A stretch of DNA of 64,000 nt, taken from the IMG/VR virus record IMGVR_UViG_3300032225_001145, positions 60,972 to 124,971 of that record; one strand, 5' to 3'. Below the pieces are notes generated by a model. It was not told the origin of the DNA, did not search any database, and was given only the letters and a program-made list of their open reading frames with translations. The stretch comes from a virus (Duplodnaviria > Caudoviricetes). Positions 1-64,000 of this stretch are shown piece after piece. The translations under genes were made by a program, and so were the position numbers. Numbering within the stretch: the first letter of the stretch is position 1; each line of letters begins with the position of its first letter.

Positions 1-261
1 GTTCCACGATTAGTTCAATCTAAATACGACCCAACTAATACAGTAGGTCGGACTTCAGAAGCGGCTGCCAAAGTCGTTGGACGCTACGAATTAATCGCAA
101 TAGGTGCTGCTCGCATCCGTGAATTGCGTTCAGGTCACGCTAGACGAGTTAAATCATCTTACGGTGATTTGGTTACAGTACTTCTAGAAATTGAAGCTGG
201 CGAAATTGATGCTGGCGAATATTTGTTAAAGTCTACAGCACCACTAAAGAAATATAAGTAA
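1..261 (+). CDS. rpoZ: RNA polymerase omega subunit (RpoZ)-like protein, 5' end outside window
   Basis: Not in the ORF track. Frame 1 is open from base 1 to TAA at 259-261: ...GRTSEAAAKVVGRYELIAIGAARIRELRSGHARRVKSSYGDLVTVLLEIEAGEIDAGEYLLK. This follows the RpoZ pattern (NRFDLVLVAARRARQ...KTTVIALREIEEG). Confidence 0.7.
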   Translation, partial: VPRLVQSKYDPTNTVGRTSEAAAKVVGRYELIAIGAARIRELRSGHARRVKSSYGDLVTVLLEIEAGEIDAGEYLLKSTAPLKKYK

Positions 262-273
262 GTCAAGAAGTTA

Positions 274-366
274 GGAGAGCTGGCCGAGCGGTCGAAGGCA
301 CCCGCCTACTAAGCGGGCATGGACCTAAACAGTCCATCTGGGGTTCGAATCCCTAGCTCTCCGCCA
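274..366 (+). tRNA. tRNA-Ser, anticodon ACT (308-310)
   Basis: Acceptor GGAGAGC/GCTCTCC, G discriminator and encoded CCA. Anticodon arm CCCGC-CTACTAA-GCGGG, long variable arm ATGGAC/GTCCAT, T loop TTCGAAT. Confidence 0.93.
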
Positions 367-423
367 AGAATTTTTGCCTAGTATATGACTATTAATAAGT
401 AAAATTATAACAAAGGAATACAC

Positions 424-663
424 ATGGCAACTAAAGGTGGCAATCAAAAAACTCGCAAAGCAGATCCGATGCGTACTAAGAATGGCAAAGAGCGTTTGGG
501 TCCGTTAAACATTACTCAATTAGAAAAATTATTATCTAATGCCCGAAAAAAACATATCGCTAAAATTCATCGTAGAATTAATGTATTGAAAAGTCGACCA
601 GGATTCGTCAAAGCAGTAGAAGTATCTGCAGCAGAAGCCGCAGTGGTGGAGTCGTTGCTGTAA
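424..663 (+). CDS. small basic hypothetical protein
   Basis: 79-aa ORF with AAGGA RBS; K/R-rich. Confidence 0.75.
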   Translation: MATKGGNQKTRKADPMRTKNGKERLGPLNITQLEKLLSNARKKHIAKIHRRINVLKSRPGFVKAVEVSAAEAAVVESLL

Positions 664-677
664 AGTAGTAAACCTGT

Positions 678-750
678 GCCCTTATAGCTCAGTTGGTAGA
701 GCACCGGTTTTGTAAACCGGTTGTCCCGTGTTCGAATCATGGTGGGGGCA
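678..750 (+). tRNA. tRNA-Thr(TGT)
   Basis: Acceptor GCCCTTA/TGGGGGC, D stem GCTC/GAGC, anticodon arm CCGGT-TTTGTAA-ACCGG, TTCGAAT. Followed by TACCA rather than an immediate CCA. Confidence 0.92.
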
Positions 751-762
751 TACCAGTATTAT

Positions 763-838
763 TCCGGTCAAGCAAACACGGTGTAGGCGGAGGACTGTTA
801 ATCCTTGAAGCCTGGTTCGATTCCAGGGACCGGAGCCA
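763..838 (+). tRNA. tRNA-Asn(GTT)
   Basis: Acceptor TCCGGTC/GACCGGA plus G-CCA; anticodon arm GAGGA-CTGTTAA-TCCTT; T arm CCTGG-TTCGATT-CCAGG; weak D stem. Confidence 0.88.
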
Positions 839-856
839 AAAAAAGAGGAAAGAAAA

Positions 857-1024
857 ATGTCAAAATTATCAGAAACATTAGCAAAAGCATTAGCTAAGAA
901 GCAAGGTAAGACTCATGTGGACGGCAGTGATGCTGGTTCTACAGTAGAAAAGAAAGTTAAAGTAAAACCGTCAGCCGGTCCGGCTAAAAAGCCGCCGACC
1001 CGTAGTGCTGGTCGCGGTCGCTAA
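857..1024 (+). CDS. 55-aa basic hypothetical protein (MSKLSETLAKALAKKQGK...RSAGRGR)
   Basis: Translated by hand; GAGG RBS upstream; fills the gap between tRNA-Asn and the convergent ORF. Confidence 0.65.
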   Translation: MSKLSETLAKALAKKQGKTHVDGSDAGSTVEKKVKVKPSAGPAKKPPTRSAGRGR

Positions 1025-1624
1025 TTATAATCCAAATAATGCTTTTTTAGCATCATCGAAATAAAAATTTGCTACATCGTTTACTCGGAGAGTTAATACC
1101 ATCCTTCGGTTAATAGATTGGCTATTGTCAAAATCATGCCAGATATCAGTATTGAATAATATGCACTCGTTAGGTTTTGCTGTCATGGATTTAAGGGGTA
1201 TGTGTTTACTTTTGTCAAAACCCTTAGCTTCTCTAGACAACGGCCATTGCCAATCTAATCCCTCGAGCGGATATTTAGACAACTCATCGTCACTATACCA
1301 GCTAGTCACACAAGTATCGTCTAAAATTTCTACTGTATAATTTAGGCTTATCCTAGTATGCACTCCATCTTTATGTGCCCGATAATATCTACCTCCCTTA
1401 GTGACAAACATGGATGCTCTATCCTGGTTTAAATCTAGACTCTGTGACAATGGCGTAGTAGCTAATATTTCTTGTCGGATTTCTTCTGGAAACTTATAAT
1501 GCTTAAATGTTTGTTCAAATTCTACTCCTTCCATACCTTTTTTACAGATATCGATAATCTTGTCAAGGCCATCGTGAGTGAATCTAATATAGTAAGGGCT
1601 ACAATCTTCAATTATGGTGTACAT
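1025..1624 (-). CDS. cupin/2OG-Fe(II) oxygenase-like protein; paralog of 11515-12129
   Basis: HKD...H facial triad and distal LTLR. Start moved to MYTIIED (1624) because the paralog starts there and TAAATA lies 5 nt upstream. Confidence 0.65.
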   Translation of the reverse strand: MYTIIEDCSPYYIRFTHDGLDKIIDICKKGMEGVEFEQTFKHYKFPEEIRQEILATTPLSQSLDLNQDRASMFVTKGGRYYRAHKDGVHTRISLNYTVEILDDTCVTSWYSDDELSKYPLEGLDWQWPLSREAKGFDKSKHIPLKSMTAKPNECILFNTDIWHDFDNSQSINRRMVLTLRVNDVANFYFDDAKKALFGL

Positions 1625-1643
1625 CCAAATATTTAGTGTTTGA

Positions 1644-1672
1644 TTGACGAGCAATTGATATTCAGTTATACT
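1644..1672 (+). promoter_or_regulatory. sigma70-type promoter
   Basis: TTGACG-17-TATACT, ATG 6 nt downstream at 1679. Confidence 0.7.
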
Positions 1673-1678
1673 TGCAGT

Positions 1679-1858
1679 ATGATTAAATTAGAAGAAGCCT
1701 GTGAAGTCATTTATCTTTTTGCGGATGCTAACCAAACTGATCCGCTTACGGGTATTGAGCTTATGGTCAAGTATTTTAAGAAATTGAGCCAAAAAGAACG
1801 GCAATCTTTGGTGGTTTTTATGGATGCAACTAAGGTAGTTGACAAAGAATTAATTTAA
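1679..1858 (+). CDS. hypothetical protein
   Basis: Track ORF 1640-1858; ATG 1679 sits at the predicted transcription start. Confidence 0.6.
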   Translation: MIKLEEACEVIYLFADANQTDPLTGIELMVKYFKKLSQKERQSLVVFMDATKVVDKELI

Positions 1859-1867
1859 TCGTATAAT
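1839..1867 (+). promoter_or_regulatory. consensus sigma70 early promoter
   Basis: TTGACA-17-TATAAT exact consensus upstream of the AAA ATPase. Confidence 0.85.
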
Positions 1868-1921
1868 AGCACTTATAGTAGTATTTTTATTGTAGTTTAA
1901 CTTTAAAAGGAAACACAGCCC

Positions 1922-3007
1922 ATGTCAGAAACAAGACAAGTCACCACCGTACAAGCCAAACGTAGTTTGCTCAAGGCTTTTAATCACAAGCGTCCGTTAT
2001 TTTTATGGGGCCCTCCAGGTATTGGTAAATCAGAATTGGTAGCCGACATTGCTGAAGAATTAGGCGGCTATATGATTGACCTTCGATTAGGTCAGATGGA
2101 ACCCACAGACATTCGTGGTATTCCGTTTTATAATAAAGAAGTTGGCAAAATGGATTGGGCTGAACCAATCGATTTGCCAGACGAAGAACTAGCTAGCCAG
2201 TATCCAATCGTAGTATTGTTTATGGATGAAATGAATTCTGCGGCGCCTAGTGTTCAAGCTGCGGCTTATCAGCTTATTTTGAATCGTCGTATTGGCAAGT
2301 ATAAACTGCCAGACAATGTTGTAATGGTTGCCGCTGGTAATCGTGAGTCGGACAAAGGTGTTACATATCGTATGCCTACTCCACTGGCCAATCGTTTCAT
2401 TCACCAAGAGATGAAGGTAGACTTTGCTTCTTGGCAGGATTGGGCAGTTACTCATAATATCCATAAAGATATTATTGGTTACTTAGGCTCTAATAAACAG
2501 GACTTATACGACTTTGATCCAAAGAGTTCTAGTCGTGCGTTTGCTACTCCTCGTAGTTGGTCTTTTGTAAGCGAAATTTTGTCAGACGATGATGGTGACG
2601 AAGAAACAATTACCAATTTAATCTCTGGTACTATCGGCGAAGGACTGGCTATTAAGTTTAATGGTCACCGTAAAATTTCAGGTCGTATGCCTAAACCAGA
2701 AGATATTTTGTCTGGTAAAGTAACTACCCTGGATGTCAAAGAAGTGTCAGCTATGTATTCTTTGGTTATTAGTATGTGCTATGAACTCAAAGATGCTGTG
2801 GAGAAAAAAGTATCTGACAAAGACTTCCACACTATGTCAGATTACTTCTTTGCTTATATGATGAAGAACTTTGAAACTGAGTTAGTGGTCATGGGTGCTC
2901 GTATTGCGTTAACCGTGTACAATCTTCCATTCCAACCAACTAAGTTGAAGAACTTTGATGAGTTCCATAAGAAGTACGGCAAGTATATTCTGTCAGCTTC
3001 GGCGTAA
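1922..3007 (+). CDS. MoxR/dynein-related AAA+ ATPase (AAA_5-like)
   Basis: Walker A GPPGIGKS, Walker B LFMDE, sensor AAGN, LANRF arginine finger, TPRSW. Confidence 0.9.
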   Translation: MSETRQVTTVQAKRSLLKAFNHKRPLFLWGPPGIGKSELVADIAEELGGYMIDLRLGQMEPTDIRGIPFYNKEVGKMDWAEPIDLPDEELASQYPIVVLFMDEMNSAAPSVQAAAYQLILNRRIGKYKLPDNVVMVAAGNRESDKGVTYRMPTPLANRFIHQEMKVDFASWQDWAVTHNIHKDIIGYLGSNKQDLYDFDPKSSSRAFATPRSWSFVSEILSDDDGDEETITNLISGTIGEGLAIKFNGHRKISGRMPKPEDILSGKVTTLDVKEVSAMYSLVISMCYELKDAVEKKVSDKDFHTMSDYFFAYMMKNFETELVVMGARIALTVYNLPFQPTKLKNFDEFHKKYGKYILSASA

Positions 3008-3015
3008 TAGCTAAC

Positions 3016-3066
3016 AGGAGGGTGGTGTAGTAGTTGTACACAGGGCTGTGTTCGCACCGCCCTCCT
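3016..3066 (+). other. GC-rich stem-loop with large internal loop (terminator or small RNA element)
   Basis: AGGAGGGTGGTG (3016-3027) pairs with CACCGCCCTCCT (3055-3066); apical ACACA/TGTGT stem; short T run follows. Confidence 0.6.
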
Positions 3067-3080
3067 ACCTTTTATAACTT

Positions 3081-3833
3081 ATGACTATACCTAATATTAT
3101 TGTAAAATCTGTACATGGACCAATGATTGTTAATGAAAACGATCAATACATTGGTCAGTCTATACGACAGCTAGGAGCATGGGCACAAGACGATATCGAT
3201 TTGATTGCCAGTTTTTGTGATATCATATTAGACAATAAACCTAAGATGGTATTATATGATGTTGGTGCTAACATTGGTACCCATAGTATAGCGTTGGCTA
3301 AGAAGTATGGCAATTGCATCTCCGTTAGATCTTTTGAGGCGCAAAGACAAATATATTATATGCTATGCGGTAATGTTGCCATTAATGGACTAGACAACGT
3401 TATATGTGAGTATCTCGCTGTAAGTGATAGGCCAGATGAAACTATCGACATAGCATTGCCCGATTATAATACCGTTAATAACTTCGGTGGAGTAGAATTA
3501 ATCAAGATTGAGCATAGTGATAATCAAAATATGATTAAACCCAATACCGAATCCGTAGTAACCTGTACTCTAGACAGCTTTGACGAAGCTGTTGATTTTA
3601 TTAAGATAGATGTAGAAGGTATGGAGCATTTGGCATTGGAAGGTGCTAGGCAAATATTAGCCGAACATAGACCTGTTTGTTTTGTGGAGATAATGAAAAC
3701 AGATCAAAATCGTGTTAAACAAATATTTAAAGAATTAAATTATATTGCCTATGCTTATAAACAAGATGATTGGATCTTTTGCCCAGCGGAGAGCGATTTT
3801 GAATTGAATGGAGTCGATACCGTTGATTTATGA
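3081..3833 (+). CDS. FkbM-family SAM methyltransferase
   Basis: YDVGANIGTHS, FEAQ, FIKIDVEGME motifs. Confidence 0.9.
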   Translation: MTIPNIIVKSVHGPMIVNENDQYIGQSIRQLGAWAQDDIDLIASFCDIILDNKPKMVLYDVGANIGTHSIALAKKYGNCISVRSFEAQRQIYYMLCGNVAINGLDNVICEYLAVSDRPDETIDIALPDYNTVNNFGGVELIKIEHSDNQNMIKPNTESVVTCTLDSFDEAVDFIKIDVEGMEHLALEGARQILAEHRPVCFVEIMKTDQNRVKQIFKELNYIAYAYKQDDWIFCPAESDFELNGVDTVDL

Positions 3834-4068
3834 TTTGAATCCTATTAACAATGAGCATTTTAAATATAATATTAAAATACCCATGATGCTTGATTTTCAT
3901 CGGGTAAGACAATGGTTGTCTCTCACTTACGGTTATAGCGATGAATATGACGACCATCCTTCCAACAAGCATTGGGCATTTATAATTAGGTTAAGTAACA
4001 ATGTAGTATATTTAAAAGGCGAAGAAGAAGTTGCTTGGTTCAAAATTAAGTACGGTGAGACATTATGA
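3808..4068 (+). CDS. small hypothetical protein (F-x-L-K-W tail family)
   Basis: C-terminus VYLKGEEEVAWFKIKYG; overlaps the next gene by ATGA. Confidence 0.65.
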   Translation: MESIPLIYDLNPINNEHFKYNIKIPMMLDFHRVRQWLSLTYGYSDEYDDHPSNKHWAFIIRLSNNVVYLKGEEEVAWFKIKYGETL

Positions 4069-4337
4069 ATTACTACTACGAAGTTCCCGAAGGTACCAGT
4101 GTACTTGGACGGCCGGGTGGCGGTTACTATTACCAAGCTCATTGTAGTCCAGCGCAAGGTGGCAGTCTAAATCATCTTGTACATAATCAGGCAGTAAATG
4201 CTAGCACCCGGGTATGGTTGGAAAATGCTAATGGAGTTACGCTGGTCAAAACACTACCCAATGATACTAGTTGGGGGCAGATTGACGAAAGAGAATTTGT
4301 CATGATAAAACTTAGAGCTAGGAATTTAGTAGGATGA
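4065..4337 (+). CDS. small hypothetical protein
   Basis: ATGA-coupled ORF; C-terminus IDEREFVMIKLRA. Confidence 0.7.
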   Translation: MNYYYEVPEGTSVLGRPGGGYYYQAHCSPAQGGSLNHLVHNQAVNASTRVWLENANGVTLVKTLPNDTSWGQIDEREFVMIKLRARNLVG

Positions 4338-4579
4338 TTTGTCGGCCTGGAACTCCAGCTCAATTAAAGACTAATAGATTTCAATTAACTATTAGCCCTA
4401 TGAGTGGATCACCAGGATTAATGGTCTTGGATCATATGTACTGGATAGAAAACGAACGAGAAATACTTAATTGGATGAACGAAGCATTACCGCGAGGTAT
4501 TGACCATATTGAAGGAATGACTATACGATTTGATAATGATTTTGATCGTATTAACTTTTTAATGAAGTGGGGGCCATGA
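4334..4579 (+). CDS. small hypothetical protein (F-x-L-K-W tail family)
   Basis: C-terminus IRFDNDFDRINFLMKWG; ATGA coupling. Confidence 0.7.
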   Translation: MICRPGTPAQLKTNRFQLTISPMSGSPGLMVLDHMYWIENEREILNWMNEALPRGIDHIEGMTIRFDNDFDRINFLMKWGP

Positions 4580-4803
4580 AAACGCAACACGATTACTGGA
4601 AGGAAGATGATGTGCGTATTTGGCAGGAAATAAATCATAGTAAATGGCGTGTGTGGTTCGCTTGGCATCCAGTGAAAGTAAACGATGTGTGGGTTTGGGG
4701 TAAAATAGTTTATCGTAAACCTGTTCTCAAAACTTATGCCGCAATAGACGATTGGGCTGGCTACGAGTACGGAACTATATTAGATGTATTAAAGGAAAAA
4801 TAA
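4576..4803 (+). CDS. small Trp-rich hypothetical protein
   Basis: WRVWFAWHPVK motif; ATGA overlap places the start at 4576. Confidence 0.7.
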   Translation: MKTQHDYWKEDDVRIWQEINHSKWRVWFAWHPVKVNDVWVWGKIVYRKPVLKTYAAIDDWAGYEYGTILDVLKEK

Positions 4804-5189
4804 TGGAAAGAGACTTACAAGAAGATATGAAAAATTCTTCTTGGTTCATGGAAAAGATTAAAGAAGATCGCTATGCCCAAAATATCTATGCCGCATTGTG
4901 TAATATGCGCTGGCAGCCGCAAGATGTTTGGCCTGTACTTAAAGATGAGTACTGGACTTGTTCTTGGCGTAGTGCTGGCGGTGTTGTAGCTGAATTACAA
5001 GGACACGGTGACTATTTAAATTGGTATTGCTCAGGTATGGGCGGGCTGGCTACATATAACGGGGAAGAAGGCGAACAAACTATGTTGGCCAAGAAACATG
5101 TTCCCGAAGGTACTGTTACAGATGAAGTGGCCGAAGACTTATTAAAATTAGGATGGGCGGCAAGCCCTTGGCCTGATGACAAACAATAA
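4803..5189 (+). CDS. hypothetical phage protein
   Basis: AAGGA RBS and TAATG overlap place the start at 4803; motifs YAQNIYAALCN, CSWRSAGG, WYCSG. Confidence 0.75.
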   Translation: MERDLQEDMKNSSWFMEKIKEDRYAQNIYAALCNMRWQPQDVWPVLKDEYWTCSWRSAGGVVAELQGHGDYLNWYCSGMGGLATYNGEEGEQTMLAKKHVPEGTVTDEVAEDLLKLGWAASPWPDDKQ

Positions 5190-5439
5190 CCTTTATGCTA
5201 ATACAGCCGCAAGATTAAATACTATCATAGGGGATAGTAAAACTATTTGGCTACAAATTATATCTGCTAAAAGAGAGTTTGATACTACAACCCATCCACA
5301 GGCTGAGTTTTATTCTTGGCTCGATCAAAACTACGGGGTTAAATTAAAATTAACACCCAATGGTGAAATGAGTTTGGAAAATGATATTACCGATGAGCAA
5401 AAATATCTTCTTTTTATGTTAAAGCATAGTAGCAAATGA
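5176..5439 (+). CDS. small hypothetical protein (F-x-L-K tail family)
   Basis: C-terminus ITDEQKYLLFMLKHS. Confidence 0.7.
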   Translation: MTNNNLYANTAARLNTIIGDSKTIWLQIISAKREFDTTTHPQAEFYSWLDQNYGVKLKLTPNGEMSLENDITDEQKYLLFMLKHSSK

Positions 5440-5669
5440 GATTTAACAAAAAATATAGCCAGCCAATGTTAGATAACTTAGTACAAACCCGTGGGTGGGG
5501 TAAAGTTAAATATAGGCCCGCTAGGTTTGAATATGCTGGGGAGAATCGTAGTCCAGAAGTTGAATGGACCGAAGAACATTGTAAAAAAGATGTACAGTAC
5601 AGAGATGGGTGTTTTTATTTTGCAGATCCTGCCGAAGCCACAGCGTTTGCATTGGTGTGGATCAAATGA
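5436..5669 (+). CDS. small hypothetical protein (F-x-L-x-W tail family)
   Basis: C-terminus FYFADPAEATAFALVW; ATGA coupling. Confidence 0.7.
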   Translation: MRFNKKYSQPMLDNLVQTRGWGKVKYRPARFEYAGENRSPEVEWTEEHCKKDVQYRDGCFYFADPAEATAFALVWIK

Positions 5670-5887
5670 GTCTTAAACCCGGACACTGGAATACTAACTA
5701 TCCGTCGGGAAAATGGGAACATAGTATCCCAAAAGAATTTGCTGACTTAGATGAAATTTTATCTTGGTGTCGCCGTGAATTTATCGACCATGCTACTTGT
5801 ATGCGGTATATTGAATACGATGATAGATTTCATTTTATATTTTATGACAATCAAGATTATGTAGCATTTTTGTTGAGGTGGGCATGA
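5666..5887 (+). CDS. small hypothetical protein (F-x-L-R-W tail family)
   Basis: Start moved to ATG 5666 (ATGA overlap); C-terminus FIFYDNQDYVAFLLRWA. Confidence 0.7.
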   Translation: MSLKPGHWNTNYPSGKWEHSIPKEFADLDEILSWCRREFIDHATCMRYIEYDDRFHFIFYDNQDYVAFLLRWA

Positions 5888-5911
5888 CTGTAGAAACGAT
5901 TAAAGGATTAT

Positions 5912-6196
5912 TTGTTGAAGATACAAATTAAACGCAATTTAGTTATTTTCGAAGATCCATACGAATGGACCTTTGTTAGAGATCAAGTCAAAAAAGATTT
6001 TGGAGATCAAATTTTTGCTATTTCTTGGAGGCTCAAACGCGAACTTGGCTTTACTGTTAGGCATCACAAAGCATTAGTTCCGTGGCACGAAGATAGTACT
6101 AGATTCAGCTATGCGGATCAAATACATTTAGATTTCTATAACGAATCTATGTTATCCTGGTTTGTACTTAAATATATAAATGTAGAGCAAAATTAA
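5912..6196 (+). CDS. small hypothetical protein (F-x-L-K-Y tail family)
   Basis: AAGGA RBS and TTG start; C-terminus LDFYNESMLSWFVLKY. Confidence 0.7.
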   Translation: MLKIQIKRNLVIFEDPYEWTFVRDQVKKDFGDQIFAISWRLKRELGFTVRHHKALVPWHEDSTRFSYADQIHLDFYNESMLSWFVLKYINVEQN

Positions 6197-6223
6197 CCCT
6201 ATTTTTGCCCTGAAATTTGCCAG

Positions 6224-6252
6224 TTGACAAACAATTCATTTAATAGTATAAT
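6224..6252 (+). promoter_or_regulatory. consensus sigma70 early promoter
   Basis: TTGACA-17-TATAAT exact consensus. Confidence 0.85.
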
Positions 6253-6283
6253 AGTAGTATAGTTAATAATAAAGGACACTTAA

Positions 6284-7576
6284 ATGGCTACAGCAAGCAC
6301 TACTAATAATTCCAAAGAAGCTGATAAGTTCAAAGACTTACTAGGCCCTATGGATTCCAAATTGGATGCCCAAGTACGCGAAAAACTTATTACAGCTCGT
6401 GTGGGCTTATTACTCCGTGCTAGTTTTTTTGGTAATTTGGCTACTCGTTTAAAATTGGTTAACGCAGATGAATGGCTTACTACAGCCGCTACAGATGGCC
6501 GTAACTTTTATTATAATAGTCGTTTTATTGATATGCTTCGTCCAAAAGAAATTGAATTCTTATTTGGGCACGAAGTATTACATTGTGTATATGACCACAT
6601 GGGTCGGCGAGGTGATCGTAATCCGCAACTTTGGAATATTGCCGACGACTATTGTGTAAACGGCGATTTGATTAAACATCGTGTCGGAGAAAAAATTACC
6701 ACAGTACCTTGCTTGTATGATCACAAATATGACGGCATGTGTGCAGAAGAAGTCTACGACATTTTATATGAAAATGCCGAAAAAATTGATATCAATTCGT
6801 TGGTTGAAAAACTACTCGACGACCACTTAGAAGGAGAAGGAGAAGGCGAAGGTGGTGACGGAGATGATAATGGTAAATCTGGCGGTAGCGGTAAACCAAA
6901 ATTATCTCAAGCAGAAAAAGATGCTATTCGTGACGAAATTAAAGAAGCGGTACTGGCGGCCGCTGCGGCATCAGATAACGCTGGAAACTTGCCAGCGGGA
7001 GTTAAGCGTCTTATCCAAGACATGACAGCACCCAAAATGAATTGGCGTGAGCTATTGCGTATGCAACTTGAGTCTACTATTAAATCCGATTTTACTTGGA
7101 TGCGAGCAAGTCGCAGGGGCTGGCATATGGATGCGGTAATGCCAGGTATGCAACTTGATCCAATGATTGATATTGCTATTAGTATTGATGCTTCGGGCAG
7201 TATGCTTGATAAAATGCTTAAAGACTTCTTAGCTGAAGTACAAGGCATTATGGATTCTTTCCCAGCATATAGAATCCATATTCTGACTTTTGACACACAA
7301 GTTTATAACCCACAACAATATGATAGCGAAAACTTAGATACCATCTGCGACTACGAAGTACACGGTGGCGGCGGCACAGATTTTGACTGTGTGTTTGATT
7401 ACTTTAAAGAAAATGATATCCAACCTAAGCGTCATATTATGTTTACAGACGGTTATCCAAACGGCAGTTGGGGTGATGAAAACTATTGCGATACAGTATT
7501 CATTATGCATGGCACTACAAGTATTGTTCCCCCATTTGGACAATATGCTTATTACGAAGAAGAGAAAACACACTAA
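6284..7576 (+). CDS. putative metallopeptidase + VWA domain protein (DUF2201-like), likely partner of the AAA ATPase
   Basis: TAATDG, HEVLH zinc motif, Gly/acidic linker, MIDAS DASGS...GGGT...FTDG. Confidence 0.88.
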   Translation: MATASTTNNSKEADKFKDLLGPMDSKLDAQVREKLITARVGLLLRASFFGNLATRLKLVNADEWLTTAATDGRNFYYNSRFIDMLRPKEIEFLFGHEVLHCVYDHMGRRGDRNPQLWNIADDYCVNGDLIKHRVGEKITTVPCLYDHKYDGMCAEEVYDILYENAEKIDINSLVEKLLDDHLEGEGEGEGGDGDDNGKSGGSGKPKLSQAEKDAIRDEIKEAVLAAAAASDNAGNLPAGVKRLIQDMTAPKMNWRELLRMQLESTIKSDFTWMRASRRGWHMDAVMPGMQLDPMIDIAISIDASGSMLDKMLKDFLAEVQGIMDSFPAYRIHILTFDTQVYNPQQYDSENLDTICDYEVHGGGGTDFDCVFDYFKENDIQPKRHIMFTDGYPNGSWGDENYCDTVFIMHGTTSIVPPFGQYAYYEEEKTH

Positions 7577-7585
7577 GGAACAATT

Positions 7586-7747
7586 ATGAATAAATTTAAA
7601 TTATGGTATCTTAACAATCGAACTGAAATCACTTGGTTTTTAATGGGTTGGTTAGTATTAGCTGGAATTCAAGATTTGAGTCACGAAAACTATATTGGTG
7701 CTTTAATTTCATTTGGGTTGGCGTATATTAACTATAAACTCAAATAA
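7586..7747 (+). CDS. 53-aa membrane protein
   Basis: Hand translation MNKFKLWYLNNRTEITWFLMGWLVLAG...GALISFGLAYINYKLK; AAGGA RBS; two hydrophobic segments. Confidence 0.65.
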   Translation: MNKFKLWYLNNRTEITWFLMGWLVLAGIQDLSHENYIGALISFGLAYINYKLK

Positions 7748-7765
7748 ACCCAACCCAATTTTACC

Positions 7766-7797
7766 AAAATGCCCCATAAAAGGGGCATTTTATTTTT
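7766..7797 (+). terminator. rho-independent terminator
   Basis: AAAATGCCCC-ATAAAA-GGGGCATTTT followed by a T-rich run. Confidence 0.8.
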
Positions 7798-7827
7798 AGT
7801 AGTACCTATTCTACATTAAATATCTAT

Positions 7828-8085
7828 ATGGAAAATTCAACTCAAATTACCGTAGCGGATCTTGGCGCCCTTCATGGCATCGTAGATCTTGCGGCTTCCC
7901 GCGGGGCATTCCGTGGTGCCGAATTAACTCAAGTTGGTGCTATCTATGATAAGCTCACAACTTTTCTAAATGATGTAATGGCACAAGCTAAAGCAGCCGC
8001 TGAAGCTAATGCTACTACCGAAACTGGAGAAACAAGTACACCCGATGTCGCTGCGCCAGTTAGCGACACACCACAAGGAGAATAA
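7828..8085 (+). CDS. hypothetical phage protein
   Basis: 85-aa ORF 5 nt after a TAAATA late-promoter motif (7817-7822). Confidence 0.8.
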   Translation: MENSTQITVADLGALHGIVDLAASRGAFRGAELTQVGAIYDKLTTFLNDVMAQAKAAAEANATTETGETSTPDVAAPVSDTPQGE

Positions 8086-8086
8086 C

Positions 8087-8839
8087 ATGGCACAGATTAA
8101 ACACGTAGGTAGAAACGGTGACCGTAAGGTCCTAGTATTATATCGTGAAGTTCCAGGTGACGAGCACATGTGCTTGGTAGTCTATCCTGAAATTTTAAAT
8201 GCTTCATGGCAGGATGCGATTCAAAAGGTTGTAGAAAGTGATGTTGGTCAACAGGCTATTCAATTAGCTGATGCTTTACATCGTTCTTTCTTGCCAGATG
8301 GTCGTCCTATTCTTGAAACACTACACACCGAGCGTATGATTAAAAAAATTCGTTGCTCTGATGTGATTATGACTCCTAGCACAAACGCAAGTGTTCGTTT
8401 AGATGAACTTAATAAGTTAGTCAACGAAATGAACAAAGGCGCAGAAGCTATGAAGAAGATGGAAGAGAATGAAGCATCACGAGGTATGGTTGATCCACAA
8501 GTTAAACGTGCTGCCGAAGCCAAGTATAAAGAAGAGCAACTTTCTAAACAACAAGCTGCTGAATCTCGTTATCAAACTCCAGCTACACTTAGCGCACCGC
8601 AAGATGGTGTGTTAAGTGATCGTGCTATTGCCGCTAATATGTTAGCACAAGCTAAAAAGATGGAGCAAGAAGCTACTGCTATGATTTCAGAAGCCGCTCG
8701 TATGAAGAAAGACGCTGAGCGTATGGTGCCAGGAGTTAATCCAGCAGAAGCTACTTGGACTCCAGCAGAACCAGAGGCTCCTAAGCGTCGTGGCCGTCCA
8801 CCTAAAGCAGAAGCCGCGGTGAGCGATGCTGCCAATTGA
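8087..8839 (+). CDS. hypothetical coiled-coil protein with C-terminal AT-hook
   Basis: AGGAG RBS places the start at MAQIKHVG (8087); KRRGRPPK near the C-terminus. Confidence 0.8.
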   Translation: MAQIKHVGRNGDRKVLVLYREVPGDEHMCLVVYPEILNASWQDAIQKVVESDVGQQAIQLADALHRSFLPDGRPILETLHTERMIKKIRCSDVIMTPSTNASVRLDELNKLVNEMNKGAEAMKKMEENEASRGMVDPQVKRAAEAKYKEEQLSKQQAAESRYQTPATLSAPQDGVLSDRAIAANMLAQAKKMEQEATAMISEAARMKKDAERMVPGVNPAEATWTPAEPEAPKRRGRPPKAEAAVSDAAN

Positions 8840-9128
8840 TGAGTTGGTTGACCAGTGGGAAATTATTGTTAAAGAAGTAAACAAAACAGATGTACCACTG
8901 GAGTGCATTAAAAAAATCATAATTAAGTTAAACGATGGCAAGCAACGCACCATTAACTTACATACACTTATCAAACAAGGTTTACAAATTGAAGATATCG
9001 AAGCATTAGTTTCCAGAACATTTGCCGAAATGGATGCCGAGATTAAAGATGTTGACTTTGTTGTAGATATTAAAAGTGTTGCGGCATTAGTCCAACCCGA
9101 AACAGATAAGATATTGGGCAAACTTTAG
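8826..9128 (+). CDS. hypothetical protein
   Basis: 100-aa ORF overlapping the upstream gene end. Confidence 0.75.
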   Translation: MLPIDELVDQWEIIVKEVNKTDVPLECIKKIIIKLNDGKQRTINLHTLIKQGLQIEDIEALVSRTFAEMDAEIKDVDFVVDIKSVAALVQPETDKILGKL

Positions 9129-9129
9129 G

Positions 9130-9158
9130 TTGTAAAAAACCTAAAGTTGTGCTACAAT
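9130..9158 (+). promoter_or_regulatory. sigma70-type promoter
   Basis: TTGTAA-17-TACAAT, ATG at 9165. Confidence 0.6.
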
Positions 9159-9164
9159 ATCAGT

Positions 9165-9404
9165 ATGATTGAAATCAATTTTCATAGTTTTAGTATGGGT
9201 GATGTAGATGACCCCGAACTTTATGCGGCGTTTCCACTAGGCGAATTTATGGAAACCGAAAAAGGAAAGTGGATCAAATCTAATTGTTTGGATCCACGAT
9301 ATATTATTCGGCCAGACCCAGCTACCTACGGCAATCGAGTATTTGTCTACGGCAAGGTTGATGAAAAACTAGCTACAGAATATTATTTAAAGTGGGCTAA
9401 ATGA
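9165..9404 (+). CDS. small hypothetical protein (Y-x-L-K-W tail family)
   Basis: C-terminus VDEKLATEYYLKWAK; start moved to ATG 9165. Confidence 0.7.
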   Translation: MIEINFHSFSMGDVDDPELYAAFPLGEFMETEKGKWIKSNCLDPRYIIRPDPATYGNRVFVYGKVDEKLATEYYLKWAK

Positions 9405-10351
9405 AAATACTTGTAACTGGCGGCTTGGGATTTATAGGACATAATGTAGTTCGTATACTCGAAAGCTTCCGCCACGACTGTGCTATTATAGACAATCAAA
9501 CAGACTATGGCATTATACCTAAAAGCGAATTAGATTATCTAATGACCGAACGACTATGTAGAATTCAAACTCGCGATATTGCTATAGCAGATATTTCTAA
9601 ACCATTTGATGGCAGTATATTTGAAGGGGTAGATGTTGTTATACATTTGGCTAGTTTTCCTAGACAAAAAGTAGTTAATAAAAATCCTACTCTGGGCAGT
9701 AGAATAATGATCGAAGGATTACTAAATTTATTAGAACTGAGCGTCAAACATAAAGTAAAGAAATTTGTTTATGTTAGTAGCAGCATGGTGTATGGCAATT
9801 TTAATAGACAGGCTATGTATGATGGTATTGACGAAAGTAGTGACTGCAAACCTATAGGCCAATATGGTATTATGAAGTTAGCTGGAGAATGGCTAGTACA
9901 AGATTATAGTAGACAACATAGATTAGATTACACTATTGTCCGTCCTAGCGCAGTATACGGACCATATGACGTCGAAGATAGAGTAATTAGCAAGTTTTTG
10001 ACACAAGCTATACGAGGTGAAGAATTAACAGTCAACGGCATCGACGATGCATTAGATTTTACTTATATCGACGATGCCGCTATGGGCATAGCTTTATCTG
10101 CTATTAGTGATGATACAAAAAATACTATCTATAATATAGCTCGAGGAAAATCACATACCTTAGCAGAGGCCGCAAATTTAATAGTTGATATGGTGGGGAA
10201 GGGCTCTGTGTGTGTTAAAAATCGAGATACATCGTTCCCAATTCGCGGGCAATTAAACATTATGCGAGCTAAAACAGATTTTGGTTATTACCCCACAGTT
10301 GATTTAGTTAACGGATTAAAAGAATACTATGACTGGCTTCAACGTGCTTGA
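9401..10351 (+). CDS. NAD-dependent nucleotide-sugar epimerase/dehydratase (extended SDR)
   Basis: TGGLGFIG, HLAS, SSSMVYG, YGIMK (YxxxK), VYGP. Confidence 0.92.
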   Translation: MKILVTGGLGFIGHNVVRILESFRHDCAIIDNQTDYGIIPKSELDYLMTERLCRIQTRDIAIADISKPFDGSIFEGVDVVIHLASFPRQKVVNKNPTLGSRIMIEGLLNLLELSVKHKVKKFVYVSSSMVYGNFNRQAMYDGIDESSDCKPIGQYGIMKLAGEWLVQDYSRQHRLDYTIVRPSAVYGPYDVEDRVISKFLTQAIRGEELTVNGIDDALDFTYIDDAAMGIALSAISDDTKNTIYNIARGKSHTLAEAANLIVDMVGKGSVCVKNRDTSFPIRGQLNIMRAKTDFGYYPTVDLVNGLKEYYDWLQRA

Positions 10352-11540
10352 TGTTTATCAAATCCCCAAAGAAGAAGTTGAAAAAATTGAATGGCAAGGT
10401 GATTATAAAGATTACGATTATAATCTTTTTAGGTTGGGAACCGGACATAAAGAATTTATAATAGTTAATCCAGCTTTTGAAAATTATAAAATTAAATCAA
10501 TTCCATACGATAGTAATCGCTGTATTGTATGGAAATATAAAAATCAATGGATAGCAAAATATTTTAATGCGTTATGGGATATAGAAAAACGCTATGCTGA
10601 AATTGAAGTCGAAATTGATTTTGAAGTTGAATGGATTAGAAATCCTGAAATAGACTCTATAATAGTTTTTGAAAATGATCCTACCGTAAACGCCGTGTAC
10701 GATTTATACGATTTGAATTACGAAATGGTATGGTATGTAGATCCTAAATTAACCGATAATAGAATTTGGGCATTCAAAGGAAAATTAAAAGATTATAAGA
10801 TAGTGGGTACCAAAGATATGGGATATGTTTCCATAACTGGATCGAATCAACTAGACGTTATTTTTATTAGTTACAATGAACCTAATGCTGAAAAAAATTG
10901 GCTAAGAGTTTTAGAAAAATCGCCTAAAGCATTTCGTGTCAACGGTATAACAGGAATTGTTAACGCTCATAAATGCGCAGCTGAACTTGCTACTACAGAT
11001 ATGTTTTATGTTATTGACGGCGATGCCTATCTAACAGATGACTGGAGTTTTGAATATCAACCTAGTATATTTGATCGAGATTGTGTACATGTTTGGCGCA
11101 GTCGTAATCCTGTTAATGATTTAGAATACGGATACGGCGGAGTTAAATTATTGCCAAGACAATTAACTTTGGATGTAGATCCAAATTGTGTAGACATGAC
11201 TACTAGTATCAGCTCTAGATTTAAACCTATGAATAAAGTAAGCAATATTACTGAGTTTAATACCAACGAATTTAATACTTTTCGTAGTGCCTTTAGAGAA
11301 TGTGCTAAACTATCTAGCAATATTTTAAAAAGGCAACTAGCTCGAGAAAGCAGTAAAAGACTTAATATTTGGTGTACTGTCGGAGACGATAAGCCCTTCG
11401 GTGAGTGGGCAATAAAAGGCGCCAATGCCGGCAAAGAGTTTGGGTGCGATAATCAAAAAAATCTTACCGCTTTACAAAAAATAAATGATGACGAATTTAT
11501 ACAAAAACAATTTGCTATAAGTCAAAAATTAATTTCTTAA
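10329..11540 (+). CDS. GT-A-like glycosyltransferase (C-terminal domain)
   Basis: ISYNEP...AHKCAA...VIDGD (DxD)...YGYGG...AFRE; paralog of 21714-22646. Confidence 0.65.
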   Translation: MTGFNVLDVYQIPKEEVEKIEWQGDYKDYDYNLFRLGTGHKEFIIVNPAFENYKIKSIPYDSNRCIVWKYKNQWIAKYFNALWDIEKRYAEIEVEIDFEVEWIRNPEIDSIIVFENDPTVNAVYDLYDLNYEMVWYVDPKLTDNRIWAFKGKLKDYKIVGTKDMGYVSITGSNQLDVIFISYNEPNAEKNWLRVLEKSPKAFRVNGITGIVNAHKCAAELATTDMFYVIDGDAYLTDDWSFEYQPSIFDRDCVHVWRSRNPVNDLEYGYGGVKLLPRQLTLDVDPNCVDMTTSISSRFKPMNKVSNITEFNTNEFNTFRSAFRECAKLSSNILKRQLARESSKRLNIWCTVGDDKPFGEWAIKGANAGKEFGCDNQKNLTALQKINDDEFIQKQFAISQKLIS

Positions 11541-12129
11541 CATCATCAAAATATATATCATTGTTTATAAGTCTAAGCGTTAATATTTTCCGACTATTAT
11601 CTAGGCTTTTATTATAAAAAGTATGATAGATATCTACATTTATAAGTACTGCTTCGTTAGGCTGTGCGACTAAAGTTTTTACTTGAGGATATTCTGCAGC
11701 GTTGCGCCAATCTCTTAAAATATTTCTTGTAGTAATACCAGTAATATGCTCAGTACTATTACTACTAACAGGCCAATCTTTAAACTGTTCATCATTGTAC
11801 CAACCAGTTATACATTTATCATCTAATATCTGTAAAGGAATGTTAATACTTACTCGGTTGTCGTAGCCATCTTTATGTATACCGGCTCCGCCGTCGGGCC
11901 ATGTATTAAATATCCAAAATCTATTCAATTTTAAAGGAGTAATATCTTTAAATGGCAATTTTTCATTAATTGATATTGCTGTGTCTCGAGAAAGATATTC
12001 GGTTTGATACCCGGCGGCTTTTACTATGTTCGCTAAAGGTTGCTTAGATACAAAGTCAATTATATCTGATAGTCCGTCCCATTTAAATCTTATATAATAA
12101 GGACTACAGTCTTCTATAATGGTATACAT
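11515..12129 (-). CDS. cupin/2OG-Fe(II) oxygenase-like protein; paralog of 1025-1624
   Basis: IHKDG...YH...LTLR; identical N-terminus MYTIIEDCSPYYIRF. Confidence 0.65.
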   Translation of the reverse strand: MYTIIEDCSPYYIRFKWDGLSDIIDFVSKQPLANIVKAAGYQTEYLSRDTAISINEKLPFKDITPLKLNRFWIFNTWPDGGAGIHKDGYDNRVSINIPLQILDDKCITGWYNDEQFKDWPVSSNSTEHITGITTRNILRDWRNAAEYPQVKTLVAQPNEAVLINVDIYHTFYNKSLDNSRKILTLRLINNDIYFDDVKKLIFDL

Positions 12130-12144
12130 TTTATTAAATATTCT

Positions 12145-12756
12145 TTATTCTAATATTGCGTCAAAAATACAAACTATTCTGTCAACTGCTGTTTCATTTG
12201 TTATACTGTGTGGCACATGGTTATTAATCCAGTATAATTTACCCAATTCCAACTCAATGACTTCTTCTCTTACTATGAGCGAAGAACTTTTATCACAACT
12301 TATTATATATTGAAAACGATCATGTATTTCATAATAATTTCCTGAATCAATATGAGATTTTACACTTCCGCCCGCAAACAATCTACTTATCATAATTCTA
12401 CCTAATAATATATTAGAGACTCCTTTTTCTATTAATGACCTTGTAAACCAGTCTACTAGTTCTTGGAAGATGGGATGCAAGTCGTACTCAGACATATTTG
12501 TAGCTGGCAGGAAATCGTTCCATTCTTTGTCAGTAACCGGCTTCGGTAGACCAGCGTTTAAATCAATATATCTTAAAAAAATTGCTTCGGTATCGCGCAA
12601 ATATTTGTTTGTACGTTGTCTGCCAGTTCTTAATTTCCACCATTTTTCATTTTCAGAATTGTTTAACACATCTGTTAATCTTTTAGCAAGGTCTTGATTC
12701 TCGTTAATAAACAGGTAATTACTTTCCACTGGTGCTAATTTAAAAGGTGAAAACAT
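12145..12756 (-). CDS. aspartyl/asparaginyl beta-hydroxylase-like 2OG-Fe(II) dioxygenase
   Basis: RIMISRLFAGGSVKSHID...WINNHVPHSITN...DRIVCIFD; AGGAG RBS. Confidence 0.8.
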   Translation of the reverse strand: MFSPFKLAPVESNYLFINENQDLAKRLTDVLNNSENEKWWKLRTGRQRTNKYLRDTEAIFLRYIDLNAGLPKPVTDKEWNDFLPATNMSEYDLHPIFQELVDWFTRSLIEKGVSNILLGRIMISRLFAGGSVKSHIDSGNYYEIHDRFQYIISCDKSSSLIVREEVIELELGKLYWINNHVPHSITNETAVDRIVCIFDAILE

Positions 12757-12800
12757 ATAAAAATCTCCTACAGTATTTATACCATACTAAATATCACACC

Positions 12801-13991
12801 ATGAAAAATAATATTGGCTTTTATGTTGTCAACGGTGTTAGATATTCAAATAAAATACAAGCAATTTTAGAGGCCCAAAAAACTCTAGCAGATATTTCAT
12901 GGGAATTTTATAACGATGAGTTCAATAAAATAAATTGGCAAGAAGAACCTACTGCTAGTTTAGAAGAGCTATACAAAATTAGATGTCAACAAATACGCAA
13001 CGAATATGATTACATAGTTGTTATGTGTAGCGGAGGAGCAGATAGCACTAATGTGATTAGAAGTTTTTTAAATAACAATATTCATGTTGACGAAATTGTA
13101 GGTGCTTGCCCTATGTCTGGTTTAAAGAATTGGGATTGGGATGCCACTAATAAATCGGTATCTAATACCATCACTGAAACCAAATATGCTTTACTTCCAT
13201 TAATGCATGAGATCGCTACAAAGTATCCAGCGACTAAAGTTACTCAGCTTGATTATTTCGAGTATATGACTGAATATAAAACCGACGAATGGCTTTATGA
13301 ATGCCAAGACTGGGTCAATCCTGTCATAAATGCTAAAGGTAAATTAGATAAACTAAAACATCTCGTAGCTTTGGCTGATCAAGGTAAGCGGATTGGTATA
13401 GTATGGGGAATAGACAAACCTATACTTAGATATCGAGCAGGCGGATCAATGCTTACTATGATAACAGATATAGGCGTAAATAACGCTGTACAACCCTTTG
13501 AAACAAATTATCCAAATGTAGATCGTATTTTATTTTATTGGGGACCAGAGTTACCTTCTATGCTTGTAAAACAGAGTCACGTGCTTGCTCGACATATTCA
13601 CAAGAAAGAAAATCATTGGCTAGCAAACATAATAAAAGACCTAAGTACCAATAAATTTTGGGTTGACCATGCTAATAATTTACACAATGATTTTGATTGG
13701 GATTATACAAGAGCCTTTACTCCGTTTATCTATCCAAATACTTATGATAAAAACACATTTCAATGTAGCAAATCTGCCCAGACATTTTTACCGCCTCAGC
13801 ATGATTGGTTTAACATATTACACAAAAATACCTATATGCATCAAATGGTAGAAAGTGATTTTGCTTTATTTTATAAAAGTCTAAATCCTAAATATCTTAA
13901 TTTTAAAAAAAATGGTTTTATAAAATTTGATATTACATTTAATATCGGACACTACTCAAAATTTTTAGACATGCCTAATCTAATACAATAA
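12801..13991 (+). CDS. PP-loop (N-type ATP pyrophosphatase / asparagine synthetase-like) protein
   Basis: MCSGGADS PP-loop; start moved to ATG 12801, 7 nt after TAAATA. Confidence 0.75.
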   Translation: MKNNIGFYVVNGVRYSNKIQAILEAQKTLADISWEFYNDEFNKINWQEEPTASLEELYKIRCQQIRNEYDYIVVMCSGGADSTNVIRSFLNNNIHVDEIVGACPMSGLKNWDWDATNKSVSNTITETKYALLPLMHEIATKYPATKVTQLDYFEYMTEYKTDEWLYECQDWVNPVINAKGKLDKLKHLVALADQGKRIGIVWGIDKPILRYRAGGSMLTMITDIGVNNAVQPFETNYPNVDRILFYWGPELPSMLVKQSHVLARHIHKKENHWLANIIKDLSTNKFWVDHANNLHNDFDWDYTRAFTPFIYPNTYDKNTFQCSKSAQTFLPPQHDWFNILHKNTYMHQMVESDFALFYKSLNPKYLNFKKNGFIKFDITFNIGHYSKFLDMPNLIQ

Positions 13992-14004
13992 CAGATTAAA
14001 ATGA

Positions 14005-14946
14005 TTAGTGTCCTTGTAAATTTTTGATCATTTGTTTATAAGATAATGTGAACTCTGCATCACTAAAAGGAAATTGCTCTATAAGTTTTGCTTTTACAGA
14101 TCGTTCTACAAATGCTAAATTTTCAAAACCTGTATATTTTTTCCTGTCAGCGATATCAGATTCAGGATAATGTTTTTGATACAATGCGTGTTTAATATCA
14201 GCATTAGACGATAATGGATTTTCATTTTCTAATTTAGAATTTACCAATTCAAGAATAATAGGATCAGTGAGATACGCTAACATTTGCTCAGGCGTATATT
14301 GATGAAATCCTGGTACTCCTTTAATGCCCGAAAACATCCAATACTTATACCAAGACACAATTACTTCTCTTTCTCTAAACCACCACTCCCCAAATTGACC
14401 GTAAATGAACGGTTCTCCTTGGCCTAATACTACAAAGCCGTCTAGTTGTTTTGCTAACCACATTGTACATGCTAACATAGGGCTACGAGTTTGACTAAGT
14501 GTTACTATTTCTTGGAATTCCGTTGAATCCCAAAAATCAATAGGATTTAAGATATATTCTTTTTTAGGAATGTTGTATTTTTCACAAAACATGTCAGCAT
14601 ATCTACATTCTTCGTAATTTAATATTTTATCACTATTTTTAATTTTATATTTTAATACTGCAGCCACAAAAGGAACGTTAGCTTCAAGAAAACTTCTAGC
14701 GGCAACTTCACTATCTGCTCCACCTGATAATAAAAGATAAATTGTTTCATTTTTCGCAGACTCTTGAATTAGCAAAGCCGCCCTCTTATTTGCTTTGTTA
14801 ATTGATAAATTTTCAGAAGCTATTCCGTACTCACATTGCCATTTTTGATTATCTCCGGTTCGCGGAACATACCACTGCCCATCGTATCCAAATTTAAAAT
14901 GATTCATAAATGTATAGGCAGGCGAGATATCACAATAAGTATTCAT
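14005..14946 (-). CDS. PP-loop (asparagine synthetase-like) protein
   Basis: LLSGGADSE, VLGQGE, K...RKKYTGFE; TATAAATA upstream. Confidence 0.75.
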   Translation of the reverse strand: MNTYCDISPAYTFMNHFKFGYDGQWYVPRTGDNQKWQCEYGIASENLSINKANKRAALLIQESAKNETIYLLLSGGADSEVAARSFLEANVPFVAAVLKYKIKNSDKILNYEECRYADMFCEKYNIPKKEYILNPIDFWDSTEFQEIVTLSQTRSPMLACTMWLAKQLDGFVVLGQGEPFIYGQFGEWWFREREVIVSWYKYWMFSGIKGVPGFHQYTPEQMLAYLTDPIILELVNSKLENENPLSSNADIKHALYQKHYPESDIADRKKYTGFENLAFVERSVKAKLIEQFPFSDAEFTLSYKQMIKNLQGH

Positions 14947-14992
14947 ATGAATTCTATTTATAAGCTGAACAGTATGGTACTAAATAATTTTA

Positions 14993-15808
14993 ATGAGGGA
15001 AATAATGATTGATTTTAAAAAATTTTATAATGTTGTTTTTTATGACAGCAATATGAACTCTATTAATATAAAAGAAGCTACTCTAGAAATAGCCAGAACT
15101 TGCGATTTCGTGCCAAAGTATGATTTTAGTCAAGTACCAGATTTACCATTACATGAACTTGTTATTAAATTAATCAATGAACTCCCTGAAGGATTTACAT
15201 TTGTAAAAACAAATCCTGATTTACTTAATATTTCACTCGAAAATATTTGCAAAAAAATTAGGCCTGATATAAAATTTATTGTACCTTATGGAAATCTAGA
15301 GAAAGAATGGTACGATTGGGCTGTGCCTAATTTACTACTACATGAATCTAACCAAGCACATGAATTATATACTGTGTGTAAATTAGCAGACAAAGGCATA
15401 CCAGCAGGATTAGTCGGACCATTTTTTGCACTTCAAGATCGTGGAGTAATGTCAAAAAATACATCTGGTTTTAATGCTGTTGCTCCAAATTGGCAAATTG
15501 CAGACATCTATACCACCATACCAATTAGACTATTAGCCGAATACCGTCCAGAAATTTTATATCCTAATTTTTGTTTATTATTATCAAAAGCATTTTTAAA
15601 ATTTTTAGATGTTGATAATAATTGGAGGATTTATAGATCGTTGACTGTAGATAGATTCTTCCCCGTTAATTTGGCATTTGCCTTAGATCCTATAGCTAAT
15701 CATGATTTTAGAACAGTGGCTAGTCAGATAGATTATCCAAGATATCCTGGAATAATAAAAAGAGAAAAATATGAGATGTATATACCAATTAGTACTATAT
15801 TAACTTAA
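14993..15808 (+). CDS. hypothetical protein
   Basis: 271-aa ORF behind TAAATA (14981-14986); no motif recognised. Confidence 0.7.
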   Translation: MREIMIDFKKFYNVVFYDSNMNSINIKEATLEIARTCDFVPKYDFSQVPDLPLHELVIKLINELPEGFTFVKTNPDLLNISLENICKKIRPDIKFIVPYGNLEKEWYDWAVPNLLLHESNQAHELYTVCKLADKGIPAGLVGPFFALQDRGVMSKNTSGFNAVAPNWQIADIYTTIPIRLLAEYRPEILYPNFCLLLSKAFLKFLDVDNNWRIYRSLTVDRFFPVNLAFALDPIANHDFRTVASQIDYPRYPGIIKREKYEMYIPISTILT

Positions 15809-15904
15809 AATTTTATTTTTGCTGGGGTATTCACTATTCTTAAAAATCTTAAAGGCTGTTAATGGCAAATAAGACTAAATAATTAATTAATAGGAGTTAT
15901 TAAA

Positions 15905-16210
15905 ATGCCCGTGACCTTAACAAGTGCCTCTACTAAGCCAAGCAATGTAAAATGGTTTCCGTATAGTTCTGATGATAATCAGTTACTAATTAATAATCTA
16001 AACAAATGGACTAAAGCACAACCTGGTTTTATTAGCCAAACATCAGAAAATCTTTCAGCCGATGCCAGCAATACAACATATATTTGGGATAGCATAGAAA
16101 ATTATGCAGCGTGGTATACAGCTCGTGAAAAGCGTCCAGAACAGATAGCTAGAGCAGCATACAATAGTACAAACAACATCATTTCTACATTAAATGAAAC
16201 GATTAGCTAA
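15905..16210 (+). CDS. hypothetical protein, possibly dimeric alpha-beta barrel (ABM-like)
   Basis: AGGAG RBS; QPGFIS...YIWDSIENYAAW resembles ABM-family motifs. Confidence 0.55.
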   Translation: MPVTLTSASTKPSNVKWFPYSSDDNQLLINNLNKWTKAQPGFISQTSENLSADASNTTYIWDSIENYAAWYTAREKRPEQIARAAYNSTNNIISTLNETIS

Positions 16211-16780
16211 TTTAAAATTTTTCATATTATTGTGCCAAACTATTTGTCCATTATCTGTTAGATAATGTAACATAACCCATTGTTTCATACTTTCTGGATC
16301 TTCTACATAGCAAGGTCCATTTAACGCATATTTTGTAGGTTCTAAGATAAATTCAGCATTACAATTAATTTTGATTAGTTTTGAATATTCTTCAAATCCC
16401 TTTAAGTTAAATGCCCTACTAATGAAGACACAATCTAATCCAATCAATTTTGCTTTTGCTAATTGTATAGGCAAGCAATAAGTTGTGTTAAGAAATTTAG
16501 CACCGCCAGTAAATTTTCCAGTATGCCTATAGTCTGGGTGGATCCACATTCTTGTACTGACTCTACCAATTCCGTTACCCCACCAATTTGTATTGACTTG
16601 TAAGGCGCTAAAGCATATAATTATATTATTGACTATCACTACAGGAAACGAGACAAAATTTCGTGGATCTATATCAATGTAATTATATTTTAAATCATCG
16701 GTTGTTGTTAACAAATATTGTTGAAATTGGTTCCATAATACCTCATCAAACAAGGTAGAAAAGTCAATAATTTTTATCAT
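16190..16780 (-). CDS. GNAT-like acyltransferase
   Basis: GRVSTRMWIHPDYRH acyl-CoA-binding-type motif; start moved to MIKIIDF (16780) behind TAAATA. Confidence 0.55.
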   Translation of the reverse strand: MIKIIDFSTLFDEVLWNQFQQYLLTTTDDLKYNYIDIDPRNFVSFPVVIVNNIIICFSALQVNTNWWGNGIGRVSTRMWIHPDYRHTGKFTGGAKFLNTTYCLPIQLAKAKLIGLDCVFISRAFNLKGFEEYSKLIKINCNAEFILEPTKYALNGPCYVEDPESMKQWVMLHYLTDNGQIVWHNNMKNFKLANRFI

Positions 16781-16806
16781 CGTGAAATATTTACTTAAAT
16801 ACATCC

Positions 16807-17628
16807 ATGCCTAAAACTAATTCCTTCCTTAACTATATCCTTTATCCTACCCATGCTATTGCTTGGTTAGGTACAATCCTTTATTTGATATTTTTTGATT
16901 TTACTTGGGTTAATTTTTTACAAGTATTAATTGGATGGATTATAATCGAAGGATTGGGCGTTGCAGTTATACTACACAGATATGTAAGCCATAGAGCCGT
17001 TGAATTACGCCCAGGATTAAAACCAATTTTACTTTGGATCAGCTGTTTGAGTTTACAAGGTAGTCCATTGGGTTGGGCCGCTGTACATCGCGGTAGTCAT
17101 CATAGATATTCTGATACTGAAAAAGATGCTCATGCTCCTAGTAGAGGCAAATGGTATGCGTGGCATAGTTGGTTACACGATTGGGACGAATATTTTAATC
17201 CTAAGTATGCTATTGATCTTGTAAAGGATCCTATGCACATGTGGTTTGCTAAAAATTATAATTGGATTATATTAGTTACTTACATCATAGTTGGGTTGAT
17301 ATCATGGCAGTTGTTATTATTTGGATTTATTGTTCCTGCCGCAATAAGTTTGTATATGGAAAGTAATATCAATGTATTTTGCCATACACCAGGATACGGT
17401 TATAGAAACTTTGACACTAAAGACGATAGTCAAAATGTTCCGTTACTTGGGTGGATTACTTGGGGCCAAGGTTGGCATAATAATCATCATGCTAAAGCAA
17501 GTTCATACGATTTTGGAACATCGGTAAGCGGCAATAAAAAAGAATGGGATTTTAGCCTTATCTTTTTACCATTGATTGCTACTAAAGAAAGCAGAAAACA
17601 AATATTCGACGGACGCAAAGTTCAATGA
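16807..17628 (+). CDS. membrane fatty-acid desaturase (delta-9/DesC-like)
   Basis: His boxes HRYVSH, HRGSHH, HNNHH; D-x-E-x-DAH-x-P; hydrophobic segments. Confidence 0.92.
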   Translation: MPKTNSFLNYILYPTHAIAWLGTILYLIFFDFTWVNFLQVLIGWIIIEGLGVAVILHRYVSHRAVELRPGLKPILLWISCLSLQGSPLGWAAVHRGSHHRYSDTEKDAHAPSRGKWYAWHSWLHDWDEYFNPKYAIDLVKDPMHMWFAKNYNWIILVTYIIVGLISWQLLLFGFIVPAAISLYMESNINVFCHTPGYGYRNFDTKDDSQNVPLLGWITWGQGWHNNHHAKASSYDFGTSVSGNKKEWDFSLIFLPLIATKESRKQIFDGRKVQ

Positions 17629-18542
17629 ATTTTACCTATCAAAATCATCTGAAATATTCTATAGATGGCAGAGAGTATGGTTATCGAGAAACTGAGATTG
17701 ATAAATTTGAAGTTAGGCTAGGCGCGGTAGACCCTGATCAATATAGAACTAGTTCTTTTGAAAACGAACTTCATAGAACCGCCCAACTCATACAAGAAGA
17801 TTTTGGCAAAGATTTGATTTTATTTTTATCTGGTGGAACCGATAGCGAAATAGTATTGCGGAATTTTATTCATAATGGGTTTAAGCCTAGGTGTGCTATG
17901 ATAGCATTTAAAAATGGACATAACGAAGGCGAAGTATACGAAGCTAAAGCAATAGCACACGAATTAGATGTAAAATTAGATATAATAGAGTTTGATGTTG
18001 AAGATTTTTTCTTTTCGGGAGAAGCTACAGAGTTCGGAGAAAAAATACAAAGTACACAAATAACTTATATCATGGTGTACAATCAGATTTTAAAATTAGG
18101 TGCTCCGGCAGTCATGGGAGGTGAGGCAGGACTTACCCGTTCTGTGAGTAAAGACGGTAGTTTTTGGTATTATGCGTTTAGAGAAAACGAAGATGCTAGC
18201 GCAATGCGCTTTAGTTTAAAATATAATATTCCATTAGTTAATGAATATTTTAGTTATACTCCCGAGTTACTACTATATTACTTAGAATCAGACGGTGTAA
18301 AAAGTTTAGTTACAGAAAAATACAATTATAAATTAACTGCAGCTTCATCTAAAAATAAAATTTTAGCAACATTATATCCTAACTTTAGAAGAAAACCAAA
18401 AAGACATGGTTTTGAAAGTCTTATTGCATTTAATGGACAAGCCTACGACCATATTGGGTTTAATCAGATTAAACGATTAGAACCTAGCCTAGACGGTATA
18501 CCATATGAACAAGCTGTGAAACAACTAAGAGGCGAAGAATGA
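17625..18542 (+). CDS. PP-loop (asparagine synthetase-like) protein; paralog of 14005-14946
   Basis: FLSGGTDSE, VMGGE, YTPELLLYYL, RKPKRHGFE. Confidence 0.75.
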   Translation: MNFTYQNHLKYSIDGREYGYRETEIDKFEVRLGAVDPDQYRTSSFENELHRTAQLIQEDFGKDLILFLSGGTDSEIVLRNFIHNGFKPRCAMIAFKNGHNEGEVYEAKAIAHELDVKLDIIEFDVEDFFFSGEATEFGEKIQSTQITYIMVYNQILKLGAPAVMGGEAGLTRSVSKDGSFWYYAFRENEDASAMRFSLKYNIPLVNEYFSYTPELLLYYLESDGVKSLVTEKYNYKLTAASSKNKILATLYPNFRRKPKRHGFESLIAFNGQAYDHIGFNQIKRLEPSLDGIPYEQAVKQLRGEE

Positions 18543-19138
18543 AAATTATAGAACTAAATCAATCCCACATGGGAAAAACTCAACATTTGTTTAAATCTAA
18601 AAATTTTATGGGTACAGATGTACAAACAAGTTATTTCGTTCCCACTGAACATAATCCCATGGGTGCCATTTACTATAGCGCCTTCCAACGTACTTACCTT
18701 ACTGGGTTAGCAAGTTACAAGGCTCTTGGATTAGAAGATGACGAAGGCAATATTGTAGGTTACATATCTTTTTATTTAAGTCCAAATGAACCAGTTTGGT
18801 ATGGCACTATGATTCGTTCAGCTCGGAATAAAGAATATGTACGACAATTATTAGATGCTGCTATGGAATACAATGAAAAATTAGGGCGTTATAAATTTTA
18901 TACATTATGGTCCGCAAAACATGCTAAATTATTAAGACGATTTGCTTTTAGTAGCGAAGCTACACAACGCTATGATCATTTTGACGAATGCTTAATTCCT
19001 GCTAAAACTAAATGTATCTATCAAAATTATTGGACTATATTATTCAGTCGCATTTTATTACCAACAGATACTATTGTAAGGTGTACCTATCTAAAACGCG
19101 AATATAGGAAAGATATTCCTATTGGCGGTTTTTTATAA
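18539..19138 (+). CDS. GNAT-like protein
   Basis: EDDEGNIVGYISF...RQLLDAAME pattern; ATGA-coupled to the PP-loop gene. Confidence 0.5.
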   Translation: MKIIELNQSHMGKTQHLFKSKNFMGTDVQTSYFVPTEHNPMGAIYYSAFQRTYLTGLASYKALGLEDDEGNIVGYISFYLSPNEPVWYGTMIRSARNKEYVRQLLDAAMEYNEKLGRYKFYTLWSAKHAKLLRRFAFSSEATQRYDHFDECLIPAKTKCIYQNYWTILFSRILLPTDTIVRCTYLKREYRKDIPIGGFL

Positions 19139-20188
19139 TTGATTGAACAACAATATTTGATTTAGTTCTTCTTTTGTATATTCTGATCTTAAGTTTCCAG
19201 ATTCTGCGCCTAACCCTCTTATTGGCACCATCTCAACGGACAATAAATGTCTTGGAAGATTATACTGTTTCATAACTTGGTTGATTTCGTCAGCTAGTTC
19301 AATTGCTTGATCGATGATTCCAGGTTTGGCCATGAGCTTAACAATAAACTGTGTTAAATTTTTTGTACCTAGAGATAACTTATTAGCAATAGCAGATACA
19401 TTTTTTATGAATAATTCTTTTTTCATAAACTCAAAATGTGCGCTGAATATTAATATATTATAATTGTCACAATTTTTCTCCCAGTACTTAGAGCCCTGAC
19501 TTCCGTTTGACACTAACATAGTCCATTGATTTTTACTACTGAGATATTGTATAAAAGGTTCAAAGTCAGGATTTAGTGTTGGTTCACCCCCGCCAAAGTA
19601 CCAACGGATAGGATTACCATCACTCCAATTATCGATAGCATAATTGGCTGTTTTAATTAATGTGTCCAAACTTTTATGTGGATCTGTTGTGTTATGTACA
19701 TCGGGCCAGCAATAACTACAATTATAATTACACTGGCGGCCTATATCCCATAGTATTTGTTTAGGTACTTTATGAGTAAACTTTACAGCATCGATGCTGT
19801 TAATATCGATAAACTTCTGATCAAGATCTGTAGTATGTTCATTTATAAAATCAATAGCAGATGAATTTTTATATTTTGTTACTACTATATCAGAACCGCA
19901 ACCACAAGATTCGTAAGGACATATAACAGTTTCTTTAGGTATGGTAAAATTTTGATTAATATTACCTAAATGTCCCCATGCTGGTTTATTATTTTTTAAA
20001 AGCCACTTGCCTACACCGCCAGAGCAATTACCATTCCACACATTACCGTCAAAATCTATGTATAAACTTTGGATTCCAGTACTGCATGCCCATCCTTGAA
20101 ATTTATTTAATTTAGCAGTAACAATATCTTCTATACTTGCCAGCACTTTACGATTGTCGTCAGTAAGTATGACTAATTGTTTAGCCAT
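19133..20188 (-). CDS. radical SAM protein with N-terminal SPASM/twitch-like domain
   Basis: CNYNCSYC, GGGEPT, SNG; Cys cluster C..G..SLYIDFDG...C...CPYESCGC at the N-terminus. Confidence 0.88.
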   Translation of the reverse strand: MAKQLVILTDDNRKVLASIEDIVTAKLNKFQGWACSTGIQSLYIDFDGNVWNGNCSGGVGKWLLKNNKPAWGHLGNINQNFTIPKETVICPYESCGCGSDIVVTKYKNSSAIDFINEHTTDLDQKFIDINSIDAVKFTHKVPKQILWDIGRQCNYNCSYCWPDVHNTTDPHKSLDTLIKTANYAIDNWSDGNPIRWYFGGGEPTLNPDFEPFIQYLSSKNQWTMLVSNGSQGSKYWEKNCDNYNILIFSAHFEFMKKELFIKNVSAIANKLSLGTKNLTQFIVKLMAKPGIIDQAIELADEINQVMKQYNLPRHLLSVEMVPIRGLGAESGNLRSEYTKEELNQILLFNQL

Positions 20189-21137
20189 CCTTATATTCCT
20201 TAGTACTCATAATATCAAAGTTACAGTGGCACATTTTTTTAGTACAGCGTATTGGGTCAGTTGGCAAAGTTAAATTAGTATCGAAGATATTGCCAATGGA
20301 CCCGCCTTCGAGGCACCAACCACGAGAAATTTTACCGCGCTGATCTACAATTAATTGTTCAACTCCGGCGTAACAGTCCCAGCCCGACCAATCATTTGCT
20401 TTTTCGTTAATAAATCTATGGGCACTTACTACCAACGATTCGCCGCTGGGGTACAACATTTTCATTGCTCCCCTATAGTAATCAAATGATTTAGTAAATT
20501 TAATATGCTTACTAATCAACTCATGCTGGTCGTCTATGACTTTCTTTTGTTCGGGAGTATAGTCATATAGCACTTCGCCAAAGTCATGAATAAGCGGCTG
20601 TAATGCCATAGAAATATTGCCTAACTCCTTAATCTTGTTAGCAATCTCAAAACAAAAATCAAATTTTGTAGGATCCATCATGATATTAACATGTGTCCTT
20701 ACATCATTGTTTAATGCTTTAACAACTTCAACGAAATGATCAGCATCTGCAAATTCAGGATGAAAACTCAAACACACATGATCAAAATATTGTTTATGTT
20801 CATTCCAATATCTTAAAGTCCTAGATCCGTTGGATATAAGTCCTACCTTCACACCTTGCTCTGTACAGTACCGACATATATCTATAAAGTGTTTATATAA
20901 AGTTACTTCACCACCAGTAAATTCAAAATAAAGTTTTTTATTAGGATGAGTGGCTTTTACTGTTTGTATAAAATTTTTAATTGTATCTGGAGTTGGCCAA
21001 GGATTAGTTCCGTTGTGTAAATTTTCTGGGCAATAACTACAACTAAAATTACATGTATTGCCTAAACACCAATTAACTACAAACCATTCTGTGTTAAAAG
21101 GGTTAGCATGTTCTAATTTATAATATTTTTTTTGCAT
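20181..21137 (-). CDS. radical SAM protein with C-terminal SPASM/twitch-like domain
   Basis: CNFSCSYC, TGGEVT, SNGSR; C-terminal CYAG...C...CTKKMCHC. Confidence 0.9.
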   Translation of the reverse strand: MQKKYYKLEHANPFNTEWFVVNWCLGNTCNFSCSYCPENLHNGTNPWPTPDTIKNFIQTVKATHPNKKLYFEFTGGEVTLYKHFIDICRYCTEQGVKVGLISNGSRTLRYWNEHKQYFDHVCLSFHPEFADADHFVEVVKALNNDVRTHVNIMMDPTKFDFCFEIANKIKELGNISMALQPLIHDFGEVLYDYTPEQKKVIDDQHELISKHIKFTKSFDYYRGAMKMLYPSGESLVVSAHRFINEKANDWSGWDCYAGVEQLIVDQRGKISRGWCLEGGSIGNIFDTNLTLPTDPIRCTKKMCHCNFDIMSTKEYKDG

Positions 21138-21145
21138 TGTGATCT

Positions 21146-21742
21146 TTATTTAATTCCAATTATCATATATCTAGTAAATTGCCATTCAGGATAAACAAAC
21201 AATTTTTCGCCTTGATATAATATCTTAGCAAGCGGGTAATGAGTTATAAACTCGTCTAATGTAGCAGAATGTACAATATGATCGTCGTGCGGCATATTAT
21301 TACCTTGTAATATTACTCGTGTGCCCGATGGGATCTGACTAAACCATTCCATACTTTCAAAATGCTCTGTACTAGTGTTTATAATTAAATCAAGTATTCC
21401 GCTGTCGTACTCTGTAGTCTGACTAAGGCGAGGATTATTACAATCTTCAGTAAATGCTTTGAACTGCCATTCTTTAATAACCCAATTTTCATTTATCATA
21501 TCAGCAATGGCTTCACAACTAGGATCAATATCGTAACTATATATTTTTCTTACTTGAAATTTTTTGCGACTTAACAATAAAAATGCTGTTAGTCCGTACC
21601 AGCCGCCAAAAATTCGTGTTAAGTCAGAAGACCATTCTAACTTTTCTAGTTCTTCGCATAACCATAATTTACTATCTATCTGACCGTTTGAAAAAGCATC
21701 TTTATCTAACATTTTACCAACTTTCTTGTTGTCGAATAACAT
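21146..21742 (-). CDS. class I SAM-dependent methyltransferase-like protein
   Basis: IFGGWYG glycine loop, SYDID, DLIINTSTEH. Confidence 0.65.
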   Translation of the reverse strand: MLFDNKKVGKMLDKDAFSNGQIDSKLWLCEELEKLEWSSDLTRIFGGWYGLTAFLLLSRKKFQVRKIYSYDIDPSCEAIADMINENWVIKEWQFKAFTEDCNNPRLSQTTEYDSGILDLIINTSTEHFESMEWFSQIPSGTRVILQGNNMPHDDHIVHSATLDEFITHYPLAKILYQGEKLFVYPEWQFTRYMIIGIK

Positions 21743-22646
21743 CCATCTCGCACACCATTATGCCTTTATTGTGTCGTTCAGTTAGGTAATGTTGTTTAAA
21801 AAATTTACTAGCATTTTCGTCTAACATTACCATAGGCAAATCTAATTGAGTGGTTAGCTCTGTAGCGATTCTTCCTGCTATTTGTTCAGGATTGTGTCCG
21901 TCAATTGTATCATAAATTAATTTAAGTGCGTCAAAGTTCTGTACTTCCTTGTAGTCCCAATTAGGATTTAACATTAACATATAAGTACCCATTCTAGCAC
22001 CTAGTATAGCATAAATTCCATTTTCAACATCGCGCCCAACATTATGCCAGATTGTTAAATTATTTAAATTACGATTATTAACTTTAAAATCTTCTAATGT
22101 AGGTTTACGGCCGCGATCCAAACACATCTTAACCCCTTCACGGAAACCTGCTCGCCATGCTTGATAAGGACTAGCGTTAGGATATGTTGTTGAGTAACAG
22201 TCCCACATAGCAATATATTTAGGATAGAAACAAAATTCTACATCATTCTCAGGACTACCATCACTATTTTCGTGAGTTTTCATATTGTGTATGAAATTTT
22301 TAGTCCAGCAACTAACTCCACCATTACCATACATTAGTCCGTTAATTATATTACGGGCTTTCCAACGAAAAACACAATCTTCACTTGTATCATCAACAGT
22401 TAATGTAAGATCAAAAAAACTATCGTCTGGAATATTATCACCATCAATTAATATAAATCTATCTGTAATAGACGCATCGGCCGCTGCTTTATGTGCGGCG
22501 TCTGATCCTTTTATGCCATCTATACGGTTAGCCCACGGCACCATGTTTTTAATTTGAGCCCAATTTTCTTCTTTGTTAGGTTCGTCATATGACAAATATA
22601 CACAATCTAATTCTGCTATATCTATTTTTTTCACTTCATACTCCAC
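21714..22646 (-). CDS. GT-A-like glycosyltransferase
   Basis: LSYDEP...AHKAAA...LIDGDN...YGNGG...AGFREGVK. Confidence 0.65.
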   Translation of the reverse strand: MEYEVKKIDIAELDCVYLSYDEPNKEENWAQIKNMVPWANRIDGIKGSDAAHKAAADASITDRFILIDGDNIPDDSFFDLTLTVDDTSEDCVFRWKARNIINGLMYGNGGVSCWTKNFIHNMKTHENSDGSPENDVEFCFYPKYIAMWDCYSTTYPNASPYQAWRAGFREGVKMCLDRGRKPTLEDFKVNNRNLNNLTIWHNVGRDVENGIYAILGARMGTYMLMLNPNWDYKEVQNFDALKLIYDTIDGHNPEQIAGRIATELTTQLDLPMVMLDENASKFFKQHYLTERHNKGIMVCEMDVIRQQESW

Positions 22647-22948
22647 TTAATATTAGGCTCACTATCTTGTACTACTATAGAAATATCATCTGGATGACAC
22701 GGAGTCCCGTTTTTGTCAGGATATAGTCTCCTAACTATTGATGTTTCTATTAATACTATCTTACCATCGACTACCCTAAAATATTTAGGCGGATCTACAT
22801 ATTCTTCTCTAGTAATATCTATATAGTTACCTGGTAAATCTTCTTGGCTAAAAAATAATGGCGCACCTTGGTCGTCGTAATACAATCTATATAATATAGA
22901 TTTTGTCTCTACTGTCTTAAATGCTGACCAAAATTCCTGTTCATTCAT
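22631..22948 (-). CDS. hypothetical protein
   Basis: 105-aa ORF overlapping its neighbours in the operon. Confidence 0.7.
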   Translation of the reverse strand: MNEQEFWSAFKTVETKSILYRLYYDDQGAPLFFSQEDLPGNYIDITREEYVDPPKYFRVVDGKIVLIETSIVRRLYPDKNGTPCHPDDISIVVQDSEPNIKWSMK

Positions 22949-23222
22949 CTTTTAATCCGTGATGTGGTTTATCGATATCTTGAAATAGCCGTTTTTCTTG
23001 AGCTGTTAACTTATCTTTGGTCGTTTTATTGTGTCTAGGACTGGCACACATTGGACAATTTGATACCCCGCAGTCCATTGCGTGGTGTTTAGCAAGACGA
23101 TGCGGCTCTGCTATAGATTTAGTTAATCCATATGTTTTAGCAATTTTTAATTGTTTCTTAATAGCATTCCATGCCTTGTGTAAACGCTTGCTATGCTTAA
23201 ATTTATCGTTATCGTTACTCAT
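22941..23222 (-). CDS. small basic His/Cys (putative Zn-binding) protein
   Basis: HRLAKHHAMDCGVSNCPMC. Confidence 0.7.
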   Translation of the reverse strand: MSNDNDKFKHSKRLHKAWNAIKKQLKIAKTYGLTKSIAEPHRLAKHHAMDCGVSNCPMCASPRHNKTTKDKLTAQEKRLFQDIDKPHHGLKDE

Positions 23223-23940
23223 TTGCTAGTTCCTTTATATGATAATGTAATAAACCCCACTGTGCTATAGTATTAATCCTAACGCCAGGATTGCTATATT
23301 CTACTACTAATTCTTTAGTCCAATCTTCACCTATAGTACCTATAATATGTTTTTTCATGTGTACTATAGTAGGACCTAGATTGACTGGCAATGTTACAGT
23401 TTCCTCTCCTAATATCACAGCCGCAATACCATAGACTACATCGGTAGTTGGCTCAGGATCGGGAAATTTTAATATAGATTTATAAGTTTCCCACTTCTCA
23501 AATATATCTTTAACTAGTTGAAAAAATTGTTTAGCGGTAGTACCCTTTTGCCAGTAAGTGATAGCATTGTAAACATCTGGGAGATTGTTATTATCAAATA
23601 TTTTACGATAATATCTTGACTTACCAGACTGGTCATAAAAATCTCTACACCCTTGGCTAATGACCACTTCTCGGTTAGCAAATAAATCCCACCAATGGTC
23701 GATTGGACTAGCACACAACATATCAGCCTCTAATTTAATAGTTTGTTCATACGGGCTAGCATCATAACATTGCCAATCGTTAGCAAACCCAGAAAATTTT
23801 CCATAAGGTAGCATATCTTCTGTTAGTATAGTTATATTAGCATCAGGATGCCATTGTTTTATACTATCGGCGAGCTTGGTAGCACATTTTACATAAATGT
23901 CTCCTATTGCCGGAATAAGATAACCTTGTTTAATCGGCAA
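23215..23940 (-). CDS. GT8-like nucleotide-diphospho-sugar transferase
   Basis: SPYEQTIKLEAD, TDVVYGIA, IVHMK; paralog of 23930-24724. Confidence 0.65.
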   Translation of the reverse strand: MPIKQGYLIPAIGDIYVKCATKLADSIKQWHPDANITILTEDMLPYGKFSGFANDWQCYDASPYEQTIKLEADMLCASPIDHWWDLFANREVVISQGCRDFYDQSGKSRYYRKIFDNNNLPDVYNAITYWQKGTTAKQFFQLVKDIFEKWETYKSILKFPDPEPTTDVVYGIAAVILGEETVTLPVNLGPTIVHMKKHIIGTIGEDWTKELVVEYSNPGVRINTIAQWGLLHYHIKELANE

Positions 23941-24724
23941 TTAAATCTCCTAAATGTTTTTTACCCATGGCATGAAAATCTTGGGATAAAGTAATGTATC
24001 TTGGTTTGCTATCGGGTGTTAGAAAATCTATGCGATAATTATCTTCGTTTATTTGAGATAATTTATGCACTGGTGTTAAAGATGCTAGACTCCAAGGAAT
24101 ACCTTTGTGATCTATTGTATGACCGTTAACCATATTCAGTGCTATACTCAAAGCAAAATCATTTCTGTATGTTGGATGCACAATATTATATAGATCCTTA
24201 TAATGTTGCCAATTATTTTTTATCATAGTCATCGAAGCGAAAATTAACTCAGCTTCTTTAGATCTTCTAAACATCATTACAGTTGCCCACCACATTGGCA
24301 TATTATAATGACCAAAATTATTAAGCTCATCAAAGTTATCTAGATTAGTAACGTCGTATGCTGTCTTGTGCGCTAGAAAATTTTCTTTCATAGCGATTAC
24401 TTTTTTGAGCTCATTGCTTGCCACTACATAGTCCGCATCTAATACTAGAGTTTGTGACCATGGCGTTAGTTCATACGCATCTACACGGTTGCCGTTAAAC
24501 CATGTAACATTATGTTCTTGATCAGCAAATTTTCTAATATCTCCATTGTAGGGTTTAGCTGGAATAACTTGTTCAAAAAAATAATTATTAGGAACTATTT
24601 GATCTGTTACTACTGCTACAGGTAATTGTAAATGTCTGCGAATATTTTTAGCCGACCAATTAGCCATAGCAAGATAATCTATGTGTTCATTATTAAAAGC
24701 AAAAATTAATACACCTGATGTCAT
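23930..24724 (-). CDS. GT8-like nucleotide-diphospho-sugar transferase
   Basis: TPWSQTLVLDAD (DxD), RNDFALSIA, HAMGK. Confidence 0.7.
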   Translation of the reverse strand: MTSGVLIFAFNNEHIDYLAMANWSAKNIRRHLQLPVAVVTDQIVPNNYFFEQVIPAKPYNGDIRKFADQEHNVTWFNGNRVDAYELTPWSQTLVLDADYVVASNELKKVIAMKENFLAHKTAYDVTNLDNFDELNNFGHYNMPMWWATVMMFRRSKEAELIFASMTMIKNNWQHYKDLYNIVHPTYRNDFALSIALNMVNGHTIDHKGIPWSLASLTPVHKLSQINEDNYRIDFLTPDSKPRYITLSQDFHAMGKKHLGDLIAD

Positions 24725-25029
24725 CTATTTTTGCTTAGTTGTGTGTATTCTTCGAACCACGACTTCATAGTTTCTTGCCAACGTGTTTGTGCCAATTTTA
24801 ATAACTCTTTGTGATCAGCTATAACCGGCGTCTCGTACAAATCAAGTAGGTATATCCCTTGCTGACCTTCGGCCGCGGTTAATATATTAATTAGTTCAGG
24901 TCCAGCTTTAAACATTCCACCGTTGTAAGCAAAAACAAGTTTACTTTGGTATTTTTCTTTGAGGGTTCTTTTAGCTGCCGCATGATCAAATCGGGCGCGG
25001 CCGTGAGCGATTAAATTATCAGTATCCAT
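24721..25029 (-). CDS. hypothetical protein, first gene of the GT/radical SAM operon
   Basis: 102-aa ORF, ATGA-coupled to the downstream GT. Confidence 0.75.
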   Translation of the reverse strand: MDTDNLIAHGRARFDHAAAKRTLKEKYQSKLVFAYNGGMFKAGPELINILTAAEGQQGIYLLDLYETPVIADHKELLKLAQTRWQETMKSWFEEYTQLSKNR

Positions 25030-25035
25030 ACGATT

Positions 25036-25064
25036 ATTATACTAGAAAAACAGAAAAAAGTAAA
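25036..25064 (-). promoter_or_regulatory. sigma70-type promoter for the GT/radical SAM operon
   Basis: Minus strand TTTACT-17-TATAAT, ATG 6 nt downstream. Confidence 0.6.
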
Positions 25065-25081
25065 GGGGATTAACCCCTTTT
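25053..25081 (-). terminator. rho-independent terminator ending the structural operon
   Basis: Minus strand AAAGGGG-TTAAT-CCCCTTT followed by ACTTTTTT. Confidence 0.7.
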
Positions 25082-25095
25082 GGTAATACTAAATT

Positions 25096-26043
25096 TTATG
25101 ATAAAGATGTTGCTACTGTAGAAGCGACAGTTGGTGCGCCCCAAACATTTGCCAAATGTGTAGTTTCTGGTGGGAAATATGTTACTACTGTTGCAGGAGC
25201 ACTTCCAAAAGAAATGCCAGTGGTTGCTGTGCCGCCGCTAATATTTACAGCTGAATTGCCAGCTGGGCTATGCCAAGTTGTAACAAGAGTAAGAATAGGA
25301 GCCGCATAAGCCGCTGTAATTTGTATATAATCACCAGAATAAGTATAACCTGAAGGATATTGCTTATAAATTATAGCAGGCGTAGATGTTAGTTGAGCAA
25401 ATCCTGTGCTAGTTGCTAACACAGTTGGAGTGCCGTTGCCGCCAACTTTAGTAGTGCCTGTATACGTTACACCGTTAATTGTTTTACTTGCTCCAGTACT
25501 TGTCAAATAAATTGTGCCAGCTGTCGTAGCAAGCGTATTCCAAGTTGCGTCGGCTGCATTGCCTGTGGAGGTTTTGCTGAATTGAACTTTAATAGTTGCG
25601 CCTGCATTAAAGAAATAAGTTGCCGCGTTAGCATTAGCAAAAGTAACAGTATCAGTGAATGTTATTGTCCAAGCTGAAGTTCCAGATCCAGCACCAGACA
25701 ATGCACTGGCATTACCTGTCCATCCAGTAAATTGAGTACCTTGAGTAGCCGCATTAAATTTATTAGTAGTAATATTAGCGATATCATTACCTAAATTATT
25801 TAAAACTATAATTGTGTTGCCTACTTGAGGATTAGTTCTTGTTGTGATAGATGTGCCTTGATGGCTAGCACTATTACTAACATGGGCATTTAAATTTGCC
25901 CAAGAATTAGCAGTGACCGTGTTTCCAATAGATACGTTAGCTGTAGCTGATTGGCCGTAGCTTGTATTCCATACGGCATTTACATTGCCATTAAAGCCAT
26001 TATAATCTGCCGCTTGTACTACGCCGCCGGTAACATACGTCAT
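25096..26043 (-). CDS. virion structural protein (T/A/G/N-rich, tail-associated)
   Basis: Composition and position at the end of the tail operon; FANANAATYFFNAG motif. Confidence 0.7.
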   Translation of the reverse strand: MTYVTGGVVQAADYNGFNGNVNAVWNTSYGQSATANVSIGNTVTANSWANLNAHVSNSASHQGTSITTRTNPQVGNTIIVLNNLGNDIANITTNKFNAATQGTQFTGWTGNASALSGAGSGTSAWTITFTDTVTFANANAATYFFNAGATIKVQFSKTSTGNAADATWNTLATTAGTIYLTSTGASKTINGVTYTGTTKVGGNGTPTVLATSTGFAQLTSTPAIIYKQYPSGYTYSGDYIQITAAYAAPILTLVTTWHSPAGNSAVNISGGTATTGISFGSAPATVVTYFPPETTHLANVWGAPTVASTVATSLS

Positions 26044-26057
26044 CAGTATTTCCTATT

Positions 26058-27350
26058 TTATTTGATAGTGACAATAGCTTCAACAGTACCTAAGCCAGCG
26101 TCTAGCTTATCTACTAACGAACGACCAATAACATTAAATGCTGTTGCTTCGCCTGCTTTAGCAGCTCTTGCCATACCGTTACCAGCAGACACTAACCGAT
26201 CGCCTTTACTAACAACGCCTGTAACTTGAACTGGTACCCGACCTGTCATAGCTACTGGTGGATGAGTTGCGTCATTGCCAGCGCCATTATTCATCAAGTA
26301 AGCAGCTTGTGTACTGATAACTCCGAATACGGAATCACTTAACTCTGTATTAGATTTTGTAATTTCTGCTGTGCCGCCTAACTCAACTACTGTGCCTGGA
26401 GCATATTCTGTATCAGCTTCAAATCTTTCTGCTACGTCAGCATAGTTAGCCGTAATTCCATATTGACTACTAACAATACCAGTTGATCCAGCAATAAACA
26501 ATGCTGAAGATACAACGCCACCTACATTTACATTGAACGAAACATTTCCGTTTAATTGTTTATTAGTTAAGGTAGCTTGTGTACTAGTAGCAGTATCCAA
26601 TGTAAATGAGCTATTAGCGCCAATTGCTAAACCATTATTGTTAAGGACTCTAACTGTGCCAGTAGTCGATGTGTTAGCATCGGTACGCATAAATGAATTA
26701 GCGTATAAACCGCTTAATGTCTGTGCGCTAGTTGCGGTACCATTATACAATGGTACTTGACCTGTTGTAAGAATCGTTGCTAATGTAATGCCAGGTTTAA
26801 CCGTAGGAAATCCTGCTATTGCCGTTTGTGGTGTGAAGGTGGCGTCTTGTGAAATAATTCCAACAATTTGATTTTCTACATATAATTCAACTACAACGTG
26901 AGAAGTTGAAGTATTGTCTACGATAGTATTAGCAATAGCGCCAGTAATACCAGTTGTCTGATTGTAAATTGGACCTACTAATAACCATGTTGACCCTGTC
27001 CAAACATAAAGTTGTTGAGCAGTAGTATTATACCATAAATCGCCTTGGCTATTATTTGTTGGAGCAGTACTAGCTGCTTGTGAACCACCCAACGATTTCC
27101 AACCTACGCTATTACGAACTTGTAAAACGCCCGTTGTTGTGTTAAACCATAGTTGGCCTACCAAAGGATTTGTAGGAGCTGTGCTGTTAGCAGCATTTTC
27201 CAATAAATGTACAAAATTATCATCTAAAAACTGACCGTAACCAGCATAATTTTTGCCCACCAAAGTTTGTGAACAGGCAACTGAATTGATTGTTCCATTT
27301 GGTATGGTAGCTAATATGTTACCATTCGTTAGTGTAATTGTATATGACAT
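26058..27350 (-). CDS. tail fibre-like protein with C-terminal intramolecular chaperone/peptidase G2-like domain
   Basis: Repeated P..P..GQLW/GDLWYN; C-terminal YADVAERF...PGTVV...AYLMN...GRVPVQV...KGD. Confidence 0.75.
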   Translation of the reverse strand: MSYTITLTNGNILATIPNGTINSVACSQTLVGKNYAGYGQFLDDNFVHLLENAANSTAPTNPLVGQLWFNTTTGVLQVRNSVGWKSLGGSQAASTAPTNNSQGDLWYNTTAQQLYVWTGSTWLLVGPIYNQTTGITGAIANTIVDNTSTSHVVVELYVENQIVGIISQDATFTPQTAIAGFPTVKPGITLATILTTGQVPLYNGTATSAQTLSGLYANSFMRTDANTSTTGTVRVLNNNGLAIGANSSFTLDTATSTQATLTNKQLNGNVSFNVNVGGVVSSALFIAGSTGIVSSQYGITANYADVAERFEADTEYAPGTVVELGGTAEITKSNTELSDSVFGVISTQAAYLMNNGAGNDATHPPVAMTGRVPVQVTGVVSKGDRLVSAGNGMARAAKAGEATAFNVIGRSLVDKLDAGLGTVEAIVTIK

Positions 27351-27399
27351 TTATTTTACTCCGTCCTTTGTATTATTTATGGCCATTTAATATGTATAT

Positions 27400-28008
27400 T
27401 TATGCGGCACTTAAATTTGTTAATGTCTGTATTCTAAGGGTGTAATCTATCTGAATTTGACGATTTAAACTCTTTTGCACAGGATGGAAAATAACATGGG
27501 TGATTAGGAACAAATTGGTGGCAGAACCGTTCCAACATTGTAATCCTAGCTCATCAAACACATATTCTCCATTAAAATTGGTACTATTATCAAACGCTTG
27601 TTGTCCAGCAGGCTGACCATAGTCTAATAAACAAGAAACCAATATATCTGTATAAGGATTTCCCGATGTATGTAATACCGTCATTTTGTTATTTGCCGGG
27701 TCTAAATTTGAGGCAGAATTTTGATCCACCACTTGAGCATAAGTTTCGTTATACAAACTAGCATTTTGCCCTGTTACATTAGGTGGCAAATATGTAATAA
27801 CACCCGTTGGGTCTACCGCTGATCCACCATTACCAAAAGCCATAGTGTAAATCCAGCCTTTTCCTTGATCGCTAAGGGTATTAGCCATAGCAATTGAAAT
27901 ATTTTCATAATTAATGGCATTCTTTTTATCTACTAAAACTTCACCAGTGGTTGGATCAGTAATTTTAATAAATCCTTCAATTTTAGCTAAACCGGGTTGA
28001 ATAATCAT
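27400..28008 (-). CDS. baseplate/tail-fibre attachment-like structural protein
   Basis: MAFGNGG...FDELGL...THVIFHPVQKS...IDYTL resembles tail-collar/fibre N-terminal domains. Confidence 0.6.
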   Translation of the reverse strand: MIIQPGLAKIEGFIKITDPTTGEVLVDKKNAINYENISIAMANTLSDQGKGWIYTMAFGNGGSAVDPTGVITYLPPNVTGQNASLYNETYAQVVDQNSASNLDPANNKMTVLHTSGNPYTDILVSCLLDYGQPAGQQAFDNSTNFNGEYVFDELGLQCWNGSATNLFLITHVIFHPVQKSLNRQIQIDYTLRIQTLTNLSAA

Positions 28009-28142
28009 GCTTTCTGCTCCACAAATACTTTGCGTGTTTTTGGGTCGTAAATTTTTATAAACCCGTCAACTGTAACTGACCCTGTATCGTTAGGTCTTTT
28101 TTGAGGTTGAACTTGCTGCTGATTAGGTGTTTTATTTTCCAT
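28005..28142 (-). CDS. 45-aa protein resembling the N-terminus of the downstream gene
   Basis: Hand translation MENKTPNQQQVQPQKRPNDTGSVTVDGFIKIYDPKTRKVFVEQKA; TAAATA 7 nt upstream; ATGA overlap. Confidence 0.7.
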   Translation of the reverse strand: MENKTPNQQQVQPQKRPNDTGSVTVDGFIKIYDPKTRKVFVEQKA

Positions 28143-28184
28143 TGTACTGTATTTATTATGATTAATATCCGCCATGTATTTACC

Positions 28185-31100
28185 TTAAATTCCGCCCCTT
28201 AAAAACAGGGCCATTGGATTGTTTGTTATTTGTAGGGGAACTCCGTCCGAAGCTGTATCTACGCCAGGATTATACCAGCTTGTACCTTTACGAACAAATA
28301 TGCTAACTTCTGTTCCTGCGTCCGGGGCTGTAACAAAAATAACCACAACAGGATCTAAATTAGATAAAGTATATCCACTAGTTTGTAATGTGCCGCCTAA
28401 ATAAACTTCTACAGCTCGACTATTACTTGCCGCACCAGGATCATACTCACCATTAATTCCGTCAGTAGAATATAAAGTACTATCATATGGTGTAGATGCT
28501 ACCCATTCGTTAGCGTTATTAACTACAAGTGTTGATGTGAATACTTTTGTCGAGCCATCTCCTAAGAAAGACTCACTTTCAATATAATCCTGATATTGTG
28601 CTGGCAATAAATTGCCACGACCCATATCATATACATACGCACCAACAGCGTGTGAATCTGCGCCAGTGCCTGCTGTGCCGCGCAGTAAACTACTAATTGT
28701 GTTATCAGTTAAATCAATATCACGATACATAATGCGTTCGCCATCAATAGTCACAACACCCCATACATTGGCAGCAAAATCAGGAATACTTAATGCGCTA
28801 GCATTAACTACATGAATAATATCATCTGTGGCGCTGACCGCTTGTGCTACAGTAGTTGTAGTAGCAGATGTCATACGATAAGTGGCTTGCATGCCGCGCA
28901 TGTCTTGGAATATTCTAAACTCCATAGCTTCTGGCACTACCGAGCTAGTGACATTAATTACCATAAGAATATCTCCAGTGCCAATTACTCCGCTATTCAA
29001 TGTTAAAATATTTCCTTCTATTGTATAATCTATGTAAGGACTTAATACTCTACAGTTACTATCAACATGTTTTAAAAATACCCAAGCACGAGCTGCATCT
29101 GTGTAAGATTGATACAACACAAAATCATTTTCAGAAATTGTTATTCCTTCTTGATAACTATAGGATCCTGGATCATCATTTTGTACTGCCGAGGAATATA
29201 AAGTGGTATCAAATCCTTCTTCAATTACAATACCTTCTGTGATTGTAACTGGGCCAACAAATATTTGTGTGGATAATCTTTGTTCTCTAGTATCGTTAAA
29301 TGTAGTTACAGAAATAACTTGTCCATTGTCTGGTACTATTCCAGTTCCTGGAATAAATGACAATGTTCGTGCTACGGGATCAATAGTATATTGAGCCAAT
29401 TCGTCTACAGCGATATAAATTTCAGTCCCTGCAGCTGGTGGCGTGTCAAATAAAACAAATTTAGTATTAATGTCGAGATCATACGGTGCGATTGAATAAT
29501 TATCGCCAAGACTATCTCCACTAAATCCGGTATAAACTCCTAAAGTATAATCTGTTGGGTTTATTTGTAATATTCCATCAACATAAACTTTAACATTAGA
29601 ATCAGATATCGTTGTGTAATCTATGCCTGTGCGTTCTGGGAATGCATATCCGTTGGTATTACCATCGCCTACATATGGAACACCAGCTGAACCTATTGCG
29701 GTTACTCCGCCAATAGTAACCATTGCTACTAGTGGATTAGTATATTCTAAATTTATTGTTGGATCTAACTCGTAATCATCATATTGACCAGTAACGGCCA
29801 TTAAATATTGTGTAGTTGGTACGCTCCAACTATAATTTGTAGTTACATCATTGATTGTAGTAGGTCCAATTGCTACCAAACTAATAAAATCTGTTGAATT
29901 ATAAGTATTATCAAAGTTAATTAATGTTGTACCAAATGTCACGCTAGCATTGTCAATAAATGTAAATGCCGTAGTAGTTGTGCCGTTAACAAATACAGCA
30001 ATTTCTTGTATTAATTCATACTGTACAGGAATTACTAAACTATTTCCTACCTCAGCGCCGTTGTAAACATTTTTGTATAGCTGATTTCCACCACCTAATT
30101 CATAGACATATATTGCTAAACGATCGCCATCAGCAACTAATAGTGAAGAATTGGAAATAGTAATTGTTTGATTGACCCAATCTATTGTATAGTCATACCC
30201 TTGGGATAAATCATATCCTTGCGTAGTATCCGTAATTTCTATAGCAACAGGGTATGGCTGTAATCCTGCAAAACTTATAGTTGGATTACTATTATCGTAG
30301 ATAACTTGTAATGTAACTTGTGGGAACCCGTGTCCTAATCCTTGCCAATCTGCCCCTGGAGTTGTATAAACACGGAAATCCAATGTGTCAAACTCAATTC
30401 CTGGCACTAATTCTTCAGGAGCATGACTTTCATAGACATCTACATATTTGCCACCGTCTATATTAATATCTGAAACTGCTGTTCCTGTTGGTATTGGGCC
30501 GGTTTCCAATGTTCCATAGAAACTTCGGAATATAGTATTAAGTATACCTAAATCATATGTTGGTTGTCCGTTAGCATCAAGAGAAATATTGTCATATACA
30601 TTAATATCAAAATTGCCACGGTCAAACCCTGTGTCTTGATTAAATGTTACTGCTGATACTTGTACTCCTGGATAATCTATGCCGTCAATTAACAATGGTA
30701 AATTAAGCCCTGGATTGTTGACTGTGCTTACATAATAACCTTGTGTACGGTTAACTCCGCTTAATATGCCGGGGTTTACTATAGTCCACTCTGCGGGATC
30801 AAAAACAGAATTTTGTACATACCCGTCTGTTCCGTTGGCCGCATATACAACATTATTATGTCGAACTTGCGTTCCGTTAATGTATTTGACTAGTACTGTA
30901 CCGTTTAATTGTCCGTTATATCCAGCCCCGGTATAGGTAGTAGGATAAGTTAAATTGATTGTTGAACAAGATGATACTGAATAAGTTCCGTTTAGTGCTG
31001 AAACCGATACACCGTTTATGGAAATACTATTGCCGTCGGAGAAAGGTATCGAAGTTTGTTCATATTCGAATGTTGCTGTCGCAATGCCATTAGATGCTAC

Positions 31101-34100
31101 TACATTTGTTAAATCTATAATAATAAATTCTGTAGGAGTCCAATCAACAATATCTGATTGATATTCGTATCGATCGTATTTTAATGTTAAGTTTAACGAG
31201 CGTACTGAAGGATTGCCCATAATTGAAACAGCACGAGCTATTTGTCCAACAAATTGTAAAATAACAGTTCCATTTGTTACTGTGACTGTATTAGTAATAG
31301 CTGTTCCAGTACCAGATCCAGTGCCAGTAGCTATAAAGACTATGCCTGATTGGTTACTATCAGCACCAATTGCTGTAAAATCAGTAGTGCCTACAAATTG
31401 AATTGTATATGTTGATCCTATAATAAAATTGCCTGCGTTAATAATTCTAGTAATAGGTTCTGCATTACCTAATGTTCCTGCGGTAGTAACTTTGTAGATA
31501 GTATTTTCAGAAGTTATGATAGATTCATTTGATACAACAGTTAGTCCTGCTGACCAAAGAGTTGGTTCTTCTGGCAAGCCGCCGCCACTAATAGTTATGA
31601 CAGCATCTGTAGTATATCCTGAGCCAGGATTATTAATAGTAATTCCAATAACTTGCCCTGAAGTGTTGATAATGGCTGTCATTGACGCTTGTTCGACACA
31701 AGTACCAGTAACTGTGACCACTGGCGTAGAAGTATATCCAGCACCGCCAATAGGAATAGTTACAGCGTCAACACTTAACAAATAATTTTGATACCATTGG
31801 CTATACAAACTTGGATATTGCCAAATTTGTGCGTTAGGAGCTGTATTACTTGCCGACGAATGGCTAGTGGTGATAGCCTCAGTATATGGAGTTAATATTG
31901 GGCTTACAAATTGCGGATCAGAAAGTGTCGAATCCCAATAAGCCGGCAAATCGTAGTCTGTAATATCGCCTAAGAAATCATCTTCGCCGGTATAAATTAA
32001 ATTAAATTGTCTAACTTGTACGTGATAAGGTTTAACTTCCTGGAAATATTTAAGAACAAAATTTTGATCTCCAGAAAGATATGATTGATACGGCAATAAC
32101 GAACGAATTTTATGATTAACATCAACATAACTAGTTTTAATTAACCAAGACGGATCAATAAACTGACTATACACATAGTTAAATATTAATATTAAACTAC
32201 TATTACGCTCATATTCTAAATCTTCAACATAAATTTCTTCGTTTAAAGCACGGAGGATATATCTAGTTTCTACTTGCGGAGTCTCGTCAAAATATTGAGA
32301 ATCAAAAACTTGAGCATCGAACCCAAAATTTCCAACGGTATAATTCCATAAATCTTCTTTAAAAGCTATAGTGCCATCTTCTAATCCCACACGAGTCCAA
32401 CCAATATATGGATCTGGTCCTGAACGCTTATAAATTTCAAATTTACCTGCGCCGTTGCTGACGACTCTTACTGAACTGCCAACAGGAGCTGTTTCTAAAC
32501 TTAATGTTGATAGTTGTCCGTAATTTTGTACGGCAGCCACTGGGGCTATAGAAGAATTATAACCTGGCAAATACCAATTGACATAATACCAATATTCTGG
32601 TGTATCGTAACTTTGTACTTGATGTAAATCTAAGGTTTGCGGAGCAGTAATTTCATATATAGTCCAACGACCGTTTTGGGAACTATCTGATAACACCAAA
32701 TACTTGTAACCAACTGGTATTGAGGCAAGATTCTGATAGCCTAATATTTCTAAATTAGCTACTTTAGTATTCCAAACTATAGTAGTTGCTGACCCTGTAC
32801 CAGATCCACTGCCGGTCGCAACAAAACTTACTCCTGCTGTGTTACTACTAGCACCAATCGTTGTAAAATTAGTAGTGCCTACAGTTAATATAGTGTAAGT
32901 TGTTCCTATAACAAAATTTCCAGCTGTCACAGTAACATCTGAAGTAGGAATTGGTTCAGAACTATTCAATAAATTAAAACTACGAGTTTCTGAAATTGGG
33001 TATTGTGCCAATACTGTATTAGCACGACCTAAATAATTTTCTAATGCTGTAAATCTATCGTCAAACATACTTTGACGAGGACGGAATTGAACTCCGTATT
33101 TCATACCAGGACTTAATAAAGGATCGGGTACTGGATTGCCTACTGTGTCAAGACCGCACATACTATCTAAAAATTTACGATATAAATTTGTATTCAAGAA
33201 AGACGAATCTATACCGTCTGTAATAATTTGGTATTCTTGATGTATTACCGCATCTGTGATTTCTCTATCAAATCCAATACTTAAAATAGTATTTGAAGCA
33301 TTTAATAAATTTTGTGCATTATAAATTGCTATAGTAGAAGCATTAAGACCGGCTATGTAAGGTAATCCACTACTTCTAGGATCAAGTATATAACTAGACA
33401 CAGCAGTTGGACTTAATGTTTTTCCTGATCCAGTTGCCACCGTAGTAATTCCTTTTACCCAGAAATAATATAGTGTAGTAAAGATATTATTTTGTCCTAA
33501 CTGACTAGAAATAACATAGCTTGTTGTACTTAATGGTGTACCGGTGCCGGTATAATTTGACGGAGGGTTTGCACTTTCAACCCATTGATAGATGTCTACT
33601 TTACTTCCTGGGAATGTTTGTCCCCACCGGCGACTAGCATAAACTATGTCATCCTGATTTGGATCAATGAATCTAACAGTATCGGTATCCCACCACATTT
33701 GTCCAATATGTTCTTTGCTCCAAGTTTGTCCATTATTGTGTACAGATCCTTGATTATATTGAGCCGGATCTACTGCGCCAATATAATCGATGTTACTACG
33801 AGCTATTCCTAATATTTTTCCTTGTAGTGGATCAAAGAAATCAAAATATGTTTGATATTGTCCTGTTATGGTAGTATTAACTCCAGCAGATTGTTCGCCG
33901 TTATAAGAAAAAACGCCGTTAATTCCATATACATCAACGACTGGTTGTTGAGTTCTTATTGGTTTCCAAGATGGGGTGTTGTCAGGATTTTGAAATACTG
34001 CAGCGTAGCCTGCCGAAGTAGTGTTATTAACTGTTCCGCCAGTGGCACCGACCATTAATTTTCCAGTGACATAACTTACAGATGTTCCAAATCTATCACC

Positions 34101-37100
34101 CGATTTAATACTTACATTTTTAGTATTGATATAAATTTGTTGACCAAATGCAAACTGACCAGGATTATTAATACTCTTATTGCTACTTGGGAAATAATCA
34201 TAGGTATACGCTACTCCTCCATTAATAATTGGATTGTAAAAGGTTGTACTGTGTTCGTCAAAATATGTTTGACCGGCATCGAATGTTGTTGGTTCGTATA
34301 CATTTCCATTAGGAGATCCAACAATTAAGTTAACAGCTGAAGTATCTATACTTAAACTAGCACCAAACTGTCCATTAAATACTGGCGCAGGACTTAATAT
34401 TTGTTGAGTGAGTACAAAAGTATTAAATCCTAATTGATTGAATACTGACGATACTGTGCCAGGTAATACCGTGATATAATTATAAGGGATACCACCATTT
34501 ATATTTTTAACTGATATAGTTAAACGACCCGAAATAATTGTTATCTTTCTACCAGCTAACGGAGCATACAAGAAATAAATATTTTGTGTAGCGTTGTCGT
34601 AGGTATAATCTGTGCCAGCAGTTTGTTTTATATTATCTATATAAACTACAGTAGTATAAGAACTAGCAGAAGAATATAAATCTCCTATATAGAATATTTT
34701 TGTACTACCATCACCTAAAAATTCTAAATTAGATGTTGTAGATGCTAGCACATTTGGAATATTAGCAGCATTTATTGCAGCCGCAAAACCTTCTATTGTG
34801 TTATTAGCGCCAGAAGGTACAGTTACTTGAGTATCATTTATTCTTAAGGTGCCGCCAGCGGTTAATGTTGGGTTAGCTATAGTAGAAGTTGTAATTCCAT
34901 ACACTCTAGACTGATTTACTTGGTGATCAACTGAGCCAGCAAGGTCAAGTCTGGTACTATCAAACGGGGCGCCGAGATATAAACTACAATTTAACGGGCA
35001 GGAGTCAATAGCAAATCCATACTGAGCATTTTCATTAGGCGTACTGCTATATAATTGTTGTATTTGTGTTATCTGGTTGGTACCAATTTCAATTATATCG
35101 CCATAATTGAATGTTATATTAGAAAATACAACATTATTGCCATTGACTGTATATTGACCGTTTGTAGATTGCGAAGTAGTTAGTAAGTAGACCCCATTTA
35201 CACTTACTGTAGCAGGTGCTGTTATACTACCTGCTACAGTATATGTTGTTTGTGATGGATTGGATACTATAAAACGAAGTACACTTCTGTCAAATACATA
35301 AGCCTTACCAGCACTAATATTTGAATTAGGCGCACCAACTGTTATTTGTCTACCATCTGTGCTAGTGGCTATACTAGCTCCAAATCTATCACCTAACAAA
35401 GATTGTGCTGAAGTGATTTTTTCTACATACTGCCAATAAGTTGGAGTAGATACATAAATTTCTGCTCCTTCTGGCGGAATAGTAATAAATGTTAGAGCAG
35501 TAGTTTGAGAATCGAATGTATAATCTAAATAAGGTCTTTGTATAACTTTGTTTACACTAACAACAAAATTATTGATGGTAGTAGCATTGTACAAGTATTG
35601 ATTTAACACAAAGTTATTAGCATTTATAATGCCAGTACCAACATAAGAGAATCCAACTATTGTTCCTAGTATATTTACACCAGTAACAGTTATAGTTAAA
35701 TTGTTAGTTGGGTTGGTACCACCTAATTGTGTTCCGTTTATAGTAAGAACATCACCAATAGAGTAGTTTTGACCACCAAATTCTAATGTAGGATAGTAAA
35801 CTCCTCTAGTATCTTGTACTGTGAATAAAGCCCCGGTGCCAACTCCTACTACTGAGTTTTGATATCTGTGATAGTATATTTTTTCATCTAATTGTTGTAA
35901 TTCATTCCTTCTTATTGTTAAATACTGACCATTGTTAGGTGGTGTATTATTAAGGAATGTTATACTAGAAGCATCTATTGTATAATCTATGCCGTAAGTT
36001 AACAAAGTATCTTTTGTAAACTCAGTACTTCCGCCTAGATACACTTTTAATTGTGCTGGATGTGCATAATCAATTTGTAAAGCATTATTGTATCTATAGG
36101 ACAAAATGTCGTTGGCTGTAATATACTGGATAGATTGATCTTCTATTTGTACCTTTTGGTAGGCATATACACAGTTGGCGCCGGGTGCCCCGATGTACAT
36201 CCAATTTTCATCGGTACTAATAACTCCTGCGGTACCAAATTCTATGGCACTAAAATTCTGATCGGGCGGGACTAATAATTGTGATATAGCCGCTGTATCA
36301 GTACCCGAGACTCTGTAAATTACCGCAGCATATCCTGTACCCGACATACTAGTATTTGCGCCGGCCACTGCCCAATTAGATGCTCCAAAAGCTAACATAT
36401 TACCAAAATTACTTGTTTCTAAGGCATCTAATCTTATATCAGTACTAAATTGATAGTCGCTTAATATATCTTTATAATATCCTGCTACACGACCAGCGCC
36501 GTTACCACCGCCAGGTGACCCAACTAATGCAAACAAATTATTTTGAGCTTGAGCTATGCTATAAGCAAATTGATTGTTTGCTGTTGGCCCAACAAGTGTT
36601 GAGCTCGTGACAAACGGACTTTGTTTTTGTACTGCTTCCCAATGGCCGTCGCCATCATCATCAACCCAAGCTATTGCGCCAGGTACTAAACTATTAACAT
36701 AAGGTAATTTTGAAATATCACTTGCTTGAGTTACTCGAGCACTTTGTAAATGTAGCACAAGTCCTGTGCCCGAAACTGTAGTTACATTAGTTTTTGTAAA
36801 ACTATATGCTATAGTGACTGTAGTGGGAGTTGGTATTGTTAATACTCGATAAACTCCATTGATCGCATTATTAAAATATTTTATAATAATCAAATCACCA
36901 ATTGACAAATTATGAGTGTTATTAAATTGAGCTACGCTGGTTCCGTTTAAATTATCACTGAGTTGTGTCATAGTAGCGCCAACTGCCGCTGTTCTGTAAA
37001 CTCCCCAATCATAAGGATTAATTTTAGCAATCCAAATATAAGTGCCAATACCTATTATGTTTATGTTAGCATCAATCGAAGATGGATCCTCGAGACTGAA

Positions 37101-40100
37101 TACTGTTACATCTATATCGTCCAAACATACATAACCTGCTGATGGCAATGCCGTTGGAGTATTACTACCTTCGTAGATAGTTGGCAAAATATCAGTAGAA
37201 GTTATATTATAACTTTCTTTCCACAAATTAGATAGATAAATTTGTTGATTAGCTTGACTAGTTTCGCCTGGATTAATTATTTGTATTGTAGATGGATTAT
37301 AAGGCAGTAGAGCTTGATTTAACTGAATGTCAAAGTTACTCTTATTAGCTTGAGCGCCATAAGTGCCCGATAATATCCCCCAGTTTTCATAAACATTATA
37401 TGCTCCGCTTTCGTTGCGATTCAACTGAGCAGTATTGAATATCTCTGCGGCTTGTAATGATCCCTTAGTTCCTATAAATTGCTGATAAAGTTGTACTTGT
37501 GTTACATCATTAAGATTTAGATCAGTCATATACTGGCGAGGACGGAATCCAATCAATCCAAACGCAAATAAATCGTTGTCAGATGTTAAATTAGCTTGAT
37601 ACACATTATAGGTAGTAACTAACTGATCAGCTTTATTGGCCAAGTTAGGTAACAATCCGTTATCAATAAGTTGATAATTGCTTTTTACCCATTCGACATA
37701 ATTGAAAGTTTCTTGAGGTTCACTTATAGTCAATGCTTGCCAATAAGTGTTTTTGTACAATACAATTTCACCTTTGGTGTATTTGGTATAAGGTTTCCAT
37801 TGCTCAACATTGTTAAGATTTAATATAAAACCTTGAGCATTCAGTTGGCCATCCCATTGCGTTGTAGTAGAAGCAATAAGACTTAATCTAGATTGTCTTG
37901 CGGCTGTCGCTGGATCATAAATTAAATCATTAAACTGACTTGTGTTGTTTAACACAATCATATCTTCATAATTTGTAAATTTTAAAGTCAAATAATTAAT
38001 TGTTTGACTATTAGTTGTAGTAATAGAAAATAAATTGCCATCACGATAAACAACTAGATTTCTAACGTCTAATACTTCTGCGTTCTGATCTAATAACATA
38101 TTTTCTGGTGTAATACTAGCAACAGTATCTACTATACTAATAGGTTGACTGGCAGTAATTTTAGTAGCACAAGGATTTAGATTGATGATTGTGTTTGGCT
38201 CCCATCCTTGGGCGGCAAAATTTAAAAATTCTTGGCACATTTGCGACCAATTTAAAGTATGTCCATTAAAAATATTGTCAAATACTATTCCCTGACTGGA
38301 TAACCATGCTCCATAGCTTAATAAAAAATCGCATACACTAGCAGGAGTAGTAAACACATAGCCATAAGGTATTTGTTTAATGTTATTAGTATATTGAGAC
38401 GGTACTTGTACAGATAAATTTCCAGCTGTAAGTGTAGAATAAAGCCCTACTGGATTACTTTGTAATATTTCAAAATAAGGCTGGGCACTACTATATCCTT
38501 GAACTGAATATCCAATACCTCCACTGCCTAATTGTTCTACTTGTACAATTACAGAACTATATGTAATTTGATTAAACGGCTGATTTTTATAAAATAATAA
38601 ATCGTAACTAGATGGCGGAACTAACAAACTATTATTAGTAGAATTGGGTCCAGCCCGCTCAGTGAATAATTGTACATACACTGGATCAGAGAACGATGCC
38701 ATACGATAACATAAACGTACATCTAAATTTGCTAGATCTATAGTTAAATCTGTTGTACTGTTAACTCCAAATTGTTGATTATAATCTACAATCCAGTTAA
38801 TATAGGATGCTTTGCTTACACCATTTCCGTAAACTTGTACGCCAGTAGCGTCTAAACGATAGCGATCGTTTAACAAATATTGCCCTAATTCTGTGTTATA
38901 ACGGTATAAATCTCTATCAGCATATAAAGAGAAAAACTGTGCTGGCTTAGTTAAAGCCAACATACGCATAATCGCAAAAGGATAAGAGCTACTATTCCAC
39001 CACGATGCTTGAACTGGTCCACCATCACCGGCCACCCAAGATTGTTGGAACCCGTAAGGATTATTCCGGCCCATAACACTTAAATTAGGAGGCAATAATT
39101 CTCCTGAAGTGCCTGCTGGAATGATTTTACGCAATCCTGGACGAACATACTCAGGAAGAATATATGGTCCAGCTGGATTGCCTACAATACCTGCTTCTAA
39201 ATCATCCCACAATACTGTGTTGCCTGATGTATAAGGAGCCGGACCATAACGCAATACCCACCAGTCTGGTTCTTCAGAAAATCCAACCATTTCCCAAGGA
39301 GTCGAATTAGGAGTTTCTGTATCATAGAAATAACGATAAATGCCGCGCCAGTTACCTTGTAAAAATGGTTGTTGATCTACTCTGTCGGCAGCTTGACTAT
39401 AATTCCAAGTAAAAGGATTATTTGCCACATAATTTTGTGTGGTATAATCAATTTTGTTTTGTCCTACCCAGGTTAAGAAATCTTCGCTCATTATCTGATT
39501 AATTTCTTGATAGGTATACGGAGTATCGCGGAAGAATCCTGGCAACAATCCTGTTGTTTGATCGGGGTAAAAATCTGGATCTACTTCATCAGTAGCCAAA
39601 GGAATTGGATTGTCGTCCAGTTTAATATTATTGTAAATACGTTTTTCAAATTCTAACAGTACTTGATCGCGGATATCACCAAACGCAATAGTTATGCTAC
39701 CATCATGACCTTGTATTACTACAGTTGGTTCAGAATATGTATCGTCAACAAATATACTTGGTGTATATTTAGGATACAAACCCATTTTACTTGGTGTGTT
39801 TGGACACCAATTAGGATAAGTTACTGGGTATTCATCAATAGTAACAACATCGCCCACACTTAACGGAACATGTATTGTTAATTTAAGGGCATCTGTAGAA
39901 ACAGTATACTGACTACCACGAAGTAATAATACCTTGTTAACATAAACTAATAATCCAAGATAATTTGACGATGTAAAATTATACATCTCATTAGTATTAA
40001 ACACATTAGTAGTAATAGGATTGACTGTTATTGTGTTCGTAGTATAGTTAGTTCCGGCTGGTAACATATCTGACCAATAAAAAGGATCAGAACTAGTTAA

Positions 40101-43100
40101 ACTTGTAGTAATATTTCTTATAGCTAAATCTAATATTTGAGAAACTGTTTCAGTTCCGTTTAAATTTAACTGTGTTACCGCTGTTAACAATTTATTTTTG
40201 TATTTGGTATACTCGCGATTATTATATTCCAAGGCAGCAAAAATATTATAATTTGCTGAGCGTAAAAAATATCCTGCTAGTGTTAATGGTGACGATTGTT
40301 GTAGTATTAACTGTCCGTAAGGAATAATATTTCCTAAATCTCGAGTATTATTTCTACCGTTAATTGGTCCTTGCAGCGCAGTTAAATTTTCACAAATTGT
40401 ATTATAATGATTGCGAACTGTACCTAAACTAAACTGAGACGAATTTTCATTAAAAGGATTATTTTCAAGATTAATGGGTATTTCATAAAACCCTTGATCA
40501 CTTACTTGTTGACTATAAACTAATACTTCAATTACATCTCCAGTAACATACCCCGACCCATTAAGTGTAATAGTTGATGTGTTTGTTGTAGTATTAACAG
40601 AAAGTGTATATGTTGATGGTTCTTGATAAAGGCTATTAATAAATACCTGTGCTGGTGGCACATCTAAATTTGTTTCAATTGCAATATCAAATTGTAAAGG
40701 TGTTCCTGCATAGCTAAATTGAAATTGCTGCCGAGCTAAAGACGGTATAGTCGCTGTTTGCCACCCAATCTCGCGAGTGAAAGTAACTCTATCTGAATAT
40801 TGTCGTACAAATCCCGAACTAACATCTATTGTTGAACCAGTACCGCCTGCTGGAGTATATATAAATGAATCGGTATATAAATTATTATCAAACAGTATAT
40901 CACCGATATTATTAATACTAAAAAATGCTAATGGAATACCCAATACTTCGTCGATTGGATTGTCAGCATTTTCAGCATAACTTAATAATTTACAACCAGC
41001 AAAGTTACTACTTGGATATTGTGTAGGATCAGAAAAACTAACCCCACTACTATTATATACATCAAACAACGGAGCTTGATTAACGGCTGTTTTTTGTTGT
41101 GTACTAAGCCATTCAGACCCAGTATAATAAAAACTTTTACCTGTTTGAGTATTACCGCTGGTACATACTGTGACTTGATTAACTAAAACTGGATTTGTAC
41201 TAATTGGCACCAAATCAATTATAGGCACTAACGAAACTTCTGGGTCTACAACTATAAAATTAACTTGATAAATTTGATTTCTTACTTCAAGATTATTATC
41301 GGCAGCAAAAATAACTAAACTATCCTGTACTAAAGTATATCCATCAATACCATACCCCAATTGTCCTGCTACATTTAATAATGCGTCAGTTTGAGTGGTA
41401 TCAATAACATTAACAGGAGTAATTCCTTGAGTGCCAAAATTAAATAATTTAGTTCCGGCACGGAATTCTAAAATAGGACGATTGGCTCTTTGAGCATTTG
41501 TATAGGACGGCTGTATGTCATTATATGCCGCGGCCGCATCAATTACATCTACATGAAACCAACGGTTGCTACGGCTCCACGGATTAAGGTCAGGACTTGC
41601 CATGTTTATAGTCAAATAATCAGGCTCTACTGGTTGTATAATAATTTCTGTACTATATAAAGAGTCTGAATGATTTGTTGCATCCAGTAATGTTATGCTT
41701 GATCCTACCCCTTGGACATAATAGGTATTTCCAACATAACTGCTTGGTGTAACATCTCCTTGAAATGTAACTTTTAATCCGTTCGTGAAAACTACACCAG
41801 CTGGGGTGGTATATTCTGATTGACCTAATATTTGAGTATTAACATTAATAGTAGTCGAAGGCGTGGTAGTTGATGGCGCAACTATAATAATTTGTGACAA
41901 ATATATGCCGCCTGGTCTCCCTACTCCCTCAACATAATAGATATTATTGGAATAGCTATCTGGATAAACGGTTCCGTTAAATTTAATTTTTAAATTATTA
42001 GTAAATTTGATACCATTGGAACTAGTATATGATTGTTGTCCTAATATATCGGTATTAACATTGAGTATCCCTAAACTACTTGTTGGCACTAAAAAAATAC
42101 TTGATCCCACACCTTGAACATAATAGCTATTACCAATATAACTAGTTGGATAAACATTACCTTGAAATACCACTTTTAATCCATTGGTAAAAGTGACCCC
42201 GTTAGGACTAACATAATTTTTTTGTCCTACTATTTCAGTATCAACATTTATATAAGCATTAACATTGATTGAATTTATTGTGCCGCCGCCAATATATGCA
42301 GCTGTTTCAGTACTATTAAAAGTTACCGAAGATGTTGTACAAGAAGTTACAAAATAAGTTCCATTGTATCCTGCTGGGTTGACCTGGCTGACAATGATTG
42401 AACTTCCAATTGAATATGGGGCGGTTAATTGTGTTGTAAAATTTAATGTTACACTAGATCCAGTGGCATTAATTCCTATGACTGCCAAGGGAGAAGTTGT
42501 TGAATTTACATTTTCAGTAATAAATTTAATTTGGCCAAATATTGTAGGATCTTCGCTATCTTGATAATAAACCGCAGGCAGCGAAGCAGTTAATAAAGGT
42601 ATTTGCTCGTATGATCCAAAAGAATTTTTATACCATTGTGTATTAACATATTCTGTTCCGTAAGTTATACTAAATTGCGTATTATTTGTTATGGTTAGAA
42701 TACTGTTTAATTGTATCACTCCAGAAACATATTGAATTTGCCATAAACTTGCTAAAACTGTAGGATCTGTATCGTCAGTAAACACCAAAGTACGCGAATT
42801 AAGATTTGTTATACCGTCTATACCTGTAGGATTTTCTGATAAAAATGTATCAACTAATACACCATCAAGTTGACTGTATGTAAAAGTTGAACAAATTAAA
42901 TCAACTGTTCCTGTGCCTGTAGATGGATAGTTAATGTACGGTAAAGTTTGATAAAAACTTTGTGCTGTTAAAGTTGGAACATTAAATGTAACAGTTCCTA
43001 AATCAGTTCCGTTGTTTGATACTCCAAACACATCTCTATCACTAATGTTAGGTGACCAAGGCAATCTACCGTCGATGCCTGGTTGCGTTTGAATCCAAAA

Positions 43101-44018
43101 TTGAGGACCCGAACCACTAGTAGCATCTATAATGTTTAATTGTCCTCTTAGATTGTAAAGTACATCATTACAATAATAAAGAACATCAGGCGCATCTTGC
43201 GGAACTGTAAATGTAACTAATCCAGAATATGCTCCGTTATTAGTAACACCTTCGCTAAACAAATTAGCTGTGCCAAATGATGCTTCGGTTTTAATGTAAA
43301 ATTTATAAGGTCCCGTTTGTACTAAATTCCAAGTATAAGTGTTTCCACGAACTAAAGTTAATGTCGGATTAGCTGTTTGATCAATAGCCCAACTACTTGT
43401 TCCGTTGTTAATAACACGATAATCAACCGCGTTAGCTGTATTTTGTGCTACTACAAAGTTATAATTTCCTTCGCGGACTAATGTTAATGTTGGATTAGTT
43501 CCTTCATATCCACTAAAAGTATAAGCACCATTAGTACGAGTAACTGTAAAAGTTTGTTCTGTTGGAACAGATGTAGGTGCTACTGTAACTAAATCTGGCC
43601 CGTTAGGCAACCAATAGTATTGAGAATAATTACTATACTTGTCAAAATCTACAAATGGGTCCCAAGAATAATATTCGCTTTCAAATAATCTATCTTGTTG
43701 ATTTACGATTCCACCTTGTGTTGATAACGCATCAAGTATTCCAGGATAAGTTATAGCATCATCAATTTTACCAGTAACAGGATTTAAAGATATAACTCCA
43801 GGTTCTAATTGATAATTATTGCGAATTTTAGTTGGTTCAATAACATAACTGTCATTGGCGTTTACACCTGGACCAACTCTTTGACCAATAAAACCTTGTG
43901 TTTGTTTGTATTGTGGTTCTTGAATTAACTGATCGAGGGTAGCGTTCAGGAATTGTGTGTTTACTGGAGTTTGGAATATCTCTGGTAGAAAATCTACCGA
44001 ACGAATCTGTGCGGCCAT
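28185..44018 (-). CDS. giant 5277-aa baseplate/tail-associated structural protein
   Basis: Single uninterrupted ORF directly after the gp6-like gene; FG-GAP-like propeller repeats and internal repeated modules. Confidence 0.85.
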   Translation of the reverse strand: MAAQIRSVDFLPEIFQTPVNTQFLNATLDQLIQEPQYKQTQGFIGQRVGPGVNANDSYVIEPTKIRNNYQLEPGVISLNPVTGKIDDAITYPGILDALSTQGGIVNQQDRLFESEYYSWDPFVDFDKYSNYSQYYWLPNGPDLVTVAPTSVPTEQTFTVTRTNGAYTFSGYEGTNPTLTLVREGNYNFVVAQNTANAVDYRVINNGTSSWAIDQTANPTLTLVRGNTYTWNLVQTGPYKFYIKTEASFGTANLFSEGVTNNGAYSGLVTFTVPQDAPDVLYYCNDVLYNLRGQLNIIDATSGSGPQFWIQTQPGIDGRLPWSPNISDRDVFGVSNNGTDLGTVTFNVPTLTAQSFYQTLPYINYPSTGTGTVDLICSTFTYSQLDGVLVDTFLSENPTGIDGITNLNSRTLVFTDDTDPTVLASLWQIQYVSGVIQLNSILTITNNTQFSITYGTEYVNTQWYKNSFGSYEQIPLLTASLPAVYYQDSEDPTIFGQIKFITENVNSTTSPLAVIGINATGSSVTLNFTTQLTAPYSIGSSIIVSQVNPAGYNGTYFVTSCTTSSVTFNSTETAAYIGGGTINSINVNAYINVDTEIVGQKNYVSPNGVTFTNGLKVVFQGNVYPTSYIGNSYYVQGVGSSIFLVPTSSLGILNVNTDILGQQSYTSSNGIKFTNNLKIKFNGTVYPDSYSNNIYYVEGVGRPGGIYLSQIIIVAPSTTTPSTTINVNTQILGQSEYTTPAGVVFTNGLKVTFQGDVTPSSYVGNTYYVQGVGSSITLLDATNHSDSLYSTEIIIQPVEPDYLTINMASPDLNPWSRSNRWFHVDVIDAAAAYNDIQPSYTNAQRANRPILEFRAGTKLFNFGTQGITPVNVIDTTQTDALLNVAGQLGYGIDGYTLVQDSLVIFAADNNLEVRNQIYQVNFIVVDPEVSLVPIIDLVPISTNPVLVNQVTVCTSGNTQTGKSFYYTGSEWLSTQQKTAVNQAPLFDVYNSSGVSFSDPTQYPSSNFAGCKLLSYAENADNPIDEVLGIPLAFFSINNIGDILFDNNLYTDSFIYTPAGGTGSTIDVSSGFVRQYSDRVTFTREIGWQTATIPSLARQQFQFSYAGTPLQFDIAIETNLDVPPAQVFINSLYQEPSTYTLSVNTTTNTSTITLNGSGYVTGDVIEVLVYSQQVSDQGFYEIPINLENNPFNENSSQFSLGTVRNHYNTICENLTALQGPINGRNNTRDLGNIIPYGQLILQQSSPLTLAGYFLRSANYNIFAALEYNNREYTKYKNKLLTAVTQLNLNGTETVSQILDLAIRNITTSLTSSDPFYWSDMLPAGTNYTTNTITVNPITTNVFNTNEMYNFTSSNYLGLLVYVNKVLLLRGSQYTVSTDALKLTIHVPLSVGDVVTIDEYPVTYPNWCPNTPSKMGLYPKYTPSIFVDDTYSEPTVVIQGHDGSITIAFGDIRDQVLLEFEKRIYNNIKLDDNPIPLATDEVDPDFYPDQTTGLLPGFFRDTPYTYQEINQIMSEDFLTWVGQNKIDYTTQNYVANNPFTWNYSQAADRVDQQPFLQGNWRGIYRYFYDTETPNSTPWEMVGFSEEPDWWVLRYGPAPYTSGNTVLWDDLEAGIVGNPAGPYILPEYVRPGLRKIIPAGTSGELLPPNLSVMGRNNPYGFQQSWVAGDGGPVQASWWNSSSYPFAIMRMLALTKPAQFFSLYADRDLYRYNTELGQYLLNDRYRLDATGVQVYGNGVSKASYINWIVDYNQQFGVNSTTDLTIDLANLDVRLCYRMASFSDPVYVQLFTERAGPNSTNNSLLVPPSSYDLLFYKNQPFNQITYSSVIVQVEQLGSGGIGYSVQGYSSAQPYFEILQSNPVGLYSTLTAGNLSVQVPSQYTNNIKQIPYGYVFTTPASVCDFLLSYGAWLSSQGIVFDNIFNGHTLNWSQMCQEFLNFAAQGWEPNTIINLNPCATKITASQPISIVDTVASITPENMLLDQNAEVLDVRNLVVYRDGNLFSITTTNSQTINYLTLKFTNYEDMIVLNNTSQFNDLIYDPATAARQSRLSLIASTTTQWDGQLNAQGFILNLNNVEQWKPYTKYTKGEIVLYKNTYWQALTISEPQETFNYVEWVKSNYQLIDNGLLPNLANKADQLVTTYNVYQANLTSDNDLFAFGLIGFRPRQYMTDLNLNDVTQVQLYQQFIGTKGSLQAAEIFNTAQLNRNESGAYNVYENWGILSGTYGAQANKSNFDIQLNQALLPYNPSTIQIINPGETSQANQQIYLSNLWKESYNITSTDILPTIYEGSNTPTALPSAGYVCLDDIDVTVFSLEDPSSIDANINIIGIGTYIWIAKINPYDWGVYRTAAVGATMTQLSDNLNGTSVAQFNNTHNLSIGDLIIIKYFNNAINGVYRVLTIPTPTTVTIAYSFTKTNVTTVSGTGLVLHLQSARVTQASDISKLPYVNSLVPGAIAWVDDDGDGHWEAVQKQSPFVTSSTLVGPTANNQFAYSIAQAQNNLFALVGSPGGGNGAGRVAGYYKDILSDYQFSTDIRLDALETSNFGNMLAFGASNWAVAGANTSMSGTGYAAVIYRVSGTDTAAISQLLVPPDQNFSAIEFGTAGVISTDENWMYIGAPGANCVYAYQKVQIEDQSIQYITANDILSYRYNNALQIDYAHPAQLKVYLGGSTEFTKDTLLTYGIDYTIDASSITFLNNTPPNNGQYLTIRRNELQQLDEKIYYHRYQNSVVGVGTGALFTVQDTRGVYYPTLEFGGQNYSIGDVLTINGTQLGGTNPTNNLTITVTGVNILGTIVGFSYVGTGIINANNFVLNQYLYNATTINNFVVSVNKVIQRPYLDYTFDSQTTALTFITIPPEGAEIYVSTPTYWQYVEKITSAQSLLGDRFGASIATSTDGRQITVGAPNSNISAGKAYVFDRSVLRFIVSNPSQTTYTVAGSITAPATVSVNGVYLLTTSQSTNGQYTVNGNNVVFSNITFNYGDIIEIGTNQITQIQQLYSSTPNENAQYGFAIDSCPLNCSLYLGAPFDSTRLDLAGSVDHQVNQSRVYGITTSTIANPTLTAGGTLRINDTQVTVPSGANNTIEGFAAAINAANIPNVLASTTSNLEFLGDGSTKIFYIGDLYSSASSYTTVVYIDNIKQTAGTDYTYDNATQNIYFLYAPLAGRKITIISGRLTISVKNINGGIPYNYITVLPGTVSSVFNQLGFNTFVLTQQILSPAPVFNGQFGASLSIDTSAVNLIVGSPNGNVYEPTTFDAGQTYFDEHSTTFYNPIINGGVAYTYDYFPSSNKSINNPGQFAFGQQIYINTKNVSIKSGDRFGTSVSYVTGKLMVGATGGTVNNTTSAGYAAVFQNPDNTPSWKPIRTQQPVVDVYGINGVFSYNGEQSAGVNTTITGQYQTYFDFFDPLQGKILGIARSNIDYIGAVDPAQYNQGSVHNNGQTWSKEHIGQMWWDTDTVRFIDPNQDDIVYASRRWGQTFPGSKVDIYQWVESANPPSNYTGTGTPLSTTSYVISSQLGQNNIFTTLYYFWVKGITTVATGSGKTLSPTAVSSYILDPRSSGLPYIAGLNASTIAIYNAQNLLNASNTILSIGFDREITDAVIHQEYQIITDGIDSSFLNTNLYRKFLDSMCGLDTVGNPVPDPLLSPGMKYGVQFRPRQSMFDDRFTALENYLGRANTVLAQYPISETRSFNLLNSSEPIPTSDVTVTAGNFVIGTTYTILTVGTTNFTTIGASSNTAGVSFVATGSGSGTGSATTIVWNTKVANLEILGYQNLASIPVGYKYLVLSDSSQNGRWTIYEITAPQTLDLHQVQSYDTPEYWYYVNWYLPGYNSSIAPVAAVQNYGQLSTLSLETAPVGSSVRVVSNGAGKFEIYKRSGPDPYIGWTRVGLEDGTIAFKEDLWNYTVGNFGFDAQVFDSQYFDETPQVETRYILRALNEEIYVEDLEYERNSSLILIFNYVYSQFIDPSWLIKTSYVDVNHKIRSLLPYQSYLSGDQNFVLKYFQEVKPYHVQVRQFNLIYTGEDDFLGDITDYDLPAYWDSTLSDPQFVSPILTPYTEAITTSHSSASNTAPNAQIWQYPSLYSQWYQNYLLSVDAVTIPIGGAGYTSTPVVTVTGTCVEQASMTAIINTSGQVIGITINNPGSGYTTDAVITISGGGLPEEPTLWSAGLTVVSNESIITSENTIYKVTTAGTLGNAEPITRIINAGNFIIGSTYTIQFVGTTDFTAIGADSNQSGIVFIATGTGSGTGTAITNTVTVTNGTVILQFVGQIARAVSIMGNPSVRSLNLTLKYDRYEYQSDIVDWTPTEFIIIDLTNVVASNGIATATFEYEQTSIPFSDGNSISINGVSVSALNGTYSVSSCSTINLTYPTTYTGAGYNGQLNGTVLVKYINGTQVRHNNVVYAANGTDGYVQNSVFDPAEWTIVNPGILSGVNRTQGYYVSTVNNPGLNLPLLIDGIDYPGVQVSAVTFNQDTGFDRGNFDINVYDNISLDANGQPTYDLGILNTIFRSFYGTLETGPIPTGTAVSDINIDGGKYVDVYESHAPEELVPGIEFDTLDFRVYTTPGADWQGLGHGFPQVTLQVIYDNSNPTISFAGLQPYPVAIEITDTTQGYDLSQGYDYTIDWVNQTITISNSSLLVADGDRLAIYVYELGGGNQLYKNVYNGAEVGNSLVIPVQYELIQEIAVFVNGTTTTAFTFIDNASVTFGTTLINFDNTYNSTDFISLVAIGPTTINDVTTNYSWSVPTTQYLMAVTGQYDDYELDPTINLEYTNPLVAMVTIGGVTAIGSAGVPYVGDGNTNGYAFPERTGIDYTTISDSNVKVYVDGILQINPTDYTLGVYTGFSGDSLGDNYSIAPYDLDINTKFVLFDTPPAAGTEIYIAVDELAQYTIDPVARTLSFIPGTGIVPDNGQVISVTTFNDTREQRLSTQIFVGPVTITEGIVIEEGFDTTLYSSAVQNDDPGSYSYQEGITISENDFVLYQSYTDAARAWVFLKHVDSNCRVLSPYIDYTIEGNILTLNSGVIGTGDILMVINVTSSVVPEAMEFRIFQDMRGMQATYRMTSATTTTVAQAVSATDDIIHVVNASALSIPDFAANVWGVVTIDGERIMYRDIDLTDNTISSLLRGTAGTGADSHAVGAYVYDMGRGNLLPAQYQDYIESESFLGDGSTKVFTSTLVVNNANEWVASTPYDSTLYSTDGINGEYDPGAASNSRAVEVYLGGTLQTSGYTLSNLDPVVVIFVTAPDAGTEVSIFVRKGTSWYNPGVDTASDGVPLQITNNPMALFLRGGI
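41687..42251 (-). repeat. three tandem ~55-aa repeats within the giant protein
   Basis: INVDTEIVGQ..Y....G..FTNGLKV.F.G.V.P.SY....YYV.GVG..I.L three times. Confidence 0.85.
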
Positions 44019-47000
44019 TAAATTGCTCCGCTGCCAGAAGCAGTTTGTAAATTAGTACTAGTCAACGACTGTATTACTTCAATATCATTAATAGTAGCAC
44101 CATTGACAAAAATCTGGTATGGAGCACATTGTATTTCGTATAAATCGCCAAAACTCTTTTGTGGGTTCAATGGTACTAAAACAACAGATGCTACATAAGT
44201 TCCTATCTGTGCGTGGATATATGCCGCTAGTTCACTAAAATAGAATGTGTCGCCAAAGTTCCAATTAGCAATATCAAAATAAGCATTCATTGTTGATAAA
44301 ACTAAATTACGAATTTGATTATCGCTGGCATTTGTATTAGCGGCCGGAATTACTTTAATAATAGCTCTCAAAGCTTCAGGAGCTTTGCTGCCAAACAATG
44401 GCTGAAATTCTACACTATTAAGAATCATATTGTCGCTGATCATCTTATAATTTTGTAATCCAGCATACGCTGTTGTTAGTTCATCAATAGTGGGCGGTAA
44501 AGGTTCGGTTACTGTGTTAGTAGTATCTTGTATCCAACGTGTATATTGAGTATAATATTCAAGAGTTACAACATATAAATCAATAATGTTAGTACTACCA
44601 GGATCAATAAGATTAGTTAGAGAAGAATTATGACGATATTGGAAATATAATTCTTGTCTACCAACTTGTGCTATCCAGCCTGTTGTAGAATTCAACACCC
44701 TATTACCAGATAAAGTCAATGTTAATATATAGAATGCGTCACTACTATACGCATAAAATATTTGTCCTGTTGGATATTGTTCTTTAACTTGTTCAATAGC
44801 TGCCAATGTTGGATAATCGGCAACTACTATTCCTGCTGGCTGTAACAAATATCTTTCAAGATTATCAAAGTCTACAGTTAATTGGAAAAATACATAGGGT
44901 TTAGGACTTGCTGTACTCGACGGGCTTACTCCTACTACTTCTTTGAAAAAATCTGGGTCGCTAGGAATACCGTCATTATTATAATCTTGATAGCCTACTA
45001 GTACCTGATAATCATCTACTAATCCATCAGTTAGTACAGGTTGCCCAATAATCTTTAATGTTATATCGCTTAACAATGGCGAATTACTATATGGTTGACT
45101 GTTAGTTCTTAAAATTTTAGCAAAATCAGAAATAACAGTTCCAGTGCGACTGTCGTAAATTGACTGCGCTGTGTTAAAGAAAAAGCGAGTTTCTAACACA
45201 CTACCAAAATAATAATTAAGACTGCGAGAAACAACTGTATATTGGCTTCCATTATATGTTGCTTGTATTAACCAGCTAGCATCTATGCCGGCACCTGATG
45301 TATTGCCAGCATTGGTTTGACTCCATGTTGCGCCGGCATCAAGATTGGCCGCTGTTATCAAATACCAAGTGTAAGGGGTGCCTGTAATTGTGCCTGTACT
45401 GTCGTATCCTAGTCCAAAATTTGCTTTCAATAATATTTGATTAGCAATGGATTGCTTTAAACTAGTTGAAAAATCAGAAGTTAATACCGGAATAACTTCG
45501 GTAGCTATTGCTCCTGTTGGAACATAAGTGTTTAACACTACTGGACCTACGCCGTTGGCTAAATTCCCAATACCACCATTACTACCGTTGCCAATTATTG
45601 CTGTAGGAGAAGCCCAAATTACTAAATGGTCACCATCCGATAATGGTAATCCTGGTTGTAATTCGTTGTTACTATCAAAATAATATCCGCTCGGTGGCAC
45701 AAATTTAACTAATGCAGTTTCGACAATAAATTTAGCTGTATTACTAACTGTAGATCCAACCGGGACTGGATTACCATTGCTATCGACAAAATAACCTGTG
45801 GTTTCATTTACAATAGTAGTACTTTCGTGCCACTTATAATTTAAAGGAACTAAATTCGATCGGGGAAAATAAGCGTAATAAAATTGTTTAAAAGTAGCTT
45901 GTACTAATAACGGTGTTATATCGTTCAATATTACATTATTAATATCATTTGTTGTTTGATAGGTAAATGTAAATGCTGGTGTGTTGTTAATATACCATAA
46001 CGCACCATCTGATGAAAAAACATTAGTAGATGAATATTTGCCAGTAGGGTCAACTAAATCTAAATAACGACTTGTGCCAATAGAGCTACGATTTAATGCT
46101 GAGCTTTTAATAATAGAATTATATTTTGTAAATGGAAAATTTGTATAATCTTCTCCATTGACCATTCTATTCTGTGTATAGTATCGAGCAGGGGCTCGTT
46201 GTTTTATTTGATCTATAGTTTCGCGCGGTGCGGCATTGGTAACAGGTGTAGTGATACCGCAAGTAAATGTAATTGTTTCAAGCCCGCCAGCACGACTAAC
46301 ATATGAAATGGGAATCTGTACTGATTGCATATTTTCTGGATTAATAATATATTGTAATCCATTTGATGCTCTAACATAATTACGGAATTGACCAACTGGT
46401 ATAGTTGCGAATACATTGTCGCCAAACAATAATGTAATTTGATCATTGGTGCGACTAGTCACGGAGTATGCCGACCTTATAGTCGAAGACATTTGCTCCA
46501 CTGCTGCAGCATATACTGACGGAACTTGATCCCAAATTTTTGAAATGCCGCCAATATTATCTAGCTGATATAACCAAACATCTGTATTATTGACGCCTTC
46601 GATATTAATATCAACTGTACGGTTAGCAATACTTTCAGCTAGGTTAAAATCTTGATGTTGTAGTGTTCCTTGTTTAAAATAAAAGAAATAACCAGTGTTA
46701 GCACTTGAATATCCTAAATTATCATTGCGATATAATATATTAAAATTTCCATTAGGCAATGGAGGAGGTTCGTAGATATAAGTTTCGCCTAATGAAGTCG
46801 CATTAACTACTTCAAACGGCATGTTAACGCCATCGATGGTAGCTGTATATGGAACTACTGGCAAATATCCTGGCACTAAGTTAATAGTATATTCTTTAGT
46901 ATCTATTCCAAGGATTACTTGATCATTTCCTGGTGACCCAACATGTTGTGTATCAACTAACGATGCGTTAAGAATTGCTGTAAATTGTTCTTGCCAATCA

Positions 47001-47449
47001 AAATTACTAGGATCGGCCCAGTTAATTGTGAGATTGGCAAGATTTACACCGTTATAATCTGTCACATTTTCTGTAGTAGAAACAGAAAATACTTTAAGAT
47101 AACCGCTGGCTTCTGTGTTGCGTTGAGGTGTATAACTTACTAAATTAGCAAGTTTAATAACACTATCACGTCGTTCTGCTGTATCGATATAGTTTTCGCG
47201 AGTATTTAAATCTGTGCGGAATGCTAACGCTTGACCCATAAAAGCCATAACATCTAATAAAGCAATAAACTCTGACGATTCAATATAATCGTTAAATGTC
47301 TCTGGGTAATATTGACGCAAATAGTCTATAAAACTCTTGCGTAAAGTTTCAAAATCGTAACTTTGAAAGTCACCTTCGCTATAGGTCTGATAGATTCTTT
47401 TCCAATCTTCAACTCCAAATAGTACGGTTTGTCTTGTTGTCTTCGCCAT
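44018..47449 (-). CDS. gp6: baseplate wedge subunit (T4 gp6-like)
   Basis: DFETLRKSFIDYL...ESSEFIALLD...TAERRDSV; ETIDQIKQRAP..YYTQNRMVNGEDY. Confidence 0.85.
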   Translation of the reverse strand: MAKTTRQTVLFGVEDWKRIYQTYSEGDFQSYDFETLRKSFIDYLRQYYPETFNDYIESSEFIALLDVMAFMGQALAFRTDLNTRENYIDTAERRDSVIKLANLVSYTPQRNTEASGYLKVFSVSTTENVTDYNGVNLANLTINWADPSNFDWQEQFTAILNASLVDTQHVGSPGNDQVILGIDTKEYTINLVPGYLPVVPYTATIDGVNMPFEVVNATSLGETYIYEPPPLPNGNFNILYRNDNLGYSSANTGYFFYFKQGTLQHQDFNLAESIANRTVDINIEGVNNTDVWLYQLDNIGGISKIWDQVPSVYAAAVEQMSSTIRSAYSVTSRTNDQITLLFGDNVFATIPVGQFRNYVRASNGLQYIINPENMQSVQIPISYVSRAGGLETITFTCGITTPVTNAAPRETIDQIKQRAPARYYTQNRMVNGEDYTNFPFTKYNSIIKSSALNRSSIGTSRYLDLVDPTGKYSSTNVFSSDGALWYINNTPAFTFTYQTTNDINNVILNDITPLLVQATFKQFYYAYFPRSNLVPLNYKWHESTTIVNETTGYFVDSNGNPVPVGSTVSNTAKFIVETALVKFVPPSGYYFDSNNELQPGLPLSDGDHLVIWASPTAIIGNGSNGGIGNLANGVGPVVLNTYVPTGAIATEVIPVLTSDFSTSLKQSIANQILLKANFGLGYDSTGTITGTPYTWYLITAANLDAGATWSQTNAGNTSGAGIDASWLIQATYNGSQYTVVSRSLNYYFGSVLETRFFFNTAQSIYDSRTGTVISDFAKILRTNSQPYSNSPLLSDITLKIIGQPVLTDGLVDDYQVLVGYQDYNNDGIPSDPDFFKEVVGVSPSSTASPKPYVFFQLTVDFDNLERYLLQPAGIVVADYPTLAAIEQVKEQYPTGQIFYAYSSDAFYILTLTLSGNRVLNSTTGWIAQVGRQELYFQYRHNSSLTNLIDPGSTNIIDLYVVTLEYYTQYTRWIQDTTNTVTEPLPPTIDELTTAYAGLQNYKMISDNMILNSVEFQPLFGSKAPEALRAIIKVIPAANTNASDNQIRNLVLSTMNAYFDIANWNFGDTFYFSELAAYIHAQIGTYVASVVLVPLNPQKSFGDLYEIQCAPYQIFVNGATINDIEVIQSLTSTNLQTASGSGAI

Positions 47450-47469
47450 GGTTATTCCAATGTTACAAG

Positions 47470-47477
47470 TATTTATA
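47470..47477 (-). promoter_or_regulatory. T4-type late promoter TATAAATA
   Basis: Exact motif upstream of the gp6-like gene. (T)AAATA also occurs at 1630, 7817, 12774, 12788, 14955, 14981, 15876, 16788, 16796, 27374, 28150, 47884, 55580, 55649, 61399 and 63472. Confidence 0.8.
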
Positions 47478-47502
47478 TAAAAAATAAACTGGGTAGTTTA
47501 AC

Positions 47503-47877
47503 TTAAACGTAACTTGCGGAACGCTGTTGTTCGTTGAAGAAAACAGTTAAGATTTGTGCAGTTGTAGTCGCTACTGTTTGTAGTTCTAATTCTAGTAATA
47601 TACCATTTTGCTGGGGATACATATTGATATTATTAAGGTATAATCTAGGATCAGCCCCAACTACCCGTTGTACTTCATTATAGATAGCAGTTTGTAGTTC
47701 AGGAGTTTGATTTTCAAAGAGATAAGCCCATAATACTGTGCCGTATCCAGGACGGCCTACTACTTCGCCTTGCCTAATATTAAAAGCGTTTAATAAATCC
47801 TGTTTTATTAATTCAAAATCAATGAGTGTGAATGTCTTGTTTTGATTAATTGTGTTAAAACCAATAAAAGTTGTCAT
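47503..47877 (-). CDS. gp25: baseplate wedge subunit (T4 gp25-like)
   Basis: LIKQDLLN.FNIRQGE....PGYG..LW.YLFE...DPR. Confidence 0.88.
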   Translation of the reverse strand: MTTFIGFNTINQNKTFTLIDFELIKQDLLNAFNIRQGEVVGRPGYGTVLWAYLFENQTPELQTAIYNEVQRVVGADPRLYLNNINMYPQQNGILLELELQTVATTTAQILTVFFNEQQRSASYV

Positions 47878-47891
47878 ATTTTATATTTATT

Positions 47892-49568
47892 CTATCCAAA
47901 ATTTGATATTGACGATGCCGCACCTTGTGCCGCTGATTGTGCTTGTGCCAAGGCTTTTTTTGCAGCGTCAATATCTGCTGTAATTCCTAAGCTAGCAGAA
48001 GAAGGCAAGTCGTAAGTTGGTGGCGCAATTAAAGGAGACCCTATTACGCGAGTTACTGCTGCATCAACTACAGAACGATCTACTGTATTAGTATACCCTG
48101 CGGCTGGTTGTACTCCAGCGACCATACTGCTTAAATTAAAATCACTAAAATTAATACTAAACTGGCTAGATTTTGCCAGTGAATCAATACTGGTTGTTAG
48201 ACTCGATTGTGCTGTATTAAACGCTGTCTGTGCTGCATTACTAGCTCCAGATGCTAATGATCCTAAATTAGACCCAATGCTTGATACTGTAGAAGTAGCA
48301 CTATCAGCCCAACCTGAAGCAAGTTCTGTTCCATACTTACTACCTGTAGTTATTAGTGCTCCAATGTCCCCACTTACTGTAGAACTAATTTGAGCTATTG
48401 TTCCTGATACATTGGCATTAGCTAGACCAGTAGCTAATCCAGAAATTTGTGCTACTGTGTTTCCAGTTGCAGCTGTTATGTTATTCAATGTGCTGGTAGC
48501 AAAACCAACAGCTCCTGTAGATAAACTGGATAAGCCAGATGAAAATGATGCTATAGCATTTGCTCCAAGATTTTCAATTCCAAGTGGAATATCACCAAGA
48601 TTAATACTGCTAAGACCGGAAAATGCGTTACTGATTGAATTCCCTACGCTACCTAGTACGCCAACCGCGTCATTGTATAAGGACGATGAAGAATTACCAA
48701 ATAAACCGTTATTGTATCCATTCAAGCCAAATGATAATAATGTTAATGCTGATGCAGTTAATAATGTCCCGTCTGAATTGTATACTTGACCATCATTTAC
48801 TACTGGAGTAGTTGTTGTTGATGGTACTATAGTTGTCTTGGCTACTAATTGATTATAACTTTGATTCAGTAATTCCTCTTGTATAGAATTTTGTAAGGAT
48901 TGATTACATAAAATATCTTTTACACTGAATACTCTATGTTTTCCAGTCCAATTGACAGGCGATTGCATAAAATCTACAAAATTATTGGGGTTAGCACCTG
49001 TACTAGAATTTAAAGGACAAAATCGTTCGCTATAAGTTGGTTTTATATATCCTGCTCGTTCAAGTTGCTGAGCATTAAATCCGTAACTACCTACACCTTT
49101 TTCTTGACTTATATTACAAGCTGAATTATTTACAGTTGTTTTTAAACCTGCTTGTAGTGCTGTTATATTTTGAGAAGTAAGAGTATCTATTCCTTTGGCA
49201 GGTAAACTAACTCTTCCAGTGGGGCTACTGTTAACTTGTATATAATCAGTTTGAGTAATTGGATTCCTAACTGGAGTTTGTGCTACACTTGCTGGTAGTT
49301 GTGCTACCAACGGTAATCCAGCTATAACTGCTAACAAAGTTTGATCATCTACACCTGCTGTGCCGCGCTTTAAACGAGATATTCCAAATTCATTAAGTGC
49401 TTCTTGCGGATGTGTAAGTCTATCACCTTTTTTGTAGCCAACAAATGTACCAGCAGCCATTTGTTCATAAAAAATTTTGTCAGCTTGAGCTTGTGTAGTT
49501 CCTGCTGGAACAGTCATTCTAAATTTGCTTCTAGAAGGAGTGAAGTATTCGTAAATGATGTCAGCCAT
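47892..49568 (-). CDS. baseplate-region structural protein with S/A/G-rich low-complexity C-terminus
   Basis: 558-aa ORF between gp5-like and gp25-like genes; GVGSYGFNAQQLERAGY may be a lysozyme-like remnant. Confidence 0.65.
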   Translation of the reverse strand: MADIIYEYFTPSRSKFRMTVPAGTTQAQADKIFYEQMAAGTFVGYKKGDRLTHPQEALNEFGISRLKRGTAGVDDQTLLAVIAGLPLVAQLPASVAQTPVRNPITQTDYIQVNSSPTGRVSLPAKGIDTLTSQNITALQAGLKTTVNNSACNISQEKGVGSYGFNAQQLERAGYIKPTYSERFCPLNSSTGANPNNFVDFMQSPVNWTGKHRVFSVKDILCNQSLQNSIQEELLNQSYNQLVAKTTIVPSTTTTPVVNDGQVYNSDGTLLTASALTLLSFGLNGYNNGLFGNSSSSLYNDAVGVLGSVGNSISNAFSGLSSINLGDIPLGIENLGANAIASFSSGLSSLSTGAVGFATSTLNNITAATGNTVAQISGLATGLANANVSGTIAQISSTVSGDIGALITTGSKYGTELASGWADSATSTVSSIGSNLGSLASGASNAAQTAFNTAQSSLTTSIDSLAKSSQFSINFSDFNLSSMVAGVQPAAGYTNTVDRSVVDAAVTRVIGSPLIAPPTYDLPSSASLGITADIDAAKKALAQAQSAAQGAASSISNFG

Positions 49569-49569
49569 G

Positions 49570-51081
49570 TTAATTTGTCTTAGTAATAGTTGTTCCAGGA
49601 GGTATAGTTGGTGCTCCTGGAGGAATGGTATTTGGTCCAGTACTTAAACTAATACTATTTTGTACCCCTTGATTATGATATGGCCACGGCTCATGTGACG
49701 GAGCTCGAGTGGTAATACTTTGTATTCCGTCTGCTGATACTTGCCATCCTGAACTAGCAGCAAATTCGCTGTTTGGCATTGTGTATTCAATTAAAGGATC
49801 TGGTATATCTACACTAGGAGCAAACCCAGGATTTAATTCTATTGTAGGTGCTTGTAATACCAACTCTCCAGTTGAATTCCAAGATCCGCCTTGACTATCT
49901 AATGCTAATTGACCGTTACTCTTAACCCCAATAGTCGCTTCACTGAATAATTTCATTGCCGCTTTACTAGAACCAGTAAAAAAACCTTCGCTTTCTAGTG
50001 TAGTTCCTATTTTACTTTTCATATTGATATTACCGCCAGCATAAACATTAAAGTCTTTGTCGGCATGTAAATTAATTGTACCTTCTGTGCGTAAATTAAT
50101 GGAATTTGTTGTGTAAACATCCAGTGTGCCTTCTTGACCAAATTCTAACCATACTTGACCATTGGCATGAGCAATGTAAAAACAATTACCATCGTCTGAC
50201 ATTGTAACTTGATGCCCTTTAGCAGTACGGATACGAACTAAAGAATTTTTACCCGATATGTCACCATCATCCATTACAAACGAATGGCCGCCTTTACGGC
50301 CAACTACTTGTATGTCTTGCTCTGTAACAGATCCAGATTTTAACTGGGAAACAATAGTTGTATCTTGTAGCCCACCTTGATAAATTGGTCTACCTGGAGT
50401 TGAAGTGCCATGAGCATTAGATGGACTTTCGCGCTGACTAGAAGATGTGATAGGGCCACGAATTGGGTCATTGGACAATCCTTGCTGAAACATTACACTT
50501 GCTAGATAACTGTGTACTGGTTTAGGTTGATCGAAAAATTTTGGATTTTCAATTACACCTACATTTTGTGGAGCATTGTTAATTTCAATGACTGGTTGTA
50601 GTGGAGCTTTGGCAAAATATGTAGATTGATTTTCATTTTGTGGGACAAAATTATTAACAGCCCCTATAGCAGGAGTCATATGGTTCATACCTTGCTGTTG
50701 TATAGTCCCAATATAATAACCCTGTGTAGGATCACCGCCAACAAAGAAACAAAGAACAGTTACACCTACATCAGGAGGACTAGACGATGTGCCGTAACTC
50801 ATTTGATTATTAGTACTGCCATATGTGCCTACGCCAGTACTTGTACTTGATTTAGGACTAGCTCCAGCCGAAGGACTTACATAACTTACTGTGCGCCACA
50901 ATGATTTGTCTGTTTTATTTCCTGCTCCAAATTGTTCTATATAAACTTGAACACGACCGCTGCGGGTTGGGTCTACATTATTCATGATTTCGCCAACAAA
51001 CGGACCAAACTCTGTTGGCATCCCACCAGCATCAAATTTATAATTAGGTAATCGTCCTCGACTTTTTTGTATATTATCCAT
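49570..51081 (-). CDS. baseplate central spike (gp5/VgrG-like OB fold + beta-helix)
   Basis: DPTRSGRVQV, PPDVGVTVLCFF..GD, GHSFVMDDG, RIRTAKGHQ, repeated beta-helix strands. Confidence 0.85.
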   Translation of the reverse strand: MDNIQKSRGRLPNYKFDAGGMPTEFGPFVGEIMNNVDPTRSGRVQVYIEQFGAGNKTDKSLWRTVSYVSPSAGASPKSSTSTGVGTYGSTNNQMSYGTSSSPPDVGVTVLCFFVGGDPTQGYYIGTIQQQGMNHMTPAIGAVNNFVPQNENQSTYFAKAPLQPVIEINNAPQNVGVIENPKFFDQPKPVHSYLASVMFQQGLSNDPIRGPITSSSQRESPSNAHGTSTPGRPIYQGGLQDTTIVSQLKSGSVTEQDIQVVGRKGGHSFVMDDGDISGKNSLVRIRTAKGHQVTMSDDGNCFYIAHANGQVWLEFGQEGTLDVYTTNSINLRTEGTINLHADKDFNVYAGGNINMKSKIGTTLESEGFFTGSSKAAMKLFSEATIGVKSNGQLALDSQGGSWNSTGELVLQAPTIELNPGFAPSVDIPDPLIEYTMPNSEFAASSGWQVSADGIQSITTRAPSHEPWPYHNQGVQNSISLSTGPNTIPPGAPTIPPGTTITKTN

Positions 51082-52844
51082 TAATTATCCTTAGGCGCCA
51101 TTGTTTGCGTTTCTGTACTTAATCGAGCAGCACGAGTCCGTTGATTTAATCCGTTGCCAAAAATATTGTTAAGAGTTTCTGCCGCTGCCTGTTGACCTCT
51201 TGGTAAAGTTGGGGTAATATCCCCATTACTTTTTGGAGGTTGAATTGGAGCTTGTGGTTGTAAATTCTTTTCTACTACAGGGCCAACGGCAGCTTGTACA
51301 GCAGGGTTAGGATTACCTGCTGTACCTTGTGTTATTTCTGTTGTATCAAAATCTCTAGAAGGTGTTCTCGGAGTACTGCCTCCTCTAAGATCAACAAAAC
51401 TTTTTTTGGCTTGTTCTCTAGCTAACTTTTCATTTTCTGCCGCAGCTAAAGCATTATTTAAATAGGCGCTACCTTGTATTTCTTGTTCAAATTTTCCTTG
51501 ACTGAATGTGCTTATAACTGACTGTGCTACCCATACTGTATGTGCTTGCGGTTGTAACAAAGCTAATGACCCGTCAGCATTTCTTGTTTGCTGGTTAGTA
51601 TCTATTAGCCCTGTATCAAAATTATAATCAGCAGGACGGTTCCATATAACATCAAACAATACTTGCCCGGCATCAAAATTTATAGTCCCATCTGCATTAA
51701 AAGGGGCAAATGTAAAATTTTGAGGAGTGGTACTATTTGTTATTTCTCCCTGCATTAACCAAGCCGGATCGCCTATTACTTTTAATTTGATATTTGATTG
51801 GTTACCTAACGAATAAAGATAATCTGCGGCACTGGAACCTATCAAGGCGGCACCTTTATCAGCATATTGGCTACTAACACTAGCACCTGCTGCAAATTTT
51901 CTGGGTATTTGTGGAAGATTATTAGTTGGTGTAATAGGAGTGTTTTTTAATCCAAATAAATTTGGAGTATTATCTGCTGGCGTTCCGTCAGACGCTGGTG
52001 CCCCACTATCTTCTGCTGACATGATTACTAAATTGTACATATTATCGTATTCTGATTCAAAATCGAGAATTTGTGTATTTTTTCCAGTGAACCAATAATT
52101 AAATGTTTTATGGGTGCCTAAAAAAGCTCCTGGTTGAAAATATTGACTTTTTATATCAGTGATCGAAAATTGACTAATAATATATGTCATTCTATAAGCA
52201 TACTCTTGTCTAAGGTCGTCCCATCCAAGATTAGTAGCACGAAAATTAATCTTATACCAATTAAACCCCGTATTGTTATTAACAGTAGGATTTGGTATAG
52301 GACTACCGGTGGCTTCGTCGTAGATTACATTAGCTTGATCTGTTACAAATGAACTACCACGCATAATTTGATCTATAAATTGTACTATTTGTGTTCCCAT
52401 TTCAACACTTATTACTCTGGCAGTATTTTGTAATTTATTTGAGGCTGGATTTAATTGTGCGTTAGGATTTTTAGCATCAGCCATGGGCGACGATTTGTAA
52501 GCTGTAGTACCTTTTAATGCTACTGTGGCTTGTGCCATATTTACAGGAGCAAATTCTATTACATATTCATCAGCTATAGAATATAATTTTTTCTTTACTA
52601 GATTTTTTTGAAACTGATTTAACGCATCACACAGTCCAGTAAAAACTGTTATAGAATTAGCGTTAGGAGCAGCTACAGTTGTTGGAGGAGCATGTCCTGG
52701 CAACATTGAGTCGTCTTCCCGTGTGGAACTCAGTTCTCGAGCAGGTGTGGCATTTTTTTGCGCAGCGGCTGTTCGTTGCGAATACGATTGTGTTAAAGCA
52801 GAATAATTAAAAAAACTAGAATTATTTTGTCTATTCGATGGCAT
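51081..52844 (-). CDS. putative baseplate hub protein, C-terminal part (gp27-like)
   Basis: Y.FTGKNTQILDF, LKVIGDPAW, V.STFSQGKFEQ.I; position before the spike gene. Confidence 0.6.
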   Translation of the reverse strand: MPSNRQNNSSFFNYSALTQSYSQRTAAAQKNATPARELSSTREDDSMLPGHAPPTTVAAPNANSITVFTGLCDALNQFQKNLVKKKLYSIADEYVIEFAPVNMAQATVALKGTTAYKSSPMADAKNPNAQLNPASNKLQNTARVISVEMGTQIVQFIDQIMRGSSFVTDQANVIYDEATGSPIPNPTVNNNTGFNWYKINFRATNLGWDDLRQEYAYRMTYIISQFSITDIKSQYFQPGAFLGTHKTFNYWFTGKNTQILDFESEYDNMYNLVIMSAEDSGAPASDGTPADNTPNLFGLKNTPITPTNNLPQIPRKFAAGASVSSQYADKGAALIGSSAADYLYSLGNQSNIKLKVIGDPAWLMQGEITNSTTPQNFTFAPFNADGTINFDAGQVLFDVIWNRPADYNFDTGLIDTNQQTRNADGSLALLQPQAHTVWVAQSVISTFSQGKFEQEIQGSAYLNNALAAAENEKLAREQAKKSFVDLRGGSTPRTPSRDFDTTEITQGTAGNPNPAVQAAVGPVVEKNLQPQAPIQPPKSNGDITPTLPRGQQAAAETLNNIFGNGLNQRTRAARLSTETQTMAPKDN

Positions 52845-52846
52845 AA

Positions 52847-54109
52847 TTAGTACCCAGCTTGATCGTAAGGATTAAAACCAGGCTCAAAGGCTGGTGATGC
52901 TGTTGGTGTAGGTTGAACAGAAGCTGACGGTGCTCGTGGTATAGCTGGTACCCCAGTTCGTTTACTATCGTCGGGACTAACTTCATTAGTATTAGATTGA
53001 TTTCCAGAAAGTATATCACTAACTGTTTTACCAACTAGGTTAAAATTTTGTTGTATAGAACCTCTAGCGGCGGAAGCTCCTAAAACATACATTGTACACA
53101 AACCTTTTATTCTGTATTCGATAGCTTTACTCGATAATTTAAAATCTAAACTTGATATAACAAATGGATAAAATTTTGTAATAATAGCGCCTCCTGGATT
53201 TCCACCTTGCAGTAAATTTCCTTGATCATCATATCCATAAAATCTTATTACCATAACATAATTTGCTTGCGTATAACTTGGAGTAGTAGTTGCACTACTG
53301 CCTGTAGTATTTGGTCCTACTCCTGCTTCTCCTGGAACAGTATTTGTTGCGCCCGTGGTCGTATTATAAGAAGACGGAGCTTGTTTATACAAAGTCTGAA
53401 CTGCTTGAACTAGATTATTAATAAGAGATATTCCATTTGGTTCTAATATAGTAAATTCTATATTAGTAACATTGTGTGCAGCTCCGGTGCCAGGGCCGCC
53501 ACCTGGAAATCCGCTTACTAAGGTTAAATTATCTAAATAATAATCTAAATTAAAAAAAGGACTTCGTTGTCCCAACGCTGAAGAATTTGGGGTAGTCATT
53601 GCTCCGCCACTTTGTATTAATAATGTCCAATCTGCAAAATTTGGTGGCCCTAATTCTAAATCGTTAAACTGTGTATCGCTGATTAAATATAAGCCTAACG
53701 AATATGTATAGCTAGCATATTGATCCAATATGTTTGGTTGTGCTTTAATAAAACCTACACTTGGTTGTGTAGCATTTATATTATTATTAATTTTAGAAAC
53801 TGTAGCTTGCCCACTGTCGTCATTTGGTGCGCCAACTCCAGCACGGTTTGATGCGGTTGGCGGCAATGGGTTGCCTTCATCATCATTTATTATACCTAAC
53901 GGGTTAGCTGCTGTTTGTGTTGACAAATTTTGATTTAGTTGATCTTTTTTGACCACTGGTGGATTAGCCATTGGACCAGGCGGGGTTTGTTCTGAAGTTG
54001 ATTGCGTTTGTTTTAGAGCCTTTATTTCATCTTGTTGTGCGGCCACTGTGCGTTGACTGGTGCTGCTAAAATTAAAAAAATTAGAGTTGCCTTGTTTATT
54101 AGCTGGCAT
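52847..54109 (-). CDS. putative baseplate hub protein, N-terminal part
   Basis: NILDQYASYTY, FTILEPNG, IRFYGYDD; position between gp53-like and hub-C genes. Confidence 0.55.
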   Translation of the reverse strand: MPANKQGNSNFFNFSSTSQRTVAAQQDEIKALKQTQSTSEQTPPGPMANPPVVKKDQLNQNLSTQTAANPLGIINDDEGNPLPPTASNRAGVGAPNDDSGQATVSKINNNINATQPSVGFIKAQPNILDQYASYTYSLGLYLISDTQFNDLELGPPNFADWTLLIQSGGAMTTPNSSALGQRSPFFNLDYYLDNLTLVSGFPGGGPGTGAAHNVTNIEFTILEPNGISLINNLVQAVQTLYKQAPSSYNTTTGATNTVPGEAGVGPNTTGSSATTTPSYTQANYVMVIRFYGYDDQGNLLQGGNPGGAIITKFYPFVISSLDFKLSSKAIEYRIKGLCTMYVLGASAARGSIQQNFNLVGKTVSDILSGNQSNTNEVSPDDSKRTGVPAIPRAPSASVQPTPTASPAFEPGFNPYDQAGY

Positions 54110-54110
54110 G

Positions 54111-54413
54111 TTAGAATCCCAACGCTGATTGTAGTGTTGTAATCATTGGCAAATAGATTTGCACACCTGCTTTAAAATCTAGGGGAGGTGCCGTTAATGT
54201 GTTTGGATTCCTCTGATAAAATACCCACCACAAATTACTGTTATTGTATAAATCATGTGCTAGTAGATCTGGTCTATACTGATAGGTAGCATTAATTGTG
54301 AAATATTGATCACTACTTAATTTAGGTATGGGTCTATTAGTCATTGCATCTAAAAAATATTGACTAAATTGAGTTCTATAATATGGGCTTGTTACATCAT
54401 AAGAAGTAGCCAT
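54111..54413 (-). CDS. LysM-like baseplate wedge protein (gp53-like)
   Basis: YRPDLLAHDLY....LWWVF...N. Confidence 0.75.
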   Translation of the reverse strand: MATSYDVTSPYYRTQFSQYFLDAMTNRPIPKLSSDQYFTINATYQYRPDLLAHDLYNNSNLWWVFYQRNPNTLTAPPLDFKAGVQIYLPMITTLQSALGF

Positions 54414-55561
54414 TACCAAAATCCTCCTCTTAATCCATCGCCGCTGGCATAATTACGCAAACTGAATTGATTACTCATTTTCTGTCTACTTACCATTGGC
54501 AATAATGTAATTGTAATAGCCATCTTAGTTGGTACATAGGTAGCACTACCAGACGCTAAATTTGGAACACCAAAAGCTCCAAACGGAGTATTAGGTATGG
54601 CACCTTTAGTTGTAAACGCATTGGCCAATCGCTGTATACTGGAAAAAATATTATTTGTAGCAACACTTTGTTGTAAAACATTTTGTGCTGTCGCAGGCAA
54701 ATTAACATTGTTTGTCACTTGAGCTCTAATATAATCAACATCGTCAGGTAAGCTATATGTAAAATCACTTAATACACAAGGGTGTTTATTAAATTGGTAT
54801 TGTCCAAAACCTGACAAGAACAATAAAGGCGGTGGACTACCTTTTTCGGCATCTTGTCCGTAAAACATTTTACCTGCGCTACGCAAAAAATGTATTACTG
54901 CTAACAAATAATTTGCTTGTTGTGTATCTTGGGCTGTAAAATTTGCTGTAATAGTTACTGTAGGTACTTGGCTATTTTGATAAAAATAACCTTTAAAATT
55001 GGCGTGAGTTAAATCATACGGAGCATAATTTGATTTGTAGCTTATATCAATTTTAGGAGTATAAGGAAATATAATTCCGTTGGTCACTTGTAGTGGTTGT
55101 AGTATACCTGGTTGTTTGGCATTATACAAATAATCTGATTGTGGAGCTAAACTTAATCTTACTCGCCAGTCCCCGTTACTAGCCTCTTGCCCTAATGTTA
55201 CTGCTCGTATTGGCTGTTGTCGAGCATTGTTGATGCCGCTTTGTATTTCTGATGCTAGCGGACTACCTGAAGATGTACCTTCGCCTTCATCTACTTCAGC
55301 TGCTCTATACAATACCCCGTCTTTAAATGTATTACCCAAACTATCAGTAGTAAACCCAGGTTCGCTATCATCATGATCAGGAGCTTGGGGAGCTCTATTG
55401 ATTGCGCTATCAGGCACTATTTCTTCGCCTGGAGATAAACTAGCTTCCGGGTCTACCTCAGGAGATACTGTAGTTTTAGTATCAATTTGACTAGCAGAAA
55501 TCCCCAGAGCGTTTAATTCTTCGTCTGATATACCGGTTACTGTAACTGTTCCTATTGCCAT
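54413..55561 (-). CDS. tail tube initiator/baseplate tube-like protein
   Basis: FPYTP, PPPLLFLSGFG, PCVLSDFTYSLPDDVDY; start moved to MAIGTV (55561) with AGGA RBS and TAAATA upstream. Confidence 0.6.
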   Translation of the reverse strand: MAIGTVTVTGISDEELNALGISASQIDTKTTVSPEVDPEASLSPGEEIVPDSAINRAPQAPDHDDSEPGFTTDSLGNTFKDGVLYRAAEVDEGEGTSSGSPLASEIQSGINNARQQPIRAVTLGQEASNGDWRVRLSLAPQSDYLYNAKQPGILQPLQVTNGIIFPYTPKIDISYKSNYAPYDLTHANFKGYFYQNSQVPTVTITANFTAQDTQQANYLLAVIHFLRSAGKMFYGQDAEKGSPPPLLFLSGFGQYQFNKHPCVLSDFTYSLPDDVDYIRAQVTNNVNLPATAQNVLQQSVATNNIFSSIQRLANAFTTKGAIPNTPFGAFGVPNLASGSATYVPTKMAITITLLPMVSRQKMSNQFSLRNYASGDGLRGGFW

Positions 55562-55621
55562 TTTGATTATCCTATACAATATTTATGGTTTAAATAATGT
55601 GCTCATATTATGTTAAAAAGG

Positions 55622-55654
55622 TTGACAAACGGTTGACTGATGTTATAATAAATA
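55622..55654 (+). promoter_or_regulatory. overlapping sigma70 and late promoters upstream of the late sigma gene
   Basis: TTGACA-16-(TG)nTATAAT whose last base begins TAAATA (55649-55654). Confidence 0.65.
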
Positions 55655-55674
55655 TTCACTCAGGAGATCATTTA

Positions 55675-56601
55675 GTGGCCACAGCACCCTTAGTATCACA
55701 AAGAAAAGTCATTTATCTCAATAATAGAGATATTCTAAAGCAAATACATTTAAGTAAAAACACATATTGTACATACGTAGATCCCGTAAACGACCACCAA
55801 TATGACATTATTTTACCCAGTATTTTAAAAATAAATCAGCGTACAATAGCAGAAGCTAGACGAAATCGCTCTGATCGTATTAAAAAAGAAACAGGCGTAG
55901 TTATAGATCCTAAGAAAATACCCAACACTGATTTAGTTTTTCGTGTTACAACATGGGAACATATACCTATGGCTCCTAAAAAAATCCCAAAATCAGCTAC
56001 TACTAAAAAGAAAAAAATAGAAGATATCTTTGAACTTGAATTATTAGAAGAAGACCCAGTATTAGATCTTCCTATTCCCGAGGACTCCGAATCAGCTACT
56101 GCAAAATATGTGAGATTACCATTCCCACCATTTTTCCACTATCGTGTAGATGATAAAAAACAACCGTTTCTCGTGGGTAAAAGTCATTGGGTTGGAGATT
56201 TAGAAAAAGGTGAATTCAGCAAAGATCACGGTAATATGACTCGAATACTAGCTAATATGTTTATTAAGTTATGTGACAGATATGCTACTCGTAGTAACTG
56301 GCGCGGATATACTTATAACGAAGAAATGCGCGGTGCTGCGCTAGTACAGTTAAGTCAGATTGGACTTAGATTTGACGAAAGTAAATCACAAAATCCATTT
56401 GCTTACTATACTGCCGCTATTACTAATTCATTTACTCATGTGTTAAATTCTGAAAAGAAAAATCAAAACATTCGCGATGATATGTTGGAAATGAACGGTC
56501 TCAACCCAAGTTGGACTAGACAAGCCGCTGGTAAAAAAGATCCAAATCTCAATTCAGTTGTTACCAATATTGACGTTTCTGAATACAATATTGAAGATTA
56601 A
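55675..56601 (+). CDS. gp55: late-transcription sigma factor (T4 gp55-like)
   Basis: YLNNRD N-terminus; RSNWRGYTYNEEM...RFDESKSQNPFAYYT..ITNSF...LN.EKK; GTG 55675 follows AGGAG; T4 synteny 55-47-46. Confidence 0.88.
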   Translation: MATAPLVSQRKVIYLNNRDILKQIHLSKNTYCTYVDPVNDHQYDIILPSILKINQRTIAEARRNRSDRIKKETGVVIDPKKIPNTDLVFRVTTWEHIPMAPKKIPKSATTKKKKIEDIFELELLEEDPVLDLPIPEDSESATAKYVRLPFPPFFHYRVDDKKQPFLVGKSHWVGDLEKGEFSKDHGNMTRILANMFIKLCDRYATRSNWRGYTYNEEMRGAALVQLSQIGLRFDESKSQNPFAYYTAAITNSFTHVLNSEKKNQNIRDDMLEMNGLNPSWTRQAAGKKDPNLNSVVTNIDVSEYNIED

Positions 56602-56610
56602 CCAGTTTAG

Positions 56611-56639
56611 TTGTAATTTACAATTTAGAAGTGTATAAT
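56611..56639 (+). promoter_or_regulatory. sigma70-type promoter
   Basis: TTGTAA-17-TATAAT upstream of gp47. Confidence 0.7.
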
Positions 56640-56646
56640 CAAGGAT

Positions 56647-57663
56647 ATGACAAATCTATTCCGTAAGGTAGCAGTTTGTACTGACCTCCACTGGGGCTTA
56701 AAATCCAATAGTCTAGTACATAATCGTGATTGTGAAGCATTTATTGATTGGTTTATTGCCAAAGCTAAGGAGGAAGGTTGTGAAACCGGAATGTTCCTCG
56801 GCGATTGGCATAATCATCGTGCTAGTATCAATTTACAAACATTACAATTTAGTGTTCAAGCATTAGAAAAACTATCAAAAGCGTTTGATAAGTTTTACTT
56901 TATCCCCGGCAATCATGATTTATACTATCGCGATAAACGGGACATCCACGGTGCTGAATGGGCTAAACATATTCCAAATATTATCATTGTCAATGATTGG
57001 TTCAAGGAAGGCGACGTTGTTATTGCTCCTTGGCTAGTGGGTGATGATCATAAAAAATTACACAAAATGTCAGCCAAATATATGTTTGGACATTTTGAAC
57101 TTCCACATTTTAAAATGAATGCCATGGTAGAAATGCCAGATCATGGAGAAATTAGCGTAGATAGTTTTGGCGGGGTTGAAAGCGTATATTCTGGACATTT
57201 TCATTTACGCCAGCAAAAGAAAAATATCACATACATTGGAAATTGTTTTCCACATAACTTTGCCGATGCTGGTGATGACCAACGAGGTATGATGGTTAAA
57301 GAATGGGGCAAAGAAGATCAGTATTTTGCTTGGCCTGGACAACCATTATATCGTGTTATGAAGCTAAGTGATGCTATCGATAACGGTGCTAGTATATTTG
57401 TGCCTAATATGCATGTTCGTGTAGAGTTAGACATTGATATTAGCTATGAAGAAGCTAACTTTATCAAAGAAACATTTATTAAAGATTATAATCTGCGTGA
57501 AATGGCTTTAATACCTAGCAAGAAAACTGATATTAATACCGACTTAGCTCCAGGAGATGTTAAGTTTGAATCCGTGGATCAAATTGTAACAGATCAGCTT
57601 ACTAATATAGCATCAGAGTTTTATGACAATAAGTTATTACTAAAAATTTACCAAAATCTATGA
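56647..57663 (+). CDS. gp47: recombination endonuclease subunit (Mre11/SbcD, T4 gp47-like)
   Basis: DLH, GDW, GNHD, GHFH phosphoesterase motifs. Confidence 0.93.
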   Translation: MTNLFRKVAVCTDLHWGLKSNSLVHNRDCEAFIDWFIAKAKEEGCETGMFLGDWHNHRASINLQTLQFSVQALEKLSKAFDKFYFIPGNHDLYYRDKRDIHGAEWAKHIPNIIIVNDWFKEGDVVIAPWLVGDDHKKLHKMSAKYMFGHFELPHFKMNAMVEMPDHGEISVDSFGGVESVYSGHFHLRQQKKNITYIGNCFPHNFADAGDDQRGMMVKEWGKEDQYFAWPGQPLYRVMKLSDAIDNGASIFVPNMHVRVELDIDISYEEANFIKETFIKDYNLREMALIPSKKTDINTDLAPGDVKFESVDQIVTDQLTNIASEFYDNKLLLKIYQNL

Positions 57664-59423
57664 TACAAATAAAGAATCTATCAGTTAAAAACTTCATGAG
57701 TGTAGGTAATGCTACACAAGGTATCAACTTTGATCGCCAAGACTTAACATTAGTTCTAGGTGAAAACATGGATTTAGGTGGAGATGGATCACGCAATGGT
57801 ACTGGTAAGACTACTATTATCAATGCGTTAAGCTATGCTATGTATGGTACTGCTTTAAGCAATATTCGCAAAGACAATTTAGTTAATAAAACCAACGGTA
57901 AGAACATGATTGTTTCGTTAGACTTTACAGTTGGCAACGTAGATTACAAAATTGAGCGTGGGCGCAAGCCTAACTTGCTAAAGTTTTATGTCAATAATAA
58001 AGAAACTGAAGCCGACGACAATGCTCAGGGTGATAGTCGCGAAACACAAGATGCTATCGAAAACATTTTAGGTATGAGTCACGATATGTTCAAACATATT
58101 ATGGCATTAAACACTTATACTGAACCGTTTTTATCGTTGAAAGCTAATGATCAGCGTACTATTATTGAACAGTTGCTTGGCATTACCATGCTATCTGAAC
58201 GAGCTGAAAAAATTAAAGAATTAAATCGTACTACTAAGGAAGACATTACTAAAGAAGAATTTAGAATTCGTGCTGTTCAAGATGCTAACAAGCGTATAGA
58301 AGAACAAATCGAAGCACTAAAGCGCAGACAAGGATTATGGGTAACTAAACATGACAATGATATCAAAGAACTTGAGAAGGCATTATCGTCGCTCCAGGAA
58401 ATTAATATTGAACAGGAAATTCAGGCGCACAAGGACCACAAAGCATGGGATCAACGGCGCAAGGATATCAACGATTTATCTGGTCAGATCAGCCGCACGA
58501 AACTGGATGTTTCACGGGAAGATAAAACGATTTCCAAAGTATCTAAAGAAATTGAAACGCTCAAAACCCATCAATGTCACACGTGCGGTCAACCCTTTCA
58601 CGACACAAAGCACGAATCAGTACTGGCAAGTAAGCAGGAAGATTTGGATGGAGCTCGAGCAAGCCTCACAGAACATACACAACTCTTATCAGAATTGGAG
58701 ACTGCCTTCGAAGCCTTGGGCGTGTTAGGAAAACCTCCTAAGATGTTTTACGATAAAGAAGAAGATGCTATCCAACATCGTACTACTATCGAAGGACTTG
58801 TAACACAAATAGCCAGTAAACGAGCAGAAGTTGATCCATATGATGAACAAATTGATGATATGACTAATCAAGCATTAGAAGAAGTATCATATGATGTGTT
58901 AAACGATTTAACAAAATTACAAGAACATCAAGAATTTTTACTTAAATTATTAACAAGTAAAGATAGTTTTATTCGTAAAAAAATTATTGAACAAAATTTA
59001 TCATACTTAAACGCTCGGTTGACACACTATTTGGATCGTATTGGCTTGCCACATACCGTCGTATTCCAAAATGACTTAACTGTTAGCATTGAAGAACTGG
59101 GTCGAGACTTAGATTTTGATAATTTAAGTCGTGGTGAACGCAATAGACTTATATTAAGTATGGCTTGGGCATTCCGTGATGTATTTGAATCGCTTTATAC
59201 ACCAATTAATGTGTTGTTTATTGACGAAATGATTGATAACGGGTTAGATACACAAGGTGTAGAGTCAGCACTAGCATTATTAAAACAAATGTCGCGTGAA
59301 CGACATAAGAGTATTTGGTTAGTTAGTCATAGAGACGAGCTAGCAGGGCGTGTAGAAAACATTCTTAAAGTAGTTAAAGAAGCAGGATTTACCAGTTATA
59401 ACACAGATATAGAGACAGCATAA
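57660..59423 (+). CDS. gp46: recombination ATPase (Rad50/SbcC, T4 gp46-like)
   Basis: Walker A GSRNGTGKT, CHTC zinc hook in coiled coil, LSRGE signature, FIDE Walker B, SH switch. Confidence 0.93.
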   Translation: MIQIKNLSVKNFMSVGNATQGINFDRQDLTLVLGENMDLGGDGSRNGTGKTTIINALSYAMYGTALSNIRKDNLVNKTNGKNMIVSLDFTVGNVDYKIERGRKPNLLKFYVNNKETEADDNAQGDSRETQDAIENILGMSHDMFKHIMALNTYTEPFLSLKANDQRTIIEQLLGITMLSERAEKIKELNRTTKEDITKEEFRIRAVQDANKRIEEQIEALKRRQGLWVTKHDNDIKELEKALSSLQEINIEQEIQAHKDHKAWDQRRKDINDLSGQISRTKLDVSREDKTISKVSKEIETLKTHQCHTCGQPFHDTKHESVLASKQEDLDGARASLTEHTQLLSELETAFEALGVLGKPPKMFYDKEEDAIQHRTTIEGLVTQIASKRAEVDPYDEQIDDMTNQALEEVSYDVLNDLTKLQEHQEFLLKLLTSKDSFIRKKIIEQNLSYLNARLTHYLDRIGLPHTVVFQNDLTVSIEELGRDLDFDNLSRGERNRLILSMAWAFRDVFESLYTPINVLFIDEMIDNGLDTQGVESALALLKQMSRERHKSIWLVSHRDELAGRVENILKVVKEAGFTSYNTDIETA

Positions 59424-59466
59424 TGAAATTTTCAAGTACCACAATATCGGCGATAACTATTAGTCC

Positions 59467-59895
59467 ATGTCTTGGCTTTATGAAAATCAAACTATTGAAG
59501 CATTACCAGAAGATTGTATTGGATTCGTTTATCTAATCACAAATACACTCTCTGGCCGGAAATATGTAGGAAAAAAATTAGCAAAATTTAGTAAAACATC
59601 ATATCGAGTAGTAAAACTTAAAAACGGTAAGAAGAAACGCAAAAAAATTAAAAGTAAAATAGATTCAGACTGGCAGCAATATTACGGCAGTAACATAGAG
59701 TTGAACAAAGACATCGAACAACTAGGCAGCGAAAATTTTACAAGAGAAATACTATACTACTGTAGGTCCAAGGCTGAATGTAGTTATGTAGAAGCTCGAG
59801 AACAATTTAATAGAAAAGTACTGGAAACTAACGACTATTATAATGGACATATACAAGTTCGTGTACATGGTAGTCATATAATCAACAAAATTTAA
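59467..59895 (+). CDS. stand-alone GIY-YIG family nuclease-like protein
   Basis: GFVYLITN...KYVGKK, YYGS, F.REIL, E and YYN catalytic positions; basic insertion; no C-terminal DNA-binding domain. Confidence 0.85.
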   Translation: MSWLYENQTIEALPEDCIGFVYLITNTLSGRKYVGKKLAKFSKTSYRVVKLKNGKKKRKKIKSKIDSDWQQYYGSNIELNKDIEQLGSENFTREILYYCRSKAECSYVEAREQFNRKVLETNDYYNGHIQVRVHGSHIINKI

Positions 59896-59899
59896 TCAT

Positions 59900-60318
59900 C
59901 ATTGTAAGGCATCATTAAGACAATGTTTGGTCGAGGTAGCTCGACTCGCAAGGAGGAACGGTGAGATACCCGGTCTGGATGGGCTTGTGTGTCACAGGAT
60001 AGTTGCTAACTTAAGGCATCAAATGGTTTGGGCTCCGTTGAAACAGATACGACCCATGCTTATAGGACTTGGATTTATTATCGGGTTACTAGGGTTCCGT
60101 TGATATGTGAAGCTAGAGTAAGGGGTACCGGTCAACCGCCTCTGCGTCGTAAGACAATCTCTTTATAATAAATGACTGTGCAACTCAGATGAAGTTTGTA
60201 CCAATCATGTTCGCCGTGTATACGGTGAATTGTGACCGATTAATCTAGATGAAGTATCTAAAAACAAAAATATAAGACGAGCTGTTAAGCGAGTCTTAGA
60301 TTAGCGTAGCTAATCTTT
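59900..60318 (+). ncRNA. putative large structured non-coding RNA, family not recognised
   Basis: ~420 nt with no ORF of 60 aa or more, GC above background, about ten hairpins and a long-range helix 60073-60081/60165-60173. Boundaries are approximate. Confidence 0.65.
60298..60318. terminator. hairpin between convergent transcripts, possible terminator
   Basis: AGATTAGC-GTA-GCTAATCT perfect 8-bp stem; only a short T run. Confidence 0.5.
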
Positions 60319-60323
60319 CAATT

Positions 60324-60536
60324 CTAGAAGAAAGGTAAGCCAGACTTCTTAGTTGTTTCTAAATTAGCCGTAACGATTTCGTTGATTATTGTTCTTTCAT
60401 CAAAACTAAGATGCATAGCATCATTGTAACTGATGCCACCGCGCATGTACCAAGAAAGTGTTAGCGCCTCTCTCCTTATTGCGTTTGACTCTTTGCCTAA
60501 TTCATCAATCCACTTGGCAATTTCGTCAGCGGTCAA
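60324..60536 (-). CDS. gp51-like/tail-assembly-chaperone C-terminal segment, probably reached by -1 frameshift
   Basis: TTG start with poor RBS; in the -1 frame of the upstream gene directly after T TTT TTC. Confidence 0.75.
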   Translation of the reverse strand: MTADEIAKWIDELGKESNAIRREALTLSWYMRGGISYNDAMHLSFDERTIINEIVTANLETTKKSGLPFF

Positions 60537-60538
60537 AC

Positions 60539-61384
60539 TTAAGAGGCGTCCCCGAAAAAATCAGTCATATTCAGTGTGAGTGTCTGCTGATACTGATGTT
60601 TACATTCAGAACATTCTAGATCTAATGGTTTCATTTCAGCACTGGATTTAGCTTCTATAATGAAATCTCTAATTTTACCGAACAAAGTTCTTTCACAGTT
60701 ATTTAAAAGCTCTAGGATATATTCAGATTCAGTAACTTGAGCTTGCGGAGTTTTAATAACAGCAATACTTTGAGCCAGGGCTTTAATTGTGATTTCAGTT
60801 ATTTTTTTGATAATTTCTGAATATTTTGTAGCTCTATACTTTTCTATATCATCCCCTTCTTCGGGTAACTGACTTAAAATTCTTTGTTCGTCATATTGTG
60901 ATTTATTATTGTCAGTAAGATTTTTGTAAGTCATTGGTTTAAGATAGATTTCCATATCGCCGTGTCGAATAGGCGTAGAATAATCTGGACTTTTCATACC
61001 ATCCAGCATTACTCGTAAATCAACTAGTCTTTGGTCTTCGTGCGTACATTTTGGGCAAATTGAAGTAAATGGCATTTCGTGGCCATAACTAGCTATTCTT
61101 ATAGCTATTAAAATACTATCTACATCAGTAGCTGGCATGTACCAAGCATTTTTGATACTAGGTAAACAGCTCTGGACTACATTAACAACAGCATCGCCAT
61201 TAAACAAGGCATCAGGTGTGCGATAAGTGATTTCGTCTATAGCAGTCATCGGAAACACTGGAAATTCCTTATTAGGCGTCATTTCCAAGGTTCCGGGCGG
61301 ATAATATTGCCCTTGACTGGGTAAACGGATGTAAATTGACGGTTGTCTAAAAAATTGTTTTAACGGATTGGTAGTTGCATTCAT
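60539..61384 (-). CDS. baseplate hub assembly protein (T4 gp26-like)
   Basis: LPSQG..Y, PMTAIDE, D.D.ILIAIRIASYG, two CxxC pairs, ends DFF. Confidence 0.8.
   Translation of the reverse strand: MNATTNPLKQFFRQPSIYIRLPSQGQYYPPGTLEMTPNKEFPVFPMTAIDEITYRTPDALFNGDAVVNVVQSCLPSIKNAWYMPATDVDSILIAIRIASYGHEMPFTSICPKCTHEDQRLVDLRVMLDGMKSPDYSTPIRHGDMEIYLKPMTYKNLTDNNKSQYDEQRILSQLPEEGDDIEKYRATKYSEIIKKITEITIKALAQSIAVIKTPQAQVTESEYILELLNNCERTLFGKIRDFIIEAKSSAEMKPLDLECSECKHQYQQTLTLNMTDFFGDAS
60554..60560 (-). other. slippery heptamer T TTT TTC (putative programmed -1 frameshift)
   Basis: GAT TTT TTC GGG GAC GCC TCT TAA; the -1 frame reads CGG GGA CGC CTC TTA AGT TTG ACC GCT into the next ORF. Confidence 0.7.
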
Positions 61385-61411
61385 GACATTTCCTTATGTA
61401 TAAATATAATT

Positions 61412-63463
61412 ATGGCAATAAATCTGACCCCCGAAGAAATCCAAGAGAAGATGTCCCAGTTGTTTGAGGACTTTGATAACAAACGGATCACAGCCCAGCA
61501 ATTAAATGCTGGCATGAAAGATTTAAAAGTTGGAATTTTGGGTTTTGGTGACGAGCTAAAAAAATTAAAAAGTGCTCTGGGTTCTAGTGCTACCCAGATA
61601 GCTACTAACATGGCCCAAGGTGCTCAAGGGCAAGCAGCATTTAATGCTGCTATAAGTACTGGCGGTAATGCTGTGGGCGACTTTGCTATGCAATTTGGTC
61701 CAGCAGGGATAGCAATTGGTTTATTCATTAAAGCAATAACATTTGGTATTAGTGAAATCAATAAGATAACTGATGGCTTGTTTAAAGCCAATCAGGATCT
61801 AGCTGGCATAGGTGCCCTTAGTGGCGGCATGATGGAAGTTAAAGATCAAATGCGAAATTTTGGTCTTGGATTAAACGAAGCTGGATTCGCAACATTAAAC
61901 AAAGTATTAGGACAGAATGCAGTTAGCTTGTCTAACATGGCAGGTAGTGCTAATTTAGGTGCTAAACAGTTTGGTCGTGTAGTAGATGAATTAAAACCTT
62001 TGCAAAATTCATTTATTACTATGGGTCTTTCAATTGAGGCTCAAGCTGAAGGTATTGGCGATTATCTTAGTATACAAACAACATTAGGTCAAGCTCAACG
62101 AATGACTACCCAAGAATTAGCAGCAGGTTCTGCTGATTACTTGAAAAATATGTCTACGCTTAGTAAGTTAACTGGAGAAAGTGCAAATGCGTTAAAGAAA
62201 ACACAACAAGATGCGCTAACTATTGAATCATTTTATGCTAAACTAAGAACATTACCTGACACAGAACAAAAAAATCAACTGGCAAGATACGCCGTTCTGA
62301 ACAAAATAGACAAAGATATGGCAGTAGGTTATGCGGGACTAGTATCTGGTCGACTAGGACAAAGTAAACAAGCAAATCAAATTTTTCAAGCTACACACGG
62401 AGTAGCAGCCAGACTAGCCCTCGATAGTAAAATGGCTCTTGGCCAGTTTGTAGTAGAACTGGGCAATGCTACTGGGGGAACAATGAGATTACAGCAAGGC
62501 CTAGCGTTATCTAGTAACAGTTCAAACACGTTTGGTCGTATTCAATCTAATGTAGCTTTAATGGAGTTGGGTCGCAATAAAAAAGCTCTCGATGCTGCTA
62601 TTCATGCTGCTAACGCCACAGAAGCAAACGCAGCCGGAATGGATCCTTTGACAAAAGGTCAAGCTGATTTTTTACAACAGCAAAATGCCGTGCGCGATGA
62701 ATTTCAGGATATGGCATTCAAATGGCTACCAGAAGTTAACGCTGGATTTCAAGGACTTTATAAAATCATACACAGGATACTACATCCTTTTACCAGCTAC
62801 GAAGAAAGTTTAAAGCAAGCTAATCAACGAGCTCAAGACAGAAAAGATTTAGCTAGTGCTGGTCCTATATCAGGAAGCGTAGAACAAGTATTAGCCACTA
62901 TAAAAAAACGCGAGTCAAGTGGTGGCAATTATAATGCTCAAGCTAGAACTGGTAGCGCATCGGGTGCTTATCAATTTATCGATAGCACATGGCAAAGTCT
63001 CACTAAGAAATATGGAATGGGCACTCAGTATGCCAAAGCCAAATTAGCTCCAAAAGAAATACAAGATCAGATAGCAGCCAAATATGTACAAGAAATCTTA
63101 GACAAAAATGGCGGAGATATTAGTAAAGTTCCGTTAGTATGGTATACAGGTAATGCTCAAGGGCAAATGTCTCCCCAACAGTTGGCAGCCAACAGCGGTT
63201 TAAGAGCAGAAACTTATCAAGCCAAATGGATGAATGAATTTAAAAAAACTAGCAGCAGTAGCGGATATAATGGAACTTCAGTAACCGGTGCTTCATCACA
63301 AATAAAAGGAGATTTGGACGACAACAGCCCAGTTAAAACAAGCGCAAACAAGTCTACTAGTGGTATGTCATACGATCAACAGATACTAGCACAACAAAAA
63401 CAAACAAATGATCATTTAGCTCGCATAGCCAAAAGCAACCAACAAATACTGCAGAACAGGTAA
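61412..63463 (+). CDS. tape-measure-like protein with C-terminal lytic transglycosylase/lysozyme-like domain
   Basis: Long A/Q/L/G helical region; RESSGGNY...ASGAYQFIDSTW...QD; TATAAATA 5 nt upstream. Confidence 0.75.
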   Translation: MAINLTPEEIQEKMSQLFEDFDNKRITAQQLNAGMKDLKVGILGFGDELKKLKSALGSSATQIATNMAQGAQGQAAFNAAISTGGNAVGDFAMQFGPAGIAIGLFIKAITFGISEINKITDGLFKANQDLAGIGALSGGMMEVKDQMRNFGLGLNEAGFATLNKVLGQNAVSLSNMAGSANLGAKQFGRVVDELKPLQNSFITMGLSIEAQAEGIGDYLSIQTTLGQAQRMTTQELAAGSADYLKNMSTLSKLTGESANALKKTQQDALTIESFYAKLRTLPDTEQKNQLARYAVLNKIDKDMAVGYAGLVSGRLGQSKQANQIFQATHGVAARLALDSKMALGQFVVELGNATGGTMRLQQGLALSSNSSNTFGRIQSNVALMELGRNKKALDAAIHAANATEANAAGMDPLTKGQADFLQQQNAVRDEFQDMAFKWLPEVNAGFQGLYKIIHRILHPFTSYEESLKQANQRAQDRKDLASAGPISGSVEQVLATIKKRESSGGNYNAQARTGSASGAYQFIDSTWQSLTKKYGMGTQYAKAKLAPKEIQDQIAAKYVQEILDKNGGDISKVPLVWYTGNAQGQMSPQQLAANSGLRAETYQAKWMNEFKKTSSSSGYNGTSVTGASSQIKGDLDDNSPVKTSANKSTSGMSYDQQILAQQKQTNDHLARIAKSNQQILQNR

Positions 63464-63484
63464 TATAACACTAAATATAACACT

Positions 63485-64000
63485 ATGGCAATTAATAACG
63501 GCAAAAATGGGCGCAACGGTGGCTGGCGTAAGTATTTTAAAGTAGCTGATGTCAATCAGCTGGGACAGTTAAGTCCAATTTCTGGTAAAAATAACTTTGG
63601 TCTTCCTGGATACAACCGCCCTGGGTCAGACTTTGAAAGTGGCACTCGTAATGAGTTTGCTTTTCGCAACTATGCTAGCCGTCTTCCTGAAGTATATTCC
63701 GGACATCCTAATCGTTTAGAGCGTTACAATCAATATGAAAATATGGATTGTGACAGTGAAGTCAATGCCTGCTTAGATATTATCGCTGAGTTTAGTACTC
63801 AAGCTAATTTAGACAATAACACTCCTTTTGATATTGAATTTAATGATCAACCAACCGATCACGAAATTGAAATGGTTAAGAAACAATTAATACAATGGAC
63901 TAAACTTAACAAATTAGATCAGCGTATTTTTAAATTATTCCGAAATACTATTAAGTACGGTGATCAAGTATTTGTTCGTGACCCAGAAACATTTGAAATG
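63485..64000 (+). CDS. gp20: portal protein (T4 gp20-like), runs off the window end
   Basis: Not in the track. MAINNGK...RYNQYENMDCDSEVNACLDIIAEF...FKLFRNTIKYGDQVF matches the gp20-type Y..M....EV..A.D.I and R....DG-like segments. Confidence 0.75.
   Translation, partial: MAINNGKNGRNGGWRKYFKVADVNQLGQLSPISGKNNFGLPGYNRPGSDFESGTRNEFAFRNYASRLPEVYSGHPNRLERYNQYENMDCDSEVNACLDIIAEFSTQANLDNNTPFDIEFNDQPTDHEIEMVKKQLIQWTKLNKLDQRIFKLFRNTIKYGDQVFVRDPETFEM

Follow-up and report, generated by a model that had tools for sequence, protein, structure and literature searches.

Directly downstream of a small GIY-YIG nuclease gene, the window (the whole stretch of 64,000 nucleotides of viral DNA analysed here) encodes a conserved, structured RNA of ~400 nt on the + strand (about 59907-60319). 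Judged by its sequence, this RNA is a variant of the little-studied Polynucleobacter-1 kind that Rfam misses, and not a wholly new class. RNAs of this family recur in hundreds of contigs from giant phages of fresh water. With moderate confidence, we read it as the product of a stand-alone gene for a stable, modular ncRNA and see the nuclease as its homing-type neighbour.

A conserved structured RNA follows the nuclease gene

The phage is T4-like, with gp46/gp47 and gp26-like genes. As originally predicted, the interval after the GIY-YIG stop codon (59896-60323) is GC-rich, with a GC fraction of 0.47 at 59900-60099 versus about 0.31-0.39 in the flanks, and lacks a conserved ORF. Only ORFs of 58, 46 and 38 aa are present before the next gene, and comparison with homologs showed that their frames are destroyed by indels of 1-2 nt. 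RNA of the window type was found in >100 related IMG/VR contigs at about 80% nucleotide identity (38 of an initial set of 80 GIY loci), a level that is kept even though the synonymous sites of the neighbouring gene are saturated, and an invariant 26-mer is common to at least 119 loci. A blastn search of the locus against 50,697 GenBank phages gave no match, and no second copy was found in the 125-kb contig.

The curated structure has 92 pairs including two pseudoknots, and 57 of these pairs show compensatory double changes (684 cells). Pairing is possible in 89.2% of cells, compared to 79.9% in shuffles. The covariation score of 0.265 exceeds both the 0.110 of shuffles, none of which reached it in 500 trials, and the 0.03-0.10 of slid controls. 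The minimum free energy z-scores of the region are not significant on either strand (-0.19 for + and -1.44 for -), so folding energy alone is uninformative and the evidence for structure is comparative. GNRA loops and G.U pairs fit the + strand only, in line with the predicted strand. The RNAs fall into three types according to their 5' domain: type 1, as in the window, type 2, which carries the Polynucleobacter-1 motif, and a third, unnamed type. The features of the locus are, from 5' to 3':

59452-59466, + strand: 14-15 nt box ATAAcTAnTAGTcc, directly before the GIY-YIG start codon
59467-59895, + strand: codes for a stand-alone GIY-YIG nuclease of 142 aa, with a basic beta-hairpin inserted in a SegE-like catalytic domain (residues 40-66)
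59907-59993, + strand: 5' domain of the RNA (compensatory changes; 88-99.6% of cells paired in helices 1, 3 and 4)
59907-13, + strand: conserved TAAGGCA box in the 5' domain
59919-21/59991-93, + strand: closing helix of the 5' domain
59929-46, + strand: hypervariable hairpin of the 5' domain
59947-50/59986-89, + strand: helix enclosing hairpin 59955-76
60003-19, + strand: hairpin with invariant loop TAACTTAAG (covariation, in the set of helices 5-7)
60026-59, + strand: hairpin of 60029-32/60053-56 plus 60036-37/60050-51 (covariation, same set)
60063-60173, + strand: double-pseudoknot core (covariation, helices 8-15)
60066-71/60082-87, + strand: stem A, in the core
60073-81/60165-73, + strand: stem B, the first pseudoknot, between the loop of stem A and 60165-73
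60098-104/60132-38, + strand: second pseudoknot, with the loop at 60132-38
60115-18/60159-62 and 60121-26/60138-43, + strand: core helices
60146-55, + strand: GNRA hairpin (loops GTAA, GAAA or GCAA, GNRA on the + strand only)
60171-60255, + strand: double-loop module (YGAC box and R1, hairpin, second YGAC box and R2)
60183-95, + strand: hairpin loop R1, after the YGAC box
60210-29, + strand: hairpin between R1 and R2 (helix 16, covarying; other hairpins stand there in types 2 and 3)
60243-55, + strand: hairpin loop R2, after the second YGAC box
60274-97, + strand: tandem-GA hairpin (internal tandem G.A motif GAGC...GCGA(A), conserved)
60299-317, + strand: terminal hairpin, then a T run (element ends at ~60319)
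60324-60536: convergent 70-aa ORF, the next gene after the gap

The longest invariant blocks of the RNA lie within the double-pseudoknot core. The second pseudoknot exists in at least 9 compensatory versions, its tetrads pairing as TTGA/TCAA, TTGT/ACAA, TCAT/ATGA, TCAG/CTGA, TTAG/CTAA and others. Outside the core, pair 60029/60056 is U-A in 45, G-C in 27 and C-G in 6 sequences, and the terminal hairpins (helices 17-18) show double changes in all 8 of their 8 pairs. A T-rich stretch also comes after these hairpins when the - strand is read, and they probably terminate the gp26-like operon too. Most of the stems that had been picked out by eye show compensatory changes, namely those at 59930-45, 60029-56, 60073-81/60165-73, 60121-43, 60146-55, 60210-29 and 60273-98. 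Two others are not supported: the bases of CTTGTG/CACAGG (59984-98) pair with 59947-50 and 59919-21 instead, and the supposed hairpin at 60089-116 is divided between the helix 60115-18/60159-62 and the second pseudoknot. Both pseudoknots were absent from that earlier list.

The hairpin loops R1 and R2 have a variable core of 7-8 nt that is identical in the two loops of each RNA (AGATGAA in the window). The identity is kept through at least 13 sequence versions and is seen as covariation of like with like: position 60187 follows 60247 (A/A in 45 and G/G in 36 sequences), and 60191 and 60251 behave likewise. Together with their YGAC boxes, the loops form direct repeats of about 24 nt that flank the hairpin and evolve in concert. 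Strict identity of two loops over so many versions is seldom seen in evolution and should narrow down the mechanism. No complement of the loop core was found within 4-5 kb on either side or in the whole 125-kb contig, and no extra forward copies were found within 5 kb. Covariation of the loop letters with GIY-YIG residues reached at most 0.44 of about 1 bit, which is background level.

Several other readings of the region were rejected. A group I intron does not fit, with no Rfam match, a complete gp46 upstream (residues 1-587 align in relatives) and a convergent next gene. By inspection, RNase P, tmRNA, C/D-box, CsrA-sponge and anticodon- or codon-mimic readings are ruled out by architecture or motif variants, and they lack Rfam support. 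Coding of the R1-R2 unit by rolling-circle or concatemer formation was discarded since the spacing of 47-60 nt has no 3-periodicity and most units have no open frame. A pairing between a segment R0 (59973-79) and R2, proposed by RNAalifold, is mismatched in 19 of 82 sequences, and its association is no better than chance.

Relation to the Polynucleobacter-1 motif

An nhmmer search with the window-type model gave matches over model positions of about 190-331 in about 30 further GIY loci, of type 2 (E 1e-5 to 1e-15). Rfam scans of six of these type-2 loci placed RF01718 (Polynucleobacter-1), at 75-118 bits, immediately 5' of the shared match; scores among type-2 homologs range over 63-118 bits, with a gathering threshold of 37 bits. 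These RNAs share the whole 3' module with the window RNA, comprising the pseudoknot core, twin loops, tandem-GA hairpin and terminator, and the elements stand in the same order (core, R1, hairpin, R2, tandem-GA hairpin, terminator); stem B is TTAGCGT/ACGCTAA instead. They occupy the same locus and strand behind the same upstream gene family in sister phage contigs, and both kinds are of freshwater origin. By contrast, the 5' domain of the window RNA differs from RF01718 in architecture (helices at 59919-60059). RF01718 gave no match in 59300-60700 even at E up to 10. Rfam as a whole, at gathering threshold, detected only three distant tRNAs in the entire window, and relaxing the cut-off to E up to 10 for 59300-60700 yielded chance-level matches. 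A hit to a known Rfam family, which was said at the outset to count against the original prediction, therefore exists for the family, whose type-2 RNAs match RF01718, and not for the window copy.

Weinberg et al. (2010; Genome Biol 11:R31; PMC2864571) placed the Polynucleobacter-1 RNA downstream of one gene family, GOS11034 or PSSM2_218-like. The authors did not identify that gene as coding for a GIY-YIG nuclease and found no copy of the RNA in sequenced purified phages, and the passage describing it makes no mention of pseudoknots or twin loops (PMC2864571). Between the window GIY-YIG gene and the genes that precede the RF01718 matches, identity is 72-84%, and a P-SSM2 homolog exists (H20); GOS11034 of the 2010 text is most likely the GIY-YIG family of the window. 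The suggestion of a wholly new ncRNA class thus falls, because the 3' half is common to RNAs with an RF01718 5' half and the gene linkage had already been noted in that passage (PMC2864571).

Polynucleobacter-1 has been in Rfam since 2010 as a motif of 141 nt with 16 members, compared to about 400-520 nt for the full RNAs. The motif now appears as a 5' domain that can be exchanged for others in a much larger double-pseudoknot RNA. Giant T4-like phages of fresh water carry this RNA in abundance, and at least two further 5' domains of it are missed by Rfam. Its partner gene, noted in 2010, most likely belongs to the GIY-YIG nuclease family, for which a PD-(D/E)XK nuclease can substitute. The RNA family is now a concrete target for work on structure and function.

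The GIY-YIG protein and its linkage to the RNA

The protein matches Pfam PF19835 (SegE_GIY-YIG) at 110.2 bits (cut-off 25), with residues 3-129 aligned to positions 1-123 of the 123 in the profile, and it covers all 148 positions of phrog_447 (E 2.5e-36). It is 72-96% identical over 142 aa in 80 contigs. All close homologs have this length, and those of cyanophages have about 145 aa. The protein had been considered anomalously minimal; with both profiles wholly covered, 142 aa is instead the normal full length of the family. Neither the Pfam match nor the AF2 model (pLDDT 78) contains an extra DNA-binding domain. In a Foldseek search of the PDB, the model came closest to the catalytic domain of I-TevI (1LN0), at a probability of 0.99 and a target-normalised TM-score of 0.61, but with E 0.05 and a high rmsd because of the inserted hairpin. 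A PDB sequence search found nothing, T4 endonuclease II included. In 24 sequences, the motif and catalytic residues G19, V21, Y22, Y33, G35, R93 and N126 are invariant and E94 nearly so, their equivalence to I-TevI positions being assigned by inspection only. The dN/dS of the gene is about 0.09, with saturated dS. As far as such comparisons can tell, the nuclease is complete, selectively maintained and functional. A scan of bacterial genomes for the protein gave four short MAG contigs only, which are probably mis-binned phage DNA. Among 55 distinct upstream regions, half or more keep the box before the ATG; in loci with inserts after gp46, homology to the window begins at 59451, so that the box marks the 5' edge of the GIY-RNA block.

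The predicted linkage across relatives is borne out: of the loci with enough upstream DNA, about 90% have the GIY-YIG gene ahead of the RNA on the same strand. Tight same-strand adjacency is seen in about 80% of loci, across the three RNA types, with the RNA beginning 20-50 nt past the nuclease stop codon. The spacers flanking the GIY gene are insertion hot spots: unrelated ORFs of 0.6-2 kb separate gene and RNA in about 16 loci in one survey, and a second survey counted such inserts in 9 of 95 GIY-bearing loci. No Pfam families were found in six tested ORFs of this kind. Where an insert parts the two, the TAAGGCA box stays with the RNA.

Gene and RNA can also be separated altogether. In four loci (L146, L160, L226 and L251), a PD-(D/E)XK endonuclease (PF24608) takes the place of the GIY-YIG gene, before both RNA types; in L160 a 261-aa ORF lies between it and the RNA, which it directly precedes in the other three. 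RNAs of full architecture also occur with no recognised nuclease beside them, in L287 within an array that comprises a tmRNA and at least 20 tRNAs, and in L265 between unrelated genes. Conversely, the GIY gene is present without such an RNA in cyanophages, Melnitz and BUCT608; of the 499 INPHARED records that matched, three cultured phages were examined, and none has the RNA beside its GIY homolog.

Roles of the RNA and its neighbour

On the favoured reading, ~59907-60319 (+) would be a stand-alone gene for a stable ncRNA with many helices and two pseudoknots. The RNA is modular, combining shared 3' two-thirds (core, twin loops with their hairpin, tandem-GA hairpin and terminator) with interchangeable 5' domains, and the window carries the alternative, type 1 domain that lies outside Rfam recognition. 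Its link to the nuclease would exist at the DNA level: small free-standing nuclease genes, mostly GIY-YIG and some PD-(D/E)XK, sit beside an extremely conserved RNA gene, in an arrangement like that of homing-type nucleases beside or inside tRNA and rRNA genes, and the two genes would then be inherited together. The RNA probably works on its own and not as a nuclease guide; it may act in trans, with the identical loops offered to a partner that is dimeric or duplicated. For the nuclease, the likeliest role is that of a homing-type neighbour, as opposed to a subunit. Even if it is no more than that, the locus offers a clean natural case of nucleases tracking a conserved phage RNA gene.

Some observations sit uneasily with a homing-type neighbour. 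As a rule, homing endonuclease genes occur sporadically, and many have decayed, whereas this gene is intact, is conserved at least as well as gp46 and, at about 90% of loci with enough sequence, shows no sporadic presence; alternation with PD-(D/E)XK genes at the same spot is the sole behaviour of that kind seen. Characterised Seg and I-TevI enzymes have a separate DNA-binding domain, which is missing from this protein. Moreover, adjacency is kept although the 5' domains of the three RNA types no longer resemble one another in sequence, which exceeds what neutral synteny might predict, and the nuclease is replaced by a nuclease and not by other kinds of gene, so some nuclease could be needed beside the RNA.

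The original prediction preferred a nuclease-RNA particle, in which the RNA is scaffold or guide for a domain-poor GIY-YIG nuclease; the identical loops would be its programmable element. Tight adjacency across RNA types, a protein consisting only of a catalytic domain and a basic hairpin, loop cores that differ between genomes like a specificity code, and the frequent presence of another small nuclease in the exact place of a missing GIY gene all agree with this. However, two unrelated folds precede the same RNA types, which makes a shared specific interface unlikely; the RNA occurs without a recognised nuclease and the protein family thrives in cyanophages without the RNA; and loop letters and protein residues do not covary. 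Nor is there a variable guide segment beside a conserved scaffold, as had been envisaged: the variable parts are paired stems, an A-rich linker and the loop cores, whose 7-8 nt fall short of a single-stranded guide of 15-20 nt and have no complementary or identical target within 5 kb on either side or in the 125-kb contig. No RNA-guided GIY-YIG enzyme was found among the papers searched. We regard such a particle as unlikely; the alternative offered alongside it, an independent phage ncRNA, is the better reading. In a looser form, the RNA and whichever small nuclease adjoins it (GIY-YIG or PD-(D/E)XK) would be a functional pair, with the fast-changing identical loops as a short programmable specificity code. 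This is unlikely, but if true, the loops could mark self versus competitor genomes in mixed infections or steer the nuclease to a duplicated or palindromic target, and the locus would be a nuclease system of a new, RNA-specified kind or encode a 'barcode' RNA of phages.

The concerted repeats invite two further explanations. If the nuclease or another enzyme cut both loops, a small RNA of 47-60 nt containing the hairpin would be freed, loosely as in the repeat-directed processing of CRISPR or ToxI RNAs. Two direct repeats of ~24 nt (YGAC box and loop) around a hairpin suit this, as a single site-specific RNase would need identical sites. We consider it quite unlikely: the piece released is conserved within a type and swapped wholesale between types, protein recognition does not demand identity at variable positions, and GIY-YIG enzymes are known as DNases. 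Alternatively, the 3' module could act as DNA, its repeats binding protein like iterons at a replication origin, packaging or recombination site beside the RNA gene. Concerted direct repeats are typical of iterons and recombination core sites, and the repeats show identity and not complementarity. Yet each repeat core lies in the loop of a hairpin with a covarying stem, the hairpin between them keeps G.U pairs found on the + strand transcript only (60213/60226), the letters change among close relatives too fast for a binding protein to follow, and the module is flanked by RNA-typical elements (pseudoknot core, tandem-GA hairpin and terminator). This is highly improbable. A cis-acting 3' element of the nuclease mRNA, which stabilises, silences or times a potentially toxic nuclease or serves as RNA antitoxin, would account for an RNA that, on the strand of the nuclease gene, starts so soon after its stop codon; the sole promoter-like match in the scanned region is on the - strand, inside the GIY ORF, and phage nuclease genes are often under tight regulation. 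We find it very unlikely, since about 400-520 nt with two pseudoknots is far beyond known 3' stabilisers, and the RNA survives 0.6-2 kb of intervening genes, the loss of any recognised nuclease nearby and the exchange of one nuclease for an unrelated one.

The favoured stand-alone RNA invites comparison with GOLLD and ROOL, which are likewise large, highly structured RNAs of phage genomes. They often lie in tRNA arrays, as does the copy in L287; the window RNA is smaller and has no Rfam match to either family. With IscB/TnpB and their omega-RNA (HEARO RNA), the locus shares a nuclease gene beside a large structured RNA, on the same strand and conserved over many loci. Unlike in those systems, the nuclease has another fold, the RNA carries no guide at its end, there is no transposon context, protein and RNA can each occur alone, and an unrelated nuclease can substitute. 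The SegA-G enzymes, free-standing GIY-YIG homing endonucleases of T4-like phages (for example segB, in the T4 tRNA gene cluster), differ in having a C-terminal DNA-binding domain and about 200-220 aa, compared to 142 aa here, and the window gene is not sporadic but nearly universal in its clade and under strong purifying selection. Like them, however, it belongs to a T4-like phage, encodes a SegE-type GIY-YIG domain and is inserted between conserved genes, with insertion hot spots in its flanking spacers, adjoining a very conserved RNA gene.

A conserved structured RNA behind the nuclease gene

The source record, an IMG/VR contig of 124,971 bases (CheckV completeness 36%) of which the window is the final 64 kb, belongs to a giant T4-like phage. 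Profile and ORF analysis gives the following layout:

56647-59423: Mre11/Rad50-type gp47 and gp46
59467-59895, + strand: 142-aa GIY-YIG ORF
60324-60536, - strand: convergent 70-aa ORF (orf70)
60539-61384, - strand: gp26-like baseplate hub

The 428-nt gap between the GIY-YIG ORF and orf70 is, as originally observed, free of long ORFs (the largest inside are 38-58 aa) and GC-rich (0.47 versus approximately 0.31-0.39 around it). Its folding energy is unremarkable (z-score -0.19 on the + strand, -1.44 on the - strand), an Rfam search of the gap gave no match, and no DNA similar to the locus was found in GenBank phages. Searching IMG/VR with the GIY-YIG protein yielded 80 loci encoding 142-aa proteins of 72-96% identity, with the gap conserved in 38 of them at 77-95% nucleotide identity; an invariant 26-nt stretch of the RNA retrieved at least 119 loci. 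Since synonymous divergence in the GIY-YIG gene has reached saturation for most pairs (median dS approximately 2 for pairs where computable; dN/dS approximately 0.09), the approximately 80% identity of the gap demonstrates strong constraint. Single-base indels are common among homologs, which excludes a coding role and shows that the gap is non-coding.

In all related loci orf70 (40-69% identity) comes directly after the gp26-like hub gene, a few nucleotides away. The spacers gp46-GIY and RNA-orf70 range from 0 to approximately 4 kb across related loci; both (59424-59466 and 60320-60323) are insertion hot spots in relatives (L088-L206), receiving radical SAM proteins and many ORFs without a Pfam family, and the window has the minimal form. 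Elsewhere, within the structural gene region, a single 5277-aa ORF followed by a 1143-aa ORF occupies 28185-44018 (- strand).

From an alignment of 82 non-redundant RNA copies, a 92-pair structure was derived by mutual information, RNAalifold and inspection, and then tested against shuffles and slid partners. Paired cells amount to 89.2% (79.9% in shuffles), and 57 pairs (684 cells) have changes on both sides. Covariation scores 0.265; shuffles give 0.110, with none of 500 reaching the observed value, and partners slid by 1-3 columns give 0.03-0.10. The RNA is assigned to the + strand, as proposed: the hairpin at 60146-55 has a GNRA loop in every copy (GTAA, GAAA or GCAA), and many G.U pairs would become A.C if the opposite strand were read. 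Of eight stems originally drawn by eye, six agree with the comparative structure, while those at 59984-98 and 60089-116 are wrong. Two pseudoknots were added:

60066-71/60082-87, + strand: hairpin whose loop pairs with 60165-73 (pseudoknot 1)
60098-104, + strand: pairs with the loop at 60132-38 (pseudoknot 2)

The central four base pairs of pseudoknot 2 occur in 10 pair-preserving versions across all RNA types. It is the comparison among relatives that decides the case for a real RNA.

Relation to Polynucleobacter-1 and the twin loops

An HMM of the window-type RNA matches at nearly every GIY locus, but at approximately 30 of them the match is limited to the 3' 140 positions. In all 6 such loci scanned with Rfam, the sequence that directly follows the GIY stop codon matches RF01718 (Polynucleobacter-1; 75-118 bits), and additional RF01718-bearing loci were found beyond these. 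Beyond the RF01718 domain, such type-2 RNAs continue with elements that the window RNA (type 1) also has:

the equivalent of stem B (60073-81/60165-73)
the CCG-NNNN pseudoknot
the GAGGTACCGG-N-CAACCGCCTC block
the order loop R1, hairpin, loop R2
the GAGC...GCGAA hairpin
the terminator

A third type (L007:3427-3900, L069 and L078) carries the same 3' module behind a GC-rich 5' domain that begins GGTTGGCGGGCCAG, has no Rfam match and substitutes for the type-1 and Polynucleobacter-1 domains.

According to the supplement of Weinberg et al. 2010 (PMC2864571), RF01718 was described from 16 sequences, with a 3' half not detected in every case; the same source places most copies downstream of GOS11034 family genes, possible homologs of PSSM2_218 of cyanophage P-SSM2, and reports no copy in any purified phage sequenced by then. 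A homolog of our GIY-YIG protein is present in P-SSM2, so the gene-RNA association is a rediscovery. What is new is the nuclease identity of the linked gene (we infer that GOS11034 is the GIY-YIG family), the true RNA size, the modular 5' domains, the two pseudoknots and the origin of the RNA in phages, on contigs of up to 347 kb. The suggestion of an independent new RNA class survives only in that the window copy matches no Rfam family, as its 3' module is common to RF01718-bearing RNAs. The window RNA is a real structured RNA with strong support. It belongs, as a new variant that Rfam does not detect, to the Polynucleobacter-1 family, itself known but uncharacterised.

The 3' module contains two hairpin loops, each preceded by a YGAC box:

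60183-95: R1, ACTCAGATGAAGT
60243-55: R2, ATCTAGATGAAGT

Their cores are identical within each genome, with two exceptions among more than 130 distinct sequences, and exist in many versions (among them AGATGAT, AGATAAT, GGATAAT, GGATGAT, AGATGAA, AGACGAA, ACATGAA, AGATCAA, GGATGAG, GCATAAT, AGGTAAT); the YGAC boxes vary in concert (CGAC, TGTC, TGGA). Pairing does not explain this, because the relation is identity rather than complementarity and neither a complementary nor an extra copy turned up in the 5 kb on each side or elsewhere in the 125-kb contig. Nor does coding, given the 47-60 nt spacing without codon periodicity, or protein co-evolution, given the lack of co-variation between loop letters and GIY-YIG residues. 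The identity calls for a partner that reads the two loops alike, or for a process that copies one to the other.

The GIY-YIG protein and its linkage to the RNA

The protein, originally considered minimal, has the normal architecture of its family: its match runs the full length of the SegE_GIY-YIG Pfam model and also covers the phrog_447 profile of 148 positions. The motif residues are invariant among homologs, and the AlphaFold model (pLDDT 78), in which the lysine-rich insertion is a beta-hairpin, has the I-TevI catalytic domain as its best PDB match; 142 aa is therefore not a truncation. The C-terminal tail YNGHIQVRVHGSHIINKI (59845-59892, residues 127-142) is almost invariant, yet predicted to be disordered (pLDDT 32-36). 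A possible metal site would combine it with the invariant C17, C99, H134 and H137; alternatively, the tail may fold on a partner.

No match among the 499 matching GenBank phage records reaches 60% identity. The P-SSM2 homolog is directly abutted by the next ORF, and the short gaps after the gene in Melnitz-3 and BUCT608 contain no RNA match. The "NAD synthetase" label on phrog_447 and many cyanophage and Erwinia phage records (H2-H19) looks like a propagated mis-annotation. Copies 67-79% identical are encoded on four MAG contigs of 1.3-3.3 kb (L210-L213) binned as Saccharibacteria, Bacteroidetes and Gammaproteobacteria, probably mis-binned phage fragments.

Among RNA-bearing loci found independently of the protein, the predicted linkage is borne out: where enough sequence is available, the GIY gene almost always precedes the RNA on the same strand. 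For 107 Polynucleobacter-1-type loci, the gene is adjacent in 86, separated by an insert in 9 and absent from 12. Ten of these 12 match none of six query proteins, and an Rfam scan confirmed the RNA in only 2 of the ten (L265 and L287); the remaining 8 are probably chance matches to a degenerate search pattern. ORFs between gene and RNA occur in a sizeable minority of loci, and six that were tested against Pfam belong to no family. L265 has the RNA with a DUF454 gene on one side and a metallophosphatase gene on the other. The complete RNA of L287 is embedded in a cluster of tRNA genes (at least 20) that also includes a permuted tmRNA, all on the same strand. In this phage contig (L287:1-12681; IMGVR_UViG_3300042383_000907) the tmRNA is at 10790-11187, and the RNA, of Polynucleobacter-1 type, is at 9381-9527 plus the 3' module, outside the gp46/gp26 synteny. 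In four further loci, two of type 1 (L146, L160) and two of type 2 (L226, L251), the place of the GIY gene is taken by a PF24608 PD-(D/E)XK phage endonuclease (168-188 aa), which directly precedes the RNA in 3 of the 4; in L160 a 261-aa ORF intervenes.

Gene neighbours or functional partners

Because the RNA remains architecturally complete where the GIY gene is missing, and follows two unrelated nucleases, it is probably an autonomous gene. The same observations speak against the ribonucleoprotein or guide role originally proposed, and the RNA has no variable single-stranded guide beside its scaffold, making an RNA-guided nuclease unlikely. The most economical reading is that small stand-alone nuclease genes occupy a site beside an extremely conserved RNA gene. 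Several facts weaken it: nearly all members of the clade carry the GIY gene, which is under strong purifying selection; its product has no DNA-binding domain; and where the gene is replaced, it is by another nuclease. Those features would instead favour a functional nuclease-RNA pair, against which stand the complete RNAs lacking the gene or following unrelated nucleases, the missing guide and the independence of loop letters from protein residues; we consider such a pair improbable. Still less weight goes to RNA processing, cis-regulatory and DNA-element models.

Homing-type nucleases adjoin tRNA and rRNA genes, and segB sits in the T4 tRNA cluster. A stand-alone nuclease gene beside a conserved RNA gene would be the same arrangement as that of the GIY gene here.
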